The translations under genes and the position numbers were made by a program. From the NCBI GenBank assembly GCA_031263105.1, contig JAISGJ010000136.1:1-43128 (forward strand): a stretch of 43,128 nucleotides of DNA, written 5' to 3'. Positions within the stretch are counted from its first letter, which is position 1; the number at the start of each line of letters is the position of its first letter. The notes beneath the pieces were generated by a model, which saw only the letters and a program-made list of their open reading frames with translations, ran no database searches and was not told the origin of the DNA. This DNA comes from Coriobacteriales bacterium. GTDB lineage: Bacteria > Actinomycetota > Coriobacteriia > Coriobacteriales > UBA8131. This document shows positions 1 through 43,128 of this stretch, one piece after another.

Positions 1-82
<82 letters not shown>

Positions 83-229
83 ACACGGGCAAGGATGCCA
101 TACGGCGTTATGGGAGCACCGCTTGTCCGCATGCCCAGGGAAGTGCCGGCCTGTTCTGTGCCGGTGCCGATCGGGAACGGATACCTGTCAGGGAAGCACT
201 GATCGATTGTAGGCAAAGGAGGAACCCTC

Positions 230-517
230 ATGACAGACACACAGAAGGTAGAGAAGGTCAAGGCACTCATAGAGGAAGTCAGGGTGCTCTCGGAGAAGCT
301 CTCGGAGGACGAGCTCGAGCAGATTGCAGGAGGCCAGTGGTGCTATTGCCTCCTCGGCGGCGGCGGGACAGCAAACGGCCTGGACGAGATATGCGGGTGT
401 GTCGGAGGAGGCGTCGGCAAGACTAGGAATCCGAACAATGAACCCGGAATTAATTCTACCGGAACACGATGCGTATGCACCATCTCGGGTGGCGGGCGCG
501 ATTACAGCACCGTGTAG
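230..517 (+). CDS. RiPP precursor peptide P1 (double-glycine leader, three CxC pairs), orphan copy on the opposite strand
   Basis: SD AAGGAGG (216-222) lies 7 nt before the ATG. The leader MTDTQKVEKVKALIEEVRVLSEKLSEDELEQIAGG is shared with five other small ORFs. The core contains CYC, CGC and CVC. Confidence 0.8.
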   Translation: MTDTQKVEKVKALIEEVRVLSEKLSEDELEQIAGGQWCYCLLGGGGTANGLDEICGCVGGGVGKTRNPNNEPGINSTGTRCVCTISGGGRDYSTV

Positions 518-701
518 AACAGCCTTCTTGAACCCCTGCTTTTGTACCGTCGCGGGTTACGGGTATGATTACATCTGACGTCTGACCTGTCGGCGGCACG
601 ACCCATCTGCTGACGACAAGCCGTTGGGCGGACGTTCGTCCCTGGGATGCGCCACGGCAATAGAGCGCAACGCTTGGCAGGGTGAGGTTGGCGGCTATTG
701 T

Positions 702-738
702 GCGCTATCATGATGCGCTGCTTCTGGCCGCCGGAAAG
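702..738. repeat. 37-bp exact direct repeat, copy 1 (ABC signature-motif coding fragment)
   Basis: gcgctatcatgatgcgctgcttctggccgccggaaag is identical to 3696-3732. Read on the minus strand it encodes LSGGQKQRIMIA. Confidence 0.9.
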
Positions 739-744
739 GCTTTC

Positions 745-2037
745 CTAGGCCCCCAGCAGGGCTGCGGGGACTACGGCTATTCCGTCTGGCCTTCGGTAGG
801 CCAAAGGGCCCGTCGTTATGATAAGGGCATCCGCCAGCCTGCCCCCCATGGCCTTCTTCAGCCACACCAGATGCCGCACGTCGGCATCGTCTACAAAGGG
901 AGCGGCCTTCACCTCGACGGCGATTGTCCTGCTGCCTTGGGTGAGGATGAAATCGATCTCACGCTCGCCCTTCTCCGTATGGAAATAGAACATCTCGGCT
1001 TCCAGAACCGCAGCATAGGCGCACAGGCTCTGATACAGCAACGCCTCGAACAGCCGCCCGACGATGTTGCCGTAACGTCCGTCAAAACGTGTCTCAGGCA
1101 GATGCTGGGAGGGCTGGCCCAGAAGGCGGTCGATGCTGATGTCGAGCAGCTGCACGGCAAAGGCAGGGTCTGCGAGATAATGTTTGGGCGTCCTTTTCAA
1201 CCGCGCATAATAGTTCTCGCCGTCAAGCCATGCAGGCAGCTCCTCAATGAGCCAGAGACGTTCAAGCGCCTCCCGATAGGCAATCGTTGTTCTGGTCGCC
1301 GGCTTCTCCGCCACGCCGGCAGTGGCGTTGTCGAGAATCAGGTTGTAGCCCGCAGTTGACGATATGGCCGCCGCATACGCCGTCAACCACCTCTTGAGTG
1401 CCTGAGGCTGCTTGATGTTGATGCCCTCTTGGACGAAGTCATGGGTCAGCAGGTTGTCGAGGTATGACGAGAGCACGGTCCTGCGGCGGCGCTCGTTGGC
1501 AATCCGCAGGGCCGGAAGCCCGGATAGCGCTATCTCGTTCAGGTAGTCGGAGAAGGCAATCGCGGTCTCGCCGCCGATGGGGGCCGAGCACGATTGCCCG
1601 GAATCGAAGAGGCTCGAGAGCGAGACGGTCTTTTTGCCCAATCCGCGCTCTTCGAGGGACAGGGGGAACATCCGTATCCGCACGATTCTTCCCGCACCCG
1701 AGTGGAGGTCGAGGTTCTTGGCGGTAATCGAGCCTGTAAAGAGGAAGCTGCTCCTCTGCCGGTTGCGATCCACGAGCCTGCGAACATGGTCCCAAACCCA
1801 AGGCAGCTTCTGCCATTCGTCAAGAAGGACAGGCTGCTTTGCCGCAACCAGCCTCTCGGCATCGTTTTCCAGAAGCAAGCGGTCGCGCTCACTGTCAAGC
1901 TCAAAGACCGTGTTGGCGATTCGCGAGGCGGACTCCGTCTTTCCGATGCCTTTGAGCCCGTCGACAGAGATGGCAGGCAGGTCGGTCAGCAGGTCTTCGA
2001 GGAAGGGCTCTATGAGCCTGATGTAGCGGCTATCCAT
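745..2037 (-). CDS. AAA ATPase of the AAA_14/DUF4143 type
   Basis: 430-aa ORF. It has an N-terminal P-loop-like GLKGIGKTE. The C-terminal REIDFIL...IAVEVK resembles the nuclease-like end of DUF4143 ATPases. Family assignment is from motif recall only. Confidence 0.7.
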   Translation of the reverse strand: MDSRYIRLIEPFLEDLLTDLPAISVDGLKGIGKTESASRIANTVFELDSERDRLLLENDAERLVAAKQPVLLDEWQKLPWVWDHVRRLVDRNRQRSSFLFTGSITAKNLDLHSGAGRIVRIRMFPLSLEERGLGKKTVSLSSLFDSGQSCSAPIGGETAIAFSDYLNEIALSGLPALRIANERRRRTVLSSYLDNLLTHDFVQEGINIKQPQALKRWLTAYAAAISSTAGYNLILDNATAGVAEKPATRTTIAYREALERLWLIEELPAWLDGENYYARLKRTPKHYLADPAFAVQLLDISIDRLLGQPSQHLPETRFDGRYGNIVGRLFEALLYQSLCAYAAVLEAEMFYFHTEKGEREIDFILTQGSRTIAVEVKAAPFVDDADVRHLVWLKKAMGGRLADALIITTGPLAYRRPDGIAVVPAALLGA

Positions 2038-2086
2038 ACGACCATTCTACGGAAACGCCTCGTTTTGTCAATGATTCTGGAGCCTG

Positions 2087-2125
2087 AATTACAACGATTC
2101 CGGAGTCCCAATTACAACGATTCCG
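2087..2125. repeat. two perfect 16-bp direct repeats (aattacaacgattccg) with a 23-bp period
   Basis: Copies at 2087-2102 and 2110-2125, in the intergenic region just upstream of the 745-2037 gene start. Confidence 0.85.
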
Positions 2126-2205
2126 ACATTTGCAGATGCCGCTGGGATGCACGTGTCAGGGAAACGGCAGGGAGGCTGCCCACGCCTTTGCCTCCTCTTT
2201 GTCTC

Positions 2206-3294
2206 TTAGGATTCCGAATGTCGGAGCAGGTACTCTTGCATGTAGGGGACGTCGAAGCTGATTATGCCGCGTCCCGTCGCCTTGACGACGCCGCTTTCGA
2301 TCAGTCGCAGGCGGTATTTCGCCGCGTAGCCGGAGCTGACCTGCAGGCGCGCGGCCATCTCGGCCATCGAAACGCTGCTCCCGCTCTCTGCCATGGCGAA
2401 GAGGAACGCCTGATCCTTCGCGGACAGCTCGCGCATGATGAGCGCATGGATGTTCCTGAACAGGTCCGCCTTTGAGTTGAGCAGGGCGCGCTCGACGTCG
2501 AGCCTCGACAGGGCCTCCCCTTTGCCTTTCCAGAGATAGTATCCGAGCAGCTGGATCAGGTAGGGGAACCCGCACGTCGCCTTTGCTGCCATAGCGGCCG
2601 TCTCCTCGGTTATCCCCACCTCTGCTTTCTCAAACACCCGTCTGAAGAGATCCTCTGTCAGCATTGCGTCCACACCGGAGAGGAACACCCGGTTCGAGCG
2701 ATGGAGGAACGTCAGGATTTTGTCGTTAAGAACACTGCTCACGGACTGGGGCAGGCCGGCCATAAGAAGCGCGACGTCGTGGTTCTCGCGCATGAGGTGC
2801 TGGTACGTGATCACGAGCTCGCGCATCTCGTCGTTGGCCCTGTGAACCTCGTCGACAAGAAAGACAATGCCCCTGCCGTCGCTTTTCAGCTCGTTTGCCA
2901 GCGAGGTCAGATGGTAACGGAACCCGTGCTCTGGCTCCTTGACGGACGTCGCCACGCCGACGCTGAAGCCCAGCGCCCCGGCATTCAGCCCTATTACGTG
3001 GCGCTTGGCGCTTGGCGAGTCCGCCTGCAGCTGGTCGAGAACAGACTGCAGGAAATGGGGACCCGCAGTCACATCGACAACAGCGAACCGCTTTGAGTCC
3101 AGCGTGTCGCGCACATCGGTAAGGAGCGCGGTCTTGCCCGATCCCCTGATTCCTGAAACCACGGTGACCCGGTTGGGGTCGTTGGGGTTGTCCAAGCCAC
3201 AGAGGAAGTCGCGAACGATGTAGTCACGACCGATAAAGTACTCAGGGCGTTTGCCGAACTGTGGATGAAACGGATTTGCTGCCAGCGCCTCCAT
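2206..3294 (-). CDS. ATP-binding protein (STAND/ORC-like AAA ATPase with C-terminal winged-helix-like region)
   Basis: 362-aa ORF. Walker A is GIRGSGKTALL and Walker B is IVFLVDEVH. The C-terminal segment LQVSSGYAAKYRLRLIESGVV looks like an HTH. Confidence 0.7.
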   Translation of the reverse strand: MEALAANPFHPQFGKRPEYFIGRDYIVRDFLCGLDNPNDPNRVTVVSGIRGSGKTALLTDVRDTLDSKRFAVVDVTAGPHFLQSVLDQLQADSPSAKRHVIGLNAGALGFSVGVATSVKEPEHGFRYHLTSLANELKSDGRGIVFLVDEVHRANDEMRELVITYQHLMRENHDVALLMAGLPQSVSSVLNDKILTFLHRSNRVFLSGVDAMLTEDLFRRVFEKAEVGITEETAAMAAKATCGFPYLIQLLGYYLWKGKGEALSRLDVERALLNSKADLFRNIHALIMRELSAKDQAFLFAMAESGSSVSMAEMAARLQVSSGYAAKYRLRLIESGVVKATGRGIISFDVPYMQEYLLRHSES

Positions 3295-3344
3295 GCTGTC
3301 GCCTGCCTTTCACGACCTCGATACTTCAGGTAGTTTTCATCGAT

Positions 3345-3373
3345 AGTTTATCGAAGTTTCGTTATTCTAGCAA
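3345..3373 (-). promoter_or_regulatory. candidate sigma70-like promoter for the 2206-3294 gene
   Basis: The minus strand reads TTGCTA-17 nt-TAAACT in an AT-rich spacer. The -10 overlaps the palindrome TCGATA-aac-TATCGA. Confidence 0.3.
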
Positions 3374-3429
3374 ATTTTCGGCATCGGTAACGATGATGTA
3401 TCACCTGACACGCGAAAGCTGATCGTCTT

Positions 3430-5610
3430 CTAGTCCAGCTGCTGGCGGCGGACGAGGTCGGCGAAGAGGCCGCCTTGGGCCACGAGATCGTCGTAGCTGC
3501 CGTCCTCGGCGATGGCACCGTCCTCCAGCACGACGATGCGGTCGGCCTCCTTGATGGTGGAGAGGCGGTGGGCCACGATGATGCGGGTGCTCCTGAGCGC
3601 CGCGAGGGACTCGGAGACCTGCCGCTGCGTGATGTTGTCGAGTGCGCTCGTCGCCTCGTCGAACATGAGGATGCTCGGCTTCGACGCTATCGCGCGCGCT
3701 ATCATGATGCGCTGCTTCTGGCCGCCGGAAAGCCCGCCGGAGCCTTCGCTCACCATGGTCCGCATCCCCATGGGCATGGCGCGGATGTCGGCGGCGACCC
3801 CCGCCATCTCGGCGGCCTCCCAGGCCTCCTTGAGCGTGATCTGCGGCGCGGCGATGCCGATGTTGGAGAAGATGTCGCCCTGGAACAGGTCGCCGGTCTG
3901 CAGGACGACGCCGATGTTGCCCCTGAGAGACTTCAGGTCGAGCTTGCCCATGTCCTTCTCGTCATAGTATATCGCGCCTGCCTGGGGCGCCTCGAAGCCG
4001 AGGAGCAGCCGCAGCAGGGTGGACTTCCCGCAGCCGGTCTTGCCCACCAGGGCAAGGTACTCGCCCCGCCTGATGGTCAGATCCAGATTGTCGAGGACAG
4101 GCGGCGCGTCCTTCTCGTAGGCGAAGGAGACCCCCTCGATACGAATGGAGCCGCCCAGGGAGCGCAGTATCTCCTTGCTCTCCCCCAGCTCGGACGGCTC
4201 TTCGAGCAGGGGCTTTGCAATCTCAAGGATAGGCTTGATGTTCGCCATGGTGCCCACGATGCCGACGATCGGGATGAGTGCGCCGGAGACCTGCCCGAAG
4301 GCCGTCATGAAGGCGAAGTACTGCGGGACGTCCACGCCAGAGGTCGCCGCGACGAAATAGATGAACAGGAGACCTGCAATCCCCACCACCGCGTTCAGGG
4401 CCGGCATCAGCTTCAGCAGGACAGGCGGGTTGTAGTCGCAGCGCGCCTGCTCCTTGTAGATGTCCGCCCATTTTGCGAAGGCCCGCTTCTCGGCGCCGGA
4501 AAGCCGTAGCTTTTGGATGCCGGAGAACAGCGAGAACACGAGTGCGCTCAAGCGATTGGCAAGCGGCAGCCTCCTGCGCATGAGCGCCTGCTCCAGGCGC
4601 ACGCCCAAAAGCCCCACCGCGACCTGCAAGGCTATGGCGACGATGGCGGGCAGCGCAAGGCTTGGCGCTATGGAGAAGATCTGCGCCACATAGACCACGG
4701 AGAATATCGAGGCGAACGACGTCGTGAAGGCGACGGAGACGACGAGGGACGCGACCGAGCTCAGGTTGTTCATCCGGTTCGACAGGTCGCCTGCGCTGAA
4801 GCCCTTGAAGAAGACCGGCGGCATGTTGATGAGCTTGCCGAAGACGGCGCTCTCCATGACTATCTGCAGCTTGGTGGCGATGCGCGTCTCCGCGAGGCTT
4901 TTCAGGATGCCGAAGAGGATCGTCGAGAGCGAGACCCCCACCAGCAAAGCGGCAATCGCCCCCAGCTCCGAGAGCCGCCCCGAGGGGATCACGTGCGAGA
5001 AGATGAACTCGTTCGCCCAGGGCAGGGCAAGCCCCACGAGCGCCACGGCGACGGTCGCGAGCAGCACCAGGGAGAAGTCAGCCTTCTCGGTGCGCTCGAA
5101 CAGGAACCTGACAATGCCGCGCAAGTCGGTCGCGTCGTTGGGGAGCGGCCGGTAGAAGCAGATCGCGTCCCCTTCGAGCGCCTCTGCGGCCCGGGCGTTC
5201 ATCCTCACCTTCTGTCGACGCCCGTAATCGAAGAAGCGGTAGCCGCTCAACGTGGGGACGAGCGCCACATAGCCTCCCGCCTTGGTCTTGCACAGCATCG
5301 CCTCACTCGCGTTCTTCCACCACGCGCCCTCAAGCGACACATGGCGCCACATGACGCCGGACGGCCTGAGCAGGCGCTCGAGCCAGTCGTCGCCCTCCGT
5401 GTCGAAGTCGTCGCCCGCGTCGCGGGCGATGCCGTAGAAGCGGCATATCTCATCGACCGCGCTGCGCGTCCTTGTCTGCTCGCTCGACACGTACTCGGAG
5501 GCGACCTTCTCCCCCATGAGGACCGCCGCGAGGTCAAGGGTGGCATTGGTGAGCTGCGCGTCGTCGAAGGCAACCCGGTCGCGGATCTGTTTTTCCTGAA
5601 ATTGCACCAT
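3430..5610 (-). CDS. bacteriocin/RiPP-type ABC exporter, permease-ATPase without a recognisable C39 catalytic domain
   Basis: Start chosen at ATG 5610 (MVQFQEKQ...), 5 nt after the stop of the upstream gene. Walker A is GKTGCGKST, signature is LSGGQKQR and Walker B is ILMFDEATSALD. There are six or so TM segments. The N-terminal ~170 aa show no Cys/His peptidase motif. Confidence 0.85.
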   Translation of the reverse strand: MVQFQEKQIRDRVAFDDAQLTNATLDLAAVLMGEKVASEYVSSEQTRTRSAVDEICRFYGIARDAGDDFDTEGDDWLERLLRPSGVMWRHVSLEGAWWKNASEAMLCKTKAGGYVALVPTLSGYRFFDYGRRQKVRMNARAAEALEGDAICFYRPLPNDATDLRGIVRFLFERTEKADFSLVLLATVAVALVGLALPWANEFIFSHVIPSGRLSELGAIAALLVGVSLSTILFGILKSLAETRIATKLQIVMESAVFGKLINMPPVFFKGFSAGDLSNRMNNLSSVASLVVSVAFTTSFASIFSVVYVAQIFSIAPSLALPAIVAIALQVAVGLLGVRLEQALMRRRLPLANRLSALVFSLFSGIQKLRLSGAEKRAFAKWADIYKEQARCDYNPPVLLKLMPALNAVVGIAGLLFIYFVAATSGVDVPQYFAFMTAFGQVSGALIPIVGIVGTMANIKPILEIAKPLLEEPSELGESKEILRSLGGSIRIEGVSFAYEKDAPPVLDNLDLTIRRGEYLALVGKTGCGKSTLLRLLLGFEAPQAGAIYYDEKDMGKLDLKSLRGNIGVVLQTGDLFQGDIFSNIGIAAPQITLKEAWEAAEMAGVAADIRAMPMGMRTMVSEGSGGLSGGQKQRIMIARAIASKPSILMFDEATSALDNITQRQVSESLAALRSTRIIVAHRLSTIKEADRIVVLEDGAIAEDGSYDDLVAQGGLFADLVRRQQLD
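3696..3732. repeat. 37-bp exact direct repeat, copy 2 (inside the intact ABC gene)
   Basis: Identical to 702-738. It covers the LSGGQKQRIMIA codons of the 3430-5610 gene. Confidence 0.9.
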
Positions 5611-5615
5611 GTGGG

Positions 5616-7829
5616 TCACTCCATCGAGATCAGCTTCGTGTAGAGCCCTCCGGCGGCAAAGAGCTCCGCGTGTGTGCCGCGTTCCTGCACGCGGCCCTGG
5701 TCCAACACGATGATCTCGTCGGCGTCGCGTATCGTCGAGAGGCGGTGCGCCACGATCACGCAGGTGATGCCGCGCTCCCGTATGGAGCGGATGACCTCGT
5801 ATTCCGTCTTCGCGTCCAAGGCGCTCGTCGCCTCGTCCAAGATGAGCAGGGTGGGGTCCTGGGCCAGCGCGCACGCGATCTCTATCCTTTGGCGCTGCCC
5901 GCCCGAGAAGTTCTTGCCGCCCTCGGAGACCGTGTCGTTGTAGCCCCGTGGGCGCCGCACGATCTCCTCGTGTATCGCGGCGTCACGCGCCGCGAGGATG
6001 ACCTCGAAGTCCTCGATGCTCTTGTCCCACATCTTGATGTTCTCGGAGACGCTGTCCTCGAACATGATGATGTCCTGGTCGACCACGGCGATCGAGGAGG
6101 TGAAGGCGACCCGGGGAATCTCCGAGCGCGCCTTGCCGTCGTAGGTGATGCTGCCGCTCCACGGGTCGTACAGGCCGGAGATCAGCTTCGCCAGCGTGGA
6201 CTTCCCGCAGCCCGACGCCCCCACGAAGGCGACCTTGGAGCCGGGCGCAAGCCTCATGTCGAAGTCTTGGATGAGCGGCTCGGCCAGAGGCGAGTAGCCG
6301 AAGGTGACCCCTTCCATGCGGATCTCTCCGCGCAGCTTCTCGAGGCGCGTGTCATCTTCGAAGTCGGCGTTGGCTGCATCGACGTCCGCCTCGTAGTGCA
6401 TGACGTCCTCGATGCGCTCCATCGACACCCGCATCTCCTGGATGCCCTGCCCTGTGGTTATGAGGCTGTTCACAGGGTTGAGGAAGGCCTGCACGAACGA
6501 CTGGAAGGCGAGCAGCATGCCGGCGGTGAACTGCCCTGCCATGATGAGCGCCACGCCCAGCATCAGAATCAGGAGGTTGAGAAGGCTCTGCACGAGGCCG
6601 GGCAGCGAGCCGAGCGAGAAGTTGAGGGCGGCGGTCTTGGTGGCCGACTCGGTATACAAGGCGTACAGGCCGGCCCACTTCGCGAAGAACCCGTTCTCTG
6701 CGCCCACGGACTTGATGGTCTCCATCATGGAGATGCCGGTCAGCGTCATCCCCTGGAGCATGCTCTGGTTGCGCACCTGGACCCGTGATATGTCCACCCG
6801 CCTCTTTGAGATGACATACGCGAGCGCCACGTTCAGGAGCGTCGCCGCACAGGCGATGCAGGCGAGCAGGACGTTGTAGCGCATCATGACGGTCAGGTAG
6901 ATGACAAGGAGCGCCGCGTTTATGAGCACGGGGGCGACCCGCATGACGAAGGTCGCCGCTATCGCGTCGTTCGACGCCTGCCTGAGGGCGATGTCCCCCG
7001 CGAGCCTCTGGGAGAAGAAGCGCATGGGCAGCCTCAGCACATGCCAGATGAAGCCCGCGTTCGAGGATATGGCCAGCCTGCCCGCCACCTTGAACAGGTA
7101 GAACTGGTTGAGGGCGAGCGCGATGAACATGAACGCCCCGAAGGCGGCGAACACGCCCAGGAAGGGCATGAGCCAGGCCTGGTCCGCCTGCGCAAGTATC
7201 CGGTCGGTGAAGACGCGCATGAACGACGGCTGGACGATGCCGCCGACCGCGATGAGCGCGCTCATGAGCGCAAGCAGCACCAAGGCTGAGAAGGAGCCTG
7301 TCAGGCGCTCCCGCACAAAGCCCAGCACGCTGCGCGGCTTGCCTTCGGGCCTGAAGTCGGGCCCGGGGCTCAGTGTGATGCATATCCCGGAATAGGAGTG
7401 CTTGAACTTCTCGAACTCCAGGTCGTAACGGCCCCGTGCCGGGTCGCTGATGCAGGCTGTCGCGCCGCCTCGCTTGAAGCCCTCCAAGACGACGAAGTGG
7501 CTGAAGTTCCAGAAGAGGATGCAGGGAAAGGACGTCTTCGCCGCAAGCTCCTCCGCCTCGTACTTGAAGCCCTTGGCCTCGAGCCCATGGTTGCGCGCGG
7601 CCTTGAGGATGTTGCGGGCGGTGCTGCCGTCCCGCGAGACGCCGCAGTCCTCGCGCAGCTTTTCGAGGGGGATCCACTTGCGGTAGTGCGCGAGCACCAT
7701 GTCGAGGGAGGCGGCCCCGCACTCGGCGGCCTCCATCTGGAGGATCACGGGAACCTTTATGCGCCTTGCCTTTGCGCGCGTCGGCCGCATCTTCTGTTGT
7801 GCGTTCTCGTTGTCTTGTCCGGTCGTCAT
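5616..7829 (-). CDS. C39 peptidase-domain ABC exporter (double-glycine leader cleavage and export)
   Basis: The N-terminal LQMEAAECGAASLDMVLAHY supplies the catalytic Cys and FSHFVVLEG supplies the His. Walker A is GASGCGKST, signature is FSGGQRQR and Walker B is LLILDEATSALD. Confidence 0.9.
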   Translation of the reverse strand: MTTGQDNENAQQKMRPTRAKARRIKVPVILQMEAAECGAASLDMVLAHYRKWIPLEKLREDCGVSRDGSTARNILKAARNHGLEAKGFKYEAEELAAKTSFPCILFWNFSHFVVLEGFKRGGATACISDPARGRYDLEFEKFKHSYSGICITLSPGPDFRPEGKPRSVLGFVRERLTGSFSALVLLALMSALIAVGGIVQPSFMRVFTDRILAQADQAWLMPFLGVFAAFGAFMFIALALNQFYLFKVAGRLAISSNAGFIWHVLRLPMRFFSQRLAGDIALRQASNDAIAATFVMRVAPVLINAALLVIYLTVMMRYNVLLACIACAATLLNVALAYVISKRRVDISRVQVRNQSMLQGMTLTGISMMETIKSVGAENGFFAKWAGLYALYTESATKTAALNFSLGSLPGLVQSLLNLLILMLGVALIMAGQFTAGMLLAFQSFVQAFLNPVNSLITTGQGIQEMRVSMERIEDVMHYEADVDAANADFEDDTRLEKLRGEIRMEGVTFGYSPLAEPLIQDFDMRLAPGSKVAFVGASGCGKSTLAKLISGLYDPWSGSITYDGKARSEIPRVAFTSSIAVVDQDIIMFEDSVSENIKMWDKSIEDFEVILAARDAAIHEEIVRRPRGYNDTVSEGGKNFSGGQRQRIEIACALAQDPTLLILDEATSALDAKTEYEVIRSIRERGITCVIVAHRLSTIRDADEIIVLDQGRVQERGTHAELFAAGGLYTKLISME

Positions 7830-7857
7830 GGAATCTCACATCGAAGGTTCTGCGCAG

Positions 7858-8403
7858 TCAGTTGAGCAAGAACGAGATGAGCTTTTCCTCGCGTGTGACG
7901 ATGGTGACCTCCGCGACGGTATCGCCGGTTCCTGTCGGGGCGCCGTCGGCCGCGACACCCCCAGGGGCAGCGTCTATCGTCACGCGGTACCCGAAGGGGC
8001 TCGTGGCCAGAAGGTAGGCCATCCACGCGTCGGCCTGCTCGTCGGCGACCTCCTCCTGCGAGAGCGGACGGGCGCCGACCTCGGCGACGGTGCCCTCGAG
8101 AACCGTGCCGTCGGGCATGGCCACGCGCGCATCGCAGCCGACAAGCGGCGTGGACGGCATCTGCTCGACCGGTATGTAGCTCACGACGCTTCCGTCCTCA
8201 TGGACAAGCCCCGTGGCGGAGAGGGTCTGGGAGAAGCTGCCCGTGAATCCCCAGATCAGGGCACCCGCCACGAACACCACGAGCGCGGCCACCGCAATCC
8301 AGGCGCTGGGCCGCACCACCCTCAGATAACCGTCGAGCCTCTCCGGCGAGAGCACCCGTTCGATGGCCTCCTCGCTGAACAGCTCCCGTTTCGTCTCAGC
8401 CAT
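7858..8403 (-). CDS. short HlyD/membrane-fusion-like secretion protein (181 aa)
   Basis: The N-terminus FSEEAIERVLSPERLDGYLRVVRPSAWIAVAALVVFVAGALIW resembles NHLP/Nif11-type bacteriocin secretion proteins. It has a single TM segment. It lacks the long coiled-coil portion of normal HlyD proteins. Confidence 0.6.
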   Translation of the reverse strand: MAETKRELFSEEAIERVLSPERLDGYLRVVRPSAWIAVAALVVFVAGALIWGFTGSFSQTLSATGLVHEDGSVVSYIPVEQMPSTPLVGCDARVAMPDGTVLEGTVAEVGARPLSQEEVADEQADAWMAYLLATSPFGYRVTIDAAPGGVAADGAPTGTGDTVAEVTIVTREEKLISFLLN

Positions 8404-8438
8404 GTCTCCTTGCTCCTGTCAATGCAAAAATGGGACGC

Positions 8439-8729
8439 CTACCTTTCGATGGAAGCCGGGCCAATCCCACTGTAAGGGTCAAGGTCTGCTCCGAAGCCGT
8501 AGGCGTGGCAGCCGCATCGTATTCCCTCGTCATTCGTGCCCTCGCCACCTGTTTCACAGGAACACAGCTTACTGCCATGGTCGTTTCCCTGTCCATCCCC
8601 GCCTAAGGCACAGATACAGACGCCGCCGCCCGCAACCTGCTCAAGTTCGTCTTCCGAGAGCTCCGCTGAGAGCTCCTCGATTTCTCCCATGAGCGCCTTG
8701 ACCTTCTCTACCTTCTGTGTGTCCGTCAA
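8439..8729 (-). CDS. RiPP precursor peptide P2 (GG leader, CIC/CSC/CGC core)
   Basis: TTG start (8727-8729) lies 7 nt after GGAGG. The leader is MTDTQKVEKVKALMGEIEELSAELSEDELEQVAGG. Confidence 0.8.
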   Translation of the reverse strand: MTDTQKVEKVKALMGEIEELSAELSEDELEQVAGGGVCICALGGDGQGNDHGSKLCSCETGGEGTNDEGIRCGCHAYGFGADLDPYSGIGPASIER

Positions 8730-8768
8730 GACGGTTCCTCCTTTTTGCCTACAGTCAATCGGTGCCTC

Positions 8769-8937
8769 CTAGGGAAGTGCCGATTAATTGCTTGTGCGCC
8801 AGATTGCGCCTGATCTGCCCCAGGTCTGTTCGGGGGCGCAACGCCACTACTTGCGGTAATGGCGTTGTGCTCACGGGCAGAGCTGGGGCAGATCAGGCGT
8901 GAGATGGTGCGCAATGAATTAATCGGTGCTTCCCTAG
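8769..8937. mobile_element. 169-bp MITE-like hairpin element flanked by CTAG
   Basis: The 32-nt imperfect terminal inverted repeats (8769-8800 and 8906-8937) are 26/32 complementary by hand count. An inner perfect 17-nt inverted repeat lies at 8807-8823 and 8883-8899. A related copy is at 21595-21660. Confidence 0.6.
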
Positions 8938-9203
8938 CACTTATCTATTCCCCAGCCGGCACCGGCACAGGCACATCGTGGATACATGCTGCTTTTGTCG
9001 GCGTCGGAGCGCCCGCTGCCAGAAAACACGCATGCACACGCGTGATCACCCCGGCCGTTCCCTTCTCCACCTCCAATCGCAGGGCAGACGCAGACGCCGC
9101 CGCCCGCGACCTGCTCAAGCTCGTCTTCCGAGAGCTCCGCTGAGAGCTCCTCGATTTCTCCCATGAGCGCCTTGGCCTTCTCTACCTTCTGTGTGTCCGT
9201 CAT
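8934..9203 (-). CDS. RiPP precursor peptide P3 (GG leader, CVC/CAC/CAC core plus C-terminal Cys)
   Basis: ATG start preceded by GGAGGG. The leader DNA is 104/108 identical to P2 by hand alignment. The stop codon TAG lies in the terminal CTAG of the hairpin element. Confidence 0.8.
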   Translation of the reverse strand: MTDTQKVEKAKALMGEIEELSAELSEDELEQVAGGGVCVCPAIGGGEGNGRGDHACACVFSGSGRSDADKSSMYPRCACAGAGWGIDKC

Positions 9204-9363
9204 GCTGGTTCCCTCCTTGCAGTTGATCGATTGAAACCTGTACTGCTGTTCCGCCCTGCCCCGGGCAATCCCAAGAGATCACCCGGAGCCTGCGGCACTG
9301 ACGCCCGCCGCCGCCTCGCGTATCCGCTCGGCGTATTATGTCTGACGACAGAGGAAATCGTTA

Positions 9364-9729
9364 TTATTTCCCCGCACCTAGCATTGAACAGCCGCAAACA
9401 GGGCTGAGCTCGCCGCCGCCGCCGCCGCCGCCGGCGGAACCGCACGTGCCGGCACCGTCGGCCCCGTCAGCTCCAAACCCGCCGCTGCTGCAGGCACAGC
9501 GCAGATTGCCCGGATTCGATAAAGACCCTGGGCTTGTGGTGCCCGCGCCAAAGGCAGCACAAAAACACTCGCCGCCCTGATCGGTCGCGCTGCCATAACC
9601 GCTCGCCGCGCAGTCGCACGCACCGCCGCCCGCGACCTGTTCAAGCTCGTCTTCCGAGAGCTCCTCCGAAAGCTCCTCGACCTCCTCGGCGAGGGCTTCG
9701 ACCTTCTCCACCTTCTCTGTGTCTGTCAT
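9364..9729 (-). CDS. RiPP precursor peptide P4 (GG leader, CDC/CFC/CAC core with long Gly-rich tail)
   Basis: Start placed at the internal ATG 9729 (MTDTEKVEK...), which matches all paralogs. The 23 upstream codons of the track ORF have no paralog support. Confidence 0.75.
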   Translation of the reverse strand: MTDTEKVEKVEALAEEVEELSEELSEDELEQVAGGGACDCAASGYGSATDQGGECFCAAFGAGTTSPGSLSNPGNLRCACSSGGFGADGADGAGTCGSAGGGGGGGELSPVCGCSMLGAGK

Positions 9730-9842
9730 GACATTCCTTTCTCTCATATCTTTCGACCCCTGAAGACCGAGATCATCATCAAGCTCACCCGTGAGCACCG
9801 CTCACAACTTCACATGGTCCAAGAAGAAGCATCCGAGGGATT

Positions 9843-10211
9843 TCACAAAATAGAAAGCATGGTGCACGCGGTGCCGCCGCCACCGCCGGAACCCGCGTTG
9901 CCGCCAGCAGCGGCAATCATACCGGGGAGGGCGCACCCAGGGCCGGCAGTTTCGCCCCCGGACCCGCTCCCTGAGCAGGCGCAACGCAGGTGGTCTGGAT
10001 CCGATGAATCGGCGACTGTGGTGCCTGCGCCAAGGGCGGAGCAGGTGCATCGGCCGCCCTTGTCGGTCGCGCCGCCGTAGCCGCTCCCTGTGCAGTTGCA
10101 CGCGGCACCGCCCGCGACCTGTTCAAGCTCGTCTTCCGAGAGCTCCTCCGAAAGCTTCTCGACCTCCTCGGCGAGGGCTTCGACCTTCTCGGCCTTCTCT
10201 GTGTCTGTCAT
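9843..10211 (-). CDS. RiPP precursor peptide P5 (GG leader, CNC/CTC/CAC core with Gly-rich tail)
   Basis: The ATG overlaps the rSAM stop (ATGA at 10208-10211). Its SD AAGGAGG lies inside the rSAM 3' end. Confidence 0.8.
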   Translation of the reverse strand: MTDTEKAEKVEALAEEVEKLSEELSEDELEQVAGGAACNCTGSGYGGATDKGGRCTCSALGAGTTVADSSDPDHLRCACSGSGSGGETAGPGCALPGMIAAAGGNAGSGGGGGTACTMLSIL

Positions 10212-11710
10212 GGTGATGCCTCCTTTTCTTTTGAAATCAACCGATGGGAGGACGGGTCGGGTGACCCATCCTCTTTTTGCCTCCTTTTGCTCGCTCCTTC
10301 GTCGCGCTTCACTGACGCCGCATCAATACCTCCCGCCGCTGTCGCAGTCTCATATATCCGCTCGGCAAAGCCGCCGCGAAGTATCAGGCAGAAGCCCTCG
10401 TCGGGCGCCATGAGGTCGTCGGGGTGGTCCACCAGCGCAGAGGCGCGGCAGCCGGCGCCGCAGACGAGGCGCTGCTCGCACGTTTGACAGCGCTCGTTGT
10501 GCGCAAGGTAGTCCTTGAGGCGCGTGTCGATGAAGCCCATGTAGTACGAGTCGCTCAGGCACTGCGCGAGGCTCATGTCCTCGAGTCCCGGGAAGTCCTG
10601 TTGTATGTCCATACCGGAAAGCGCCATGCAGGGAAGCACCTTGCCGTCGGCGGCGATATACATGACCTGACGCGCGTGGCCGCATACGCACTGGGCCATA
10701 AGGGCCGTCTCGTCGCCCCCGCAGGACTTCTGCGCGGGTATCTGAAACGCAGGGTCGCCCCTCCTCGCGTAGAAGGCCCCGCCGAGCATGACGTTCATCG
10801 GCTGGCCGTCCTCGTAGTAGTGCGGGATGTAGTCGAGATAGGCCTCGAGCGTCTCCTCGAGGGACAGGTCGTCGTCGCCCGCGTTCTGCGCCCAGGCGCC
10901 CGTCTTGCCCGCAGGGTTCGTCTTGATGTGGGCGACGCCGAGCCCCGCGAGGTGGTTGATGCTCTCGCGCAGCGTGCCCTTGTTGCGCTGGTGCAAGGTG
11001 AGCTCCGCCCCCAACGGGAAGCCGCGCTCATGGCAGAGCGCGAGCGCACGGTTCACCTCCCGCTCCGCACCCTCGACGCCGCGCAGCCAGTCGTGGAAGC
11101 CCACGCCGTCGAAGCTCATGTTGAACTCCGGGCGGATGCCGCGCGCATCGAAGCCGTCGAGCAGCTCCGGCGTGACGAGCTTGCCGTTGGAGTAGACGGT
11201 CGTGATGCGGATGCGGTAGGCGAGCAGACGGTCGATGATCTGCCAGAAGTCCTTCCTGACCAGTGGCTCGCCCCCGGTGATCGAGACCTCGCGGATGCCG
11301 CAGCCCGCTATCTCGTCGGCTATGCTCAGGCACTTCTCCGTGGAGAGCTGGCCGTACTTGGCGTCCGGTGCCGACATGTAGCAGTGGCGGCAGCGGTAGT
11401 TGCAGTGCCCCGTGATCGACCAGTGGGCCGTGCGCATGAAGCGGGAGTCGAAGCGGCGGTATCTCTGCCATGCGTCCAGCCTGCTGCCCGGGGCGCACTC
11501 GCTGACGATCCCGCTCCCAGCAAGCTTCTCGACGGTGGGGTGCAGCCGTTCGGGGATGTGCTCCATGCCTATCTCGCCGTCGCAGCAGCTCAGGGCCTCG
11601 AAGGCATCGGCATCCAAGAATGACACGCCGTAGCTTGGGGTGAACAGCGCGAAGGGGAGCCTCTGCCAGCCCCTCAGCGCATAGCCCTTGTTCAGGATGT
11701 AGCTTGTCAC
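10208..11710 (-). CDS. radical SAM / SPASM-domain peptide maturase with N-terminal RRE-like domain
   Basis: CNYRCRHC matches CX3CX2C and GGEPL is present. The C-terminal Cys clusters CVCGH...VLPC and CQTCEQRLVCGAGC are SPASM-like. The N-terminal ~95 aa precede the rSAM core. The GTG start overlaps the P6 stop. Confidence 0.85.
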   Translation of the reverse strand: MTSYILNKGYALRGWQRLPFALFTPSYGVSFLDADAFEALSCCDGEIGMEHIPERLHPTVEKLAGSGIVSECAPGSRLDAWQRYRRFDSRFMRTAHWSITGHCNYRCRHCYMSAPDAKYGQLSTEKCLSIADEIAGCGIREVSITGGEPLVRKDFWQIIDRLLAYRIRITTVYSNGKLVTPELLDGFDARGIRPEFNMSFDGVGFHDWLRGVEGAEREVNRALALCHERGFPLGAELTLHQRNKGTLRESINHLAGLGVAHIKTNPAGKTGAWAQNAGDDDLSLEETLEAYLDYIPHYYEDGQPMNVMLGGAFYARRGDPAFQIPAQKSCGGDETALMAQCVCGHARQVMYIAADGKVLPCMALSGMDIQQDFPGLEDMSLAQCLSDSYYMGFIDTRLKDYLAHNERCQTCEQRLVCGAGCRASALVDHPDDLMAPDEGFCLILRGGFAERIYETATAAGGIDAASVKRDEGASKRRQKEDGSPDPSSHRLISKEKEASP

Positions 11711-11898
11711 AATATGGCTTCAAGCGGCAATCTGCTGTCTTTTACGGTGCCATCTTCGAGATACACCACGGGGGCATTGAGTTCGAACGGCAGGCCGCCT
11801 GCCACCTGCTCGAGCTCCTCCTCCGTGAGCTCCTTCGAGAGCTGCTTGACCTCCTCGATGAGAGCCTTGATCCTTGCCACCTTCTCTGTGTCAGTCAT
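11707..11898 (-). CDS. RiPP precursor-like peptide P6 (same GG leader, cysteine-free core)
   Basis: The leader is MTDTEKVARIKALIEEVKQLSKELTEEELEQVAGG. The core is LPFELNAPVVYLEDGTVKDSRLPLEAIL. SD AAGGAG lies 8 nt upstream, and the stop overlaps the rSAM GTG. Confidence 0.7.
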   Translation of the reverse strand: MTDTEKVARIKALIEEVKQLSKELTEEELEQVAGGLPFELNAPVVYLEDGTVKDSRLPLEAIL

Positions 11899-11917
11899 AG
11901 TTCCCGCTCCTTTTCTC

Positions 11918-14719
11918 CTAGCTGGCGTACTGGGCGTCGAGCTCGCGGGCGAGCAGGGCGTTCTTCTGGTTCTTCACGATGCGCTCAAGGTGCGTGAGGA
12001 GGGTCGGCTCTATGTCGGGGTGGGCCGCCATCCAGGCATCGGTGCGATCGACGGTTGCCTGGCCGGCCAGGCCGAAGGGGTAGAAGTTCTGAACGAGCGT
12101 GGTGGAGATCGCGTTGCTGTTGTTCTCGATGACGGACTGCAGGCGCTCGAAGTAGACCTCGTCCAAGCCCGCATACACCTCGCTGGCATCGGGGTAACGC
12201 ACATACGGGTTGTAGAAGTACCAGGTCGCGTCCGCCTCTGCAAAGCTCATCTCCTTGCCGGAGAAGTAGGTATCGAGCAGGGAGCGCCTGACCTCGGTGG
12301 TGGGGAAGCGCAGCCTGGAGCGCTCGCTGAGAGTCACGATCTCGGGCTCGTCCGCGCCCAGCTCCGCAATCAGCGCGTCGATGTCCTCCGCACCGGCCTG
12401 GCCCGCCGCAATGAGCGTGTTGAGCGCACCGAAGCGGATGTAGGGCGCGCGCCACACGGTGGTGCCAGCCATGACCTCGCGCAGGAACGCGATGCTCTTC
12501 TCGGAATCGGAACGGAGCGCACATACCAGGACGGGCATGATGGTGTCCTCGCCCCATGCGTCGAAGACCCCCGCATTCAAGGCGTCCACTATCGCATCGG
12601 CGACGGCGCCGGTGCTGCGCCCGAGGTTCTCGTCGGCCGTCAGCGAGTACAGGTCTGCGCCCATGGCCGCACCGTCGAGCGACTTGTCGCTGAGCACTGC
12701 GATCTCGTAAGGGGAGCGCGTGGCCGCAAGGACGTCTGCAATGACGCCAAGGGTGCGCGAGGCAGGGTATTTGAGGTCGCGCGTCATCTGCATCAGGTCA
12801 AAGACGGCGAGGGTCCTTACGAAGGGATCGTCCAGCGCCCCGATGTGCTGCTCGAGCGTCGCAAGGCTCACCTCGTCGAAGACGACCTTGGAGTAGTCCG
12901 CGCCCGCATGGTCTATAAGGATGAGGTCGGGGCGCTCGGCGCCGGCTACGGCGGGCACCTCGGTCTCGTCACCCGAGACGAGCACCTCGTGCGCGTCACG
13001 CAGCACGAGCCGCTCGGCACCGCCCTCGCCCACCAGGTCGTAGAAGCCTATCTCCAGCTTGTGCGTGCGCAAAAGCGGCGTGTTGGCGCCGCCCGTGTAC
13101 TCCTCTGCGGCCTGGGTCACCACAAGCCGCTCGATGCGGCCCTGCTCGTCCGTCTCCACCACGGGGGCGAGCGTGTTGACGCCGGTGGCGGTGAGCCACT
13201 CCTCGGACCAGCCCGCCATGTCTATGTCCGCATAGGGCTGGAAGGCGGCGATGAAGTCGCTGAGCCTGGCGTTGCCCTCCGCATGCTGTGCGAAGTAGTC
13301 GTGGATGCCGCTCCTGAAGCTCTCCTCGCCCACGAGCGCATGGAGCTGCGTGAGCGCCATGCTCCCCTTGGCATAGGTGATGTTGTCCACGTTGGCATCC
13401 GACTGCTCGATGGTGATGTCCGAGTCGGACGCGATGGCATGGGTCGCGGGGCCCTGGTCCTGGTCAACGGCGGCAAGCCGCGTCAGGTCCTGCCCGTAGA
13501 TGAGGTAGTCGTCGTTGCCCGTAAGGGCCGCGACGGCCCTAAGCGAGATGAACTCGGCAAAGGACTCGTTGAGCCACAGGTCGTTCCACCATTCCATGGT
13601 CACAAGGTTGCCGAACCACTGGTGCGCAAGTTCGTGCAGGATGGTGATGTCGTTATACATGCGCTCGAAGAGCGAGTCGGCATACACCTCATGGAGCGTG
13701 ACGGCACCGACGTTCTCCATGCCGCCCCAGAGGAAGTTCGGCACGTAGATCTGGTCGTACTTCTCGTAGGGGAACTCCGTGCCGAACGCCTGCTCGTAGT
13801 ACGCGATCCCGGCCTTGGTGAGGTCGAACCACGCGTCGAAGTCCGCCCCCTCGGCCACGGAGGGGCGCGCATAGAAGCCGAGGGGCACCTGGCGACCGTC
13901 CGAGGCCTCGTAGGTGGACGTGACCTGGACGTAGTCGCCCGCTATGAGGGAGCTGAGGTAGGTGCTCATGAGCGGCGAGGGCGCGAACTCCCAGTGCCTC
14001 GTGTCGCCGTTCTCCGTGGGCTCACCGACCGGATCGGTGGCGGTGACGACCGTCCACTGCTTCGGCGCGTCCACGCTGAGGGTGAAGTGCGCCTTGAGGT
14101 TGGGCTGGTCGAAGCACGCGAAGACGCTCTGGGCGTAGGCAGACTCGTGCTGCGTGTAGATGAAGGTCTGGCCCTCGTCCTCGGGAGGGGCCTCGCGCAT
14201 GATGCCGACGCCGGATACGGAGTAGCCGTTCGTGGCGGTGAGGCGCAGCGTATTGGCGGCCTCAAGGCCCGTGAGCAGGATGCGCCCGTGCTCCTTGTCG
14301 TAGACCGCTGCGGGGTCGAGTTCCGTGCCGTTGAGCTCGATGCTCCCGATGTCCGCAAGGCGCGCGTCGATGAAGCTCTCCGCGCCCGGCTCGGCGCTGA
14401 AGCTCACCTCCTCGGTGAGGGCATAGGTCTCGCTCGTGCCATCCAGCTCGAACGCGAGCGCGTAGTCGATGTCCGAGAGCGCGGATGCCCGCGCGAGCAT
14501 CTCCTCATAGGTGACGTAGGCCGTCTGCACGCCCTCGGACGTGCCTGTCGCGTCCGACGTCGCCGCAGGGGCTGTGTCCGCAGGGGCACCGCCCGCAGGG
14601 GCGGCGTCCTGTGCGCCCGGTTGCCCGCTCGAACACGCCGTCGCACCGACGGTGCCGAGCGCCAGCAGCAGCGCCAGCAGCAGCGCCAGCAGTTTACGCG
14701 AGAATGTCGTAGTCGTCAT
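11918..14719 (-). CDS. M1-family zinc aminopeptidase (PepN-like), probable lipoprotein
   Basis: It has the GGMEN exopeptidase motif and HELAHQWFGN...WLNESFAEF (HEXXH-18-E). The N-terminal signal ends in the lipobox-like ATAC. The stop is 19 nt from the P6 start. Confidence 0.85.
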   Translation of the reverse strand: MTTTTFSRKLLALLLALLLALGTVGATACSSGQPGAQDAAPAGGAPADTAPAATSDATGTSEGVQTAYVTYEEMLARASALSDIDYALAFELDGTSETYALTEEVSFSAEPGAESFIDARLADIGSIELNGTELDPAAVYDKEHGRILLTGLEAANTLRLTATNGYSVSGVGIMREAPPEDEGQTFIYTQHESAYAQSVFACFDQPNLKAHFTLSVDAPKQWTVVTATDPVGEPTENGDTRHWEFAPSPLMSTYLSSLIAGDYVQVTSTYEASDGRQVPLGFYARPSVAEGADFDAWFDLTKAGIAYYEQAFGTEFPYEKYDQIYVPNFLWGGMENVGAVTLHEVYADSLFERMYNDITILHELAHQWFGNLVTMEWWNDLWLNESFAEFISLRAVAALTGNDDYLIYGQDLTRLAAVDQDQGPATHAIASDSDITIEQSDANVDNITYAKGSMALTQLHALVGEESFRSGIHDYFAQHAEGNARLSDFIAAFQPYADIDMAGWSEEWLTATGVNTLAPVVETDEQGRIERLVVTQAAEEYTGGANTPLLRTHKLEIGFYDLVGEGGAERLVLRDAHEVLVSGDETEVPAVAGAERPDLILIDHAGADYSKVVFDEVSLATLEQHIGALDDPFVRTLAVFDLMQMTRDLKYPASRTLGVIADVLAATRSPYEIAVLSDKSLDGAAMGADLYSLTADENLGRSTGAVADAIVDALNAGVFDAWGEDTIMPVLVCALRSDSEKSIAFLREVMAGTTVWRAPYIRFGALNTLIAAGQAGAEDIDALIAELGADEPEIVTLSERSRLRFPTTEVRRSLLDTYFSGKEMSFAEADATWYFYNPYVRYPDASEVYAGLDEVYFERLQSVIENNSNAISTTLVQNFYPFGLAGQATVDRTDAWMAAHPDIEPTLLTHLERIVKNQKNALLARELDAQYAS

Positions 14720-14845
14720 GTGTCCTCACCCTCCATACGCGTGCCCATGGCGTCCCGTCGCCAAGACCTCGGATTACATGGTATACGATTCGTCGCCCCT
14801 TGTCATCGTCAGCCGGGACGGGACGTCCGACGCAGCGAGGTGTCC

Positions 14846-15040
14846 GTTACAGATCACACCCCCACTGTCATCCCGAGCCTGCCGAGGGATCCTCGACCGC
14901 GCAAGCGGTCGACCGCAGTCAAAGGGTCCTGCGACCTGCGGTCGGCTGCTTCGCGTCCCGCGGGCCTGTCGGACTGTTCTCCGGGCGCTCGAACCCAAGG
15001 ATCCCTCGGCAGGCTCGGGATGACAGTGGGTGTGAGTAAC
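14846..15040. mobile_element. MITE family 2, copy A
   Basis: The terminal inverted repeats are GTTACAGATCACACCCCCACTGTCATCCCGAGCC and its complement GGCTCGGGATGACAGTGGGTGTGAGTAAC. The flanking 8-mers aggtgtcc and cgtggtcc match only partially. Confidence 0.7.
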
Positions 15041-15175
15041 CGTGGTCCCCGTGGGTGCCGTGGGTGCCGCGTGGGTGCCGCGTGCGTCGATGGATTGACG
15101 GGGGCCTCAGGCACTGGTAAAGTATCCTCTTGCGCGTTTTTATGACCTGAAACAAGGAATCGAAGGGTACGATCG

Positions 15176-15940
15176 ATGTACGCAGTCGTTACAACAGGTG
15201 GAAAGCAGTACAGGGTCGCGGATGGCGACGTCATCGAGGTCGAGAGGCTCGATGTCGAGCCGGGCGGGACCATCGAGATGGACGTGCTCTTCCTGGCCGA
15301 CGGCTCGAAGGTGACGCACGATGCCGACGGGCTTGCCAAGGCGAAGGTCTTTGCCGAGGTCCTCGACCATATCAAGGGCGACAAGGCGCTGGTGTTCAAG
15401 CTCAAGAAGCGCAAGGGCTACAAGCGCCTGCGCGGGCATCGGCAGGATCTGACACGCCTGCTCGTGCAGGGCATCTCCCCTACGGGCGATGCGCCGAAGA
15501 AGAAGCCTGCCGCCGCCGCGAAGCCTGCGAAGGCCGACAAGGCGGCGAAGTCCGAAGGGCCCGCGAAGGACACGGCGACGACTGCCGGGAAGCCTGCCGC
15601 GAAGAAGGCCACCGAGCCTTCCGCCCCTGCCCCGAAGAAGCCTGCGGAGGAGAAGCCTGCCGCGAAGAAGGCCGTTGCGACGAAGAAGGCCGACAAGGCC
15701 GCATCGGGCGACGAGAAGAGGCCCGCCGCCAAGAAGGCTGCCCCGAAGGAGCCCGCCGCCAAGAAGACGGCCGCTCCCAAGAAGCAGGATGCCGAGAAGC
15801 CCGCCGCGAAGAAAACGGCCGCATCTAAGAAGCCTGCCGAGGACACGGCGGCCCCTGCGAAGAAGCCCGCCGTCAAGAAGACGGCTCCTCAAAAGGCCGC
15901 AAAGGACGCAGAAGGCACCGCAGGCGCAAAGGTCGAGTAG
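15176..15940 (+). CDS. rplU: 50S ribosomal protein L21 with a ~150-aa Ala/Lys/Pro-rich C-terminal extension
   Basis: [14 protein letters not shown]...[14 protein letters not shown] is the canonical L21 core (about 100 aa). It is followed by [19 protein letters not shown]-type repeats that run to the stop. Confidence 0.9.
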
Positions 15941-15995
15941 CGGCCTTTCCACGCAAGGACCGGAAGCCCAGAAGCTCAGATAGGGAGTAGGTAAG

Positions 15996-16250
15996 ATGGC
16001 ACACAAGAAGGGTCTCGGCTCCTCAAGGAACGGACGTGACTCCAGGGCGAAGCGCCTGGGCGTCAAGATGTTCGCGGGCGAGCGGGTCTCGCCGGGCAAC
16101 ATCATCGTCCGCCAAAGAGGGACGCACATCCACCCCGGCGAGAACGTGGGGCGCGGCAGCGACGACACGCTCTTTGCACTCAAGGACGGCTACCTCGAGT
16201 TCACCAGGGGCGACAAGCGCAAGGTGCACGTTCGGCTGGAGCGGGCCTGA
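15996..16250 (+). CDS. rpmA: 50S ribosomal protein L27
   Basis: [24 protein letters not shown]... is the canonical L27 N-terminus. Confidence 0.95.
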
Positions 16251-16309
16251 CGGCTCCTTTCACCGCAGAACCGAATGGGAGAGTGGCCCTCTGTCGTGCG
16301 GGAGCATGA

Positions 16310-18938
<2,629 letters not shown>

Positions 18939-19004
18939 CTATACTGTGCAGGTACTGTATGCGGATACCCACACACGGCACCGGGCGGAGGAGGAGGCGG
19001 CATC

Positions 19005-20273
19005 ATGAGCGAGGTCCTTGAGAAGGCGCAGCGGGCGCGTGCTGCGGCGCGTGTGCTCGCCGGATGCGACGCCGCGATGCGCAACCGGGCGCTTGCGGCC
19101 ATGGCCGACGCGCTCGAGGCGCACAGCGCCTACCTGCTTGCGGAGAACGCCCTGGACGTCGATGACGCACGTGCGAAGGGCACCGAGGAGCCGCTGATAG
19201 ACCGCCTGCTGCTCACCGAGCCCCGCATCGCCGACATCGCCGCCGCCCTGCGCGTGCTCGCGGCCCAGAGCGACCCCGTGGGGGTCGTCACCGAGGGCCG
19301 CACGCTCTACAACGGCATCCGCCTCCGGCGCGTCCGCGTCCCCTTGGGCGTGGTCGCCATGATCTACGAGGCGCGCCCGAACGTGACCGCCGACGCCGCA
19401 GGGCTCACGCTCAAGACCGCCAACGCCTGCCTGCTGCGCGGCGGCTCCCTGGCGCACCGCTCGAACCTCTCGCTTTCCTCCGTGCTCTGCGACGCGGGGA
19501 CGGAGGCGGGCCTCCCTGCGTTCTGGCTCCAGTCCATCGAGACCACCGACCGCTCGGCGACGACCGAGCTGATGGGCCTGCACGGCCTCATCGACGTCCT
19601 CATCCCCCGGGGCTCGGCCTCGCTCATCCGCACGACGGTCGAGAGCGCGAAGGTGCCGGTCATCGAGACGGGGGAGGGGAACTGCCACCTGTACGTCCAC
19701 GAGGCGGCCGACCCTGCGATCGTCGTCCCCATCGCCCTCAATGCCAAGACCCAGCGTCCGGGCGTCTGCAACGCCGTCGAGTCGATCCTCGTCGATGCGG
19801 CGGCGGCGGAGCGCTTCGTGCCGCCCTTGCTCGTCGCCCTCACCGCCGCCGGCGTGACCGTCCACGCAGACGCGCGCGCGCTTGCCTTGGCGCAGGGGCT
19901 CGGGGAGGCCGTCTCGGACAGGGTGGTCGCGGCGGTCGAGGAGGACTGGGGCACCGAGTACCTTGCGCTCGAGGTCTCGCTCGCATGCGTCGGCGGGCTC
20001 GACGAGGCCATAGCCCACATCAACGCCTACGGCACCCACCATTCGGACTCCATCCTGAGCCGCGACTACGGAGCGGTGTCGCGCTTCATTTCGGAGGTCG
20101 ATTCGGCGGCGGTGTATGCGAACGCATCGACGCGCTTCACCGACGGCGGCGAGTTCGGGCTCGGCGCCGAGATCGGCATCTCGACCCAGAAGCTCCATGC
20201 GCGCGGCCCCATGGGCCTTGAGGCCCTGACCTCGACGAAGTTCATACTGGAGGGGGACGGGCAGATACGTTGA
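19005..20273 (+). CDS. proA: glutamate-5-semialdehyde dehydrogenase
   Basis: 422 aa. It has the typical ProA motifs EGNCHLYV and GVCNAVESILV, and it follows proB. Confidence 0.95.
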   Translation: MSEVLEKAQRARAAARVLAGCDAAMRNRALAAMADALEAHSAYLLAENALDVDDARAKGTEEPLIDRLLLTEPRIADIAAALRVLAAQSDPVGVVTEGRTLYNGIRLRRVRVPLGVVAMIYEARPNVTADAAGLTLKTANACLLRGGSLAHRSNLSLSSVLCDAGTEAGLPAFWLQSIETTDRSATTELMGLHGLIDVLIPRGSASLIRTTVESAKVPVIETGEGNCHLYVHEAADPAIVVPIALNAKTQRPGVCNAVESILVDAAAAERFVPPLLVALTAAGVTVHADARALALAQGLGEAVSDRVVAAVEEDWGTEYLALEVSLACVGGLDEAIAHINAYGTHHSDSILSRDYGAVSRFISEVDSAAVYANASTRFTDGGEFGLGAEIGISTQKLHARGPMGLEALTSTKFILEGDGQIR

Positions 20274-20356
20274 GCCCCCAGAGCCCGCAGGCCTCACAGG
20301 CTCCGCAGTGTCACCGGGATTCCCAGGCCCCGCAAGGCCCCCAGGTGCCCCTCTCC

Positions 20357-20995
20357 ATGCGGTTCGACCCCTTGGTCGCGAGGGCAGAGCCTGACTTGCC
20401 CTTCCGTCTGGGCCTCTTCGGCGGCACCTTCGACCCCGTGCATAGAGGGCACCTGCACATCGCCGCCTGCGCGTGCGAGCAGTTTTCCTTGGACGGGGTC
20501 CTGTTCATGCCGGCAGGGCGCCCGGTCGGGAAGGCCGGGCCCGTCCGGGCGTCCGCGAAAGACCGCCTCGCCATGCTCCGGGCCGCAGTCGCAGGCGAGG
20601 CGCACTTCGACGTCAGCAGCCTGGAGCTCGAGCGGGAAGGCCCGACCTACACCGTGGACACCCTCCGCGCCGTCCGGGCGCGCTACGGGGCCCGTGTCAG
20701 GCTCTTCCTCATCGTCGGCCTGGACGTCGCCGCCGAGCTCGACACGTGGAGGGACGCCCCGGAGATTGCCGACGCGGTGACGGTTTTGAGCGCAAAACGT
20801 GCAATCACGGCAGACCTTGAGCGCCGTTTGCGGCATAATGGAAGGTGTTTCGATATACGGCCCATCGAATCCAAGCTCATCGACGTCTCGTCGAGCGGCC
20901 TGCGTGCGTCGGTGGGGCGGGGATGCAGCATACGGCACCTTGTGCCCGATGCCGTGCATGCGTACATCAGGGAGCAAGGCCTCTATCAGGGATAA
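20357..20995 (+). CDS. nadD: nicotinate-nucleotide adenylyltransferase
   Basis: GLFGGTFDPVHRGHL is the (H/T)xGH motif. Start placed at ATG 20357. An alternative TTG at 20270 would add a 29-aa (S/A/G)PQ repeat extension. Confidence 0.85.
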   Translation: MRFDPLVARAEPDLPFRLGLFGGTFDPVHRGHLHIAACACEQFSLDGVLFMPAGRPVGKAGPVRASAKDRLAMLRAAVAGEAHFDVSSLELEREGPTYTVDTLRAVRARYGARVRLFLIVGLDVAAELDTWRDAPEIADAVTVLSAKRAITADLERRLRHNGRCFDIRPIESKLIDVSSSGLRASVGRGCSIRHLVPDAVHAYIREQGLYQG

Positions 20996-21091
20996 GGAAG
21001 CGCAACGACCGCCAACGACGAGACATATGAGCGCGCACGCGTCGCGCTCGAAGGGCGCCTGACCGAGTACCGCCTGCTCCATTCCATCGGC

Positions 21092-21598
21092 GTGGCCGAG
21101 ACGGCGGCGTCCATGGCAGAGCAGTACGGCACGGACATCGAGCGTGCCCGCATCGCAGGGCTGCTGCACGACTGGGACAAGAGCCTCACCGATGCCCAGC
21201 TCATGGAGCGCGCCCGCGAGTTCGACATCAGGACGGTCGCCCGCCTTGAGGACATGGCGGCCCTGCTCCATGCCCAGACAGGCGCGGAGGCGGTCAGGCG
21301 GGAGTTCCCCGAGCTGGACGACGGGGTGATCCAGGCGATCGCCCGGCACACCTCGGCGGCCCCCGACATGACGGACCTCGATATGATCATCTATATCGCG
21401 GACATGATAGAGCCCCTGCGCTCGCAGGGAAACCTCACGCCGCTTCGGACGATAGTGGGAAAGGTGCCCTTGGAGACCCTGTTCCTCAAGTCCTTCGAGA
21501 TGACCATGGAGCACCTGATCCGTCGTCACCGCTTCATCCATCCCGCATCGCTGGAGGTCTGGAACGCGTATATCGCACGGGAACGGAACAGGGGCTAG
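21092..21598 (+). CDS. yqeK: HD-domain phosphohydrolase YqeK (5' end unresolved)
   Basis: LLHDWDK is the HD motif and the gene sits in nadD-yqeK-rsfS synteny. The first canonical in-frame start is GTG 21092. However, conserved N-terminal codons (ERARVALEGRLTEYRLLHSIGV) continue upstream to the nadD stop. Confidence 0.75.
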   Translation: MAETAASMAEQYGTDIERARIAGLLHDWDKSLTDAQLMERAREFDIRTVARLEDMAALLHAQTGAEAVRREFPELDDGVIQAIARHTSAAPDMTDLDMIIYIADMIEPLRSQGNLTPLRTIVGKVPLETLFLKSFEMTMEHLIRRHRFIHPASLEVWNAYIARERNRG

Positions 21599-21660
21599 GG
21601 AGTGCCGATTGATTGCCTGCGTGCCAGATGGCATACAGGCAGCACTCATCGTCTCCCTAG
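21595..21660. mobile_element. 66-bp short copy of the CTAG-flanked hairpin element
   Basis: ctagggagtgccgattgattgcctgcgtgccagat matches the first ~36 nt of 8769-8937 with 4 mismatches and 1 gap. It ends in tccctag. The left CTAG supplies the yqeK stop codon. Confidence 0.55.
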
Positions 21661-21730
21661 CTGTGGGGGCCGTAAGAGACAGGGCCGCTACAGGCCGAAG
21701 AGAGCATGACGACCAGGAACAGGAGCCTCT

Positions 21731-22180
21731 GTGACGGCAGGACAGGATTCAAGGGAACGGGCTTTGCTAGCGGCGCGTGCGGCATCCGAGAAGAAGGCGG
21801 AGGACATAGTCGTGCAGGAGATGCGCAGGCTGCTGCCCATCACGGACTACTTCGTGATTGCGACCGGCGCGAACAGGCGGCAGGTGGACGCCATCATCGA
21901 GGCGATAGAGGATGCGCTCCGTGTCGAGGCAGGGGTCAAGCCCCAAGGGCGTGAGGGCCTCGACGACCTCACGTGGGCGCTGCTCGACTACGGCGACGTC
22001 GTGGTGCACGTCTTCCAGCCTGAGCTGCGCGAGTTCTACCGCCTCGAGTCCCTGTGGAGCGACGCTCCCTTTGTCGGGCTCTCCGAGACAGGCATCGCCG
22101 ACCTCTGCTACTCCGAGCGCATAGAAAAGCTCCTCAGCCGCCCCGCTATGCCTGCCGCGCCCGTCAGGGAAGGCGCATAG
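21731..22180 (+). CDS. rsfS: ribosome silencing factor RsfS
   Basis: GTG start 5 nt after AGGAG. DYFVIATGANRRQVDAI and LDYGDVVVHVF are typical iojap/RsfS motifs. Confidence 0.9.
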   Translation: MTAGQDSRERALLAARAASEKKAEDIVVQEMRRLLPITDYFVIATGANRRQVDAIIEAIEDALRVEAGVKPQGREGLDDLTWALLDYGDVVVHVFQPELREFYRLESLWSDAPFVGLSETGIADLCYSERIEKLLSRPAMPAAPVREGA

Positions 22181-22184
22181 GCGC

Positions 22185-23552
22185 TCAGTCGTCCCCTCCC
22201 CGTGAGGCAGGGTCGAGCGGGTCGCGGTAGTCGTCCTTCTTCTGGGCGATGGTCCCGGTGTCGCGCTCGCGGAAGCGCAGCTCGCGGCCGTAGCCGACCG
22301 CAGCCTCCCCGAAGCGGTCCTTGACCCTGTCCGTCGCCTCGACGAGCGCCCTGTGCCCCTTTCCGCGCCTGGTGCCGGCCTGTCCGCGCGTGCGGCCGGA
22401 TGTCGGGCCGTCGCGCCCCTTGCCGGGCGGAAGGGCCGCCCCTTGGCCGCCGAAGATGTCGAGCTGTTCGACGCGCCTGCTGAAGGAGGACACGGAGACG
22501 CCGACGAGGCGCAGATGGATTCCCGGCTGCCACAGCTGGTCGATGAGGCCGAGCAGGACGGGGGCGAACTCGCTCTCGTCATCGACGGGGGCGTCGAGCG
22601 TCTTTTGCGCATGCGCCGTTCCCAGGTCCGCATAGCGCACCTTGAGCCCCACCGTGTAGCCTGCGACCTCCTTGTGGCGCAGCCTGCGTGCGACCTTCGC
22701 TGCGAGCATGGAGACGGACTGCTCTATCTCTATGCGCTCGGTCAGGTCGCTGGAGAAGGTCATCTCGTTCGAGACCGACTTGACCTCCTCGTCGGTCACC
22801 ACAGGCGAGTCGTTGACGCCGAGGCAGCGGTTGCGCATCATGGCCGCGTTCTTGCCGAAGACCTGGTTGAGGATATGCTCGTCGGCAGACGCTATCTCGC
22901 CCAAGGTATAGATGCCGAGCCCGTTGAGGCGTTTTTCCGCCTGCCGCCCGACCCCGGACATCGCCCGTACCGGCAGCGGAGCCAGGAAGTCGGCCTCGCG
23001 CCCCGGGAAGACGACGGTCAGGCCGTTCGGCTTGTCCCTGTCCGAGGCGACCTTCGCCACGCTTTTTGAGACCCCCAGCCCTATGGAGCAGGTGATTCCC
23101 AGCTGGGCGACCCGCTCCCGTATGCGGTTGGCGAGCACCACGGGGTGCTCGCCCACGAACCTCCCCGGTGAGATGTCGAGGAAGGCCTCGTCTATCGACA
23201 CCTGCTGGAGGCGGGGGGAGACGTCCTGCATGATCCGCATGACCTTCTGGGACAGGGAGATGTAGCGGGGGAAGTTGCCCGGCGTCCAGATGGCGTCCGG
23301 GCACAGGCGCGCCGCCCGGACGGAGGGCATGGCCGAGCGCACGCCGAAGGCCCGCGCCTCGTAGGAGCAGGTGGAGACGACGCCGCGCCGCTCCCGGTCC
23401 CCTCCGACGATGACCGGCTTCCCGCGCCACTCGGGATGGTCGAGCTGCTCGACGGAGGCGAAGAAGGCATCGAGGTCCAGCAACAGGATGGCAGGCCCGT
23501 CCCAAGGGAGGATCCCCTCGATGCCCGCATAGTCTGTCCCGTCCGTCTGCAT
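22185..23552 (-). CDS. dinB: DNA polymerase IV (Y-family) with Arg/Gly-rich C-terminal extension
   Basis: LLLDLDAFFASVEQ, VIVGG and SIDEAFLDIS are catalytic motifs. Confidence 0.9.
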   Translation of the reverse strand: MQTDGTDYAGIEGILPWDGPAILLLDLDAFFASVEQLDHPEWRGKPVIVGGDRERRGVVSTCSYEARAFGVRSAMPSVRAARLCPDAIWTPGNFPRYISLSQKVMRIMQDVSPRLQQVSIDEAFLDISPGRFVGEHPVVLANRIRERVAQLGITCSIGLGVSKSVAKVASDRDKPNGLTVVFPGREADFLAPLPVRAMSGVGRQAEKRLNGLGIYTLGEIASADEHILNQVFGKNAAMMRNRCLGVNDSPVVTDEEVKSVSNEMTFSSDLTERIEIEQSVSMLAAKVARRLRHKEVAGYTVGLKVRYADLGTAHAQKTLDAPVDDESEFAPVLLGLIDQLWQPGIHLRLVGVSVSSFSRRVEQLDIFGGQGAALPPGKGRDGPTSGRTRGQAGTRRGKGHRALVEATDRVKDRFGEAAVGYGRELRFRERDTGTIAQKKDDYRDPLDPASRGGDD

Positions 23553-23628
23553 GGCCCCATTCTACCACACTGCGAACATCTGTTCGGCAAAAGGGCGCCA
23601 AAGGGCAAAGCCAAAGGGCAACCGTCGC

Positions 23629-24537
23629 CTACGCGAGGTCCACCCCGAGGAGGGCCTTGGCTGCGAGGCCGATGACGAAGGAGACCGCCGCCACGCCGAG
23701 GCTGATGGCGGCCATATGGCCGAAGCGGCTCCAGAAGGGAAGGCGCTGCGCGACGGACAGGTAGAAGTTGAACGCGAAGATGACGACGATGCAGGAGACG
23801 ATCATGATGGCGAAGGCGAGCAGGTACAGGTGCTCGTCGAGCACGAGGTAGGGGAGGACCAGGACGACGACCGTTATGAGGTAGGCGACCCCTGTGTAGA
23901 GCGCCGCCTTGAGGGGGTGCGGGTTGTGGTCGGCCTTCTCCGCAAGGTAGTTCGAGGCGCCCATGGAGAGCGTGGCTGCGATGCCGGTGATGATCGCCGC
24001 CAGTGCGACCACGCGCGTGTTCATGAGGGCGAAGGTCAGCCCCGCTATGGTCCCCGTCAGCTCGACCAGCGCGTCGTTGAGGCCGAGCACGATGGCGCCG
24101 ACGTACTGGAGGCGCTCCTCGTCCAGCATCTCGACGAGCTTCTCCTCGTGCTCCTGCTCGTGGGCGATGATGAGCTCGATCTCGGGGACGGCCGCATCGA
24201 GCCTGGCATAGGCCTCGGCGGTGCGGTCCTCGCCGCGCTCCATGATGCGCAGCACGAAGGTGTAGCCGAGCAGGAGCATGAGCACGGTGAGGACGGCGGC
24301 CTTCAGCCGGTTCGCGGGTATCTCGACACCGGTGTACTTCTTCCAGACCTCGTAGTGCTCGCGTTCCTCCTGGGCTATCTGCTCGAGGACGCGGCGATGG
24401 GAGTCGTGCCTCTCGGTGCGCGCCATGCGCAGGTAGACGACGCTGTCGGTCGCCTCGGCCTTCTGGAAGGCGAGCAGGGTCCTTCGTGTGGCGGGATCCA
24501 GGTCAGGCTTCGCGACAGGGCTCACGACAGGCTCCAC
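23629..24537 (-). CDS. VIT1/CCC1-family iron/manganese transporter with N-terminal ferritin-like domain
   Basis: The N-terminus has EEREHY and HEQEHEEKL diiron-like helices. The C-terminus has TM helices with GLNDALVE and a GASNYLAE-type motif. Confidence 0.75.
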   Translation of the reverse strand: MEPVVSPVAKPDLDPATRRTLLAFQKAEATDSVVYLRMARTERHDSHRRVLEQIAQEEREHYEVWKKYTGVEIPANRLKAAVLTVLMLLLGYTFVLRIMERGEDRTAEAYARLDAAVPEIELIIAHEQEHEEKLVEMLDEERLQYVGAIVLGLNDALVELTGTIAGLTFALMNTRVVALAAIITGIAATLSMGASNYLAEKADHNPHPLKAALYTGVAYLITVVVLVLPYLVLDEHLYLLAFAIMIVSCIVVIFAFNFYLSVAQRLPFWSRFGHMAAISLGVAAVSFVIGLAAKALLGVDLA

Positions 24538-24541
24538 GGCC

Positions 24542-26608
24542 CTATTTGCTTGCTTCCTCGCGGCGGGCTTGGTACTCGGCGACGAGCTTCTTGGAGATGT
24601 CGCCGGGAACCTCCTCGTAGCCCTCGACCTCGATGCTGTACGACCCGATGCCGCGCGTCATGGAGCGCAGGTCCCGTGCGTAGGTGACGACCTCCTTGTA
24701 GGGCACGCGGGCCTTGACGACCGTGCGGCCGTTCTCGTCGGTCGCCATGCCGGCGACGCGGCCGCGCCTCGTCGAGAAGTCGCCCATGATGGTCCCGGCG
24801 TACTCGTCGGTGACGCTGACCTCGAGGTTCGCCATCGGTTCGAGGAGGTAGGGGTCCGCCTTCTCGCAGGCGTTGCGGAAGGCGAGGCGCGCGGCCTGCC
24901 TGAACGCCATCTCGTTCGAGTCGACCGAATGGTACGAGCCGTCGTAGACGGCGGCCTTCACGTCGACGAAGGGGTCGTCGGTGAGAAACCCCTCCACCAT
25001 GGCGTCGCGCAGGCCCTTGTCGACCGCAGGGATGAGTCCCCGGGGGATGCGCCCTCCGACGACCTCGTCGAGGAACTCGTAGCCGCCCCCAGGGTTCGGC
25101 TCAAGCCGCACCCAGCAGTCGCCGAACTGCCCTGCGCCGCCCGTCTGCTTCTTGTGGCGGCCCTGCGCCTCCGCCTTCTTTCGGATGGTCTCGCGGTAGG
25201 GCACCTTCACCTCGAGCAGCCTCGCCTCGATGCCGTTGCGCTCCCTCATGCGGGACAGGATGAGGTCCACCGCGCCCTCGCCGAGGGTCGTCAGTATCGT
25301 CTGGTGGGTCTGGTCTTCGCGGTGCAGCGTGACGCAGGGGTCGGTCTCGGCGTACTTTGCCAAGAAGTCCCCGAGCTTGTCCTCGTCCTTCGGGTTCGCC
25401 GCCTCGATGGCGACCGGGTACAGGGGCTTGGGGAAGGGCAGCGGCGCTATCTCGACCGCCCCCGAGGCAGAGAGCGTGTCGCCCGTGCGCGCGTCGAGCT
25501 TGGGGATGACGACGATGTCGCCGGCCCTGGCCGACTTCACCTCCGTGGTCTCCTTGCCGCACATCACGTAGAGGTGCGCGATGCGGTCCTTCTTCTTCGT
25601 CCTGGCGTTGTGCATCTCCGTGCCGGGCGCCAACACGCCGCTTACGACCTTCACGAAGCTCAGGCGGCCGACGAAGGCGTCCGCGAGGGTCTTGAACACG
25701 AAGCAGGCAGGCTCGCCGGACTCGTCAATGTGCACCTCGCCGCCGTCGGTCGTGGGGATGGGCCCGTGCGCGTCGGGCGCGGGGAAGTAGGTCACGATGT
25801 CGTCCAGGATGCCCTCGATGCCCTGTTCCACGAGGGTCGAGCCGACGAACACCGGTATGAATATCTCTTGGGCGATGGCCTTGGCGAGCAGGCTCTCCAG
25901 CTCCTCCTGCGTCAGCTGCTCCTCGCCGTCGAGGTACTTCATCATCAGGTCGTCGTCGGCCTCGGCGACGAGGTCGCAGAGCTTGTCGCGGGCACCGGAG
26001 GCCGCGTCGGCGTACTCTGCGGGGATGTCGTCGACGCGCTCCTTGCCGTCCTCGTGGTAGCGGGCCCTCATGCGGATGACGTCGATGACGCCCTTGAAGT
26101 CGGCATCGACCCCGATGGGGATGGTCACCGCGCCGATACGCTGGCCGTACTGCGCGACAAGGGCCTTGATGGCCGTGTCGTAGTCGGCGTGCTCACGGTC
26201 GATATGGTTGATGAAGACGGCACGGCACAGGCGCTCGCGTTCGGCCTCCTGCCAGAGCTTGGTGGTGTTGACCTGTGGCCCGGCGACCGCATCGACGACG
26301 AAGAGCGCCATCTCGGCGGCCTCCATGGCGGCGATGGTGTCGCCGAGGAAGTCGTCTGAGCCCGAGGTGTCGAGCACGTTTATCTTGAACTCTTTGTAGG
26401 GGATGGGTGCCATGGAGGTCGAGATCGTGAACTGGCGCTTGACCTCCTCGGGGTCGTAGTCGAGGTTGGACTTGCCGTCGTGCGTCGTCCCCAGACGCGA
26501 GGTCTTCCCGCACAGATGGAGCATGGCCTCCGCAAAGGAGGTCTTGCCTGCCCCATCCTGGCCTACAAGGACGATGTTACGGACCTGCTCGGTGCTCGGA
26601 GATGCCAA
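24542..26608 (-). CDS. elongation factor G-family GTPase paralog with non-canonical G motifs
   Basis: 688 aa with EF-G domain order. G1 is GQDGAGKTS, G3 is DTSGSDDF (canonical is DTPGHVDF) and G4 is NHID (canonical is NKxD). Confidence 0.85.
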   Translation of the reverse strand: MASPSTEQVRNIVLVGQDGAGKTSFAEAMLHLCGKTSRLGTTHDGKSNLDYDPEEVKRQFTISTSMAPIPYKEFKINVLDTSGSDDFLGDTIAAMEAAEMALFVVDAVAGPQVNTTKLWQEAERERLCRAVFINHIDREHADYDTAIKALVAQYGQRIGAVTIPIGVDADFKGVIDVIRMRARYHEDGKERVDDIPAEYADAASGARDKLCDLVAEADDDLMMKYLDGEEQLTQEELESLLAKAIAQEIFIPVFVGSTLVEQGIEGILDDIVTYFPAPDAHGPIPTTDGGEVHIDESGEPACFVFKTLADAFVGRLSFVKVVSGVLAPGTEMHNARTKKKDRIAHLYVMCGKETTEVKSARAGDIVVIPKLDARTGDTLSASGAVEIAPLPFPKPLYPVAIEAANPKDEDKLGDFLAKYAETDPCVTLHREDQTHQTILTTLGEGAVDLILSRMRERNGIEARLLEVKVPYRETIRKKAEAQGRHKKQTGGAGQFGDCWVRLEPNPGGGYEFLDEVVGGRIPRGLIPAVDKGLRDAMVEGFLTDDPFVDVKAAVYDGSYHSVDSNEMAFRQAARLAFRNACEKADPYLLEPMANLEVSVTDEYAGTIMGDFSTRRGRVAGMATDENGRTVVKARVPYKEVVTYARDLRSMTRGIGSYSIEVEGYEEVPGDISKKLVAEYQARREEASK

Positions 26609-26692
26609 CTCAACCGCCTCCTCATGACAGGGCGTCTGCCGCCCTCTCGGCTACAGGGTCTTCATGCGAAAACACACGGGTACCACTATAAC

Positions 26693-26728
26693 AAAAAAGC
26701 CCGCATGGCAATCCGTGCAGGCATGGGC
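26693..26728 (-). terminator. candidate rho-independent terminator downstream of the 26862-28049 gene
   Basis: The minus strand reads GCCCATGCCTGCACGGATTGCCATGCGGGC followed by TTTTTT. The stem is GCCC/GGGC plus ATG/CAT with a 2-nt bulge. Confidence 0.45.
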
Positions 26729-26861
26729 GAGAACTGTCCGCGAGAACTGTCCTTTATAGTGGCGAGGTGTTCGGGTGGAGGCAGGGACAGGGGGAGGCAG
26801 GATGGGACCTGACTCCCCCTGTATGCTCCGAACGGGCGCAGGGAAGCCTGCGTGGGAGGGA

Positions 26862-28049
26862 TTAGCGTATCCTTCCGCTGCCCTTGGTCGTGCTCCATGG
26901 GCTGCAGTAGTTCACACGCGACACCGTCTTTACGCTCCGTACCTGGACCTGATAGGCCTTGCCCTTGGCCAGGCCCTTGATGGTGGCGGACGAGGCGGAT
27001 GCGGAATAGGTCTTGGTCTTCCATGCCACGGCGCCCTGCATGCGGTACCGCACCTGGTACTTGGTGACCTTCTGCGCCGCAGGCACCTTCTTCCATGTCA
27101 CCTTCATCTGCCTTGCGCCCGGGGCGATCTTGGAGAGGGAGTTCTTCGTGGGCACGATGTTGAAGTTGACCGTTTTGTTGTCGGTGTACGCCCCCTTGCC
27201 GGTGACGACGATCGTCCCCTTGCCGATGTTTTTGTTCGAGCCGTACCTGAGCGTGTAGTCCGTGCCGTTTTTCAGCGTCTTGCCGTTCACCTTGACCGTG
27301 ACCGCAGGCTTGACCTGCCTGCCCGTGAACGCCTTGTCGGCTACCTTTGCCACGCTGGCAGCGCCTATGCTCTGCAGGACGGTCACGCTGCACTGGGCGC
27401 TTATCCCGTTGCCTGTGGTTGCCGAGACCACGGCAGTTCCGCTTTTCAGGGCGGTCACCTTGCCGGCGGAGTCCACCTTGGCCACAGTGGGCGCGCTGGA
27501 CTTCCACGTGAGTGCCTTGTCGGTCGCGTCGGTCGGGGAGACCGTCGCCGTAAGCGCCGCAGTGCCGCCGACCTTCAAGGTGGTCGAGGTCCTGTTCAAG
27601 GTGATGCCGGTGGCGGGAACGTCCAGCGTGCCGGCCCGCACCACGACTTCGCCCTTGAGGTCTACCACTGGACTGCTCTGGCCGGAAGCCGAGACGAGGA
27701 GGCACAGGCTGTACGTGCCGGGCGCGACGTTCTTGGCATCCGTGTACGCTGTCCCAGAGTAGGTGGAGACGTATGTCAGCCGCACGGTCGTAGCGCTGTT
27801 TCGCTCCGCCAGGACCTTGAGCGCGAAAGCCCTGAGTGCATTTGGATTGAACCTGTCGCTGAGGGTGAAGGGCACCAAAATGATCTGAACCACTTTTGTA
27901 TTTGAGGAATACTTGGTCTCCCATCCGCTGGAAGCGGGGTACCACTCGCTGCCCGTCTGTCGGTCGGCGGCAAACGCGGCGGCCGGCACCAGCGTCACCG
28001 ACAACAGGATCGCTATCACCAGCGAGCCGATCCTCTTTCTCATGTTCAT
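26862..28049 (-). CDS. secreted protein with Big_2 and fibronectin-III-like domains
   Basis: The signal peptide is MNMRKRIGSLVIAILLSVTLVPAAAFA. A Big_2-like segment is ITLNRTSTTLKVGGTAALTATVSPTDATDKALTWKSS. The C-terminal segment VTWKKVPAAQKVTKYQVRYR is FN3-like. Confidence 0.7.
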   Translation of the reverse strand: MNMRKRIGSLVIAILLSVTLVPAAAFAADRQTGSEWYPASSGWETKYSSNTKVVQIILVPFTLSDRFNPNALRAFALKVLAERNSATTVRLTYVSTYSGTAYTDAKNVAPGTYSLCLLVSASGQSSPVVDLKGEVVVRAGTLDVPATGITLNRTSTTLKVGGTAALTATVSPTDATDKALTWKSSAPTVAKVDSAGKVTALKSGTAVVSATTGNGISAQCSVTVLQSIGAASVAKVADKAFTGRQVKPAVTVKVNGKTLKNGTDYTLRYGSNKNIGKGTIVVTGKGAYTDNKTVNFNIVPTKNSLSKIAPGARQMKVTWKKVPAAQKVTKYQVRYRMQGAVAWKTKTYSASASSATIKGLAKGKAYQVQVRSVKTVSRVNYCSPWSTTKGSGRIR

Positions 28050-28222
28050 GGTTGCTCCTCCTTGAGCCGATTGAGGGGCACGAGGTCGCCCCGACGTCCT
28101 CTGAAATGCCCAATTGACCTACTTATCCTTATGTATAGTATCATAGATTCTCGAAAATAGCAGTCAATTTGAGCAGATTGCACAGATTACACGGTCAGCG
28201 ATTACACGGTCACGGTCACAAA

Positions 28223-28382
28223 GTTACTGGTCACACCCTCACTGTCATTCCGAGCCTGTCGAGGAATCTTCGACCGCTTCAGCGGTCGACCGCAAGTTGA
28301 GGGATCCCCCGACCTACCGTTGGTCGCTTCGCGACCAAGGATTCCTCGACGGGCTCGGAATGACAGCGAGGGTGTCAGTAAC
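28223..28382. mobile_element. MITE family 2, copy B, with 8-bp target-site duplication
   Basis: The TIRs are GTTACTGGTCACACCCTCACTGTCATTCCGAGCC and, at the other end, GGCTCGGAATGACAGCGAGGGTGTCAGTAAC. The perfect direct repeat GTCACAAA flanks it at 28215-28222 and 28383-28390. Confidence 0.8.
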
Positions 28383-28537
28383 GTCACAAATTCTTGTGAC
28401 GATCGGCAGCCCTCTGTCGGCTGCAGCACTTTGCCACTTTACTGTACTATAGTATCGTGCAGGCACAAGACGTGGGTCGTGCCTGCCCCCCGTGGCTCGG
28501 GGACTAAGGGAAACCGAAGGCTCAAGGAGGTTGCATC

Positions 28538-29593
28538 ATGAGGAGCGGAATAGGAAAACGACTGGTTGCGGCAGCGCTTGCGGCCCTGCTTGCCGCAGGG
28601 CTGGGCCTGCTGGGCGGATGCGGCGCGCCTGCGGGCACGGGCGGCACAGGAGGCGGCGGAAGTGCGGCCGAAGGGGACGCGTCCGCTGCGGCCACGGAGT
28701 TCCCCGTCGCGTTCTGCACCTGGATCGGCTATGCGCCGCTGTACATCGCCGAGGAGAAGGGCTACTTCTCCGCACGCGGCATCGCCCCCGAGCTCACGAT
28801 CATCGAGGACGAGTCCCAGTACGCCGCGGCCCTGTATTCCGGCAGCATCCAGGCCTTGGGCAACGTGCTCGACCGTGAGGTCATCCACTTCGCGAGCGGC
28901 ACACCCGAGACCGTCGCCTTCGCCTTGGACGAGTCCTCAGGCGGCGACGGCGTCATCGCCTCGGGGGACATTCAGTCCGTGGCGGACCTCAAGGGCAGGA
29001 CCGTGGGGCTCGACAAGTCGTCGACCTCGTACTTCTTCTTCCTCTCCATACTCGAGAAGAACGGGCTGGCCGAGGGGGACGTGACCATCGAGGACATGGG
29101 TGCCGACGATGCCGGCACCGCCTTCCTGGCCGGGAACCTCGATGCCGCCGTGGTGTGGGAGCCCTATCTCAGCGAGTCCAACACGCGGGAGGGCGGCCAT
29201 GTGCTGGCCTCGTCGGCCGAATACCCCAAGACCATCGTCGACGTCATGGTCGTGCGCTCCGATTTCGCCGCAGAGAACCCCCAGGCCGTCGAGGCGCTCA
29301 CTGCGGCCTGGTACGAGGCCATCGAGTTCTACCGCGCCAATCCCGACGAGGGCAACGAGATCATGGCCCGCGGCCTGGGGCTCGACGTCGACGAGATAGC
29401 CGACATGGCCTCCGGCATCACGTTCATGGGCGCCGAGGAGAACGCGACGTTCCTCGACAGGTCGTCCGACTCCGGCATCTACGAGGTTGCGGAGCGCGCC
29501 ATGAAGTTCTGGCAGGGCATGGGCGTCATCGACGCGCCCTTCGAGCTGAACGACTTCATCTCGGATGCGTATTACCGCACGCCGATAAGGTAG
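28538..29593 (+). CDS. ABC importer substrate-binding lipoprotein (NMT1/NitT/TauT-like)
   Basis: It has a signal peptide with the lipobox LLGGC. The periplasmic-binding-like body precedes the permease and ATPase genes. Confidence 0.75.
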   Translation: MRSGIGKRLVAAALAALLAAGLGLLGGCGAPAGTGGTGGGGSAAEGDASAAATEFPVAFCTWIGYAPLYIAEEKGYFSARGIAPELTIIEDESQYAAALYSGSIQALGNVLDREVIHFASGTPETVAFALDESSGGDGVIASGDIQSVADLKGRTVGLDKSSTSYFFFLSILEKNGLAEGDVTIEDMGADDAGTAFLAGNLDAAVVWEPYLSESNTREGGHVLASSAEYPKTIVDVMVVRSDFAAENPQAVEALTAAWYEAIEFYRANPDEGNEIMARGLGLDVDEIADMASGITFMGAEENATFLDRSSDSGIYEVAERAMKFWQGMGVIDAPFELNDFISDAYYRTPIR

Positions 29594-29628
29594 GCGGCGA
29601 CAGGAGAGGGCAGGAGGCCCCAACGCAC

Positions 29629-30420
29629 ATGGCGGCATCGTCACGACATCGGCCGGTCTCGCTCACGGCCCTTTCCCTCATCGCCTTCCTCGTCGTGATG
29701 GCGCTCTGGCTGCTGCTGAGCTATGGGGTGGGGGTCAGCCATGTCTTCTTGCCGCCGCCGCACACGGTGGTGATGGCGCTGGTCGGGATGTTCAACGACG
29801 GCACGCTGGTGGGCTACACCGCACTGAGCACGTGGCGCGTGCTGGTGGGCTGGGGGCTCAGCGTCATCGTCGCGCTGCCTTTGGGCATGCTCATCGCGAC
29901 CTCGCCGGTGGCGCGCGCCCTCGTGCAGCCCCTCACGGAGTTCGCGCGCTATCTGCCGGTCGTTGCGCTCGTGCCGCTCACCCTCCTGTACTGCGGCATC
30001 GGCGAGGAGCAGAAGTATGCCATCATCTTCTTGGGGACCTTCTTCCAGCTGCTGCTCATGGTGGCGGACTCGGTGGGCTCGGTGGACCGCACGCTGCTCA
30101 ACTCGGCGGCCACCTTGGGCGCCGGCCGCCGTCAGCGCTACCTGCGCGTGCTGCTGCCCGCTGCGCTGCCGTCGCTGCTGGACGACCTGCGGATCACCGT
30201 CGGATGGGCATGGACCTACCTTGTGGTGGCCGAGATGGTCGCCGCCAACGCAGGCCTGGGCTATCTTGTGCTCAAGAGCCAGCGCTTCCTCGCCACCGAT
30301 GCCATCTTCGCCGGCCTCATCGTCATCGGCCTCGTGGGCCTTGTCACCGACCGCCTGTTCCAGCTCATAACGCGTCTGGCCGTGCCCTGGCACGAGAAGC
30401 TGGGGGACGCGCGTGGATAG
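29629..30420 (+). CDS. ABC importer permease (NitT/TauT family)
   Basis: Start placed at ATG 29629 after GGAGG-like sequence. It has six TM segments and an EAA-like loop ([22 protein letters not shown]). Confidence 0.8.
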
Positions 30421-31210
30421 TCTCCCTGGGGCGAGGCTCGTCATACGGGGCCTCAGCAAGGGCTTCGAGCGCAAGGGGCAGCCGCCGCTCGAGGTGCTGC
30501 GCGACATAGACCTCGCCATCGCCCCCAACGAGTTCGCCGTCATCGTGGGGCCTTCGGGCTGCGGCAAGTCCACGTTGCTCAACATCATCGGAGGGCTGGA
30601 GCAGGCTGACGAGGGCGAGGTCCTCATGGACGGGGAGCGTCCCATCACAGGGCCGGGCGCCGACCGTGGCATGGTCTTTCAGGGCTACTCGCTGTTCCCT
30701 TGGCTCAGCGTGCGCAAGAACATCGAGTTCGGGCCGCAGGTCAACGGCCTGCCAGCCTCCGAGCGTCGCGCCATCGCCGAGCACTATATCGACGCGGTGG
30801 GCCTGGGCGGCTTCGAGGACACGCTCCCAAAGGCCCTCAGCGGCGGCATGCGGCAGCGCGTGGCCATCGCGCGGACGATGGCCAACAGGCCGCAGATACT
30901 GTTGATGGACGAGCCCTTCGGGGCCCTTGACGCCCAGACGCGCATCGTGATGCAGGAGATGCTCGTGGACGTGTGGCAGCGGGAGAGGAGCACGGTGGTG
31001 TTCATCACGCACGACATCGACGAGGCGCTCCTTCTGGGCACGCGCGTCTACGTCATGTCGCGCCGCCCCGGACGCATCGCCGCCGTGCTCGACGTGGCGC
31101 TCGACGGGCCGCGCAGCCATGAGCTCCTGGCGGATCCCGGTTTCCTCGCACTCAGGCAGCGCATCATGTCCATGCTCTGGGAGGAGGCCCAGGCCGCCGC
31201 CCTTGAGTGA
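30413..31210 (+). CDS. ABC importer ATP-binding protein (SsuB/TauB-like)
   Basis: The GTG start overlaps the permease stop. Walker A is GPSGCGKST, signature is LSGGMRQR and Walker B is [12 protein letters not shown]. Confidence 0.9.
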
Positions 31211-31249
31211 GCCGCACCTGCGCATGCTGCCCCACTTATCGGAGGAAGC

Positions 31250-31404
31250 ATGGAGACAGATCTCCCGGCAAGCCCTTATCGTCGCGCATTGCCGACGGGC
31301 TCCTGTCGCCTGCGCTGCAACGCGCGGGCACCGTCCAGATGCTCGGATCCAAATGGTGCGGCAAGACGACGACGGCCGAACAGGTCGTCCGCAACATGGT
31401 GTAG
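31250..31404 (+). pseudogene. truncated, frameshifted N-terminal fragment of a DUF4143-type AAA ATPase
   Basis: GGAGGA plus ATG 31250 opens METDLPASPYRR. One frame over, the sequence continues RIADGLLSPALQRAGTVQMLGSKWCGKTTTAEQV (P-loop) and then stops at 31404. Confidence 0.5.
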
Positions 31405-31547
31405 TGCTCATGCGGGGGCTGTCTCAAAGAATGCCTCTGCCGGGAGTTTCGTGGCGACAGCGTGCCGCAATTCGGGCAAAAACATGACATATCACCAAGT
31501 GACTTGCTGATATATCGGCAAGTTGCTTGGGAAGATGATTCTTCCTG

Positions 31548-31712
31548 GTTACTGAGGTCACACCCCCACTGTCATCCCGAGCCCCGCCGAGGGATCTTCG
31601 GCTGCGGAGCAGCCGACCGCAGGTCGAGGTGCCTTTCGGTCGCAGTCGGCCGCTGGCGCGGCCGAAGATTCCTCGGCAGGCTCGGAATGACAGTGGGGGT
31701 GTGACCTGTAAC
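31548..31712. mobile_element. MITE family 2, copy C, with 8-bp target-site duplication
   Basis: The TIRs are GTTACTGAGGTCACACCCCCACTGTCATCCCGAGCC and, at the other end, GGCTCGGAATGACAGTGGGGGTGTGACCTGTAAC. The perfect direct repeat TCTTCCTG flanks it at 31540-31547 and 31713-31720. Confidence 0.85.
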
Positions 31713-31848
31713 TCTTCCTGCCCTGGAGAGGGTGCTTCCACACAGGTGCCGCTTGAGGTGTGCTATAGTGCCCATAACATCTTTCTGTGTCGTTCCAGGC
31801 GAGAAGGCCGCCATGCGGTGTGCGCGGGGTGGCGGAACGGAGGCAACG

Positions 31849-32529
31849 ATGGAACTCGGCGAAGCGAAGGGGAGCGGCCCGGTACGTAAGGCCTTCCGTC
31901 TGAGGAGCGCCATCATCCTTTCCGTCGCGGGGCTGCTCTTTGCTCTCGCTGTAGCAGTCGCCATTCCCTTTGGCATCCGCATGCTCTTGGTCGGCGAGGC
32001 GTACGAGACCCGTGACGTCGCCGAGTACGGCATCTACGAGGGGCACATCGAGGCGGAGGGCGCGCTCCCCAACCAGTTCAGCAAGCTCCTGGTCTTCCCA
32101 AAGGAGCTGCCGGACGACGCGGTCGTGGACGACTTCTACTACTGGTGCTCGAACGGGGGGCTGGAGAACTCCTACCAGCTGCTGCTGGACTACCGGCTTT
32201 CGCCCGAGGCCTTCAAGGCGGAGGTCGAACGCCTGCAGGGCATCAAGGTCAGCCTCAGGGGGCGAACCAAGCACGTCGTCTACGACACCGAGAGTTTCGA
32301 GTACCCCGCATACGTGACGGTCTTCGAGAACAGCGGCGACTGCGAGTTCGCACTCATCGACGAGAAGAACAGCCGCATCGTCGCCGTCCTGGCGACCGGC
32401 GGGCGCGGCTCCCTCGACGCGTCCCTGTTCCCGCAAAGCACCCCCAAGTACGGGGACTCCATCGTCTGGCTGGGCTTCTCGGTCTACCAGTTCGAATCGG
32501 GCGACAACGCGGCCGTCATGGCAGGGTAA
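31849..32529 (+). CDS. hypothetical membrane-anchored protein
   Basis: ATG 31849 lies 6 nt after GGAGG. There is one N-terminal TM segment (AIILSVAGLLFALAVAVAIPF) followed by a soluble domain. I recognise no family. Confidence 0.55.
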   Translation: MELGEAKGSGPVRKAFRLRSAIILSVAGLLFALAVAVAIPFGIRMLLVGEAYETRDVAEYGIYEGHIEAEGALPNQFSKLLVFPKELPDDAVVDDFYYWCSNGGLENSYQLLLDYRLSPEAFKAEVERLQGIKVSLRGRTKHVVYDTESFEYPAYVTVFENSGDCEFALIDEKNSRIVAVLATGGRGSLDASLFPQSTPKYGDSIVWLGFSVYQFESGDNAAVMAG

Positions 32530-32560
32530 GAGGAGGTAGGGGGCAGGCGAGGCTGACATC

Positions 32561-32812
32561 TTACTGCCCAGGCCTCTGCTCCTCTTGGTATATCTCGTAG
32601 AGGTAGGCGGAGGACTCGAGGTAGTAACCAGTATCGTAGTCCTCGAGCTTCGTGCTGAGCTTTGTCTGGTAGAAGCGTGCGAATGCCTCCTCCACGTCAA
32701 GGCCCTCGTCTTCCATGATGTACGAGACTATCTCCGCAGTCGCAAAGCCCACCAACGCGTCTTTGCGGTTGATGGCGACCTGTGCCTCGGTCAGGCTCTC
32801 AATCAAGCTCAT
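32561..32812 (-). CDS. DUF3791-like small protein
   Basis: 83 aa. It overlaps the upstream gene by 14 nt. Family assignment is from recall of the DUF3791/DUF3990 gene-triad pattern. Confidence 0.5.
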   Translation of the reverse strand: MSLIESLTEAQVAINRKDALVGFATAEIVSYIMEDEGLDVEEAFARFYQTKLSTKLEDYDTGYYLESSAYLYEIYQEEQRPGQ

Positions 32813-33308
32813 AGCTGCCCGCCGATCTCAGGTACGCCACGGCCCTCTCCGTATGAAAGCTCATCTGATGGTTGAGATCCTTGTACGCGAGCTGCTTGGC
32901 CAGCATCTCCCCGTCGAGCAGGCCGCGCACGAACAGCGAGAACGTTGTGGCGATGTCATCGTTGGCAACGGGCCCCTCAACGAGGTCATACTTCGCGTCA
33001 TGGTTCGACAGCGGGTCGTCAAAAGCCGTCCAGCTGCGATTCCGGTTGTTCATGACGAAATGTGCCCATCTGGCATCGGGGACACCAAAGACCAAGGTGT
33101 CAAGTCGGAGGAGAGCTGTTTCATCAAAATCAAAGAGCATGACAATCGGTCTTCCTGTGCCTGCACGCGCGGTCACCTTTTGCGCCCAATCCTGCGCCTG
33201 CGCCTCAAGCCGCGTGAGGTAGACGCCTCTGCCAAAGTCCTTGTAGGGACGGCACTTTTCCAAGTCAACCCGTGCGAACGCCCTGTTTGAGCCGTGATAC
33301 AGCCGCAT
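32799..33308 (-). CDS. DUF3990-like protein with H-Y-E ADP-ribosyltransferase-like motifs
   Basis: 169 aa. It has LYHGS at residues 3-7, FGRGVYLT with Tyr30, and a later YDLVEGP. The start overlaps the stop of the upstream small gene. Confidence 0.55.
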   Translation of the reverse strand: MRLYHGSNRAFARVDLEKCRPYKDFGRGVYLTRLEAQAQDWAQKVTARAGTGRPIVMLFDFDETALLRLDTLVFGVPDARWAHFVMNNRNRSWTAFDDPLSNHDAKYDLVEGPVANDDIATTFSLFVRGLLDGEMLAKQLAYKDLNHQMSFHTERAVAYLRSAGSYELD

Positions 33309-33523
33309 CAGAGCCGCCCCCCGTTGCGTGCGCTCACCGCCGCGATGTCGTCGACCACGTCCTCGAAGGAGAGGAGGTGCTCGACATCGTAATGCCTGTT
33401 GATGAACGCGAAGCCGCCGTGTGCGTGCGCGTAGACAAACGCCTGTTTGCGCGTGACGCCCTTGGCCCTGGCAAAGCTCGCAAGGGCCTCAACGAGCCAG
33501 TCTGTTTTCTTGAGGCCGTCCAT
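33308..33523 (-). CDS. DUF3791-like small protein
   Basis: 71 aa. It is the first gene of an overlapping three-gene minus-strand unit. Confidence 0.5.
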   Translation of the reverse strand: MDGLKKTDWLVEALASFARAKGVTRKQAFVYAHAHGGFAFINRHYDVEHLLSFEDVVDDIAAVSARNGGRL

Positions 33524-33607
33524 GGGGAGTATTGTACCAAACCCCCGTCGTCAAGGCACACCGCCGACTTCGCATGCCTGGTGGGCTTCCACGGCATTCC
33601 GGCCCAC

Positions 33608-33888
33608 GTTACATCTCACACCCCACTGTCATTCCGAGCCTGTCGAGGAATCTTTGGGTCCGGGCGCCCGGAAAACGCACCGCGTCTTCAGCGAGGACGG
33701 CGCGACAGTCCAGTGGACTGTCGCGAGGCGAAGCTGCGGAGCAGCGCGTGAGCCTACGGAACCGACAGGCCCACGGAACGCGAAGCGACCAACGGTAGGT
33801 CGGGGATCCTCCGACCTGCGGTCGACCGCTGGCGCGGTCGAAGATTCCTCGACAGGCTCGGAATGACAGTGGGGGCGCGACCAGCAAC
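33608..33888. mobile_element. MITE family 2, copy D (degenerate, with internal insertion)
   Basis: The left TIR is GTTACATCTCACACCCCACTGTCATTCCGAGCC and the right end is GGCTCGGAATGACAGTGGGGGCGCGACCAGCAAC. There is no matching flanking 8-mer. It carries a 25-nt perfect palindrome at 33701-33725. Confidence 0.65.
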
Positions 33889-33999
33889 TTTTAGTTGTCA
33901 TAGGTGCCGTTTCTGCACGTGTCTCAGCCTCATGCTCGCTCGGGATATGCTATGATGCAGGCAGTGCTTTTTACATCGTCTCGAACGGGGAAGGCCGCT

Positions 34000-36234
34000 A
34001 TGCGGTACACGTTTGTGAAACAGCATGATATAACGGATTGCGCCGCCGCCTGCCTTGCGATGGTCTGCCTGCACTACAAGAAGGAGACCACCATCACGAG
34101 GCTGCGCGACATGATGGGCACGGACATCAAGGGGACCAACCTCATAGGCCTCGCCAAGTGCGCCGACGAGCTTGGCTTCGTGTCCCAGGCCGTCAAGGTC
34201 GACCGGCAGGGCTTCTTGAGCGAATACACGCGTCCCTGCATCGCAAACGTCCACACGCGGGAGGGCCTCAGCCACTTCGTCGTGGTCTTCAAGGTCGGCA
34301 GGGAGCACGTGGTCGTCGGCGACCCCGCGAAGGACCTGGAGCGCGTGACGGTCAACGACTTCTACCGGACCTTCACAGGCAACCTGCTGCTCCTGAAGCC
34401 TGACAACCGCTTCCAGAAGGGCCGCGTCAAGGGCGAGAAGGTCTTCGGCCGCTTCGTGAAGCTGCTGCTCCCGCAGAAGAAGCTGTTCGTCTTCTCAATC
34501 CTCGCCTCCCTCATCATGACGGTGCTCGGCATAGCCTCCTCGCTCTTCAACAAGATAGTGATGGACGAGATACTGCCCTACGAGCTCAGGGGCCTCCTCC
34601 TGAGCGTGCTGCTCATATTCGCGGCCGTCGCCCTCACGCAGGTGCTGATACAGTTCGTGCGCAGCTGGATGATGCTGTTTTTGTCCCAGAGGATAGACAT
34701 ACCGCTCATGCTCGGGTACTTCGAGCACATCTACAAGCTTCCGATGCGCTTCTTCGCCACGAGGAAGACGGGCGACATCATCACGCGCTTCTCCGACGCC
34801 TTCACCATCAAGGACATCTTCACGGGCATCGCGCTCACGCTCATCATGGACGTGGCCATGGCGCTCATCACCGGGGTGATACTGTTTCGGATGAACGCTA
34901 CGCTGTTCGGCATCATCGCCCTGCTCACGCTCGTGAGCGTCATCCTGGTCCTCTGCTTCCGGCTGCCGTACAAGAAGATAAACTTGGAGCAGATGCAGCA
35001 GGCCTCCATCCTCAACTCGGAGATCATCGAGGGGCTCAACGGGGTCGAGACCATCAAGGGCAACGCCAACGAGGAGGCCGAGCTCGAGAGCATCGAGCGC
35101 GAGTACATCAAGTCTTTGCGCATAGCCTTCAGGGAGGGGATGCTCTCCAACACGCAGGGCGCCATCTCGGGGGCCGTCGGGGCGATCGGGAACCTCGTGC
35201 TCATGTACTTTGGCGTGCTCCAGGTGATAGACAACGAGATCACGCTGGGGACGCTGATGGCCTTCATGACGCTGGCGGGCTTCTTCATGGACCCCGTGCA
35301 GCGCCTGGTCGGCCTGCAGCTGCAGATACAAGAGGCGAACATATCCATGAAGCGCGTCTCGGAGATCCTCGACTACGAGCAGGAGCAGGAGGGCGCGGAG
35401 CGCCGCCAGCCCTTCGAGGGCGCGGCGGGCGACGTCGCGTTCAAGGGCGTGACCTTCCGCTACGGCAACCGCAAGCCGGTGCTGCACGACGTCTCCTTCT
35501 CGATACCGAGGGGCCAGAAGCTCGCCCTCGTCGGCGCGAGCGGCAGCGGCAAGTCCACCGTCGCGAAGCTGCTCCTGAAGTACTACGAACCGGAGGCGGG
35601 CTCCGTCACCATCGACGGCGTGGACATCGAGGAGTACAGCAACGACTCGCTGCGCAGGGGCATATCCTACGTGCCCCAGCGCATAGAGCTGTTCTCGAAG
35701 AGCGTCTACGACAACATCCGCGTGACGAAAATGGACTCGACGCTGGAGGAGGTGAAGGAGGCCGCCAAGGCAGCCGACGCCCACGACTTCATACGCAGGC
35801 TGCCCCTGCAGTACCACACCTTCCTAGAGGAGTCCGGCAGCGGGCTCTCCGGCGGGGAGCAGCAGCGCATCGCCATCGCCCGCGCCTTCCTGAAGGAGAA
35901 CGACCTCTACGTCTTGGACGAGAGCACGAGCAACCTGGACTTCGGCACGGAGCGCGTCGTCTTCGACATGATCTACAACAGGCTCAAGGGCAAGACCATG
36001 CTCATCATCGCCCACCGGCTCTCCACGGTGAGGAACTGCGACCGGATAGTCGTGCTGGACAAGGGCGAGGTCGTCGAGCAGGGCAGCCACGAGGAGCTGC
36101 TCGCAAGGGAGGGGGTGTACTGGCGGCTCTGGGAGATGCAGCAAGGGAACGTCGTGGCAGGGGAGAAGAACGGTGATGGGGACGGTAAGGAGATTCCGGA
36201 AAGTCTAGATGATGACACAATCAGCTATCTGTAG
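34000..36234 (+). CDS. C39 peptidase-domain ABC bacteriocin exporter (ComA/LcnC-like)
   Basis: Start placed at ATG 34000. MRYTFVKQHDITDCAAACLAMVCLHY aligns with the N-termini of ComA/LcnC-type exporters. LSHFVVVFK supplies the His. Walker A is GASGSGKST and the signature is LSGGEQQR. Confidence 0.9.
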   Translation: MRYTFVKQHDITDCAAACLAMVCLHYKKETTITRLRDMMGTDIKGTNLIGLAKCADELGFVSQAVKVDRQGFLSEYTRPCIANVHTREGLSHFVVVFKVGREHVVVGDPAKDLERVTVNDFYRTFTGNLLLLKPDNRFQKGRVKGEKVFGRFVKLLLPQKKLFVFSILASLIMTVLGIASSLFNKIVMDEILPYELRGLLLSVLLIFAAVALTQVLIQFVRSWMMLFLSQRIDIPLMLGYFEHIYKLPMRFFATRKTGDIITRFSDAFTIKDIFTGIALTLIMDVAMALITGVILFRMNATLFGIIALLTLVSVILVLCFRLPYKKINLEQMQQASILNSEIIEGLNGVETIKGNANEEAELESIEREYIKSLRIAFREGMLSNTQGAISGAVGAIGNLVLMYFGVLQVIDNEITLGTLMAFMTLAGFFMDPVQRLVGLQLQIQEANISMKRVSEILDYEQEQEGAERRQPFEGAAGDVAFKGVTFRYGNRKPVLHDVSFSIPRGQKLALVGASGSGKSTVAKLLLKYYEPEAGSVTIDGVDIEEYSNDSLRRGISYVPQRIELFSKSVYDNIRVTKMDSTLEEVKEAAKAADAHDFIRRLPLQYHTFLEESGSGLSGGEQQRIAIARAFLKENDLYVLDESTSNLDFGTERVVFDMIYNRLKGKTMLIIAHRLSTVRNCDRIVVLDKGEVVEQGSHEELLAREGVYWRLWEMQQGNVVAGEKNGDGDGKEIPESLDDDTISYL

Positions 36235-36443
36235 GCCCAAAGATAGCGGTGTGAGTCATCGTTGTTTTCGGAGAAGAGGAGAGGACATGAACAGGATCAG
36301 ATCGGGGACAAGAGGATGCTCGCCGGGGCTCCATGAAACGAGACCGACCCGGCGAGCGATGAGTGAAATCGGTCTCGATGCCATTGAATTAGGGTCCGTG
36401 TTAACCCTTGTTCTAAACACTGTTGCGGAAAGGATGATTTATC

Positions 36444-36830
36444 ATGACTTATGACGGAACACTTGTGATGCCGAGGAACTGCGTGGCGATGACGGAAGAC
36501 GAGATGACGTATGTCGAGGGTGGATACATCGCCACCAGCTATGGAACCGCAAAACAACTAAAGAATCATGCTGCGGGGTTGATGACTGGCTGGTTTGCCT
36601 TGACAGGTGGTTTTTCACTTGCGGCTGCGGCTTTGGTTGCTAGTGGCGTAGGAGTTGTTGCGGGAGTTATTGCGGGAATAGGTGCAGGATATTGCGCATT
36701 TGCAGGCAATGAGTATAGGAAGGCATTCAATTACTTTTCGGCCAAAAGTCAGACAAGTTCTACCAGATATAAAATGTCCACAACTTCCTTCATAGGTTTT
36801 ATTACTGGTGTGAGCTATGGCTTAGCCTAG
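36444..36830 (+). CDS. double-glycine-leader bacteriocin-like precursor (large Gly/Ala-rich hydrophobic mature part)
   Basis: ...MTEDEMTYVEGG followed by YIATSYG fits the LSxxELxxIxGG leader logic. The mature part is 102 aa with GxxxG-rich hydrophobic stretches. It lies immediately after the C39 exporter. Start codon choice (36444, 36468 or 36492) is uncertain. Confidence 0.65.
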   Translation: MTYDGTLVMPRNCVAMTEDEMTYVEGGYIATSYGTAKQLKNHAAGLMTGWFALTGGFSLAAAALVASGVGVVAGVIAGIGAGYCAFAGNEYRKAFNYFSAKSQTSSTRYKMSTTSFIGFITGVSYGLA

Positions 36831-36861
36831 GATATGGCATAGCCCAAGGAGGTGCTGATTA

Positions 36862-37047
36862 GTGATTTGTGTTCCAACGGGCATGCATGAACAAGTCGGC
36901 ACCTCCCTGACACACAGCTTATTTTCTGCTGTCAGCATGGTTACTTTAGTGAAACGATACATATTGTTGCAAAGTTTGTGCTTTCAGGAAATAGGCTATC
37001 AGGGAGAAAAAAATGACAAAACCAATGTGGATAGGCCTGTCGATTGA
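36862..37047 (+). CDS. small hypothetical ORF with strong SD
   Basis: AAGGAGG (36846-36852) lies 9 nt before GTG 36862. It encodes 61 aa and overlaps the next gene start. I recognise no family. Confidence 0.3.
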   Translation: MICVPTGMHEQVGTSLTHSLFSAVSMVTLVKRYILLQSLCFQEIGYQGEKNDKTNVDRPVD

Positions 37048-37327
37048 GGGTATTGCTATTATTCTTGCGGTTGCATGTGTCGTGATTCAGCAGCCGGTGC
37101 CTAATTTTATAGTTATGTTACTTATAACGGGAATGGCGATTTCTTTCGCAGGAGCCCTTAGTGCCTGCAGTAAGCTTAGCAAGCTTAAACAGAATGAGGT
37201 AGAAAACAATGACGTAAAGACGAGCAGATTCTCTTTCAGGAAGAGCGAACTATATACGATGCTCGTTGCCATGATAGTGCTAGCAATTATTCTGACGGCA
37301 GTCTCTCTTTATCCAATCATGCTTTAG
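37013..37327 (+). CDS. small 3-TM membrane protein, candidate bacteriocin immunity protein
   Basis: AGGGAG precedes the ATG. It encodes 104 aa with three hydrophobic helices. It lies in an AT-rich region downstream of the bacteriocin gene. Confidence 0.55.
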   Translation: MTKPMWIGLSIEGIAIILAVACVVIQQPVPNFIVMLLITGMAISFAGALSACSKLSKLKQNEVENNDVKTSRFSFRKSELYTMLVAMIVLAIILTAVSLYPIML

Positions 37328-37452
37328 GAGCCAAAGAGGAAGGCCACAACGACTCTGCGTCAATTCCTGTTTTGTTTTTTCGTGGGTATGTCGCATATGG
37401 GTGTTACAGAAAAAAAGGAGGCGAGTTTTGTTCGACATGTTTGGGGCATGTG

Positions 37453-37737
37453 ATGGATAGGGTAATGATGCGCCTTGGACAGGGTCTCGCAATATTTGCT
37501 GCTCTTCTGATAGCACTGTGCGCATTTTTTCGATGGCCATTCTATAGTTGGCTGATCATCATGTCTTGGACAGGCCTTGCAGTCGCACTCTTGGCGCATT
37601 TTTTTGTACGTAGGGAAGAGAAGGCTGACAGCACTGAGGGCAAAGACTCTGCGCATGGGCTACAGAAGGGACTCCTGTACCTGCTGGTTGCGGTTGTGGC
37701 AATTGTCTGGTCTGCGGTCACTGCGGCAGTTGTTTGA
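37453..37737 (+). CDS. small multi-TM membrane protein, second immunity candidate
   Basis: About 94 aa from ATG 37453 (alternative starts at 37372, 37450 and 37465). It has three hydrophobic helices. Confidence 0.45.
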   Translation: MDRVMMRLGQGLAIFAALLIALCAFFRWPFYSWLIIMSWTGLAVALLAHFFVRREEKADSTEGKDSAHGLQKGLLYLLVAVVAIVWSAVTAAVV

Positions 37738-37804
37738 GGTAGCGGCGCGTTGAGTCGATGCGTCGACATGGCATTGCTGTAAGAGAGCGATACTGAGACT
37801 GAAA

Positions 37805-37838
37805 GGGAGAAGGCTGCCTCATGCCTGCTCCCTTTTCA
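37805..37838 (+). terminator. candidate rho-independent terminator
   Basis: GGGAGAAGGC-tgcctcat-GCCTGCTCCC forms a 9/10-bp stem and is followed by TTTTC. Confidence 0.5.
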
Positions 37839-38024
37839 GAACAAAAGTGCAATCTGAGGGCGCCGTTGACAGGCGTGAGGGCAACAGAGATGGCTGCTAT
37901 ATGAAAAGCATTCAATTCACAAGTTCTTTCTTTTTCAGTACGAACAAGAGAGGACAGCGAGGTGGGCATCGAGAAAAACAGATCATGAAGGATGAGTTCT
38001 GCAAGGACAGAGAGGGACTGAGAC

Positions 38025-38513
38025 TTGACCAGAGAGATACCTGTTCACCACTCAAAATCACTGAAGCTCACCAATTGCTTGCTGTTTGAACTTTCCAAAG
38101 AAGGGGGCTTTGAGCAACTGCAAGACTTTCAGACCTTGATTGAGCAGATGGAGCTGCATATCCGGCAAAGGGGTTCGCAGCCCATAGGGCCGCTCATTCA
38201 GAGGACGGAGGTACGGGTCGATGAGCAGGGCGAGCCGCAGGTGGTCATCGCCTTCATCCGGCAGGCGAATGCTCCTATCCATCATGTGGAAGCGCCATAC
38301 CGGACGGAGGCCCTGATACGGGAGAGCGACTGCCTGTACACGCGCTTCGTCGGCGAGGAGGAGCATATGCAGTTCGCCTACAACAAGCTGCAGCTCGTCG
38401 CCTACGAGGAGGATATCCCCCTGCGCGGGGACACCTACACGGTGTTCGTCGACCGGAACGACGAGGACGAGACGGTCACGGCGGACGTGTTCATGCCGAA
38501 GAGGGACCGATGA
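38025..38513 (+). CDS. GyrI-like / effector-binding-domain-like protein (tentative)
   Basis: 162 aa from a TTG start. The C-terminal half (YTRFVGEEEHMQFAYNKLQLVAYEEDIPLRGDTYTVFV) resembles GyrI-like small-molecule-binding folds. Both the start and the family are uncertain. Confidence 0.4.
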   Translation: MTREIPVHHSKSLKLTNCLLFELSKEGGFEQLQDFQTLIEQMELHIRQRGSQPIGPLIQRTEVRVDEQGEPQVVIAFIRQANAPIHHVEAPYRTEALIRESDCLYTRFVGEEEHMQFAYNKLQLVAYEEDIPLRGDTYTVFVDRNDEDETVTADVFMPKRDR

Positions 38514-38535
38514 GCGGTAGAAGGAGGGCGCTTCT

Positions 38536-39660
38536 ATGAGGCACGTCAAGAAGCTCAGCGATCTCAAGGACAGCAGGCTGCTGTACGAGAAGACGCTCCC
38601 GGCCTTCGGCTACCTCATAGTGCTTGCGGTTTTCGCTCTGCTCGTCTTCCTCGTCGTTTGGAGCACGCAGACGCCCAAGGTGGACGTGATAAAGTCCGCA
38701 GGCACGGTGCAGGGCGTCAACAAGAACTACGCCATGTCCCCCTACAGCGGCGAGATCGTGAGCATCGACATCCGCGAGGGCGACCAAGTCGAGCAAGGTG
38801 ATGTCCTGCTCGTCGTGCAGAGCACCGACCTCGACCTGCAGAAGGTGCAGCTGGAGGGGCAGGCAGGGATATACCGGACGCAGATCGAGAAGTACGGCCT
38901 CTTGGTGCGCTCCATCCAAGAGAACAGCAACCTGTTCGACGCGACGAAGGCGGAGGACAGCCTCTACCACAGCCAGTACGAGATGTACCGGAGCCAGGTC
39001 GACCAACAGAAGGTCGATTTAGCCACGATGGAGGCATACGGCTACACGGAGGTGCAGGTCGCCGCCGAGATCGAGAAGAACGAGCGCAAGGTCGCCGAGC
39101 TGTACTTCACGGCCATACGCTCCGCAGAGGATGCGGCCCTCCAGGCCCAGACGCAACTCGATGCCGCAACCGTGCAGCTGGACGCCATCGAGGCGGGGCG
39201 GGCCGACTATGCTATAGAGGCGAACGAGGCCGGCACCGTTCACATGATGGGGGAGTACAAGGCCGGCATGGTCGTTCAGGCAGGCTCTGCGATCGCGAGC
39301 ATCTCGTCGGAGATGGACAGCTACTTGGTGGACGCCTACGTCCCCGCCGCCGAGGCCGCGCGCATCGCGGAGGGCGACCCTGCGGACATCGCGGTCTCGG
39401 GCCTCGCGCAGACCGAGTACGGCACCATCGGCGGCAGGGTTGTGCTGATGGACAGCGACGTGACGGTGCCCCAGACAAGCGACGGGAACAGCAGCCCCTA
39501 CTTCCGGGTGAAGATCGAGCCCGATGCGGGCTACCTCGTCAGCAAGTCCGGCCAGAAGGTCAACCTGTCGAACGGGATGGCGGTCGAGGCCCGCATCAAG
39601 TACGACAAGCTGAGCTACTTCGACTACGTCCTGGAGTCCCTGGGGCTCCTGACGCGCTGA
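38536..39660 (+). CDS. HlyD-family bacteriocin secretion accessory protein
   Basis: 374 aa. It has an N-terminal TM segment and the lipoyl-like segment GEIVSIDIREGDQVEQGDVLLVV. A long coiled-coil segment and a C-terminal beta-barrel segment follow. Confidence 0.85.
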   Translation: MRHVKKLSDLKDSRLLYEKTLPAFGYLIVLAVFALLVFLVVWSTQTPKVDVIKSAGTVQGVNKNYAMSPYSGEIVSIDIREGDQVEQGDVLLVVQSTDLDLQKVQLEGQAGIYRTQIEKYGLLVRSIQENSNLFDATKAEDSLYHSQYEMYRSQVDQQKVDLATMEAYGYTEVQVAAEIEKNERKVAELYFTAIRSAEDAALQAQTQLDAATVQLDAIEAGRADYAIEANEAGTVHMMGEYKAGMVVQAGSAIASISSEMDSYLVDAYVPAAEAARIAEGDPADIAVSGLAQTEYGTIGGRVVLMDSDVTVPQTSDGNSSPYFRVKIEPDAGYLVSKSGQKVNLSNGMAVEARIKYDKLSYFDYVLESLGLLTR

Positions 39661-39683
39661 GCGGGCAGGGACGGAGGCGCATC

Positions 39684-41114
39684 ATGAGGCTGCGGCACCC
39701 TCGGTTGCCCATGGGCATGGCGCTCGCCCTGCTGGCTGCGTCTGCGTTCCTCTTCGGCGTCGCCCCCGGTCTTGCTCCCTCGGTCTTTGCGGCACCGGCA
39801 GACGAGGCGGCGTCCGAGACGTCGGACGAGGGGGTGTCCGGTACAGAGGGGGAGTCCGAGGATACCGATGCCGCGAAATCCGAAGCCGACGACCCTGCGA
39901 AGACCGAGGACACCGATGCCACGAAGCCCGAGACCTCTGATACCGCAAAGCCCGGAACCGCTGACGTTGAAAATCCAGCTCCTACCGCCGCAGAACCTGA
40001 GACCATCGCCGTCACGGACATAGAGCTGGACGACTACAAGGATCGGATGGCCACAGGTGAGACGCAGGAGCTTGCGCCCACCGTCCTGCCCGCCAACGCC
40101 ACGGAGCAGACCGTCGCCTTCACGTCGAGCGACAAGGGCGTCCTCACCGTGTCCTCTAAGGGGCAGGTGAAGGCCGTCGGTGCGGGCACGGCGACCGTCA
40201 CGCTCAAGGCAGGGGTCGTCACCAGGGAGATCGCCATCGAGGTGCGGGTCGCGACGACGGCCATAGAGGTCGCCCTGGGCTTCCTGGTTCTGGCCCCGGA
40301 GGAGGCCTTCACGCTCACAGCGTCCGTTGCGCCCGCAGACGCCCCTCAAGCGCTCACCTTCAGATCCACGAACACGGACGTGGCGAGCGTGAGCGAGGGC
40401 GGCACGGTCTGGGCGCTCGCCACCGGCACCGCGTCCATCGTGGTCTCCAACGGCGACGCGAGCGCCGTCACCACCGTGCTGGTCAACGAGAGGGTCGCAG
40501 GCGGGGCGAACGGCGTGGATGGTGCGGACGGGGAGGCCACTGCGGAGCCGTCAGCCTCCGAGAATGCCCCTTCGCCCTCCGCCGCCGCAGAGGCGGCGCT
40601 GGTCGCAGAGATTGAGTCGGATGGCGGCACCGTGCGGGTGCGCCAAGCCGACTGGCCCGTCGTGACGAAGGCCGTCCTTAAGGCGCTCTATGCCACCGGC
40701 GCAACGCTCGTCCTCGAGGCCCCCACCTACACCCTCACGCTCAGGGGCCAAGAGGTGAGAAACGAGCAGAACGAGCTCTCCACCTCCGTCTCCTTCAAGG
40801 AGGATGGAAGCGACACGGTCTTCTCCCTCAACCGGGGAGAGGCCCTGCCCGGGAAGGTCGAGGTCGAGCTGACGGATCCCCGCCTGGACAGGGCGCGCCT
40901 CTACCTCCTCAACCCGAGCACAGGGGCCTACCAGGAGCTCGCCAGCAAGACGGGCCCCGTCCTCGTGCTCGACGAGCCGGGCGAGTACCGCCTGACCGAC
41001 GAGGAGATCGGCGCCCTCACGATCGAGCCGCTCCTGGTAGCGGCAGCAGCCCTCGCCATCCTCGTCGGCGTCGCCCTGTTCGTCGCCTTCAGGCGGAGGT
41101 ACTGGTTCTGGTAG
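39684..41114 (+). CDS. cell-surface protein with acidic linker, two Big_2-like domains and a C-terminal TM anchor
   Basis: It has a signal peptide (MGMALALLAASAFLFGVAPGLAPSVFA). Big_2-like repeats are present (TQELAPTVLPANATEQTVAFTSSD and TLTASVAPADAPQALTFRSTN). The C-terminal anchor is LLVAAAALAILVGVALFVAFRRRYW. Confidence 0.7.
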   Translation: MRLRHPRLPMGMALALLAASAFLFGVAPGLAPSVFAAPADEAASETSDEGVSGTEGESEDTDAAKSEADDPAKTEDTDATKPETSDTAKPGTADVENPAPTAAEPETIAVTDIELDDYKDRMATGETQELAPTVLPANATEQTVAFTSSDKGVLTVSSKGQVKAVGAGTATVTLKAGVVTREIAIEVRVATTAIEVALGFLVLAPEEAFTLTASVAPADAPQALTFRSTNTDVASVSEGGTVWALATGTASIVVSNGDASAVTTVLVNERVAGGANGVDGADGEATAEPSASENAPSPSAAAEAALVAEIESDGGTVRVRQADWPVVTKAVLKALYATGATLVLEAPTYTLTLRGQEVRNEQNELSTSVSFKEDGSDTVFSLNRGEALPGKVEVELTDPRLDRARLYLLNPSTGAYQELASKTGPVLVLDEPGEYRLTDEEIGALTIEPLLVAAAALAILVGVALFVAFRRRYWFW

Positions 41115-41235
41115 AAACTCCGAGCCGTCCAACAAAGCGTATTTTAGTTTTGTGTGGGAAATGCTAAGAAACTAAAATATATTTTGCAATATCACCTTAA
41201 GGTGCTATAGTGTTCAGGAGTCAAAGGAGGATTCG

Positions 41236-42444
41236 ATGATCGAGCGCCCCCACTACCTGAACCGCCTCGTCGCGTTCAAGGACACGAACCTGATAAAGAT
41301 CCTGACCGGCGTCAGGCGTTGCGGCAAAAGCACCCTTCTGAAGCTGTATCGCCAATGGTTGGAGTCCGCTGGCGTTGCGTCGGATGCCGTCGTCGGCATC
41401 GACCTCGACCTGCTCGAGTTCGAAGGCCTCCGGGAGCACCATGCCCTCCACGACCACATCGGCAAGCGACTGGGAGGCAATGCCAGGACCTACGTCTTTA
41501 TCGACGAGGTGCAGCGCTGCCCTCATTTCGAGGATGCGGTCGAGAGCATCTTCGCATCAGGTGTCGCCGACATCTACCTGACGGGGTCGAATGCCCGCCT
41601 CTTCTCCTCCGGGCTGGCAACCTTGCTGTCAGGACGCTATGTGGAAATCCCGATTCTGCCCTTGTCCTTTAAGGAGTACCTCAGCGCCCAGGCCTCCGGG
41701 CGCGAGGGGCACCTCTCCCGGGAGCAGGCCTTTGCCCGGTATGTCCGATACGGCTCCTTGCCCGAGATAACCAACCTGCCGTCCGACGAGCAGGTCGTCT
41801 CCCAGTATCTCGAAGGCGTCTTCAGCTCGATCCTGGTCAACGACATCGTCGAGCGCCACGAGGTGCGCGACGTCGCAGCCCTGAAGCGGATCGCCCGCTT
41901 CCTTTACGGCAACATCGGCAGCTTCACCTCGGCGGCCTCGGTCAGCAACGCCCTGACCTCGGCGGGCCACAGGCTCTCGCAGCCGACGGCGGAGAGCTAC
42001 CTCGGCCACCTCAGCGACAGCCTGCTGTTCTATGCCGTCGAGCGCTTCGACGTGCGTGGCAAGGAGCATCTCAGGCACCTGCCGAAATACTACTCGGTAG
42101 ATACCGGCCTGCGAAACCACGCCCTGGGCTTCCGGCCCGGCGACAGGGGCCATGTTCTGGAGAACATCGTGTACCTGGAGCTCTGCCGCCGGGGCTACCG
42201 CGTGAGCGTGGGCAAGCTGAACGGCCTGGAGATAGACTTCGTGGCGCAGAGGCCGCAGGAGACCCTGTACGTACAGGTGTCGGAGAGCGTCGTCGACCCG
42301 AGGGTACTCGAACGCGAGCTCACGCCCCTGAGAAGGGCCGACGGCTTCCACGGGAGGCTCCTTCTGACACAGGACCACGACCCCCAGGCATCCTATGAGG
42401 GCATAGCGCACCACAACATACTCGACTGGCTCCTTGCGGACTAG
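41236..42444 (+). CDS. AAA ATPase of the AAA_14/DUF4143 type
   Basis: The P-loop is ILTGVRRCGKSTLL and the Walker B-like segment is YVFIDEVQ. The C-terminal nuclease-like motif is LEIDFVAQ...LYVQVSES. Confidence 0.8.
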   Translation: MIERPHYLNRLVAFKDTNLIKILTGVRRCGKSTLLKLYRQWLESAGVASDAVVGIDLDLLEFEGLREHHALHDHIGKRLGGNARTYVFIDEVQRCPHFEDAVESIFASGVADIYLTGSNARLFSSGLATLLSGRYVEIPILPLSFKEYLSAQASGREGHLSREQAFARYVRYGSLPEITNLPSDEQVVSQYLEGVFSSILVNDIVERHEVRDVAALKRIARFLYGNIGSFTSAASVSNALTSAGHRLSQPTAESYLGHLSDSLLFYAVERFDVRGKEHLRHLPKYYSVDTGLRNHALGFRPGDRGHVLENIVYLELCRRGYRVSVGKLNGLEIDFVAQRPQETLYVQVSESVVDPRVLERELTPLRRADGFHGRLLLTQDHDPQASYEGIAHHNILDWLLAD

Positions 42445-42496
42445 GGCCAGTGCCCCGTCGCCCCTTACGTCGCCTTGCACAATGTTGCGTTAGGCA

Positions 42497-43108
42497 TTAT
42501 TGTCGTCTGGCCTCAGCGACAAACAATTCCAGATAGTCCTTGTGGTCAGTGGTAAGATCATTCGCGAATTCCGGGAGATACTTCTTGACGAGAGCGAGAA
42601 TCGCATCGACATCATGAAGTTTCAACTGATTTATCAGGAAGACAATATCGCTTCTGTCGGGGTGTCGCCTATCAATGCGCATGGCGAGGACCTTCATCGC
42701 AAGCAGTGCATCAGCGGGTGGCGTGAGTATCTTCAAATTCGGCAATTCCCAAAATACCTTTGAGGCAGCCATGATTTCTGGTGTCACAAACTTCGAGCCT
42801 GCGTCGTTAATCCAGTCATCGGCAATCCCGTAAAGGGTGGATATCTGCGATGCGCAGAGCCTGATGTCCCCTGACCCCGAATGCATGAGGACATCGAGAT
42901 CCTGGGTTGTATCGCGGGCACCATGTTCAAGCGCCAATGCCCCGCCACCGAAAAGCAGGATAGTTGCCTTGGTGTTTGCTGCAACCAGCCTTCGCGAGAG
43001 CTCCGACAGATATGGAGATTCCGGGCTGGCGGTAACGCTGTTCTGAAATTCGGGTAACGCAATTCCGCGAAGCGGGTAACAGCGGCGCGGCACTCTTTGC
43101 TGTATCAA
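42497..43108 (-). CDS. nucleotidyltransferase-fold protein (AbiEii/MNT-like)
   Basis: LLFGGGALALEHGARDTTQDLDVL fits the GG..A...R.T.D.D minimal NTase motif. GC is lower than in the flanks. The upstream partner would lie beyond the window end. Confidence 0.5.
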   Translation of the reverse strand: MIQQRVPRRCYPLRGIALPEFQNSVTASPESPYLSELSRRLVAANTKATILLFGGGALALEHGARDTTQDLDVLMHSGSGDIRLCASQISTLYGIADDWINDAGSKFVTPEIMAASKVFWELPNLKILTPPADALLAMKVLAMRIDRRHPDRSDIVFLINQLKLHDVDAILALVKKYLPEFANDLTTDHKDYLELFVAEARRQ

Positions 43109-43128
43109 TCACTGGTTATAAAGCCGCA

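Follow-up and report, generated by a model that had tools for sequence, protein, structure and literature searches.

Organisation of the gene cluster

The DNA under study (hereafter the window, the whole 43,128-nt stretch of contig JAISGJ010000136.1 from a Coriobacteriales bacterium) contains a gene cluster for exported, enzyme-modified peptides, in which we observe the following genes and features (modules are units of the pattern C-x-C-x3-G-x-G, located by residue number):

230–517, plus strand: P1 precursor, 95 aa, with a 35-aa leader ending ELEQIAGG; modules 38–46, 55–63 and 81–89
3430–5610, minus strand: second ABC exporter subunit (ABC2), 726 aa, lacking a C39 domain
5616–7829, minus strand: C39-peptidase ABC exporter (PCAT, ABC1), 737 aa
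7858–8403, minus strand: short membrane-anchored HlyD-like protein, 181 aa
8439–8729, minus strand: P2 precursor, 96 aa, TTG start; modules 38–46, 56–64 and 72–80
8769–8937: inverted repeat, long and imperfect, between the stop codon of P3 and the start codon of P2
8934–9203, minus strand: P3 precursor, 89 aa; modules 38–46, 56–64 and 77–85
9364–9729, minus strand: P4 precursor, 121 aa; four modules, 38–46, 55–63, 78–86 and 112–120
9843–10211, minus strand: P5 precursor, 122 aa; modules 38–46, 55–63 and 77–85
10208–11710, minus strand: radical-SAM (rSAM)/SPASM peptide maturase, 500 aa
11707–11898, minus strand: P6 peptide, 63 aa, with the same leader and a Cys-free 28-aa core
11918–14719, minus strand: metallopeptidase of the M1 family (PepN-like), carrying a lipoprotein-type signal

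Every gene that a first-pass annotation had placed in a minus-strand array is present at the position it gave, and the junctions are as it described them: P6 and the maturase overlap by GTGA, the maturase and P5 by ATGA, and the gaps are 19 nt (M1/P6) and 5 nt (between the two ABC genes). Because start and stop codons overlap, the sequence suggests translational coupling. All ORFs of the cluster are intact and preceded by ribosome-binding sites; that of P4 is taken to start at the ATG at 9729 (reading MTDTEK), the longest ORF beginning further upstream. P1 stands apart from the main array, close to the contig end and outside the interval 3430–14719, on the opposite strand and beyond two AAA-ATPase genes; its 5′ UTR has ~45 nt, including the ribosome-binding site, in common with that of P2.

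The inverted repeat is unique in the window, its 82-nt arms are 79% complementary, and its RNA fold reaches −105.5 kcal/mol (z = −8.7). This putative RNA hairpin could serve as a processing, stabilizing or attenuating element. Scans of the window for tRNA genes and Rfam families returned nothing useful.

Leaders and export genes

The six precursor genes specify a common 35-residue leader (23–34 of 35 residues identical in pairwise comparison) ending in ELEQ[VI]AGG, as had been claimed; a degenerate DNA pattern for this ending has six matches in the window (0.02 expected at random), the sixth copy being that of P1. The suggested likeness to the C-terminal part of Nif11 leaders also holds; on the Nif11-like leader model TIGR03798, the window peptides score 16–17 bits, below its cutoff of 32.3. 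Because these peptides match the C-terminal third of the model only, whereas relatives with full-length leaders pass it (44.7 and 46.2 bits), we read the window leader as a shortened, truncated derivative of a Nif11-type leader.

ABC1 exceeds the cutoff of the NHLP exporter model TIGR03796 (896.4 bits, cutoff 853.3) and carries Peptidase_C39 (112.9 bits), ABC_membrane and ABC_tran domains in Pfam; its predicted role is to cut off the leader after GG as the peptide is exported. The view that the locus is an rSAM RiPP cluster with several precursors, exporting them by double-glycine/C39 logic, is supported. The export genes had further been equated with the three-gene NHLP/Nif11 cassette, reportedly defined by Haft in 2010 (TIGR03794, TIGR03796, TIGR03797). 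That cassette likewise pairs a C39-ABC protein with a second ABC protein, and the equation stands for ABC1, falls just short for ABC2 (ABC_membrane and ABC_tran in Pfam; 685.8 bits on the whole of TIGR03797, NHLM_micro_ABC2, cutoff 709.4) and fails for the HlyD-like protein, which scores 42.2 bits on TIGR03794 (cutoff 156.2) and matches only positions 1–61 of its 421. Here, the leader is 35 aa and the HlyD component 181 aa long. Homologues of the latter (~170–180 aa) are found by tblastn in 42 of 81 related loci, and form a clustered family in 33 loci.

Having the same leader and no Cys, P6 probably leaves through the same exporter without modification. Peptides joining the same short leader to unrelated cores exist elsewhere, and many related loci hold extra GG-leader peptides without CxC cores. 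We also considered whether P6 might be a conserved “partner” of the maturase, and reject this: directly upstream of the rSAM gene there is in most cases a normal triple-module precursor gene, and where non-CxC peptides do occur at that place, their cores are unrelated.

The M1 peptidase (Pfam Peptidase_M1; 566.7 bits on TIGR02412, cutoff 591.2) had been counted as a member of the array. It is adjacent, but none of the 81 related loci has an M1 gene, and for this reason we reject it as a general member of the cassette. At locus L089, a P6-like peptide gene is followed after 20 nt by a close M1 homologue, on account of which we keep the enzyme as, at most, a lineage-specific accessory that may act as a trimming protease; M1 proteases are known to trim RiPP leaders (e.g. 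AplP; PMC10885120).

A strict Cys/Gly module in the cores

C-x-C-x3-G-x-G modules make up every Cys-containing core in the window; P4 has four of them and the other peptides three each (16 across P1–P5). They are set in variable linkers within Gly-rich cores, with every module Cys and Gly kept. An earlier description of the cores as triple CxC in Gly-rich linkers was right about the CxC pairs; the actual pattern is stricter, occurs four times in P4 and is absent from Cys-free P6. P5 contains two further, lone Cys residues, one of them in a C-x3-G context, and P3 has a seventh Cys at its C-terminal end. Across 85 sequence sets, only 152 of 9,999 ORFs contain any module at all, and among short ORFs 142 hold two or more modules, 127 of these exactly three.

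In a count of 312 CxC pairs from GG-leader cores, which did not presuppose the positions of Gly, Gly fills position +6 in 93% of pairs and position +8 in 98%. Lone Cys residues are followed by Gly at +4 in 34 of 77 cases (25% background, p = 2e-4), the values at +6 and +8 being 15% and 11%, such that enrichment is confined to +4. This fits a C-x3-G inner ring within a nested register.

The rSAM/SPASM maturase

The CX3CX2C cluster motif of the maturase is formed by C103, C107 and C110, and the seven cysteines of a SPASM motif follow in the spacing CX9-15GX4C … CX2CX5CX3C … C (C343-x12-G356-x4-C361, C408-x2-C411-x5-C417-x3-C421 and C441); all are invariant in 31 homologues. Pfam Radical_SAM matches at 69.9 bits, and Pfam SPASM at 19.5 bits, just under its cutoff of 21.5. 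The N-terminal domain of ~90 aa is a predicted, candidate precursor-binding domain.

A scan of all ten proteins and relatives found no NCBIfam or Pfam family model that claims the maturase or the cores, and the expectation that no curated rSAM-RiPP family would take in the enzyme is borne out: its best NCBIfam score is 97 bits for ScmE (cutoff 400), followed among the models of interest by StsB (NF045574, 89.4 bits, cutoff 625), PapB of ranthipeptides (NF047865, 46.5 bits, cutoff 340) and the ACGX-repeat model (TIGR04340, 46.3 bits, cutoff 400). Two relatives of the maturase reach 103.5 and 74.4 bits on the StsB model, and StsB is the top NCBIfam match of the relative P0029. Maturase models for SCIFF or CXXX-repeat peptides are not among the best 25 of the 64 NCBIfam matches of the enzyme; the corresponding precursor models do not appear in the NCBIfam matches of the precursors (2–4 families each, all below cutoff).

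An AlphaFold2 model of the maturase (run with an alignment; pLDDT 86.7) finds its best structural matches in SkfB, SuiB, CteB and PqqE. SkfB (PDB 6efn), the sporulation killing factor sactisynthase, which is said to form a single Cys–Met link, tops the PDB matches in fold as well as in sequence (family profile, E = 6e-19). The two enzymes are 18% identical where their structures align, the N-terminal domains differ, and the family profile aligns confidently with the radical-SAM core of SkfB only (residues 115–314), not with its SPASM region. The fold does not fix the reaction, because SuiB, CteB, PqqE and anSME match about as well as SkfB; SuiB forms a C–C bond and CteB a non-alpha thioether. 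Structure search was rejected as a means to tell a sactisynthase from other SPASM chemistries, the matches being comparable.

We compared two active-site positions, mapped by motif adjacency and corresponding to positions 1 and 2 of a profile of “catalytic site proximity” that comprises six residues (PMC10288494). Directly behind CX3CX2C, the maturase and SkfB have Tyr, as does StsB (PMC10288494), whereas SuiB and CteB have Phe and PqqE has Ser; directly ahead of GGE, Thr is found in the maturase, in SkfB and, by motif mapping, in StsB (T147), Leu in SuiB and Ser in PqqE.

A large family in gut and rumen bacteria

Relatives of the maturase occur in at least 539 genome stretches of a species-representative collection, in gut and rumen Clostridia, Synergistaceae and Coriobacteriia, mostly together with Nif11 leaders of full length; the cluster, initially thought not assignable to a characterised class, is hence no orphan. 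In many other genomes, too, the enzyme stands together with triple-module precursors and the pair of exporters. The precursors that match a precursor profile form at least 288 clusters when grouped at 50% identity; precursors share the strand of the rSAM gene in 131 of 131 cases and lie within 3 kb of it in 129. Where at least 8 kb is available on each side of the rSAM gene (35 loci), precursors are found in 30 and both ABC genes, ABC2 included, in 26. Up to 12 paralogous precursors are found per locus. The closest relative with genomic context has an rSAM enzyme 82% identical to that of the window and the same gene order.

No other tailoring enzyme is conserved in the related loci, nor is a small or RRE partner gene conserved near the rSAM gene; that the maturase is the sole conserved tailoring enzyme is supported by Pfam, NCBIfam and this survey of conserved genes. 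The family is large, gut-bacterial and without a name in the curated libraries searched (Pfam-A, NCBIfam), and no description of it was found in the literature searched, in which coverage of subscription journals was small.

A proposed route to nested Cys-to-Gly thioethers

StsA/StsB and BlaA/BlaB are hairpin sactipeptide systems that He et al. reportedly described in 2022. In StsA (CxCxCx4GxGxG), StsB installs three nested Cys-to-Gly sactionines, and BlaA (CxCx4GxG) bears the links Cys13–Gly22 and Cys15–Gly20; for a thioether to Gly, the alpha-carbon is the only possible site (PMC10288494). The cores had been said to match none of the SCIFF, CXXX-repeat, ACGX-repeat and classic sactipeptide layouts; the module does closely resemble these StsA and BlaA motifs, with a loop one residue shorter (PMC10288494). 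Both systems (StsA/StsB being from Streptomyces sparsogenes) share with ours the alternating CxC, short loop and alternating GxG, as well as the single rSAM/SPASM enzyme; their nested links from Cys sulfur to Gly C-alpha are proven, whereas those considered here are read from sequence. The differences are several: CxCx3GxG, in three (P4 four) tandem repeats within a long Gly-rich core, takes the place of CxC(xC)x4GxG(xG); the precursor-binding domain, separate in the case of StsC, appears fused to the rSAM enzyme; the leader is of Nif11 type with GG cleavage and PCAT export; the maturase and two relatives score 74–103 bits on the StsB model against its cutoff of 625; and gut anaerobes, not Streptomyces, are the hosts.

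From the StsA/BlaA-like module, we predict three tandem mini-hairpins. P1–P5 would be made with a shortened Nif11-type leader and a Gly-rich core of three modules (P4 four), and the maturase would bind them via its N-terminal domain. A 5′-deoxyadenosyl radical would then abstract a Gly C-alpha hydrogen, and a Cys sulfur would be joined to that carbon to give a sactionine (thioaminoketal). Within each module, the inner pair would be Cys3–Gly7 (i to i+4) and the outer pair Cys1–Gly9 (i to i+8), yielding tandem nested mini-hairpins with two Cys-to-Gly thioethers each, thus six links per peptide and eight in P4; the expected mass change is −12.09 Da for P1, P2, P3 and P5, and −16.13 Da for P4. For the cores freed by GG cleavage, this would bring P3 from 5265.228 to 5253.134 Da and P2 from 6045.582 to 6033.488 Da. 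ABC1, ABC2 and the short HlyD-like protein would cleave after GG and export the products, with P6 leaving unmodified by the same route. We hold this pathway as a whole to be somewhat better than an even bet.

Alternative explanations

Telling against the sactionine pathway are the distance of the maturase from every characterised sactisynthase (89 of the 625 bits asked for by the StsB model; 18% identity to SkfB), a fold that does not single out SkfB, and a loop of x3, against x4 in StsA and BlaA. The invariant Gly could alternatively answer a conformational or metal-binding need. Thioethers other than those predicted, whether ranthionine-type (sulfur to C-beta or C-gamma of a linker side chain) or sactionines of another topology, crossed (Cys1–Gly7, Cys3–Gly9) or between modules, appear distinctly unlikely to us. 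The rSAM fold does resemble that of the ranthisynthase CteB, the maturase and its relatives give weak scores on the PapB model (46–56 bits), and Asp, Glu and Thr are common 3–6 residues past each module. None of Asp, Glu or Asn, however, is conserved at a fixed distance from the module in GG-leader cores, where Gly alone is near-invariant; the PapB, SCIFF and ACGX models all score far below their cutoffs; and a crossed register sits poorly with the statistical pairing of lone Cys with Gly at +4 rather than at +6 or +8.

A different reaction altogether (epimerization as in proteusins, X-Y-G splicing, C–C or C–O crosslinking, or Cys oxidation), with CxC and GxG serving metal binding, disulfides or tight turns, is a minority prospect that we take more seriously. 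CxC pairs are classic metal ligands, the maturase lacks a close characterised relative, and “YG” occurs in some modules, 23% of peptides having Tyr as residue 7 of module three (the highest Tyr value at any module position). Nif11/NHLP leaders, too, serve rSAM epimerases and spliceases (PMC11002830; PMC10849128). Yet it is Cys and Gly that are conserved and not Tyr, and the Cys-to-Gly spacing mirrors proven sactionine donor/acceptor pairs (PMC10288494); as to splicing, spliceases use a peptide-binding RRE partner encoded by its own gene, PlpY (PMC11002830), and no such partner gene is conserved near the rSAM gene here, and the spliceotide combination of a conserved X-Y-G with a separate RRE partner is not found. 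We regard it as highly improbable that the cluster is a mere remnant, in decay or silent, whose peptides the host does not make or does not modify: the displaced position of P1, the lack of Cys in P6 and a scan that found no convincing promoter or terminator might hint at decay, and are opposed by the intact, ribosome-binding-site-equipped ORFs with their start/stop overlaps, by leaders that stay alike while the cores keep all module Cys and Gly, and by the shared gene order of the 82%-identical relative.

Relation to other multi-precursor systems and significance

Among the closest known systems besides StsA and BlaA, ruminococcin C of Ruminococcus gnavus (RumC1–5, RumMC1/2) likewise comes from a gut bacterium with paralogous precursors in one locus and rSAM/SPASM enzymes, and is a multi-hairpin sactipeptide, a double hairpin with four links (PMC9389541); it differs in that its acceptors are not GxG and its leaders are of another kind, and no sequence relationship between that system and the cluster was detected. 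Prochlorosin-type Nif11 systems also employ one enzyme for many precursors with conserved leader, divergent cores and GG cleavage, their tailoring enzyme being a lanthionine synthetase where ours is an rSAM protein.

A bolder view, which we consider doubtful, is that the family represents a RiPP class not yet described, belonging to anaerobes of the gut and rumen, in which the rSAM enzyme stitches at least three tandem two-Cys/two-Gly knots into long Gly-rich peptides that act as a natural display library, the CxC…GxG chemistry possibly differing from a sactionine (a new crosslink or a metal-binding site). The display library is suggested because the linkers are hypervariable and the precursors so numerous at some loci. 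Immediately ahead of the third knot, a conserved Arg might be a candidate protease site at which single knots are released in the gut.

Should the nested sactionine prediction be true, the family would be a widespread sactipeptide-like one that has no name in the curated libraries or literature searched, and its architecture would be unusual, with three small bicyclic knots per peptide, variable linkers and one enzyme for many paralogous precursors. It would offer a compact one-enzyme/one-peptide system in which to study how an rSAM enzyme installs six or more links processively, and a scaffold for peptide engineering. The Cys-to-Gly logic of StsA and BlaA may then reach far beyond actinomycetes, and the peptides would be candidate competition or signalling molecules of gut microbiomes, an activity at which we can only guess.

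Gene array and precursor modules

The first-pass annotation had described a minus-strand array of peptide genes around a radical SAM/SPASM maturase (rSAM), and its gene order and junctions (a GTGA overlap at P6/rSAM, an ATGA overlap at rSAM/P5, and gaps of 19 nt at M1/P6 and 5 nt between the ABC genes) are borne out by the ORF list and minus-strand sequence, in which Shine-Dalgarno-like sequences precede every peptide gene. A degenerate DNA pattern for the common leader end, ELEQ[VI]AGG, matches six times in the window against 0.02 expected; the sixth match, P1, lies outside the array.

Genes of the array (ORF list and minus-strand sequence) and P1
11918-14719, minus: M1 peptidase
11707-11898, minus: P6
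10208-11710, minus: rSAM
9843-10211, minus: P5
9364-9729, minus: P4
8934-9203, minus: P3
8439-8729, minus: P2, TTG start
7858-8403, minus: HlyD-like protein, 181 aa
5616-7829, minus: C39-ABC exporter (ABC1)
3430-5610, minus: second ABC exporter (ABC2)
230-517, plus: P1, from the ELEQ[VI]AGG pattern match, close to the contig end

The window leaders are identical pairwise at 23-34 of 35 residues; the cores are divergent. All Cys-containing cores (P1-P5) are composed of C-x-C-x3-G-x-G modules, a feature overlooked in the first reading: three each in P1, P2, P3 and P5 and four in P4, 16 in total. Within the core, only the module Cys and Gly, plus an Arg ahead of the third module, are invariant in the P1-P5 alignment, and P6 joins the leader to a 28-residue core without Cys.

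Two AAA-ATPase genes (AAA_14 + DUF4143; AAA_16/AAA_22) occupy 745-3294, between P1 and the exporter-gene end; they have a counterpart in none of the related loci and may be an insertion separating P1 from the array. The window opens with ~80 bases of nearly pure poly-C (1-82), which most likely arose at the contig end as an artefact of sequencing or assembly, and P1 begins only ~150 nt further in. A long imperfect inverted repeat, unique within the window, sits exactly in the space between the P3 stop and the P2 start (8769-8937; arms of 82 nt, 79% complementary; RNA fold -105.5 kcal/mol, z = -8.7), and could be an RNA hairpin for processing, stabilising or attenuating, or a small inserted palindromic element.

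Spread and conserved neighbourhood of the family

The protein collection holds more than 1,740 rSAM homologues; identity is 77-88% for those on Coriobacteriales metagenome contigs and about 50% for those in Clostridia. When one genome per species was scanned, at least 539 genome stretches proved to encode a relative. The 80 loci retained, nearly all from metagenome-assembled genomes, belong to Lachnospiraceae, Oscillospiraceae, Christensenellaceae, Eubacterium, Synergistaceae, Atopobiaceae and Eggerthellaceae-like bacteria; where record titles name a source, it is a gut, rumen or faecal sample. Across 85 sequence sets, made up of the window and 84 loci of which some duplicate one contig, 152 of 9,999 ORFs carry any module; at least two occur in 142 short ORFs and exactly three in 127. 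Module spacing peaks at 17 residues, the Arg ahead of the third module is present in 77% of family peptides, and cores begin 2-4 residues past GG. When Gly positions were not presupposed, 93% of 312 CxC pairs had Gly at +6 and 98% had it at +8. A P1-P5 profile search of 1.84 billion representatives returned at least 288 clusters at 50% identity, with exactly three modules in 127 of the 156 sequences examined.

Precursors lie on the rSAM strand in 131/131 cases and within 3 kb of it in 129/131; among the 35 loci in which rSAM is flanked by at least 8 kb in each direction, 30 hold precursors and 26 both ABC genes. Clustering of all neighbouring ORFs returned as recurrent only rSAM itself, both ABC exporters, the precursors, a short HlyD-like protein and an ECF-type sigma factor (16 loci); no second tailoring enzyme recurred among these ORFs. 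The closest relative with context (rSAM 82% identical) keeps the order rSAM, three precursors, 179-aa HlyD-like protein, C39-ABC, ABC. Some Clostridia loci encode many paralogous triple-module precursors per rSAM (12 in L038, 8 in L010, 7 in L033), an arrangement reminiscent of the prochlorosins, where one enzyme serves many substrates. A 77%-identical rSAM on the 3.6-kb contig L087 (1288-2634) is flanked by a HipA_C-like gene and an amidase gene; the contig carries no precursor gene, and this rSAM may be orphaned or relocated.

Family models and enzyme structure

Scans of Pfam-A and NCBIfam 20.0 detected the Radical_SAM domain in rSAM, with SPASM scoring slightly below threshold (Pfam), and every NCBIfam family fell far below its cutoff: ScmE (96.8 bits, cutoff 400), StsB (89.4, cutoff 625), rSAM_nif11_3 (67.8, cutoff 725), PapB (46.5, cutoff 340) and ACGX (46.3, cutoff 400). 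The relatives' rSAMs likewise exceed the cutoff of no NCBIfam or Pfam family model. In NCBIfam the window precursors match leader models alone, all under cutoff; precursors of relatives, at 44.7 and 46.2 bits, exceed the cutoff of 32.3 set for Nif11 leaders. Of the three-gene NHLP/Nif11 export cassette proposed earlier, ABC1 passes TIGR03796 (896 against 853 bits), ABC2 is narrowly under the TIGR03797 cutoff (686 against 709 bits), and the 181-aa HlyD-like protein matches only within the first 61 positions of TIGR03794.

A confident AlphaFold2 model (pLDDT 86.7), built with a 31-sequence alignment, opens with a beta/alpha domain at about residues 1-90, followed by the radical-SAM barrel and, at the C-terminus, a SPASM region whose expected Cys are all invariant in that alignment. 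Its best Foldseek matches are SkfB, SuiB, CteB, PqqE, TigE and anSME, at 14-18% identity throughout; SkfB is also the best solved relative by sequence. The SuiB and CteB alignments are long (about 480 columns) and span most of rSAM, in keeping with a precursor-binding role for the N-terminal domain. By its predicted fold rSAM is among the peptide-modifying SPASM/twitch enzymes; the fold does not fix the reaction. Two active-site-proximal residues could be mapped: the Tyr after CX3CX2C is as in StsB and SkfB, unlike SuiB, PqqE and CteB, and the Thr ahead of GGE is as in StsB and SkfB, unlike SuiB and PqqE (PMC10288494 for StsB).

Predicted crosslink chemistry

StsB installs three nested Cys-S to Gly-C-alpha links in StsA (CxCxCx4GxGxG), and BlaA carries links Cys13-Gly22 and Cys15-Gly20, that is, CxCx4GxG (PMC10288494); the window module follows this pattern except that its loop is one residue shorter (x3 versus x4). 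Gly alone is near-invariant among the non-Cys residues of the module, and the alpha-carbon is the sole possible link site on Gly. Of the lone Cys in family cores (n = 82), 44% are followed by Gly at +4, the background being 25% (p = 2e-4), and Gly is not enriched at +6 or +8. This fits a nested register, in which the minimal ring would be C-x3-G, equal to the inner pair Cys3-Gly7, and the outer ring Cys1-Gly9 would close around it. We lean, at somewhat better than even confidence, towards rSAM making sactionines of the Cys-S to Gly-C-alpha type.

Among the alternatives, a different rSAM reaction, with the CxC/GxG units serving metal binding or structure, is rather unlikely, and thioethers of other types or topologies are less probable still. 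Splicease and epimerase readings are prompted by the Nif11 context, but the conserved Tyr or the partner gene that they call for is missing from the family peptides and the clustered neighbour ORFs. That the cluster is a silent remnant seems highly improbable.

A possible accessory gene, other cargo and a second export locus

The M1 peptidase had been listed as part of the array; none of 81 related loci encodes a homologue, and the peptidase is therefore not part of the conserved system. In L089 (215-1640), a short contig of a related metagenome, a P6-like short-leader gene precedes a close homologue of the M1 lipoprotein, 20 nt upstream of it, and RiPP leader trimming is known for M1-family proteases such as AplP (PMC10885120); on these grounds the peptidase is kept as a possible lineage-specific accessory that may be linked to these peptides.

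In many related loci there are additional GG-leader peptides with no CxC in the core, and some of these are zinc-ribbon-like; Cys-rich zinc-ribbon-like examples with paired CxxC occur at L002 7737-7976, L022 6221-8578, L073 7-336 and L088 2197-2863. Presumably the same exporter carries these as further cargo, or else they serve as substrates. Fourteen database peptides join the window's short leader to unrelated cores, and P6 is a non-module peptide of this kind, most simply an unmodified passenger of the same exporter.

A separate, second bacteriocin-type export locus lies at 33904-39660, with a low-GC stretch (47-51%) of small membrane-protein ORFs at about 36-38 kb.

Features of the second export locus
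33904-36234, plus: C39-ABC exporter
36444-36830: ORF with an internal double-glycine-type leader (MTEDEMTYVEGG/YIATSYG...)
38536-39660: full-length HlyD gene

Ribosomal protein L21 (15176-15940) is extended at its C-terminus by about 150 residues, rich in Lys, Ala and Pro, that weakly match histone-H1-like HC2.

Placement of the family

Pfam-A and NCBIfam 20.0 contain no model for this rSAM/precursor family, and public sources name its proteins 'radical SAM protein' or 'hypothetical protein'. Full-text literature searches returned no account of it, most subscription literature being beyond their reach and a mention in a large-scale atlas possible. We classify the family as sactipeptide-like, with a Nif11 leader, PCAT export and a predicted chemistry; within it, the window's copy represents a Coriobacteriia sub-branch with a short leader.

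Follow-up and report, generated by a model that had tools for sequence, protein, structure and literature searches.

A stretch of 43,128 nucleotides from a Coriobacteriales bacterium (contig JAISGJ010000136.1, hereafter the window) carries five small paralogous genes, close to a gene for a radical SAM (rSAM) enzyme. What do these genes encode, and what becomes of the cysteines that recur in their products at such regular positions? An earlier note on this DNA had described the five peptides (P1 to P5) as sharing three Cys-x-Cys pairs each, and had proposed that these pairs are either donors for thioethers made by the neighbouring SPASM enzyme or part of a metal-binding scaffold.

The coordinates, translations and Shine-Dalgarno sequences of all five genes were confirmed (Table 1). 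Each peptide starts with a double-glycine (GG) leader of 35 residues ending in ...Q[VI]AGG, and within the window the leaders are 74-94% identical, compared with 25-51% for the cores. With 6-9 Cys per core, each core placed behind such a leader, P1-P5 have the make-up of sactipeptide precursors. For P4 the listed open reading frame ends at 9798; this start was set aside in favour of the paralogous ATG at 9729, which is preceded by a ribosome-binding site. The net charge of the cores is 0 to -6, i.e. neutral to anionic, which would be unusual in a membrane-active bacteriocin. NCBIfam and Pfam scans of P1-P5 returned only weak leader-type matches and no family above its cutoff. The leaders reach 16-17 bits against Nif11 (TIGR03798 / PF07862; cutoff 32.3) and have no Pfam match. 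Against TIGR04149, a model for GG-leader rSAM-modified RiPPs of the Bacteroidetes type, P5 scores 22.9 and P4 18.9 bits (cutoff 25), and the match covers mostly the end of the leader.

A sixth precursor, P6, had been overlooked in the earlier note. It has the same leader in front of a Cys-free core, and in these scans it matched only a generic leader model, the NCBIfam double-glycine model bacteriocin_sig (17.3 bits, cutoff 15.7). Fourteen relatives are of this kind, with the leader in common and free of the motif described below.

Table 1. Features of the precursor locus in the window (nucleotide positions; motif copies are given in order from the start of each core).
Feature	Position	Strand	Motif copies	Description
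P1	230..517	+	341-367, 392-418, 470-496	35-aa GG leader + 60-aa core, 3 motifs (ORF and translation)
ABC exporter subunit 2	3430..5610	-		Permease/ATPase without peptidase domain; ATG at 5610
ABC exporter subunit 1	5616..7829	-		N-terminal C39 peptidase domain (TIGR03796, Pfam)
Accessory protein	7858..8403	-		181 aa, single TM; N-terminus resembles NHLP HlyD-type secretion protein
P2	8439..8729	-	8592-8618, 8538-8564, 8490-8516	TTG start; leader + 61-aa core, 3 motifs
P3	8934..9203	-	9066-9092, 9012-9038, 8949-8975	Leader + 54-aa core, 3 motifs, C-terminal Cys
P4	9364..9729	-	9592-9618, 9541-9567, 9472-9498, 9370-9396	Leader + 86-aa core, 4 motifs; one solo Cys, Gly at +4
P5	9843..10211	-	10074-10100, 10023-10049, 9957-9983	Leader + 87-aa core, 3 motifs, two solo Cys
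rSAM/SPASM peptide maturase	10208..11710	-		500 aa; RRE-like N-terminal domain
P6	11707..11898	-		Precursor-like; P1-P5-type GG leader + 28-aa Cys-free core (LPFELNAPVVYLEDGTVKDSRLPLEAIL)

The genes follow one another in the operon order P6, rSAM, P5, P4, P3, P2, short HlyD-like protein, C39-peptidase ABC exporter and second ABC exporter, whereas P1 is encoded on the other strand, at the edge of the contig and beside a poly-C run. The ORF coordinates show start and stop codons that abut or overlap on both sides of the rSAM gene: the P6 stop codon abuts the rSAM start, and the ATG of P5 overlaps the rSAM stop codon as ATGA. Rfam and tRNA scans of the window gave no matches, and a terminator and promoter scan from 7.8 to 12.1 kb gave nothing convincing. 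Two AAA ATPases (745-3294) and an M1 aminopeptidase (11918-14719) were dropped as candidate cluster members, since none of the three occurs in any of 76 related loci.

Measured against the NHLP-type export set, subunit 1 lies above the cutoff of its model (TIGR03796, NHLM_micro_ABC1; 896.4 bits, cutoff 853.3), subunit 2 just below (TIGR03797, NHLM_micro_ABC2; 685.8 bits, cutoff 709.4), and the HlyD-type component below (TIGR03794; 42 bits, cutoff 156, residues 16-76 only). Subunit 1 contains the Pfam domains Peptidase_C39, ABC_membrane and ABC_tran, and its C39 domain (residues 1-160) is predicted to cleave the leader after GG. Subunit 2 is syntenic in about 25 related loci, and similarly short versions of the accessory protein are also conserved in such loci. 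In its exporter pair of NHLM type, and in the many precursors of each locus, diversified but with leaders that are conserved, the system resembles the NHLP/Nif11-leader RiPPs with NHLM export (TIGR03796/03797/03794/03798), which were reportedly described by Haft and colleagues in 2010. It differs from them in its short leaders, which are below the Nif11 cutoff, and in its truncated HlyD-type component; furthermore, an NHLP classification leaves the chemistry of the core undefined.

A recount of P1-P5 bore out the spacing given in the earlier note. The first CxC pair starts at core residue 3, the first linker has 14-15 residues and the second 13-23, Arg stands ahead of the third pair, and the extra Cys of P3, P4 and P5 lie where they had been placed. 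The Cys columns are invariant, as claimed, but the pairs are only half of the motif. In 16/16 sites of the window, Gly is found at +6 and +8 of the CxC pair (background Gly 26%), and the conserved unit is C-x-C-x3-G-x-G, nine residues long and present in three or four copies per peptide. P4 has a complete fourth copy (CGCSMLGAG), which opens with the CGC noted in its poly-Gly tail. In an alignment of P1-P5 the invariant core columns are C38, C40, G44, G46, C55, C57, G61, G63, R76, C77, C79, G83 and G85. The linkers had been said to vary freely, and this statement has to be given up, since neither the Arg nor the two Gly positions of each repeat vary.

P1-P5 are paralogous and thus not independent of each other within the window, so the case that the motif exceeds chance comes from its recurrence in other genomes. 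The architecture is shared by 288 cluster representatives (50% identity), as an exhaustive profile search showed. The CxC spacing, which was to be checked in homologues, is kept: exactly three motifs are present in 123 of the best 150 representatives, core residue 3 holds the first Cys in 152/169 (90%), linker 1 has 14-15 residues in 121/170, and Arg precedes the third pair in 95% of the family. When cores were picked without regard to Gly, its frequency was still 0.90 at +6 and 1.00 at +8 (90 sites). Relatives with a single module exist as well. Most members of the family carry a Pfam Nif11 leader (PF07862), unlike the window peptides. The family is widespread among anaerobes of gut, rumen and termite gut, a cultured carrier being Collinsella tanakaei An791 (locus L020). 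No curated model or specific annotation was found for the CxCx3GxG precursors, which are unnamed in public annotation. The searchable literature, outside which lie the supplements of PMC10288494, a paper with six new sactipeptide groups, contained no mention of the motif or its precursor family.

Orthologues of the rSAM enzyme (36-79% identity) are found at 76 genomic loci. Triple-motif precursors lie directly downstream of the enzyme gene in 17 of these, with up to ten copies in one (locus L011), and the closest relative (locus L080) has a gene order identical to that of the window. The reverse look-up, starting from the precursors, led to neighbouring Radical_SAM genes of about 470 aa, and family precursors adjoin orthologous rSAM genes in Clostridia, Coriobacteriia, Synergistaceae and others. 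P1-P5 are double-glycine-leader RiPP precursors translationally coupled to an rSAM/SPASM gene in a pairing that recurs, which supports the formation of thioethers. A C39 exporter alone is enough for class II bacteriocins, and the leader type is common to Cys-free peptides (P6 and 13 others) that are presumably independent of the rSAM enzyme. The peptides might accordingly be exported unmodified as class II double-glycine bacteriocins, possibly disulfide-bonded, while the enzyme acts elsewhere. We regard this as very improbable, given that precursor and rSAM genes are found together in many phyla, their start and stop codons overlapping, that precursors adjoining the rSAM family always have Cys with Gly at +4, and that the cassette offers no other conserved plausible substrate gene.

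The enzyme itself has the motifs of its class. The CX3CX2C at residues 103/107/110 and seven SPASM Cys (343, 361, 408, 411, 417, 421, 441) are invariant in 43 homologues; in Pfam, Radical_SAM scores 69.9 bits and SPASM 19.5, just below the cutoff of 21.5. The AF2 model (pLDDT 89) has SuiB, SkfB, PqqE and CteB as top Foldseek matches, a fold in agreement with RRE-carrying rSAM maturases of RiPPs. Of the proteins with solved structures, the sactisynthase SkfB gives the best sequence match, and CteB a distant one (E = 3.7e-07 with the family profile). By motifs, fold and Radical_SAM score, an rSAM enzyme with a SPASM domain is therefore adjacent to the precursors, as in sactipeptide loci. An RRE-like domain appears to be fused to its N-terminus: for this part (AF2 pLDDT 84) the top Foldseek matches, SuiB, TruD, TbiB1, TigE and LynD, are all RRE-bearing, at weak E-values of 0.07-1 and TM-scores of 0.43-0.58. 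Pfam gave no match to residues 1-95 even at E <= 1, and no PqqD.

An NCBIfam scan placed the enzyme in no family above cutoff. The best match was to the uncharacterised ScmE (97 bits, cutoff 400), and with 89.4 bits in two stretches (cutoff 625) the enzyme falls outside the StsB family NF045574. Because the StsB model fails and the best match is uncharacterised, enzyme similarity does not single out sactionine formation. ChlB, a Foldseek match considered as a characterised relative of ScmE, was rejected; it is a cyclophane synthase and irrelevant here. SPASM enzymes are functionally diverse, and models of uncharacterised or non-thioether enzymes (ScmE, NirJ, MftC, PqqE) score similarly to StsB. 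The enzyme might thus catalyse another reaction, such as epimerisation, a C-C or C-O crosslink or some other transformation of Cys, with the CxC pairs forming disulfides or binding metal. CxC is a classical metal-binding motif that would suit a metallothionein-like or cluster-binding secreted peptide, and typical bacteriocins do not resemble these anionic cores with their high Gly content. Nevertheless, we consider such a reaction unlikely. Across hundreds of cores only Cys, Gly and one Arg are conserved, with no conserved aromatic residue for a cyclophane and no conserved hydrophobic one for epimerisation, and epimerisation of Gly is impossible. The Cys:Gly ratio of 1:1 is seen even in single-Cys relatives. 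Metal binding, the second proposal of the earlier note, leaves the strict Cys-to-Gly spacing unexplained and does not explain the conserved rSAM partner.

Which residues might accept the sulfur was assessed by Cys:Gly stoichiometry in 99 cores adjoining rSAM homologues (background Gly 0.19). For the second Cys of a pair, the frequency of Gly is 0.97 at +4 and 0.87 at +6; for the first Cys it is 0.88 at +6 and 0.87 at +8. Solo Cys show enrichment of Gly at +4 only (0.47), as expected if a Cys(i)-Gly(i+4) ring is the core of the nested linkage. Over 473 repeats the only fixed positions are Gly at +6/+8, together with Arg at -1 of repeat 3, and position-specific composition revealed no Asp, Glu, Asn or Thr that keeps a constant distance from Cys and could be a non-Gly acceptor. 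A thioether to Gly is only possible at C-alpha. As Gly has neither a beta nor a gamma carbon, a Gly-x-Gly partner points to sactionine (sulfur to C-alpha). The proposal that the pairs are thioether donors for the SPASM enzyme is consequently favoured in its sactionine form, whereas the ranthionine form put forward beside it appears disfavoured by the Gly-x-Gly.

There is some evidence for thioethers from the CxC cysteines to acceptors other than Gly, either beta or gamma carbons in the linkers, as in ranthipeptides, or non-Gly alpha carbons, with the Gly residues acting as turn formers. Asp, Asn, Thr and Ser, the usual acceptors in ranthionines, are abundant in the linkers, a relationship of the enzyme to CteB and the PapB family can be detected, and a few family members have another residue in place of Gly at +8 but keep both Cys. 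Nor is the conservation of Gly decisive taken by itself, as it could be purely structural (turns). Still, we judge acceptors other than Gly to be quite unlikely. Apart from the Arg, no non-Gly residue has a fixed distance from Cys family-wide; the PapB model (NF047865), applied as the check for a QhpD-like ranthisynthase, gives only 46.5 bits (cutoff 340), and the 1:1 Cys:Gly ratio and the i/i+2 alternation are those of proven Cys-Gly sactipeptides. In addition, the active-site residues, mapped by anchoring on motifs and not by structural superposition, resemble StsB and not CteB. Y111, T145, I/V172 and S199 of the enzyme correspond, at nearly equal spacing, to the first four catalytic-proximity positions of StsB (Y113, T147, I174, S199), and CteB shares only the Ser (S210), with F112, F152 and T186 at the other three. 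Two further analyses were of limited use: in a comparison of Cys loss with Gly loss, the few degenerate repeats of triple-motif peptides were uninformative because they keep the partner residues, and the mutual information between repeat positions, modestly raised for the cross-strand pair 1-7 (z = 5.8, not phylogeny-corrected), is dominated by i/i+2 pairs and phylogeny and was not relied upon for the hairpin register.

The closest characterised systems are StsA/StsB and BlaA/BlaB. In Streptomyces sparsogenes, StsB installs three nested Cys-Gly sactionines into StsA (CxCxCx4GxGxG) (Precord et al. 2023, PMC10288494). The StsA and window cores both have alternating Cys followed by alternating Gly, and the nested hairpin of Cys-to-Gly S-C-alpha thioethers that StsB, likewise an rSAM/SPASM enzyme, produces is the one predicted for the window peptides. 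Over its full length the window enzyme, like StsB, is nearer the MftC/PqqE-type SPASM group than the classical sactisynthases. There are several differences: the window module has two Cys and two Gly, compared with three and three in StsA, and occurs in three or four copies per peptide where StsA has a single one; the inner Cys-Gly loop has 3 residues and not 4 as in StsA and BlaA; the window family has a double-glycine or Nif11-type leader and a C39-ABC exporter; a discrete RRE protein like StsC is absent from the window system; and its hosts are anaerobic gut and rumen bacteria. For BlaA (CxCx4GxG), PMC10288494 describes nested Cys13-Gly22 and Cys15-Gly20 sactionines proven by NMR. By that description, its two-staple unit of two Cys and two Gly (CxC...GxG) is the one proposed for the window, in a single module with a 4-residue loop; BlaB is reported to be near StsB (E = 1e-68), while the window enzyme is distant from the StsB model. 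All 16 sites of the window have the alternation and the 1:1 Cys:Gly ratio of StsA and BlaA, but with a 3-residue loop and in tandem modules.

Ruminococcin C (RumC1-5) of Ruminococcus gnavus is also a sactipeptide of a gut anaerobe with several paralogous precursors per locus. The sulfur is accepted there by Asn, Ala, Arg and Lys, not Gly. CxC pairs are absent, its hairpins are large compared with the 9-residue modules, and leader, processing and enzyme clade are unlike those of the window system. RumC forms a double hairpin with four thioethers, made during maturation by rSAM/SPASM enzymes (PMC10849128). The window peptides, as proposed here, would likewise have several hairpins each.

From the Cys:Gly pattern and the known systems we infer a maturation pathway that we consider fairly probable, in which the rSAM enzyme puts two nested Cys-Gly alpha-thioethers into each motif and the resulting tandem mini-hairpins are then cleaved off and exported. 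The N-terminal RRE-like domain of the enzyme would bind the conserved acidic leader. The enzyme would then abstract the C-alpha hydrogen from both Gly of each C-x-C-x3-G-x-G module, and each of these would be bonded to a Cys sulfur by an S-to-C-alpha thioether (sactionine). The linkage would be nested, with an inner Cys(i+2)-Gly(i+6) ring (Cys to Gly+4) and an outer Cys(i)-Gly(i+8) bond, so that every module would become a doubly stapled mini-hairpin, three of them in tandem or four in P4. This would amount to 6 or 8 thioethers per peptide, each peptide becoming lighter by 12 or 16 Da. With six thioethers the calculated change is -12.09 Da, so that, once cut after GG, the P3 core would have a mass of 5253.134 instead of 5265.228 and the P1 core 5981.613 instead of 5993.707. 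The C39 domain would cut off the leader after Gly-Gly, and both ABC subunits and the short membrane protein would export the product, which is probably a bacteriocin-like or signalling peptide.

It is also conceivable, but rather improbable, that the enzyme builds thioethers between modules, giving a knotted or ladder-like fold with six bridges, or carries out Cys/Gly chemistry other than sactionine formation, and that the product is not a bacteriocin. The product might, for example, bind metals or clusters or act as a signal, and Cys-free peptides of the P6 type could be a co-exported pheromone or partner.

The five small genes are most likely precursors of secreted peptides, belonging to a large rSAM-linked RiPP family and matured by sulfur-to-carbon stapling. 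If the nested Cys-Gly stapling proposed above is correct, at least 288 clusters (50% identity) of ribosomal peptides would carry six Cys-to-Gly thioethers as three tandem 9-residue mini-hairpins, in contrast to the one hairpin (StsA, BlaA) or two (RumC1) of the characterised sactipeptides compared here. The Cys-Gly sactionine logic of StsA and BlaA would be extended to a tighter i to i+4 ring and to a staple that is modular and repeatable. Exact masses and acceptor positions can be stated beforehand, and the prediction is therefore directly testable. With five x positions that accept nearly every residue, and with any linker allowed, such a staple would be attractive for the engineering of peptides. 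With a single enzyme acting on up to ten diversified precursors per locus, the family would represent a natural combinatorial library.

The precursor genes P1 to P5, five paralogous small ORFs, share a 35-residue leader, MTDT[QE]K.EK..AL..E...LS..LSEDELEQ[VI]AGG, and all (5/5) have a Shine-Dalgarno sequence 6-9 nt 5' of the start codon. Pairwise identity is 74-94% for the leaders versus 25-51% for the cores; a conserved leader with a diversified core is the usual picture in multi-precursor RiPP loci. An earlier note described fixed Cys-x-Cys pairs in these cores, the first always starting at the third residue, with linkers of 14-15 and 13-23 aa, Arg ahead of the third pair, and additional Cys in P3, P4 and P5. 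A recount of P1-P5 agrees on each of these points, but the Gly-x-Gly half of the motif had been overlooked. When the window sites are aligned on each CxC, Gly is present at +6 and +8 in 16/16 (background Gly 26%), and thus the repeated unit is C-x-C-x3-G-x-G. The only invariant core columns in the five-peptide alignment are C38, C40, G44, G46, C55, C57, G61, G63, R76, C77, C79, G83 and G85. The CGC that the note placed in P4's poly-Gly tail exists, but belongs to a full fourth copy, CGCSMLGAG. Among the solo Cys left over, two (P4, P5) are followed by Gly at +4.

The 22 nt ahead of the P2 start, RBS included, are nearly identical to the stretch ahead of P1, which points to duplication of whole precursor units. 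P1 lies apart from P2-P5 and adjoins the poly-C run with which the window opens, most likely an artefact of sequencing or assembly where the contig ends; how P1 is placed and oriented with respect to the other cluster genes should therefore be read with some caution. A 12-nt inverted repeat (CTGATCTGCCCC ... GGGGCAGATCAG, loop ~60 nt) is found between P3 and P2.

The minus-strand operon runs in the order P6, rSAM (the radical SAM/SPASM enzyme gene), P5, P4, P3, P2, 181-aa protein, ABC exporter (ABC1) and second ABC subunit (ABC2). The P5 start overlaps the rSAM stop (ATGA), which indicates translational coupling; P6, whose stop codon lies right against the rSAM start, also appears to be coupled to rSAM. 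Besides P6, the family search found 13 motif-free peptides with the family leader; P6 may act as a pheromone-like peptide, or as a bacteriocin exported alongside the others without modification. The AAA-type ATPase pair between ABC2 and P1 was rejected as part of the system, as it is present in 0/76 related loci, and for that reason looks like an insertion into the cluster. The M1-family aminopeptidase directly upstream of P6 was also rejected; no related locus keeps it beside rSAM, and it is thus probably unrelated to the cluster, trimming of exported peptides being a possible role. A second, unrelated double-glycine bacteriocin locus (33904-39660, +) lies in a low-GC island (47-51% versus about 65%).

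Features of the window. Masses are monoisotopic, for the GG-cleaved core and for the predicted modified core.
Feature	Coordinates	Strand	Remarks
Poly-C run	1-82		~80 nt
P1	230-517	+	5993.707; 5981.613 (6 thioethers)
Two AAA-type ATPase genes	745-3294	-	AAA_14 + DUF4143; AAA_16/STAND-like, possible C-terminal wHTH
Second ABC subunit	3430-5610	-	TIGR03797, 686 bits (below cutoff, 709)
ABC exporter with C39 peptidase domain	5616-7829	-	TIGR03796, 896 bits (cutoff 853)
Single-TM protein	7858-8403	-	181 aa
P2	8439-8729	-	start TTG; 6045.582; 6033.488 (6 thioethers)
P3/P2 intergenic region	8730-8933		inverted repeat
P3	8934-9203	-	5265.228; 5253.134 (6 thioethers)
P4	9364-9729	-	7562.050; 7545.925 (8 thioethers)
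P5	9843-10211	-	7741.319; 7729.225 (6 thioethers)
Radical SAM/SPASM enzyme	10208-11710	-	
P6	11707-11898	-	leader as in P1-P5; 28-residue core without Cys (LPFELNAPVVYLEDGTVKDSRLPLEAIL)
M1-family aminopeptidase	11918-14719	-	N-terminal lipoprotein-like signal
C39-ABC exporter	33904-36234	+	second bacteriocin locus
GG-leader peptide	36444-36830	+	second bacteriocin locus; ...MTEDEMTYVEGG, then hydrophobic core rich in Gly/Ala
Two small membrane proteins	37013-37327, 37372-37737	+	second bacteriocin locus; resemble immunity proteins
HlyD-like protein	38536-39660	+	second bacteriocin locus

Among one-genome-per-species contigs, rSAM orthologues (36-79% identity) occur at 76 loci in Clostridia (Oscillospiraceae, Lachnospiraceae, Christensenellaceae), Coriobacteriia, Synergistaceae, Selenomonadales and Spirochaetes; gut and rumen are the main sources. 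In ~25 loci the short protein, ABC1, ABC2, rSAM and precursors stay together as a cassette. In 17 loci, three-CxC peptides with a GG leader were picked up by a simple screen immediately downstream of rSAM; one locus (L011) has ten such peptides. The closest relative (L080) has an 82% identical rSAM, unchanged gene order and three P4/P5-like precursors, and the cultured organism Collinsella tanakaei An791 (L020) carries a triple-motif precursor. Context look-up from two family peptides placed each beside a Radical_SAM gene of ~470 aa and four or five precursors. An exhaustive HMM search from the peptides (1.84 billion cluster representatives) gave 288 matches at E <= 1e-3; of the best 150 of these, 123 have exactly three C-x-C-x3-G-x-G motifs. 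Of the three-motif members, 152/169 have their first Cys at position 3 of the core; linker 1 has 14-15 residues in 121/170 and linker 2 has 13-34 (n=170), so that the CxC spacing is kept in homologues; Arg precedes the third Cys pair in 95% of family members. The leader is of the long Nif11 type (PF07862) in most members and short in a minority, including the window. We conclude that P1-P5 are precursors of a radical-SAM-matured peptide; that they are class II peptides exported unmodified is very improbable.

Orthologues of 39-48% identity (Lachnospiraceae, Butyrivibrio, Selenomonadales, Anaerovibrio) adjoin Nif11-leader precursors with other Cys/Gly patterns (L021, L027, L029, L030, L032, L034, L036, L054, L062, L064; ~10001-11400, mostly just upstream of rSAM), for example GCIFGGSNPTGCLFSGSY and ...CAFVGVGFG...CIFIGGSDGPIAG. 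In each of these a Gly lies at +4 from Cys, suggesting a wider superfamily of substrates built on Cys(i)-Gly(i+4). In some related loci the precursor/rSAM genes have a LytTR response regulator, an ECF-type sigma factor or both nearby (L077, 780-1532 and 11100-11618; L079, 6726-7229), a hint of dedicated regulation.

rSAM has CX3CX2C at C103, C107 and C110 and a complete seven-Cys SPASM motif (C343-X12-G-X4-C361 ... C408-X2-C411-X5-C417-X3-C421 ... C441), all invariant among 43 homologues. Its AlphaFold2 model (pLDDT 89) matches SuiB, SkfB, PqqE, CteB, TigE and anSME; the nearest solved structures by sequence are SkfB (a sactisynthase), PqqE, SuiB and CteB. rSAM falls short of every NCBIfam family cutoff, the highest-scoring models being ScmE (97 bits, cutoff 400) and StsB (89, cutoff 625), then the NirJ, MftC and PqqE models. 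Residues 1-95 have no match in a Pfam scan; modelled separately (pLDDT 84), they give weak structural matches (E 0.07-1; TM 0.43-0.58), the best to SuiB, TruD, TbiB1, TigE and LynD, all of which contain a leader-binding RRE domain. An N-terminal RRE is suggested by this model.

Public annotation of family proteins reads only 'radical SAM protein' or 'predicted ribosomally synthesized peptide with nif11-like leader', and the precursor core lies outside every NCBIfam and Pfam model. Neither motif nor family was found in the searchable literature; the supplementary datasets of large rSAM-RiPP mining studies may already include the family among predicted, uncharacterised sactipeptide groups. StsA and BlaA are the only characterised peptides found in which alternating Cys precede as many alternating Gly. 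In StsA (CxCxCx4GxGxG), StsB makes three nested Cys-Gly sactionines, Cys2-Gly15, Cys4-Gly13 and Cys6-Gly11, and a thioether to Gly is possible at the alpha carbon only (PMC10288494). The same source gives NMR-proven Cys13-Gly22 and Cys15-Gly20 links for BlaA. The window motif has the same arrangement, but with a three-residue loop and three or four tandem copies, and with two Cys and two Gly per module, whereas StsA has three of each.

In a mapping of rSAM, StsB and CteB anchored on conserved motifs rather than structural superposition, Y111, T145, I/V172 and S199 of rSAM correspond, at nearly identical spacing, to Y113, T147, I174 and S199 of StsB, its 'catalytic site proximity' residues (PMC10288494). 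CteB, a ranthisynthase, has F, F, T and S. These sequence positions weakly favour sactionine formation. Thioethers onto non-Gly acceptors are unlikely.

Gly offsets were counted in 99 distinct cores beside rSAM homologues, including homologues of lower identity with single-Cys precursors. The second Cys of a pair has Gly at +4 (0.97) and +6 (0.87), the first at +6 (0.88) and +8 (0.87), and solo Cys shows enrichment at +4 only (0.47 versus background 0.19). This independent observation supports a nested register: it is the pattern expected when Cys(i)-Gly(i+4) forms the basic unit and a further Cys, at i-2, is joined to the Gly lying next further out. The analysis shows the genes, the motif and how well it is conserved, the linkage, and the cofactor motifs and fold of rSAM; we infer that Cys is modified, with Gly as acceptor and nested connectivity; any bioactivity is likewise presumed. 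Over-confidence is tempered by an rSAM outside the StsB family, a loop length unlike that of StsA and BlaA, motif Gly that could be purely structural, and window cores that are neutral to anionic. Another radical SAM chemistry, with CxC forming disulfides or binding metal, is unlikely; disulfides would lower the mass by 2 Da per Cys pair, reversibly with reductant. Most likely, each module would be stapled by two nested Cys-to-Gly alpha-thioethers, after which the C39 domain would remove the leader and the peptide would be exported. By analogy with StsA and BlaA, the family is most likely a Cys-Gly sactionine-type RiPP, new in its modular, triple-tandem design and tighter ring.

Follow-up and report, generated by a model that had tools for sequence, protein, structure and literature searches.

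The class II bacteriocins and the pheromones ComC and BlpC are double-glycine (GG) peptides exported by C39-ABC transporters. Their cores are unmodified or do not need cysteine, and one exporter can serve several paralogues with different cores. The Nif11/NHLP systems use the three-part NHLM exporter, and join a conserved leader to hypervariable cores, with precursor genes scattered as arrays and orphans. Haft et al. reportedly described one conserved leader on many hypervariable cores in 2010, and the prochlorosins have the same combination. The sactipeptides StsA and BlaA are matured by StsB and BlaB, radical SAM (rSAM) enzymes with a SPASM domain and an RRE-like domain. In the mycofactocin pathway another rSAM-SPASM enzyme, MftC, modifies the C-terminal Val-Tyr of MftA. 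The tandem units of the two sactipeptides, CxCxC-x4-GxGxG in StsA and CxC-x4-GxG in BlaA, identify the CxC..GxG motif as a Cys-to-Gly sactionine hairpin, and the enzymes nearest to MftC are of the StsB type (PMC10288494). In the literature on precursors with three such units and on Cys-free paralogues in sactipeptide clusters, we found only PMC10288494 to be relevant; PMC10352776 adds nothing.

This work will focus on P6, a small gene beside an rSAM maturase in a 43,128-nucleotide stretch of Coriobacteriales DNA (contig JAISGJ010000136.1), which we call the window. The genes that matter to the argument are these:

230..517, plus strand: P1, orphan Cys-rich precursor, three units (leader HMM, unit count)
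3430..5604, minus strand: second ABC subunit of an NHLP-type exporter (TIGR03797, 685.9 bits, cut-off 709.4)
5616..7829, minus strand: C39 peptidase-ABC exporter (PCAT), NHLP type (TIGR03796, 896.4 bits, cut-off 853.3)
7858..8403, minus strand: short HlyD-like secretion adaptor, 181 aa (partial match to TIGR03794, E = 5e-11)
8439..8729, minus strand: P2, Cys-rich precursor, three units, TTG start (ORF list, upstream sequence, unit count)
8934..9203, minus strand: P3, Cys-rich precursor, three units (ORF list, unit count)
9364..9729, minus strand: P4, Cys-rich precursor, four units (ORF list, leader HMM, unit count)
9843..10211, minus strand: P5, Cys-rich precursor, three CxC-x3-GxG units (ORF list, unit count)
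10208..11710, minus strand: rSAM/SPASM maturase, 500 aa, with an N-terminal RRE-like domain (Pfam, AF2 model)
11707..11898, stop codon included, minus strand: P6, 63-aa GG-leader peptide (ORF list, sequence, leader HMM, orthologue P0002)
11918..14719, minus strand: pepN, aminopeptidase N of family M1 (TIGR02412, 566.7 bits, cut-off 591.2, and Pfam Peptidase_M1)

The small gene P6 is real, encodes a double-glycine leader and is not a chance reading frame. Its product consists of the leader MTDTEKVARIKALIEEVKQLSKELTEEELEQVAGG followed by the core LPFELNAPVVYLEDGTVKDSRLPLEAIL (translation of 11898..11707, minus strand). The leader HMM finds it with E = 1e-22, and its only orthologue, P0002 from a metagenome, is 74% identical. 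Its parts and signals lie as follows:

11707..11710, minus strand: GTGA overlap of the P6 stop and the rSAM start, where cassette and rSAM gene meet (sequence, homology breakpoints)
11710..11760, minus strand: 17-aa C-terminal tail LEDGTVKDSRLPLEAIL, found only in P6 and its orthologue P0002
11761..11793, minus strand: conserved core motif LPFELNAPVVY, immediately behind the GG site (HMM and alignments)
11794..11898, minus strand: 35-aa leader ending L-T-E-E-E-L-E-Q-V-A-G-G (TIGR01847, subtype comparison)
11907..11912, minus strand: Shine-Dalgarno AAGGAG, 8 nt ahead of the ATG (upstream sequences compared for every cluster gene)
11918-11920, minus strand: stop codon TAG of pepN (sequence)

The Shine-Dalgarno is comparable to those of the other precursor genes when their upstream sequences are compared. 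The original prediction, made from the sequence alone, had described a Cys-free frame that ends in overlap with the rSAM start and a 28-aa core without Cys or a Gly-rich linker; both descriptions hold, the core having no Cys and a single Gly. P6 is not a frameshifted Cys-rich core, since the CxC..GxG unit is absent from both other frames of that region. Base composition gives no sign of foreign origin either: the GC3 of the P6 core, 0.61, is within the range of the P2-P5 cores (0.59-0.74) and, like them, below the 0.85-0.91 of the cluster enzymes. Directly upstream lies pepN, in the same direction and 19 nt away. A crude scan of the minus strand found no promoter-like or terminator-like site between the two genes, and the sole promoter-like site lies upstream of pepN, which speaks against a promoter of P6's own. 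The two genes are probably on one transcript.

The leader is of the ordinary GG kind. It passes TIGR01847 (bacteriocin_sig, 17.3 bits, cut-off 15.7), agrees with the consensus L-[ST]-x-x-E-L-x-x-[IV]-x-G-G, and places hydrophobic residues at V32 (-4), L29 (-7) and L24 (-12) before the GG at -2/-1. It is not a Nif11-type leader: the TIGR03798 score of 17.2 bits falls short of the cut-off (32.3), with no more than about the last 20 leader residues aligned. The statement that P6 carries the same leader as its neighbours needs correction. The P6 leader is only 63-69% identical in amino acids to P1, P2, P3 and P5 (the comparison covers these four of the five Cys-rich precursors) and belongs to another subtype, with LSKEL at -16 to -12 and Lys at -14. 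This Lys(-14) subtype is never found on CxC..GxG cores (0 of 31), whereas leaders of the LS[AEQ]ELSEDEL subtype carry CxC cores in 10 of 15 cases. Typical class II leaders are shorter than the 35 aa of P6, which is conserved over its whole length including the N-terminal helix. That helix is dispensable for a C39 domain, so its conservation counts against a role in export only. Since the whole leader is conserved and the rSAM has an RRE-like domain, P6 can probably bind the rSAM.

It is important to consider which cores usually accompany the maturase. The enzyme is above the cut-offs for Pfam Radical_SAM and Fer4_12 and slightly under the one for SPASM (19.5 against 21.5 bits). Its AF2 model (pLDDT 84) resembles SuiB, CteB, SkfB and PqqE best, and a sequence search of the PDB returns SkfB, PqqE and MoaA only. 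Neither it nor four of its relatives comes near the cut-off of any NCBIfam family, so the assignment of its chemistry must rest on the substrate motif and not on the enzyme. StsB is the second-best NCBIfam match at 89.4 bits, which is so far under the cut-off of 625 that the enzyme can be at most a distant relative of StsB. The rSAM family is present in more than 470 species, and 113 of the 266 distinct cores adjoining its members have exactly three CxC-x(2-4)-GxG units; in Clostridia the same family is paired with true Nif11-type leaders. The tandem CxC-x3-GxG units of P1-P5 resemble those of BlaA and StsA, and the maturase, like StsB and BlaB, is of the SPASM kind and has an RRE-like domain. 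P6 sits next to this enzyme as well. However, it has no CxC..GxG unit at all, and it differs from StsA and BlaA in having neither the donor Cys nor the GxG acceptor.

The position of P6 was originally called the canonical substrate position, and this does not stand, as precursors of this rSAM family occur upstream or downstream of the enzyme. GG peptides lie within 250 nt upstream of the rSAM in 62 loci, and 53 of these have cores with at least two Cys. Cys-free GG peptides are not confined to the window: about 17 of 111 rSAM-family loci have them, and in three loci (L048, L014 and L064) they lie immediately upstream of the rSAM homologue, but they are unrelated to P6 and have no motif in common with it. 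The absence of a Cys-free paralogue from homologous clusters had been named in advance as something that would refute the original prediction, and the answer is divided, with these unrelated peptides on one side and P6 itself missing from the closest clusters on the other. Those closest rSAM relatives were retrieved individually, outside the metagenome scan.

The overlap of the stop and start codons is there, as predicted: the P6 stop TGA (11709..11707) overlaps the GTG start of the rSAM (11710..11708). It is specific to this lineage, however. The closest rSAM orthologues, L062 (88% identity), L064 (79%) and L150 (77%), have no P6, begin in the region (A/G)TC AAC TAC, and have Shine-Dalgarnos of their own, while none precedes the rSAM start in the window. 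Homology with L001, the locus that shares the P6 end, extends as far as GTGACAA; from CTACATCC onwards the homology is with L062, L150 and L064. Codons 1-3 of the rSAM in the window derive from the end of the P6 cassette. These breakpoints show a recombination junction between the P6 cassette and the rSAM gene. Because the orthologues have their own Shine-Dalgarno and no P6, and because the P6 orthologue is an orphan gene, the cassette would have replaced the native start of the rSAM. On this scenario about 215 bp were inserted recently, displacing the Shine-Dalgarno and the ATC start, and the rSAM would now be translated by termination and reinitiation at GTGA, dependent on the translation of P6.

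The core has relatives of its own. Its first 11 residues follow the consensus L-[PA]-[FYV]-[ED]-[YL]-[NSD]-x-[PT]-[IV]-[IVLF]-Y and resemble LAFEYNSTIIY, IYEYNNPILY, LPFDLSDTIIY and others; the matching peptides include P0138, P0133, P0134, P0193 and P0194. An HMM built from five independent short cores, without P6 or P0002, gives P6 14.7 bits, the best of 2335 sequences; 335 other real cores reach no more than 7.2 bits, and 2000 shuffles no more than 6.6. As in the family, the motif stands right after the GG of an LSKEL leader, and synonymous changes are seen at its conserved residues. The 11 residues define a small peptide family, and P6 belongs to a lineage apart from the five Cys-rich precursors that surround it. 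The short members end directly after the motif Tyr, while P6 runs on for 17 residues that are only weakly conserved between it and P0002. We considered a stop-loss origin for this tail, and its resemblance to the spacer following the short genes is too slight for a decision either way.

Elsewhere, members of the family belong to arrays of short peptides, most of them Cys-free, that adjoin an NHLP-type exporter with HlyD-like, C39-ABC and second ABC subunits. Two loci (L146 and L147) have such arrays behind the second ABC gene. Another, L148, has five GG peptides without Cys and the exporter, whose PCAT is 59% identical to that of the window; its 10.4 kb contain no rSAM gene. This last absence is weak evidence, since an rSAM gene may stand alone at a distance from its substrates, as in L150. 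One member, in L145, lies directly behind the 3' fragment of an rSAM gene, which counts against a role in export only. The P6 orthologue has no rSAM beside it and adjoins a LuxR-type regulator gene. These contexts, which are those of the members other than P0193 and P0194, are fragmentary and not independent, because a handful of short metagenome contigs supplied all the members.

We lean towards the view that P6 is an exported, acidic, thioether-free peptide, possibly a signal, and an unmodified secreted cargo of the cluster pump. The PCAT shows the Cys (ECGAAS) and His (NFSHFVV) motifs expected of a cognate C39-ABC exporter, the leader passes the bacteriocin model, and the family arrays stand beside exporters of this type; among the roles suggested originally, export through the same C39 exporter fits best. 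The leader would bring P6 to this exporter, which would cut after Gly35 and release a linear 28-mer with a pI of about 4.2 and no thioether bridges. P6 would then share the export machinery as cargo without being a substrate of the sactisynthase-like rSAM. In this it shares with the class II bacteriocins, ComC and BlpC the leader consensus, the in-cluster exporter, a core without need of Cys, and paralogues with other cores that use one exporter. It differs from them in its acidic core (pI 4.18, charge -3.2), where class II peptides are cationic, amphiphilic or hydrophobic, in a conserved part of just 11 residues, and in having neither an adjacent immunity gene nor a kinase and regulator pair; its score with PF03047 (ComC), 15.1 bits, is under the cut-off of 20.4. 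At pI 9.7, the other GG peptide of the window (36444-36830) stands in contrast. A typical pore-forming class II bacteriocin would be less acidic and longer in its conserved part; a signalling or other accessory role is likelier, a suggestion that we make with low confidence. The original prediction saw no histidine kinase or response regulator, and there is none among the cluster genes or in ten genes scanned elsewhere in the window; its proposal of a signalling peptide in particular gains no supporting kinase or regulator. The surroundings of P6 yielded no gene for a receptor kinase, a regulator or immunity, which counts against our reading, and the ORF list has no small membrane protein gene next to it. 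In the manner of the Nif11/NHLP systems, the window has a three-part exporter and scattered precursors with a conserved leader and hypervariable cores, but many cores on the leader family of P6 have no pattern of modifiable Cys, Ser or Thr.

The main alternative is that P6 is a second type of substrate, for this rSAM or for a paralogue elsewhere, and receives a change other than a thioether on F/Y-E-Y/L-N...V-V-Y, for example a crosslink (C-C or C-O) or Tyr chemistry like that of MftC. We consider this unlikely, though it has points in its favor. The full-length leader could meet the RRE-like domain, the coupling between gene and rSAM is tight, and aromatics and Asn abound in the conserved core. 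The L145 member stands directly behind an rSAM 3' fragment, and the unrelated Cys-free GG peptides of three other loci lie immediately upstream of rSAM homologues. The conserved aromatic, Asn and Tyr residues are of the kinds that rSAM enzymes crosslink, which counts against export only. The short relatives end Ile-Ile-Tyr, Ile-Leu-Tyr, Ile-Val-Tyr or Ile-Phe-Tyr and P6 has Val-Val-Tyr, reminiscent of the Val-Tyr end of MftA, a likeness of sequence only. In P6, however, 17 more residues follow the Tyr, so there is no C-terminal Val-Tyr with a free carboxylate and decarboxylation of the MftC kind would be impossible without trimming; genes for MftB, MftD and MftE are absent here. The partner cores of this rSAM clade are overwhelmingly CxC..GxG, and the leader subtype is unlike that of the Cys-rich substrates. 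The argument from position fails as well, as the nearest orthologues have their own ribosome-binding site and no P6, and the P6 orthologue is not beside an rSAM. The Cys-free peptides of other loci lack the P6 motif. The broader proposal, that the LPFE(Y/L)N..VVY peptides including P6 are a new Cys-free substrate class of this rSAM/SPASM clade, with a crosslink or MftC-like Tyr chemistry and, in P6, a C-terminal follower peptide, we regard as doubtful. If it were true, each of the two leader subtypes would receive its own chemistry, from a single enzyme or from two paralogues.

There are two other explanations. P6 could be what is left of a precursor cassette, decaying or neutral, and serve today solely as an upstream reading frame that brings ribosomes to the rSAM start. 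The rSAM does lack a Shine-Dalgarno, the tail absent from other members looks like read-through past the usual stop of the family, and by a hand count on the alignment 11 of 28 core codons differ between P6 and P0002, 10 of them changing the amino acid. However, the 11-residue motif is retained in seven members with synonymous changes at its conserved residues, the leader is intact with most of its nucleotide differences silent or conservative, and the Shine-Dalgarno of P6 is strong, so we think this distinctly improbable. Still harder to believe is that P6 is a leader-bearing activator or decoy which occupies the RRE of the rSAM or the C39 domain and so tunes the processing of P1-P5. A complete leader, a fixed ratio to the enzyme through coupling and the RRE-like domain would suit such a role, but it would not need a conserved core motif, the family also has orphan members and arrays that stand away from rSAM genes, and the closest clusters function without P6. 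We see no evidence in favor of this part of the original prediction.

One lesson of P6 is that a position directly upstream of a maturase, even one that overlaps it, is no proof of a substrate; here it probably reflects a recent cassette insertion. If P6 is modified after all, the rSAM clade has a second chemistry. Read as we prefer, as exported cargo, P6 suggests that these gut bacteria use one leader and exporter system both for heavily crosslinked sactipeptide-like products and for many short peptides that look unmodified. The comparison also identifies the likely chemistry of the surrounding and very widespread family of precursors with three CxC..GxG units, and it defines a small conserved peptide family that is open to direct synthesis and testing as a signal or an antagonist.

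Genes of the P6 cluster, all on the minus strand from pepN through the second ABC gene:
14719..11918, minus strand, pepN, first in cluster order
11898..11707, minus strand, P6, second
11710..10208, minus strand, rSAM/SPASM maturase, third, after P6
10211..9843, minus strand, P5, Cys-rich precursor
9729..9364, minus strand, P4, Cys-rich precursor
9203..8934, minus strand, P3, Cys-rich precursor
8729..8439, minus strand, P2, Cys-rich precursor
8403..7858, minus strand, short HlyD-like protein
7829..5616, minus strand, C39-ABC exporter
5604..3430, minus strand, second ABC protein

The 63-aa peptide with a Cys-free core that had been predicted is present as described; the core has no Cys and one Gly. 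Its leader was said to be the same as its neighbours'; it is similar but not identical, with 63-69% amino acid identity to the leaders of P1, P2, P3 and P5, the ones compared (P4 was left out). P6 is not a chance ORF, because the leader HMM matches it at E = 1e-22. Its Shine-Dalgarno sequence (AAGGAG, 8 nt 5' of the ATG) is like those of the other precursor genes. By its model matches the exporter is of the NHLP type: it scores 896 bits against TIGR03796, above the cut-off, the second ABC protein scores 686 bits against TIGR03797, just under the cut-off, and the TIGR03794 match is partial. Upstream, the N-terminus of pepN includes a hydrophobic, signal-like stretch (LLALLLALLLALGTVGATAC), so its product may be extracellular or a lipoprotein. 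pepN adjoins P6-type peptides twice, in the window with P6 downstream and on the homologous locus L002 (2876-3595) with peptide P0004 upstream; the two pepN proteins are 83% identical. P1 (230-517, plus strand), an orphan sixth Cys-rich precursor, is set apart from the cluster by two minus-strand AAA-ATPase-like genes (745-2037 and 2206-3294).

The rSAM has more than 1300 database relatives. Relatives occur in at least 474 species-representative genomes, mostly of gut Clostridia, Synergistaceae and Coriobacteriia, at about 45-55% identity; the closest (77-88%) come from Coriobacteriales MAGs and two JGI metagenomes. Scanning 142 homologous loci for GG-leader peptides by regular expression gave 287 matches on the rSAM strand versus 6 on the opposite strand, our control. 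The commonest partner core, accounting for 113 of the 266 distinct ones, repeats the C-x-C-x(2-4)-G-x-G unit exactly three times; P1, P2, P3 and P5 have three units each and P4 four. These cores share the motif of BlaA and StsA, where rSAM enzymes form Cys-to-Gly alpha-carbon thioether hairpins; the BlaA pairs are Cys13-Gly22 and Cys15-Gly20, and the StsA motif is CxCxC-x4-GxGxG (PMC10288494). By analogy P1-P5 are probably multi-hairpin sactipeptide precursors, and beyond this distant analogy we found no characterised member of the three-unit family. Among NCBIfam models, StsB ranks second for the window rSAM, at 89 bits against a cut-off of 625. One 77% orthologue (L150, 36-3515) is solitary, flanked by a HipA-like gene and an amidase gene and with neither precursor nor exporter nearby, so enzyme and substrates can be unlinked in this clade.

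The predicted stop/start overlap exists, with the TGA of P6 and the GTG of the rSAM sharing GTGA. The claim that P6 occupies a canonical substrate position fails: P6 is absent from three close rSAM orthologues, L062 (88%), L064 (79%) and L150 (77%), each with a strong Shine-Dalgarno sequence of its own and, after it, (A/G)TC AAC TAC ATC CTG.. (M-N-Y-I-L..). In the window this segment has been replaced, and homology with the orthologues begins at CTACATCC; homology with the locus of P0002, the P6 orthologue, begins at the Shine-Dalgarno sequence and extends as far as GTGACAA, slightly beyond the P6 stop. Because the native segment was replaced, the window rSAM begins M-T-S-Y-I-L with a GTG from the end of the P6 cassette, and it lacks its own Shine-Dalgarno sequence. 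We believe the coupling is real, yet the alignments point to a side effect of inserting some 215 bp, rather than to a conserved arrangement, and to a recent arrival of P6 before the rSAM.

In the close relatives an ATC behind the strong Shine-Dalgarno sequence appears to be the native start (L150 1200-1215, L064 about 7300-7315). L062 has GTC there (about 190-200), to our knowledge not a known start codon, and automatic gene calls truncate all three proteins. A 31-nt repeat, CCTCGGCAGGCTCGGGATGACAGTGGGGGTG, has five intergenic copies in the window (14857-14887, 15004-15034, 28234-28264, 31671-31701 and 33847-33877) where chance predicts none, and another upstream of the rSAM in L062 (about 40-80); possibly it is a REP/MITE-like element that marks spacers prone to recombination.

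Similarity to the P6 core over its full length is limited to one database protein, P0002 (core LPFAYDAPVVYLVDGTVSGSERPPEAMQ), an orphan gene adjoining a LuxR-type regulator gene that is convergent with it. When 1.84 billion representative proteins were searched with a profile built on P6-like peptides, the search yielded 69 peptides with the P6-type leader and highly diverse, mostly Cys-free short cores. Core starts in register with P6 at the GG site are LAFEYNSTIIY, IYEYNNPILY, MPVEYNGCIVY, LPFDLSDTIIY and LYEYSSPIFY; two of the matching cores came from a further search, the rest from the 69. An HMM built from these five short cores, P6 and P0002 excluded, gave the P6 core 14.7 bits, the top of 2335 sequences, with the other 335 real GG cores at 7.2 or less and 2000 shuffled versions of it at 6.6 or less. 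The five short members terminate directly after the Tyr; only P6 and P0002 continue, with a 17-residue extension poorly conserved between them. Every relative of P6 sits on a short metagenome contig, and a few samples supplied them all. No leader with Lys at -14 (LSKEL..., including P6) precedes a CxC..GxG core (0/31) and LS[AEQ]ELSEDEL leaders do so in 10/15, counts that are phylogenetically non-independent. P6 belongs, on sequence grounds, to a different peptide lineage from the CxC..GxG precursors.

In L146 and L147 the second ABC gene is closely followed by an array of short GG peptides free of Cys, and the motif peptides are among them. L148 combines an HlyD-like gene and a second ABC gene with a PCAT that shares 59% identity with the window's; it also has five Cys-free GG peptides, and its 10.4 kb contain no rSAM. 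Cys-free GG peptides do occur in homologous clusters, in about 17 distinct loci of the 111 surveyed, but none has a motif in common with P6. In L048 (rSAM 56% identical) one with core TEQRPEDFEKNL lies 15 nt before the rSAM, in the order sigma gene, peptide, rSAM; sigma-70/ECF-like genes embedded among GG-leader peptide genes there (5217-5690) and in L149 (3023-3601) may form a regulatory module. Another Cys-free core type that recurs on the P6-type leader consists of collagen-like G-x-y triplets (GEKGAVGEVGATGAVGPVGEVGPLGPR; GPTGGIGPTGAIGG..GPTGATGRDGATGAL; L064 6974-7198; P0158); in L064 such a peptide precedes the 79% rSAM by about 130 nt. In a Clostridial relative (L030, L031) about ten Cys-free GG peptides come after the rSAM, including three copies of WGDW/FLVLPQ.R.FSSDFD.PDYLRPN, another conserved core family.

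We propose that P6 would be translated, that the C39 domain would recognise it, and that after cleavage behind Gly35 an acidic 28-mer free of thioethers (computed pI 4.2, charge -3) would be exported; ribosomes ending P6 would reinitiate at the GTG of the overlap and so produce the rSAM. Since sactipeptide thioether chemistry needs Cys, P6 cannot receive it. A second rSAM chemistry on P6 seems unlikely to us, though it is the likeliest of the rival readings: P6 has a full leader, and the AlphaFold model of the rSAM (pLDDT 84), nearest to SuiB, CteB, SkfB and PqqE, aligns with these across an N-terminal beta-sheet/helix domain, an RRE-like leader-binding domain. Aromatic residues and Asn abound in the P6 motif, its short relatives finish hydrophobic-hydrophobic-Tyr, reminiscent of the Val-Tyr of MftA, and one relative (L145) sits behind the 3' fragment of an rSAM from another subclade, with about 40% identity to the window rSAM, among Nif11-leader peptides. 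Somewhat less probable still is a relic acting solely as an upstream reading frame; the family DNA alignment has synonymous differences at conserved residues, so selection on the peptide keeps the 11-residue motif. That P6 is a decoy or activator we consider very improbable.

The proposed P6 export product does not look like a cationic pore-former, unlike the GG peptide of a separate class II bacteriocin-type locus (33904-39660, plus strand), which does:
33904-36234, plus strand, C39-ABC exporter (TIGR01193, 594 bits)
36444-36830, plus strand, GG-leader peptide MTEDEMTYVEGG|YIATSYG..., Gly-rich hydrophobic core, pI 9.7
37013-37327 and 37372-37737, plus strand, two small membrane-protein ORFs
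38536-39660, plus strand, HlyD gene

A signalling role for P6 is a reasonable guess, but we found no receptor genes to support it. P6 is of a kind already known, peptides with a double-glycine leader that share their exporter with RiPP precursors. Its core family is small and previously undescribed, and the three-unit CxC..GxG family around it is very widespread.
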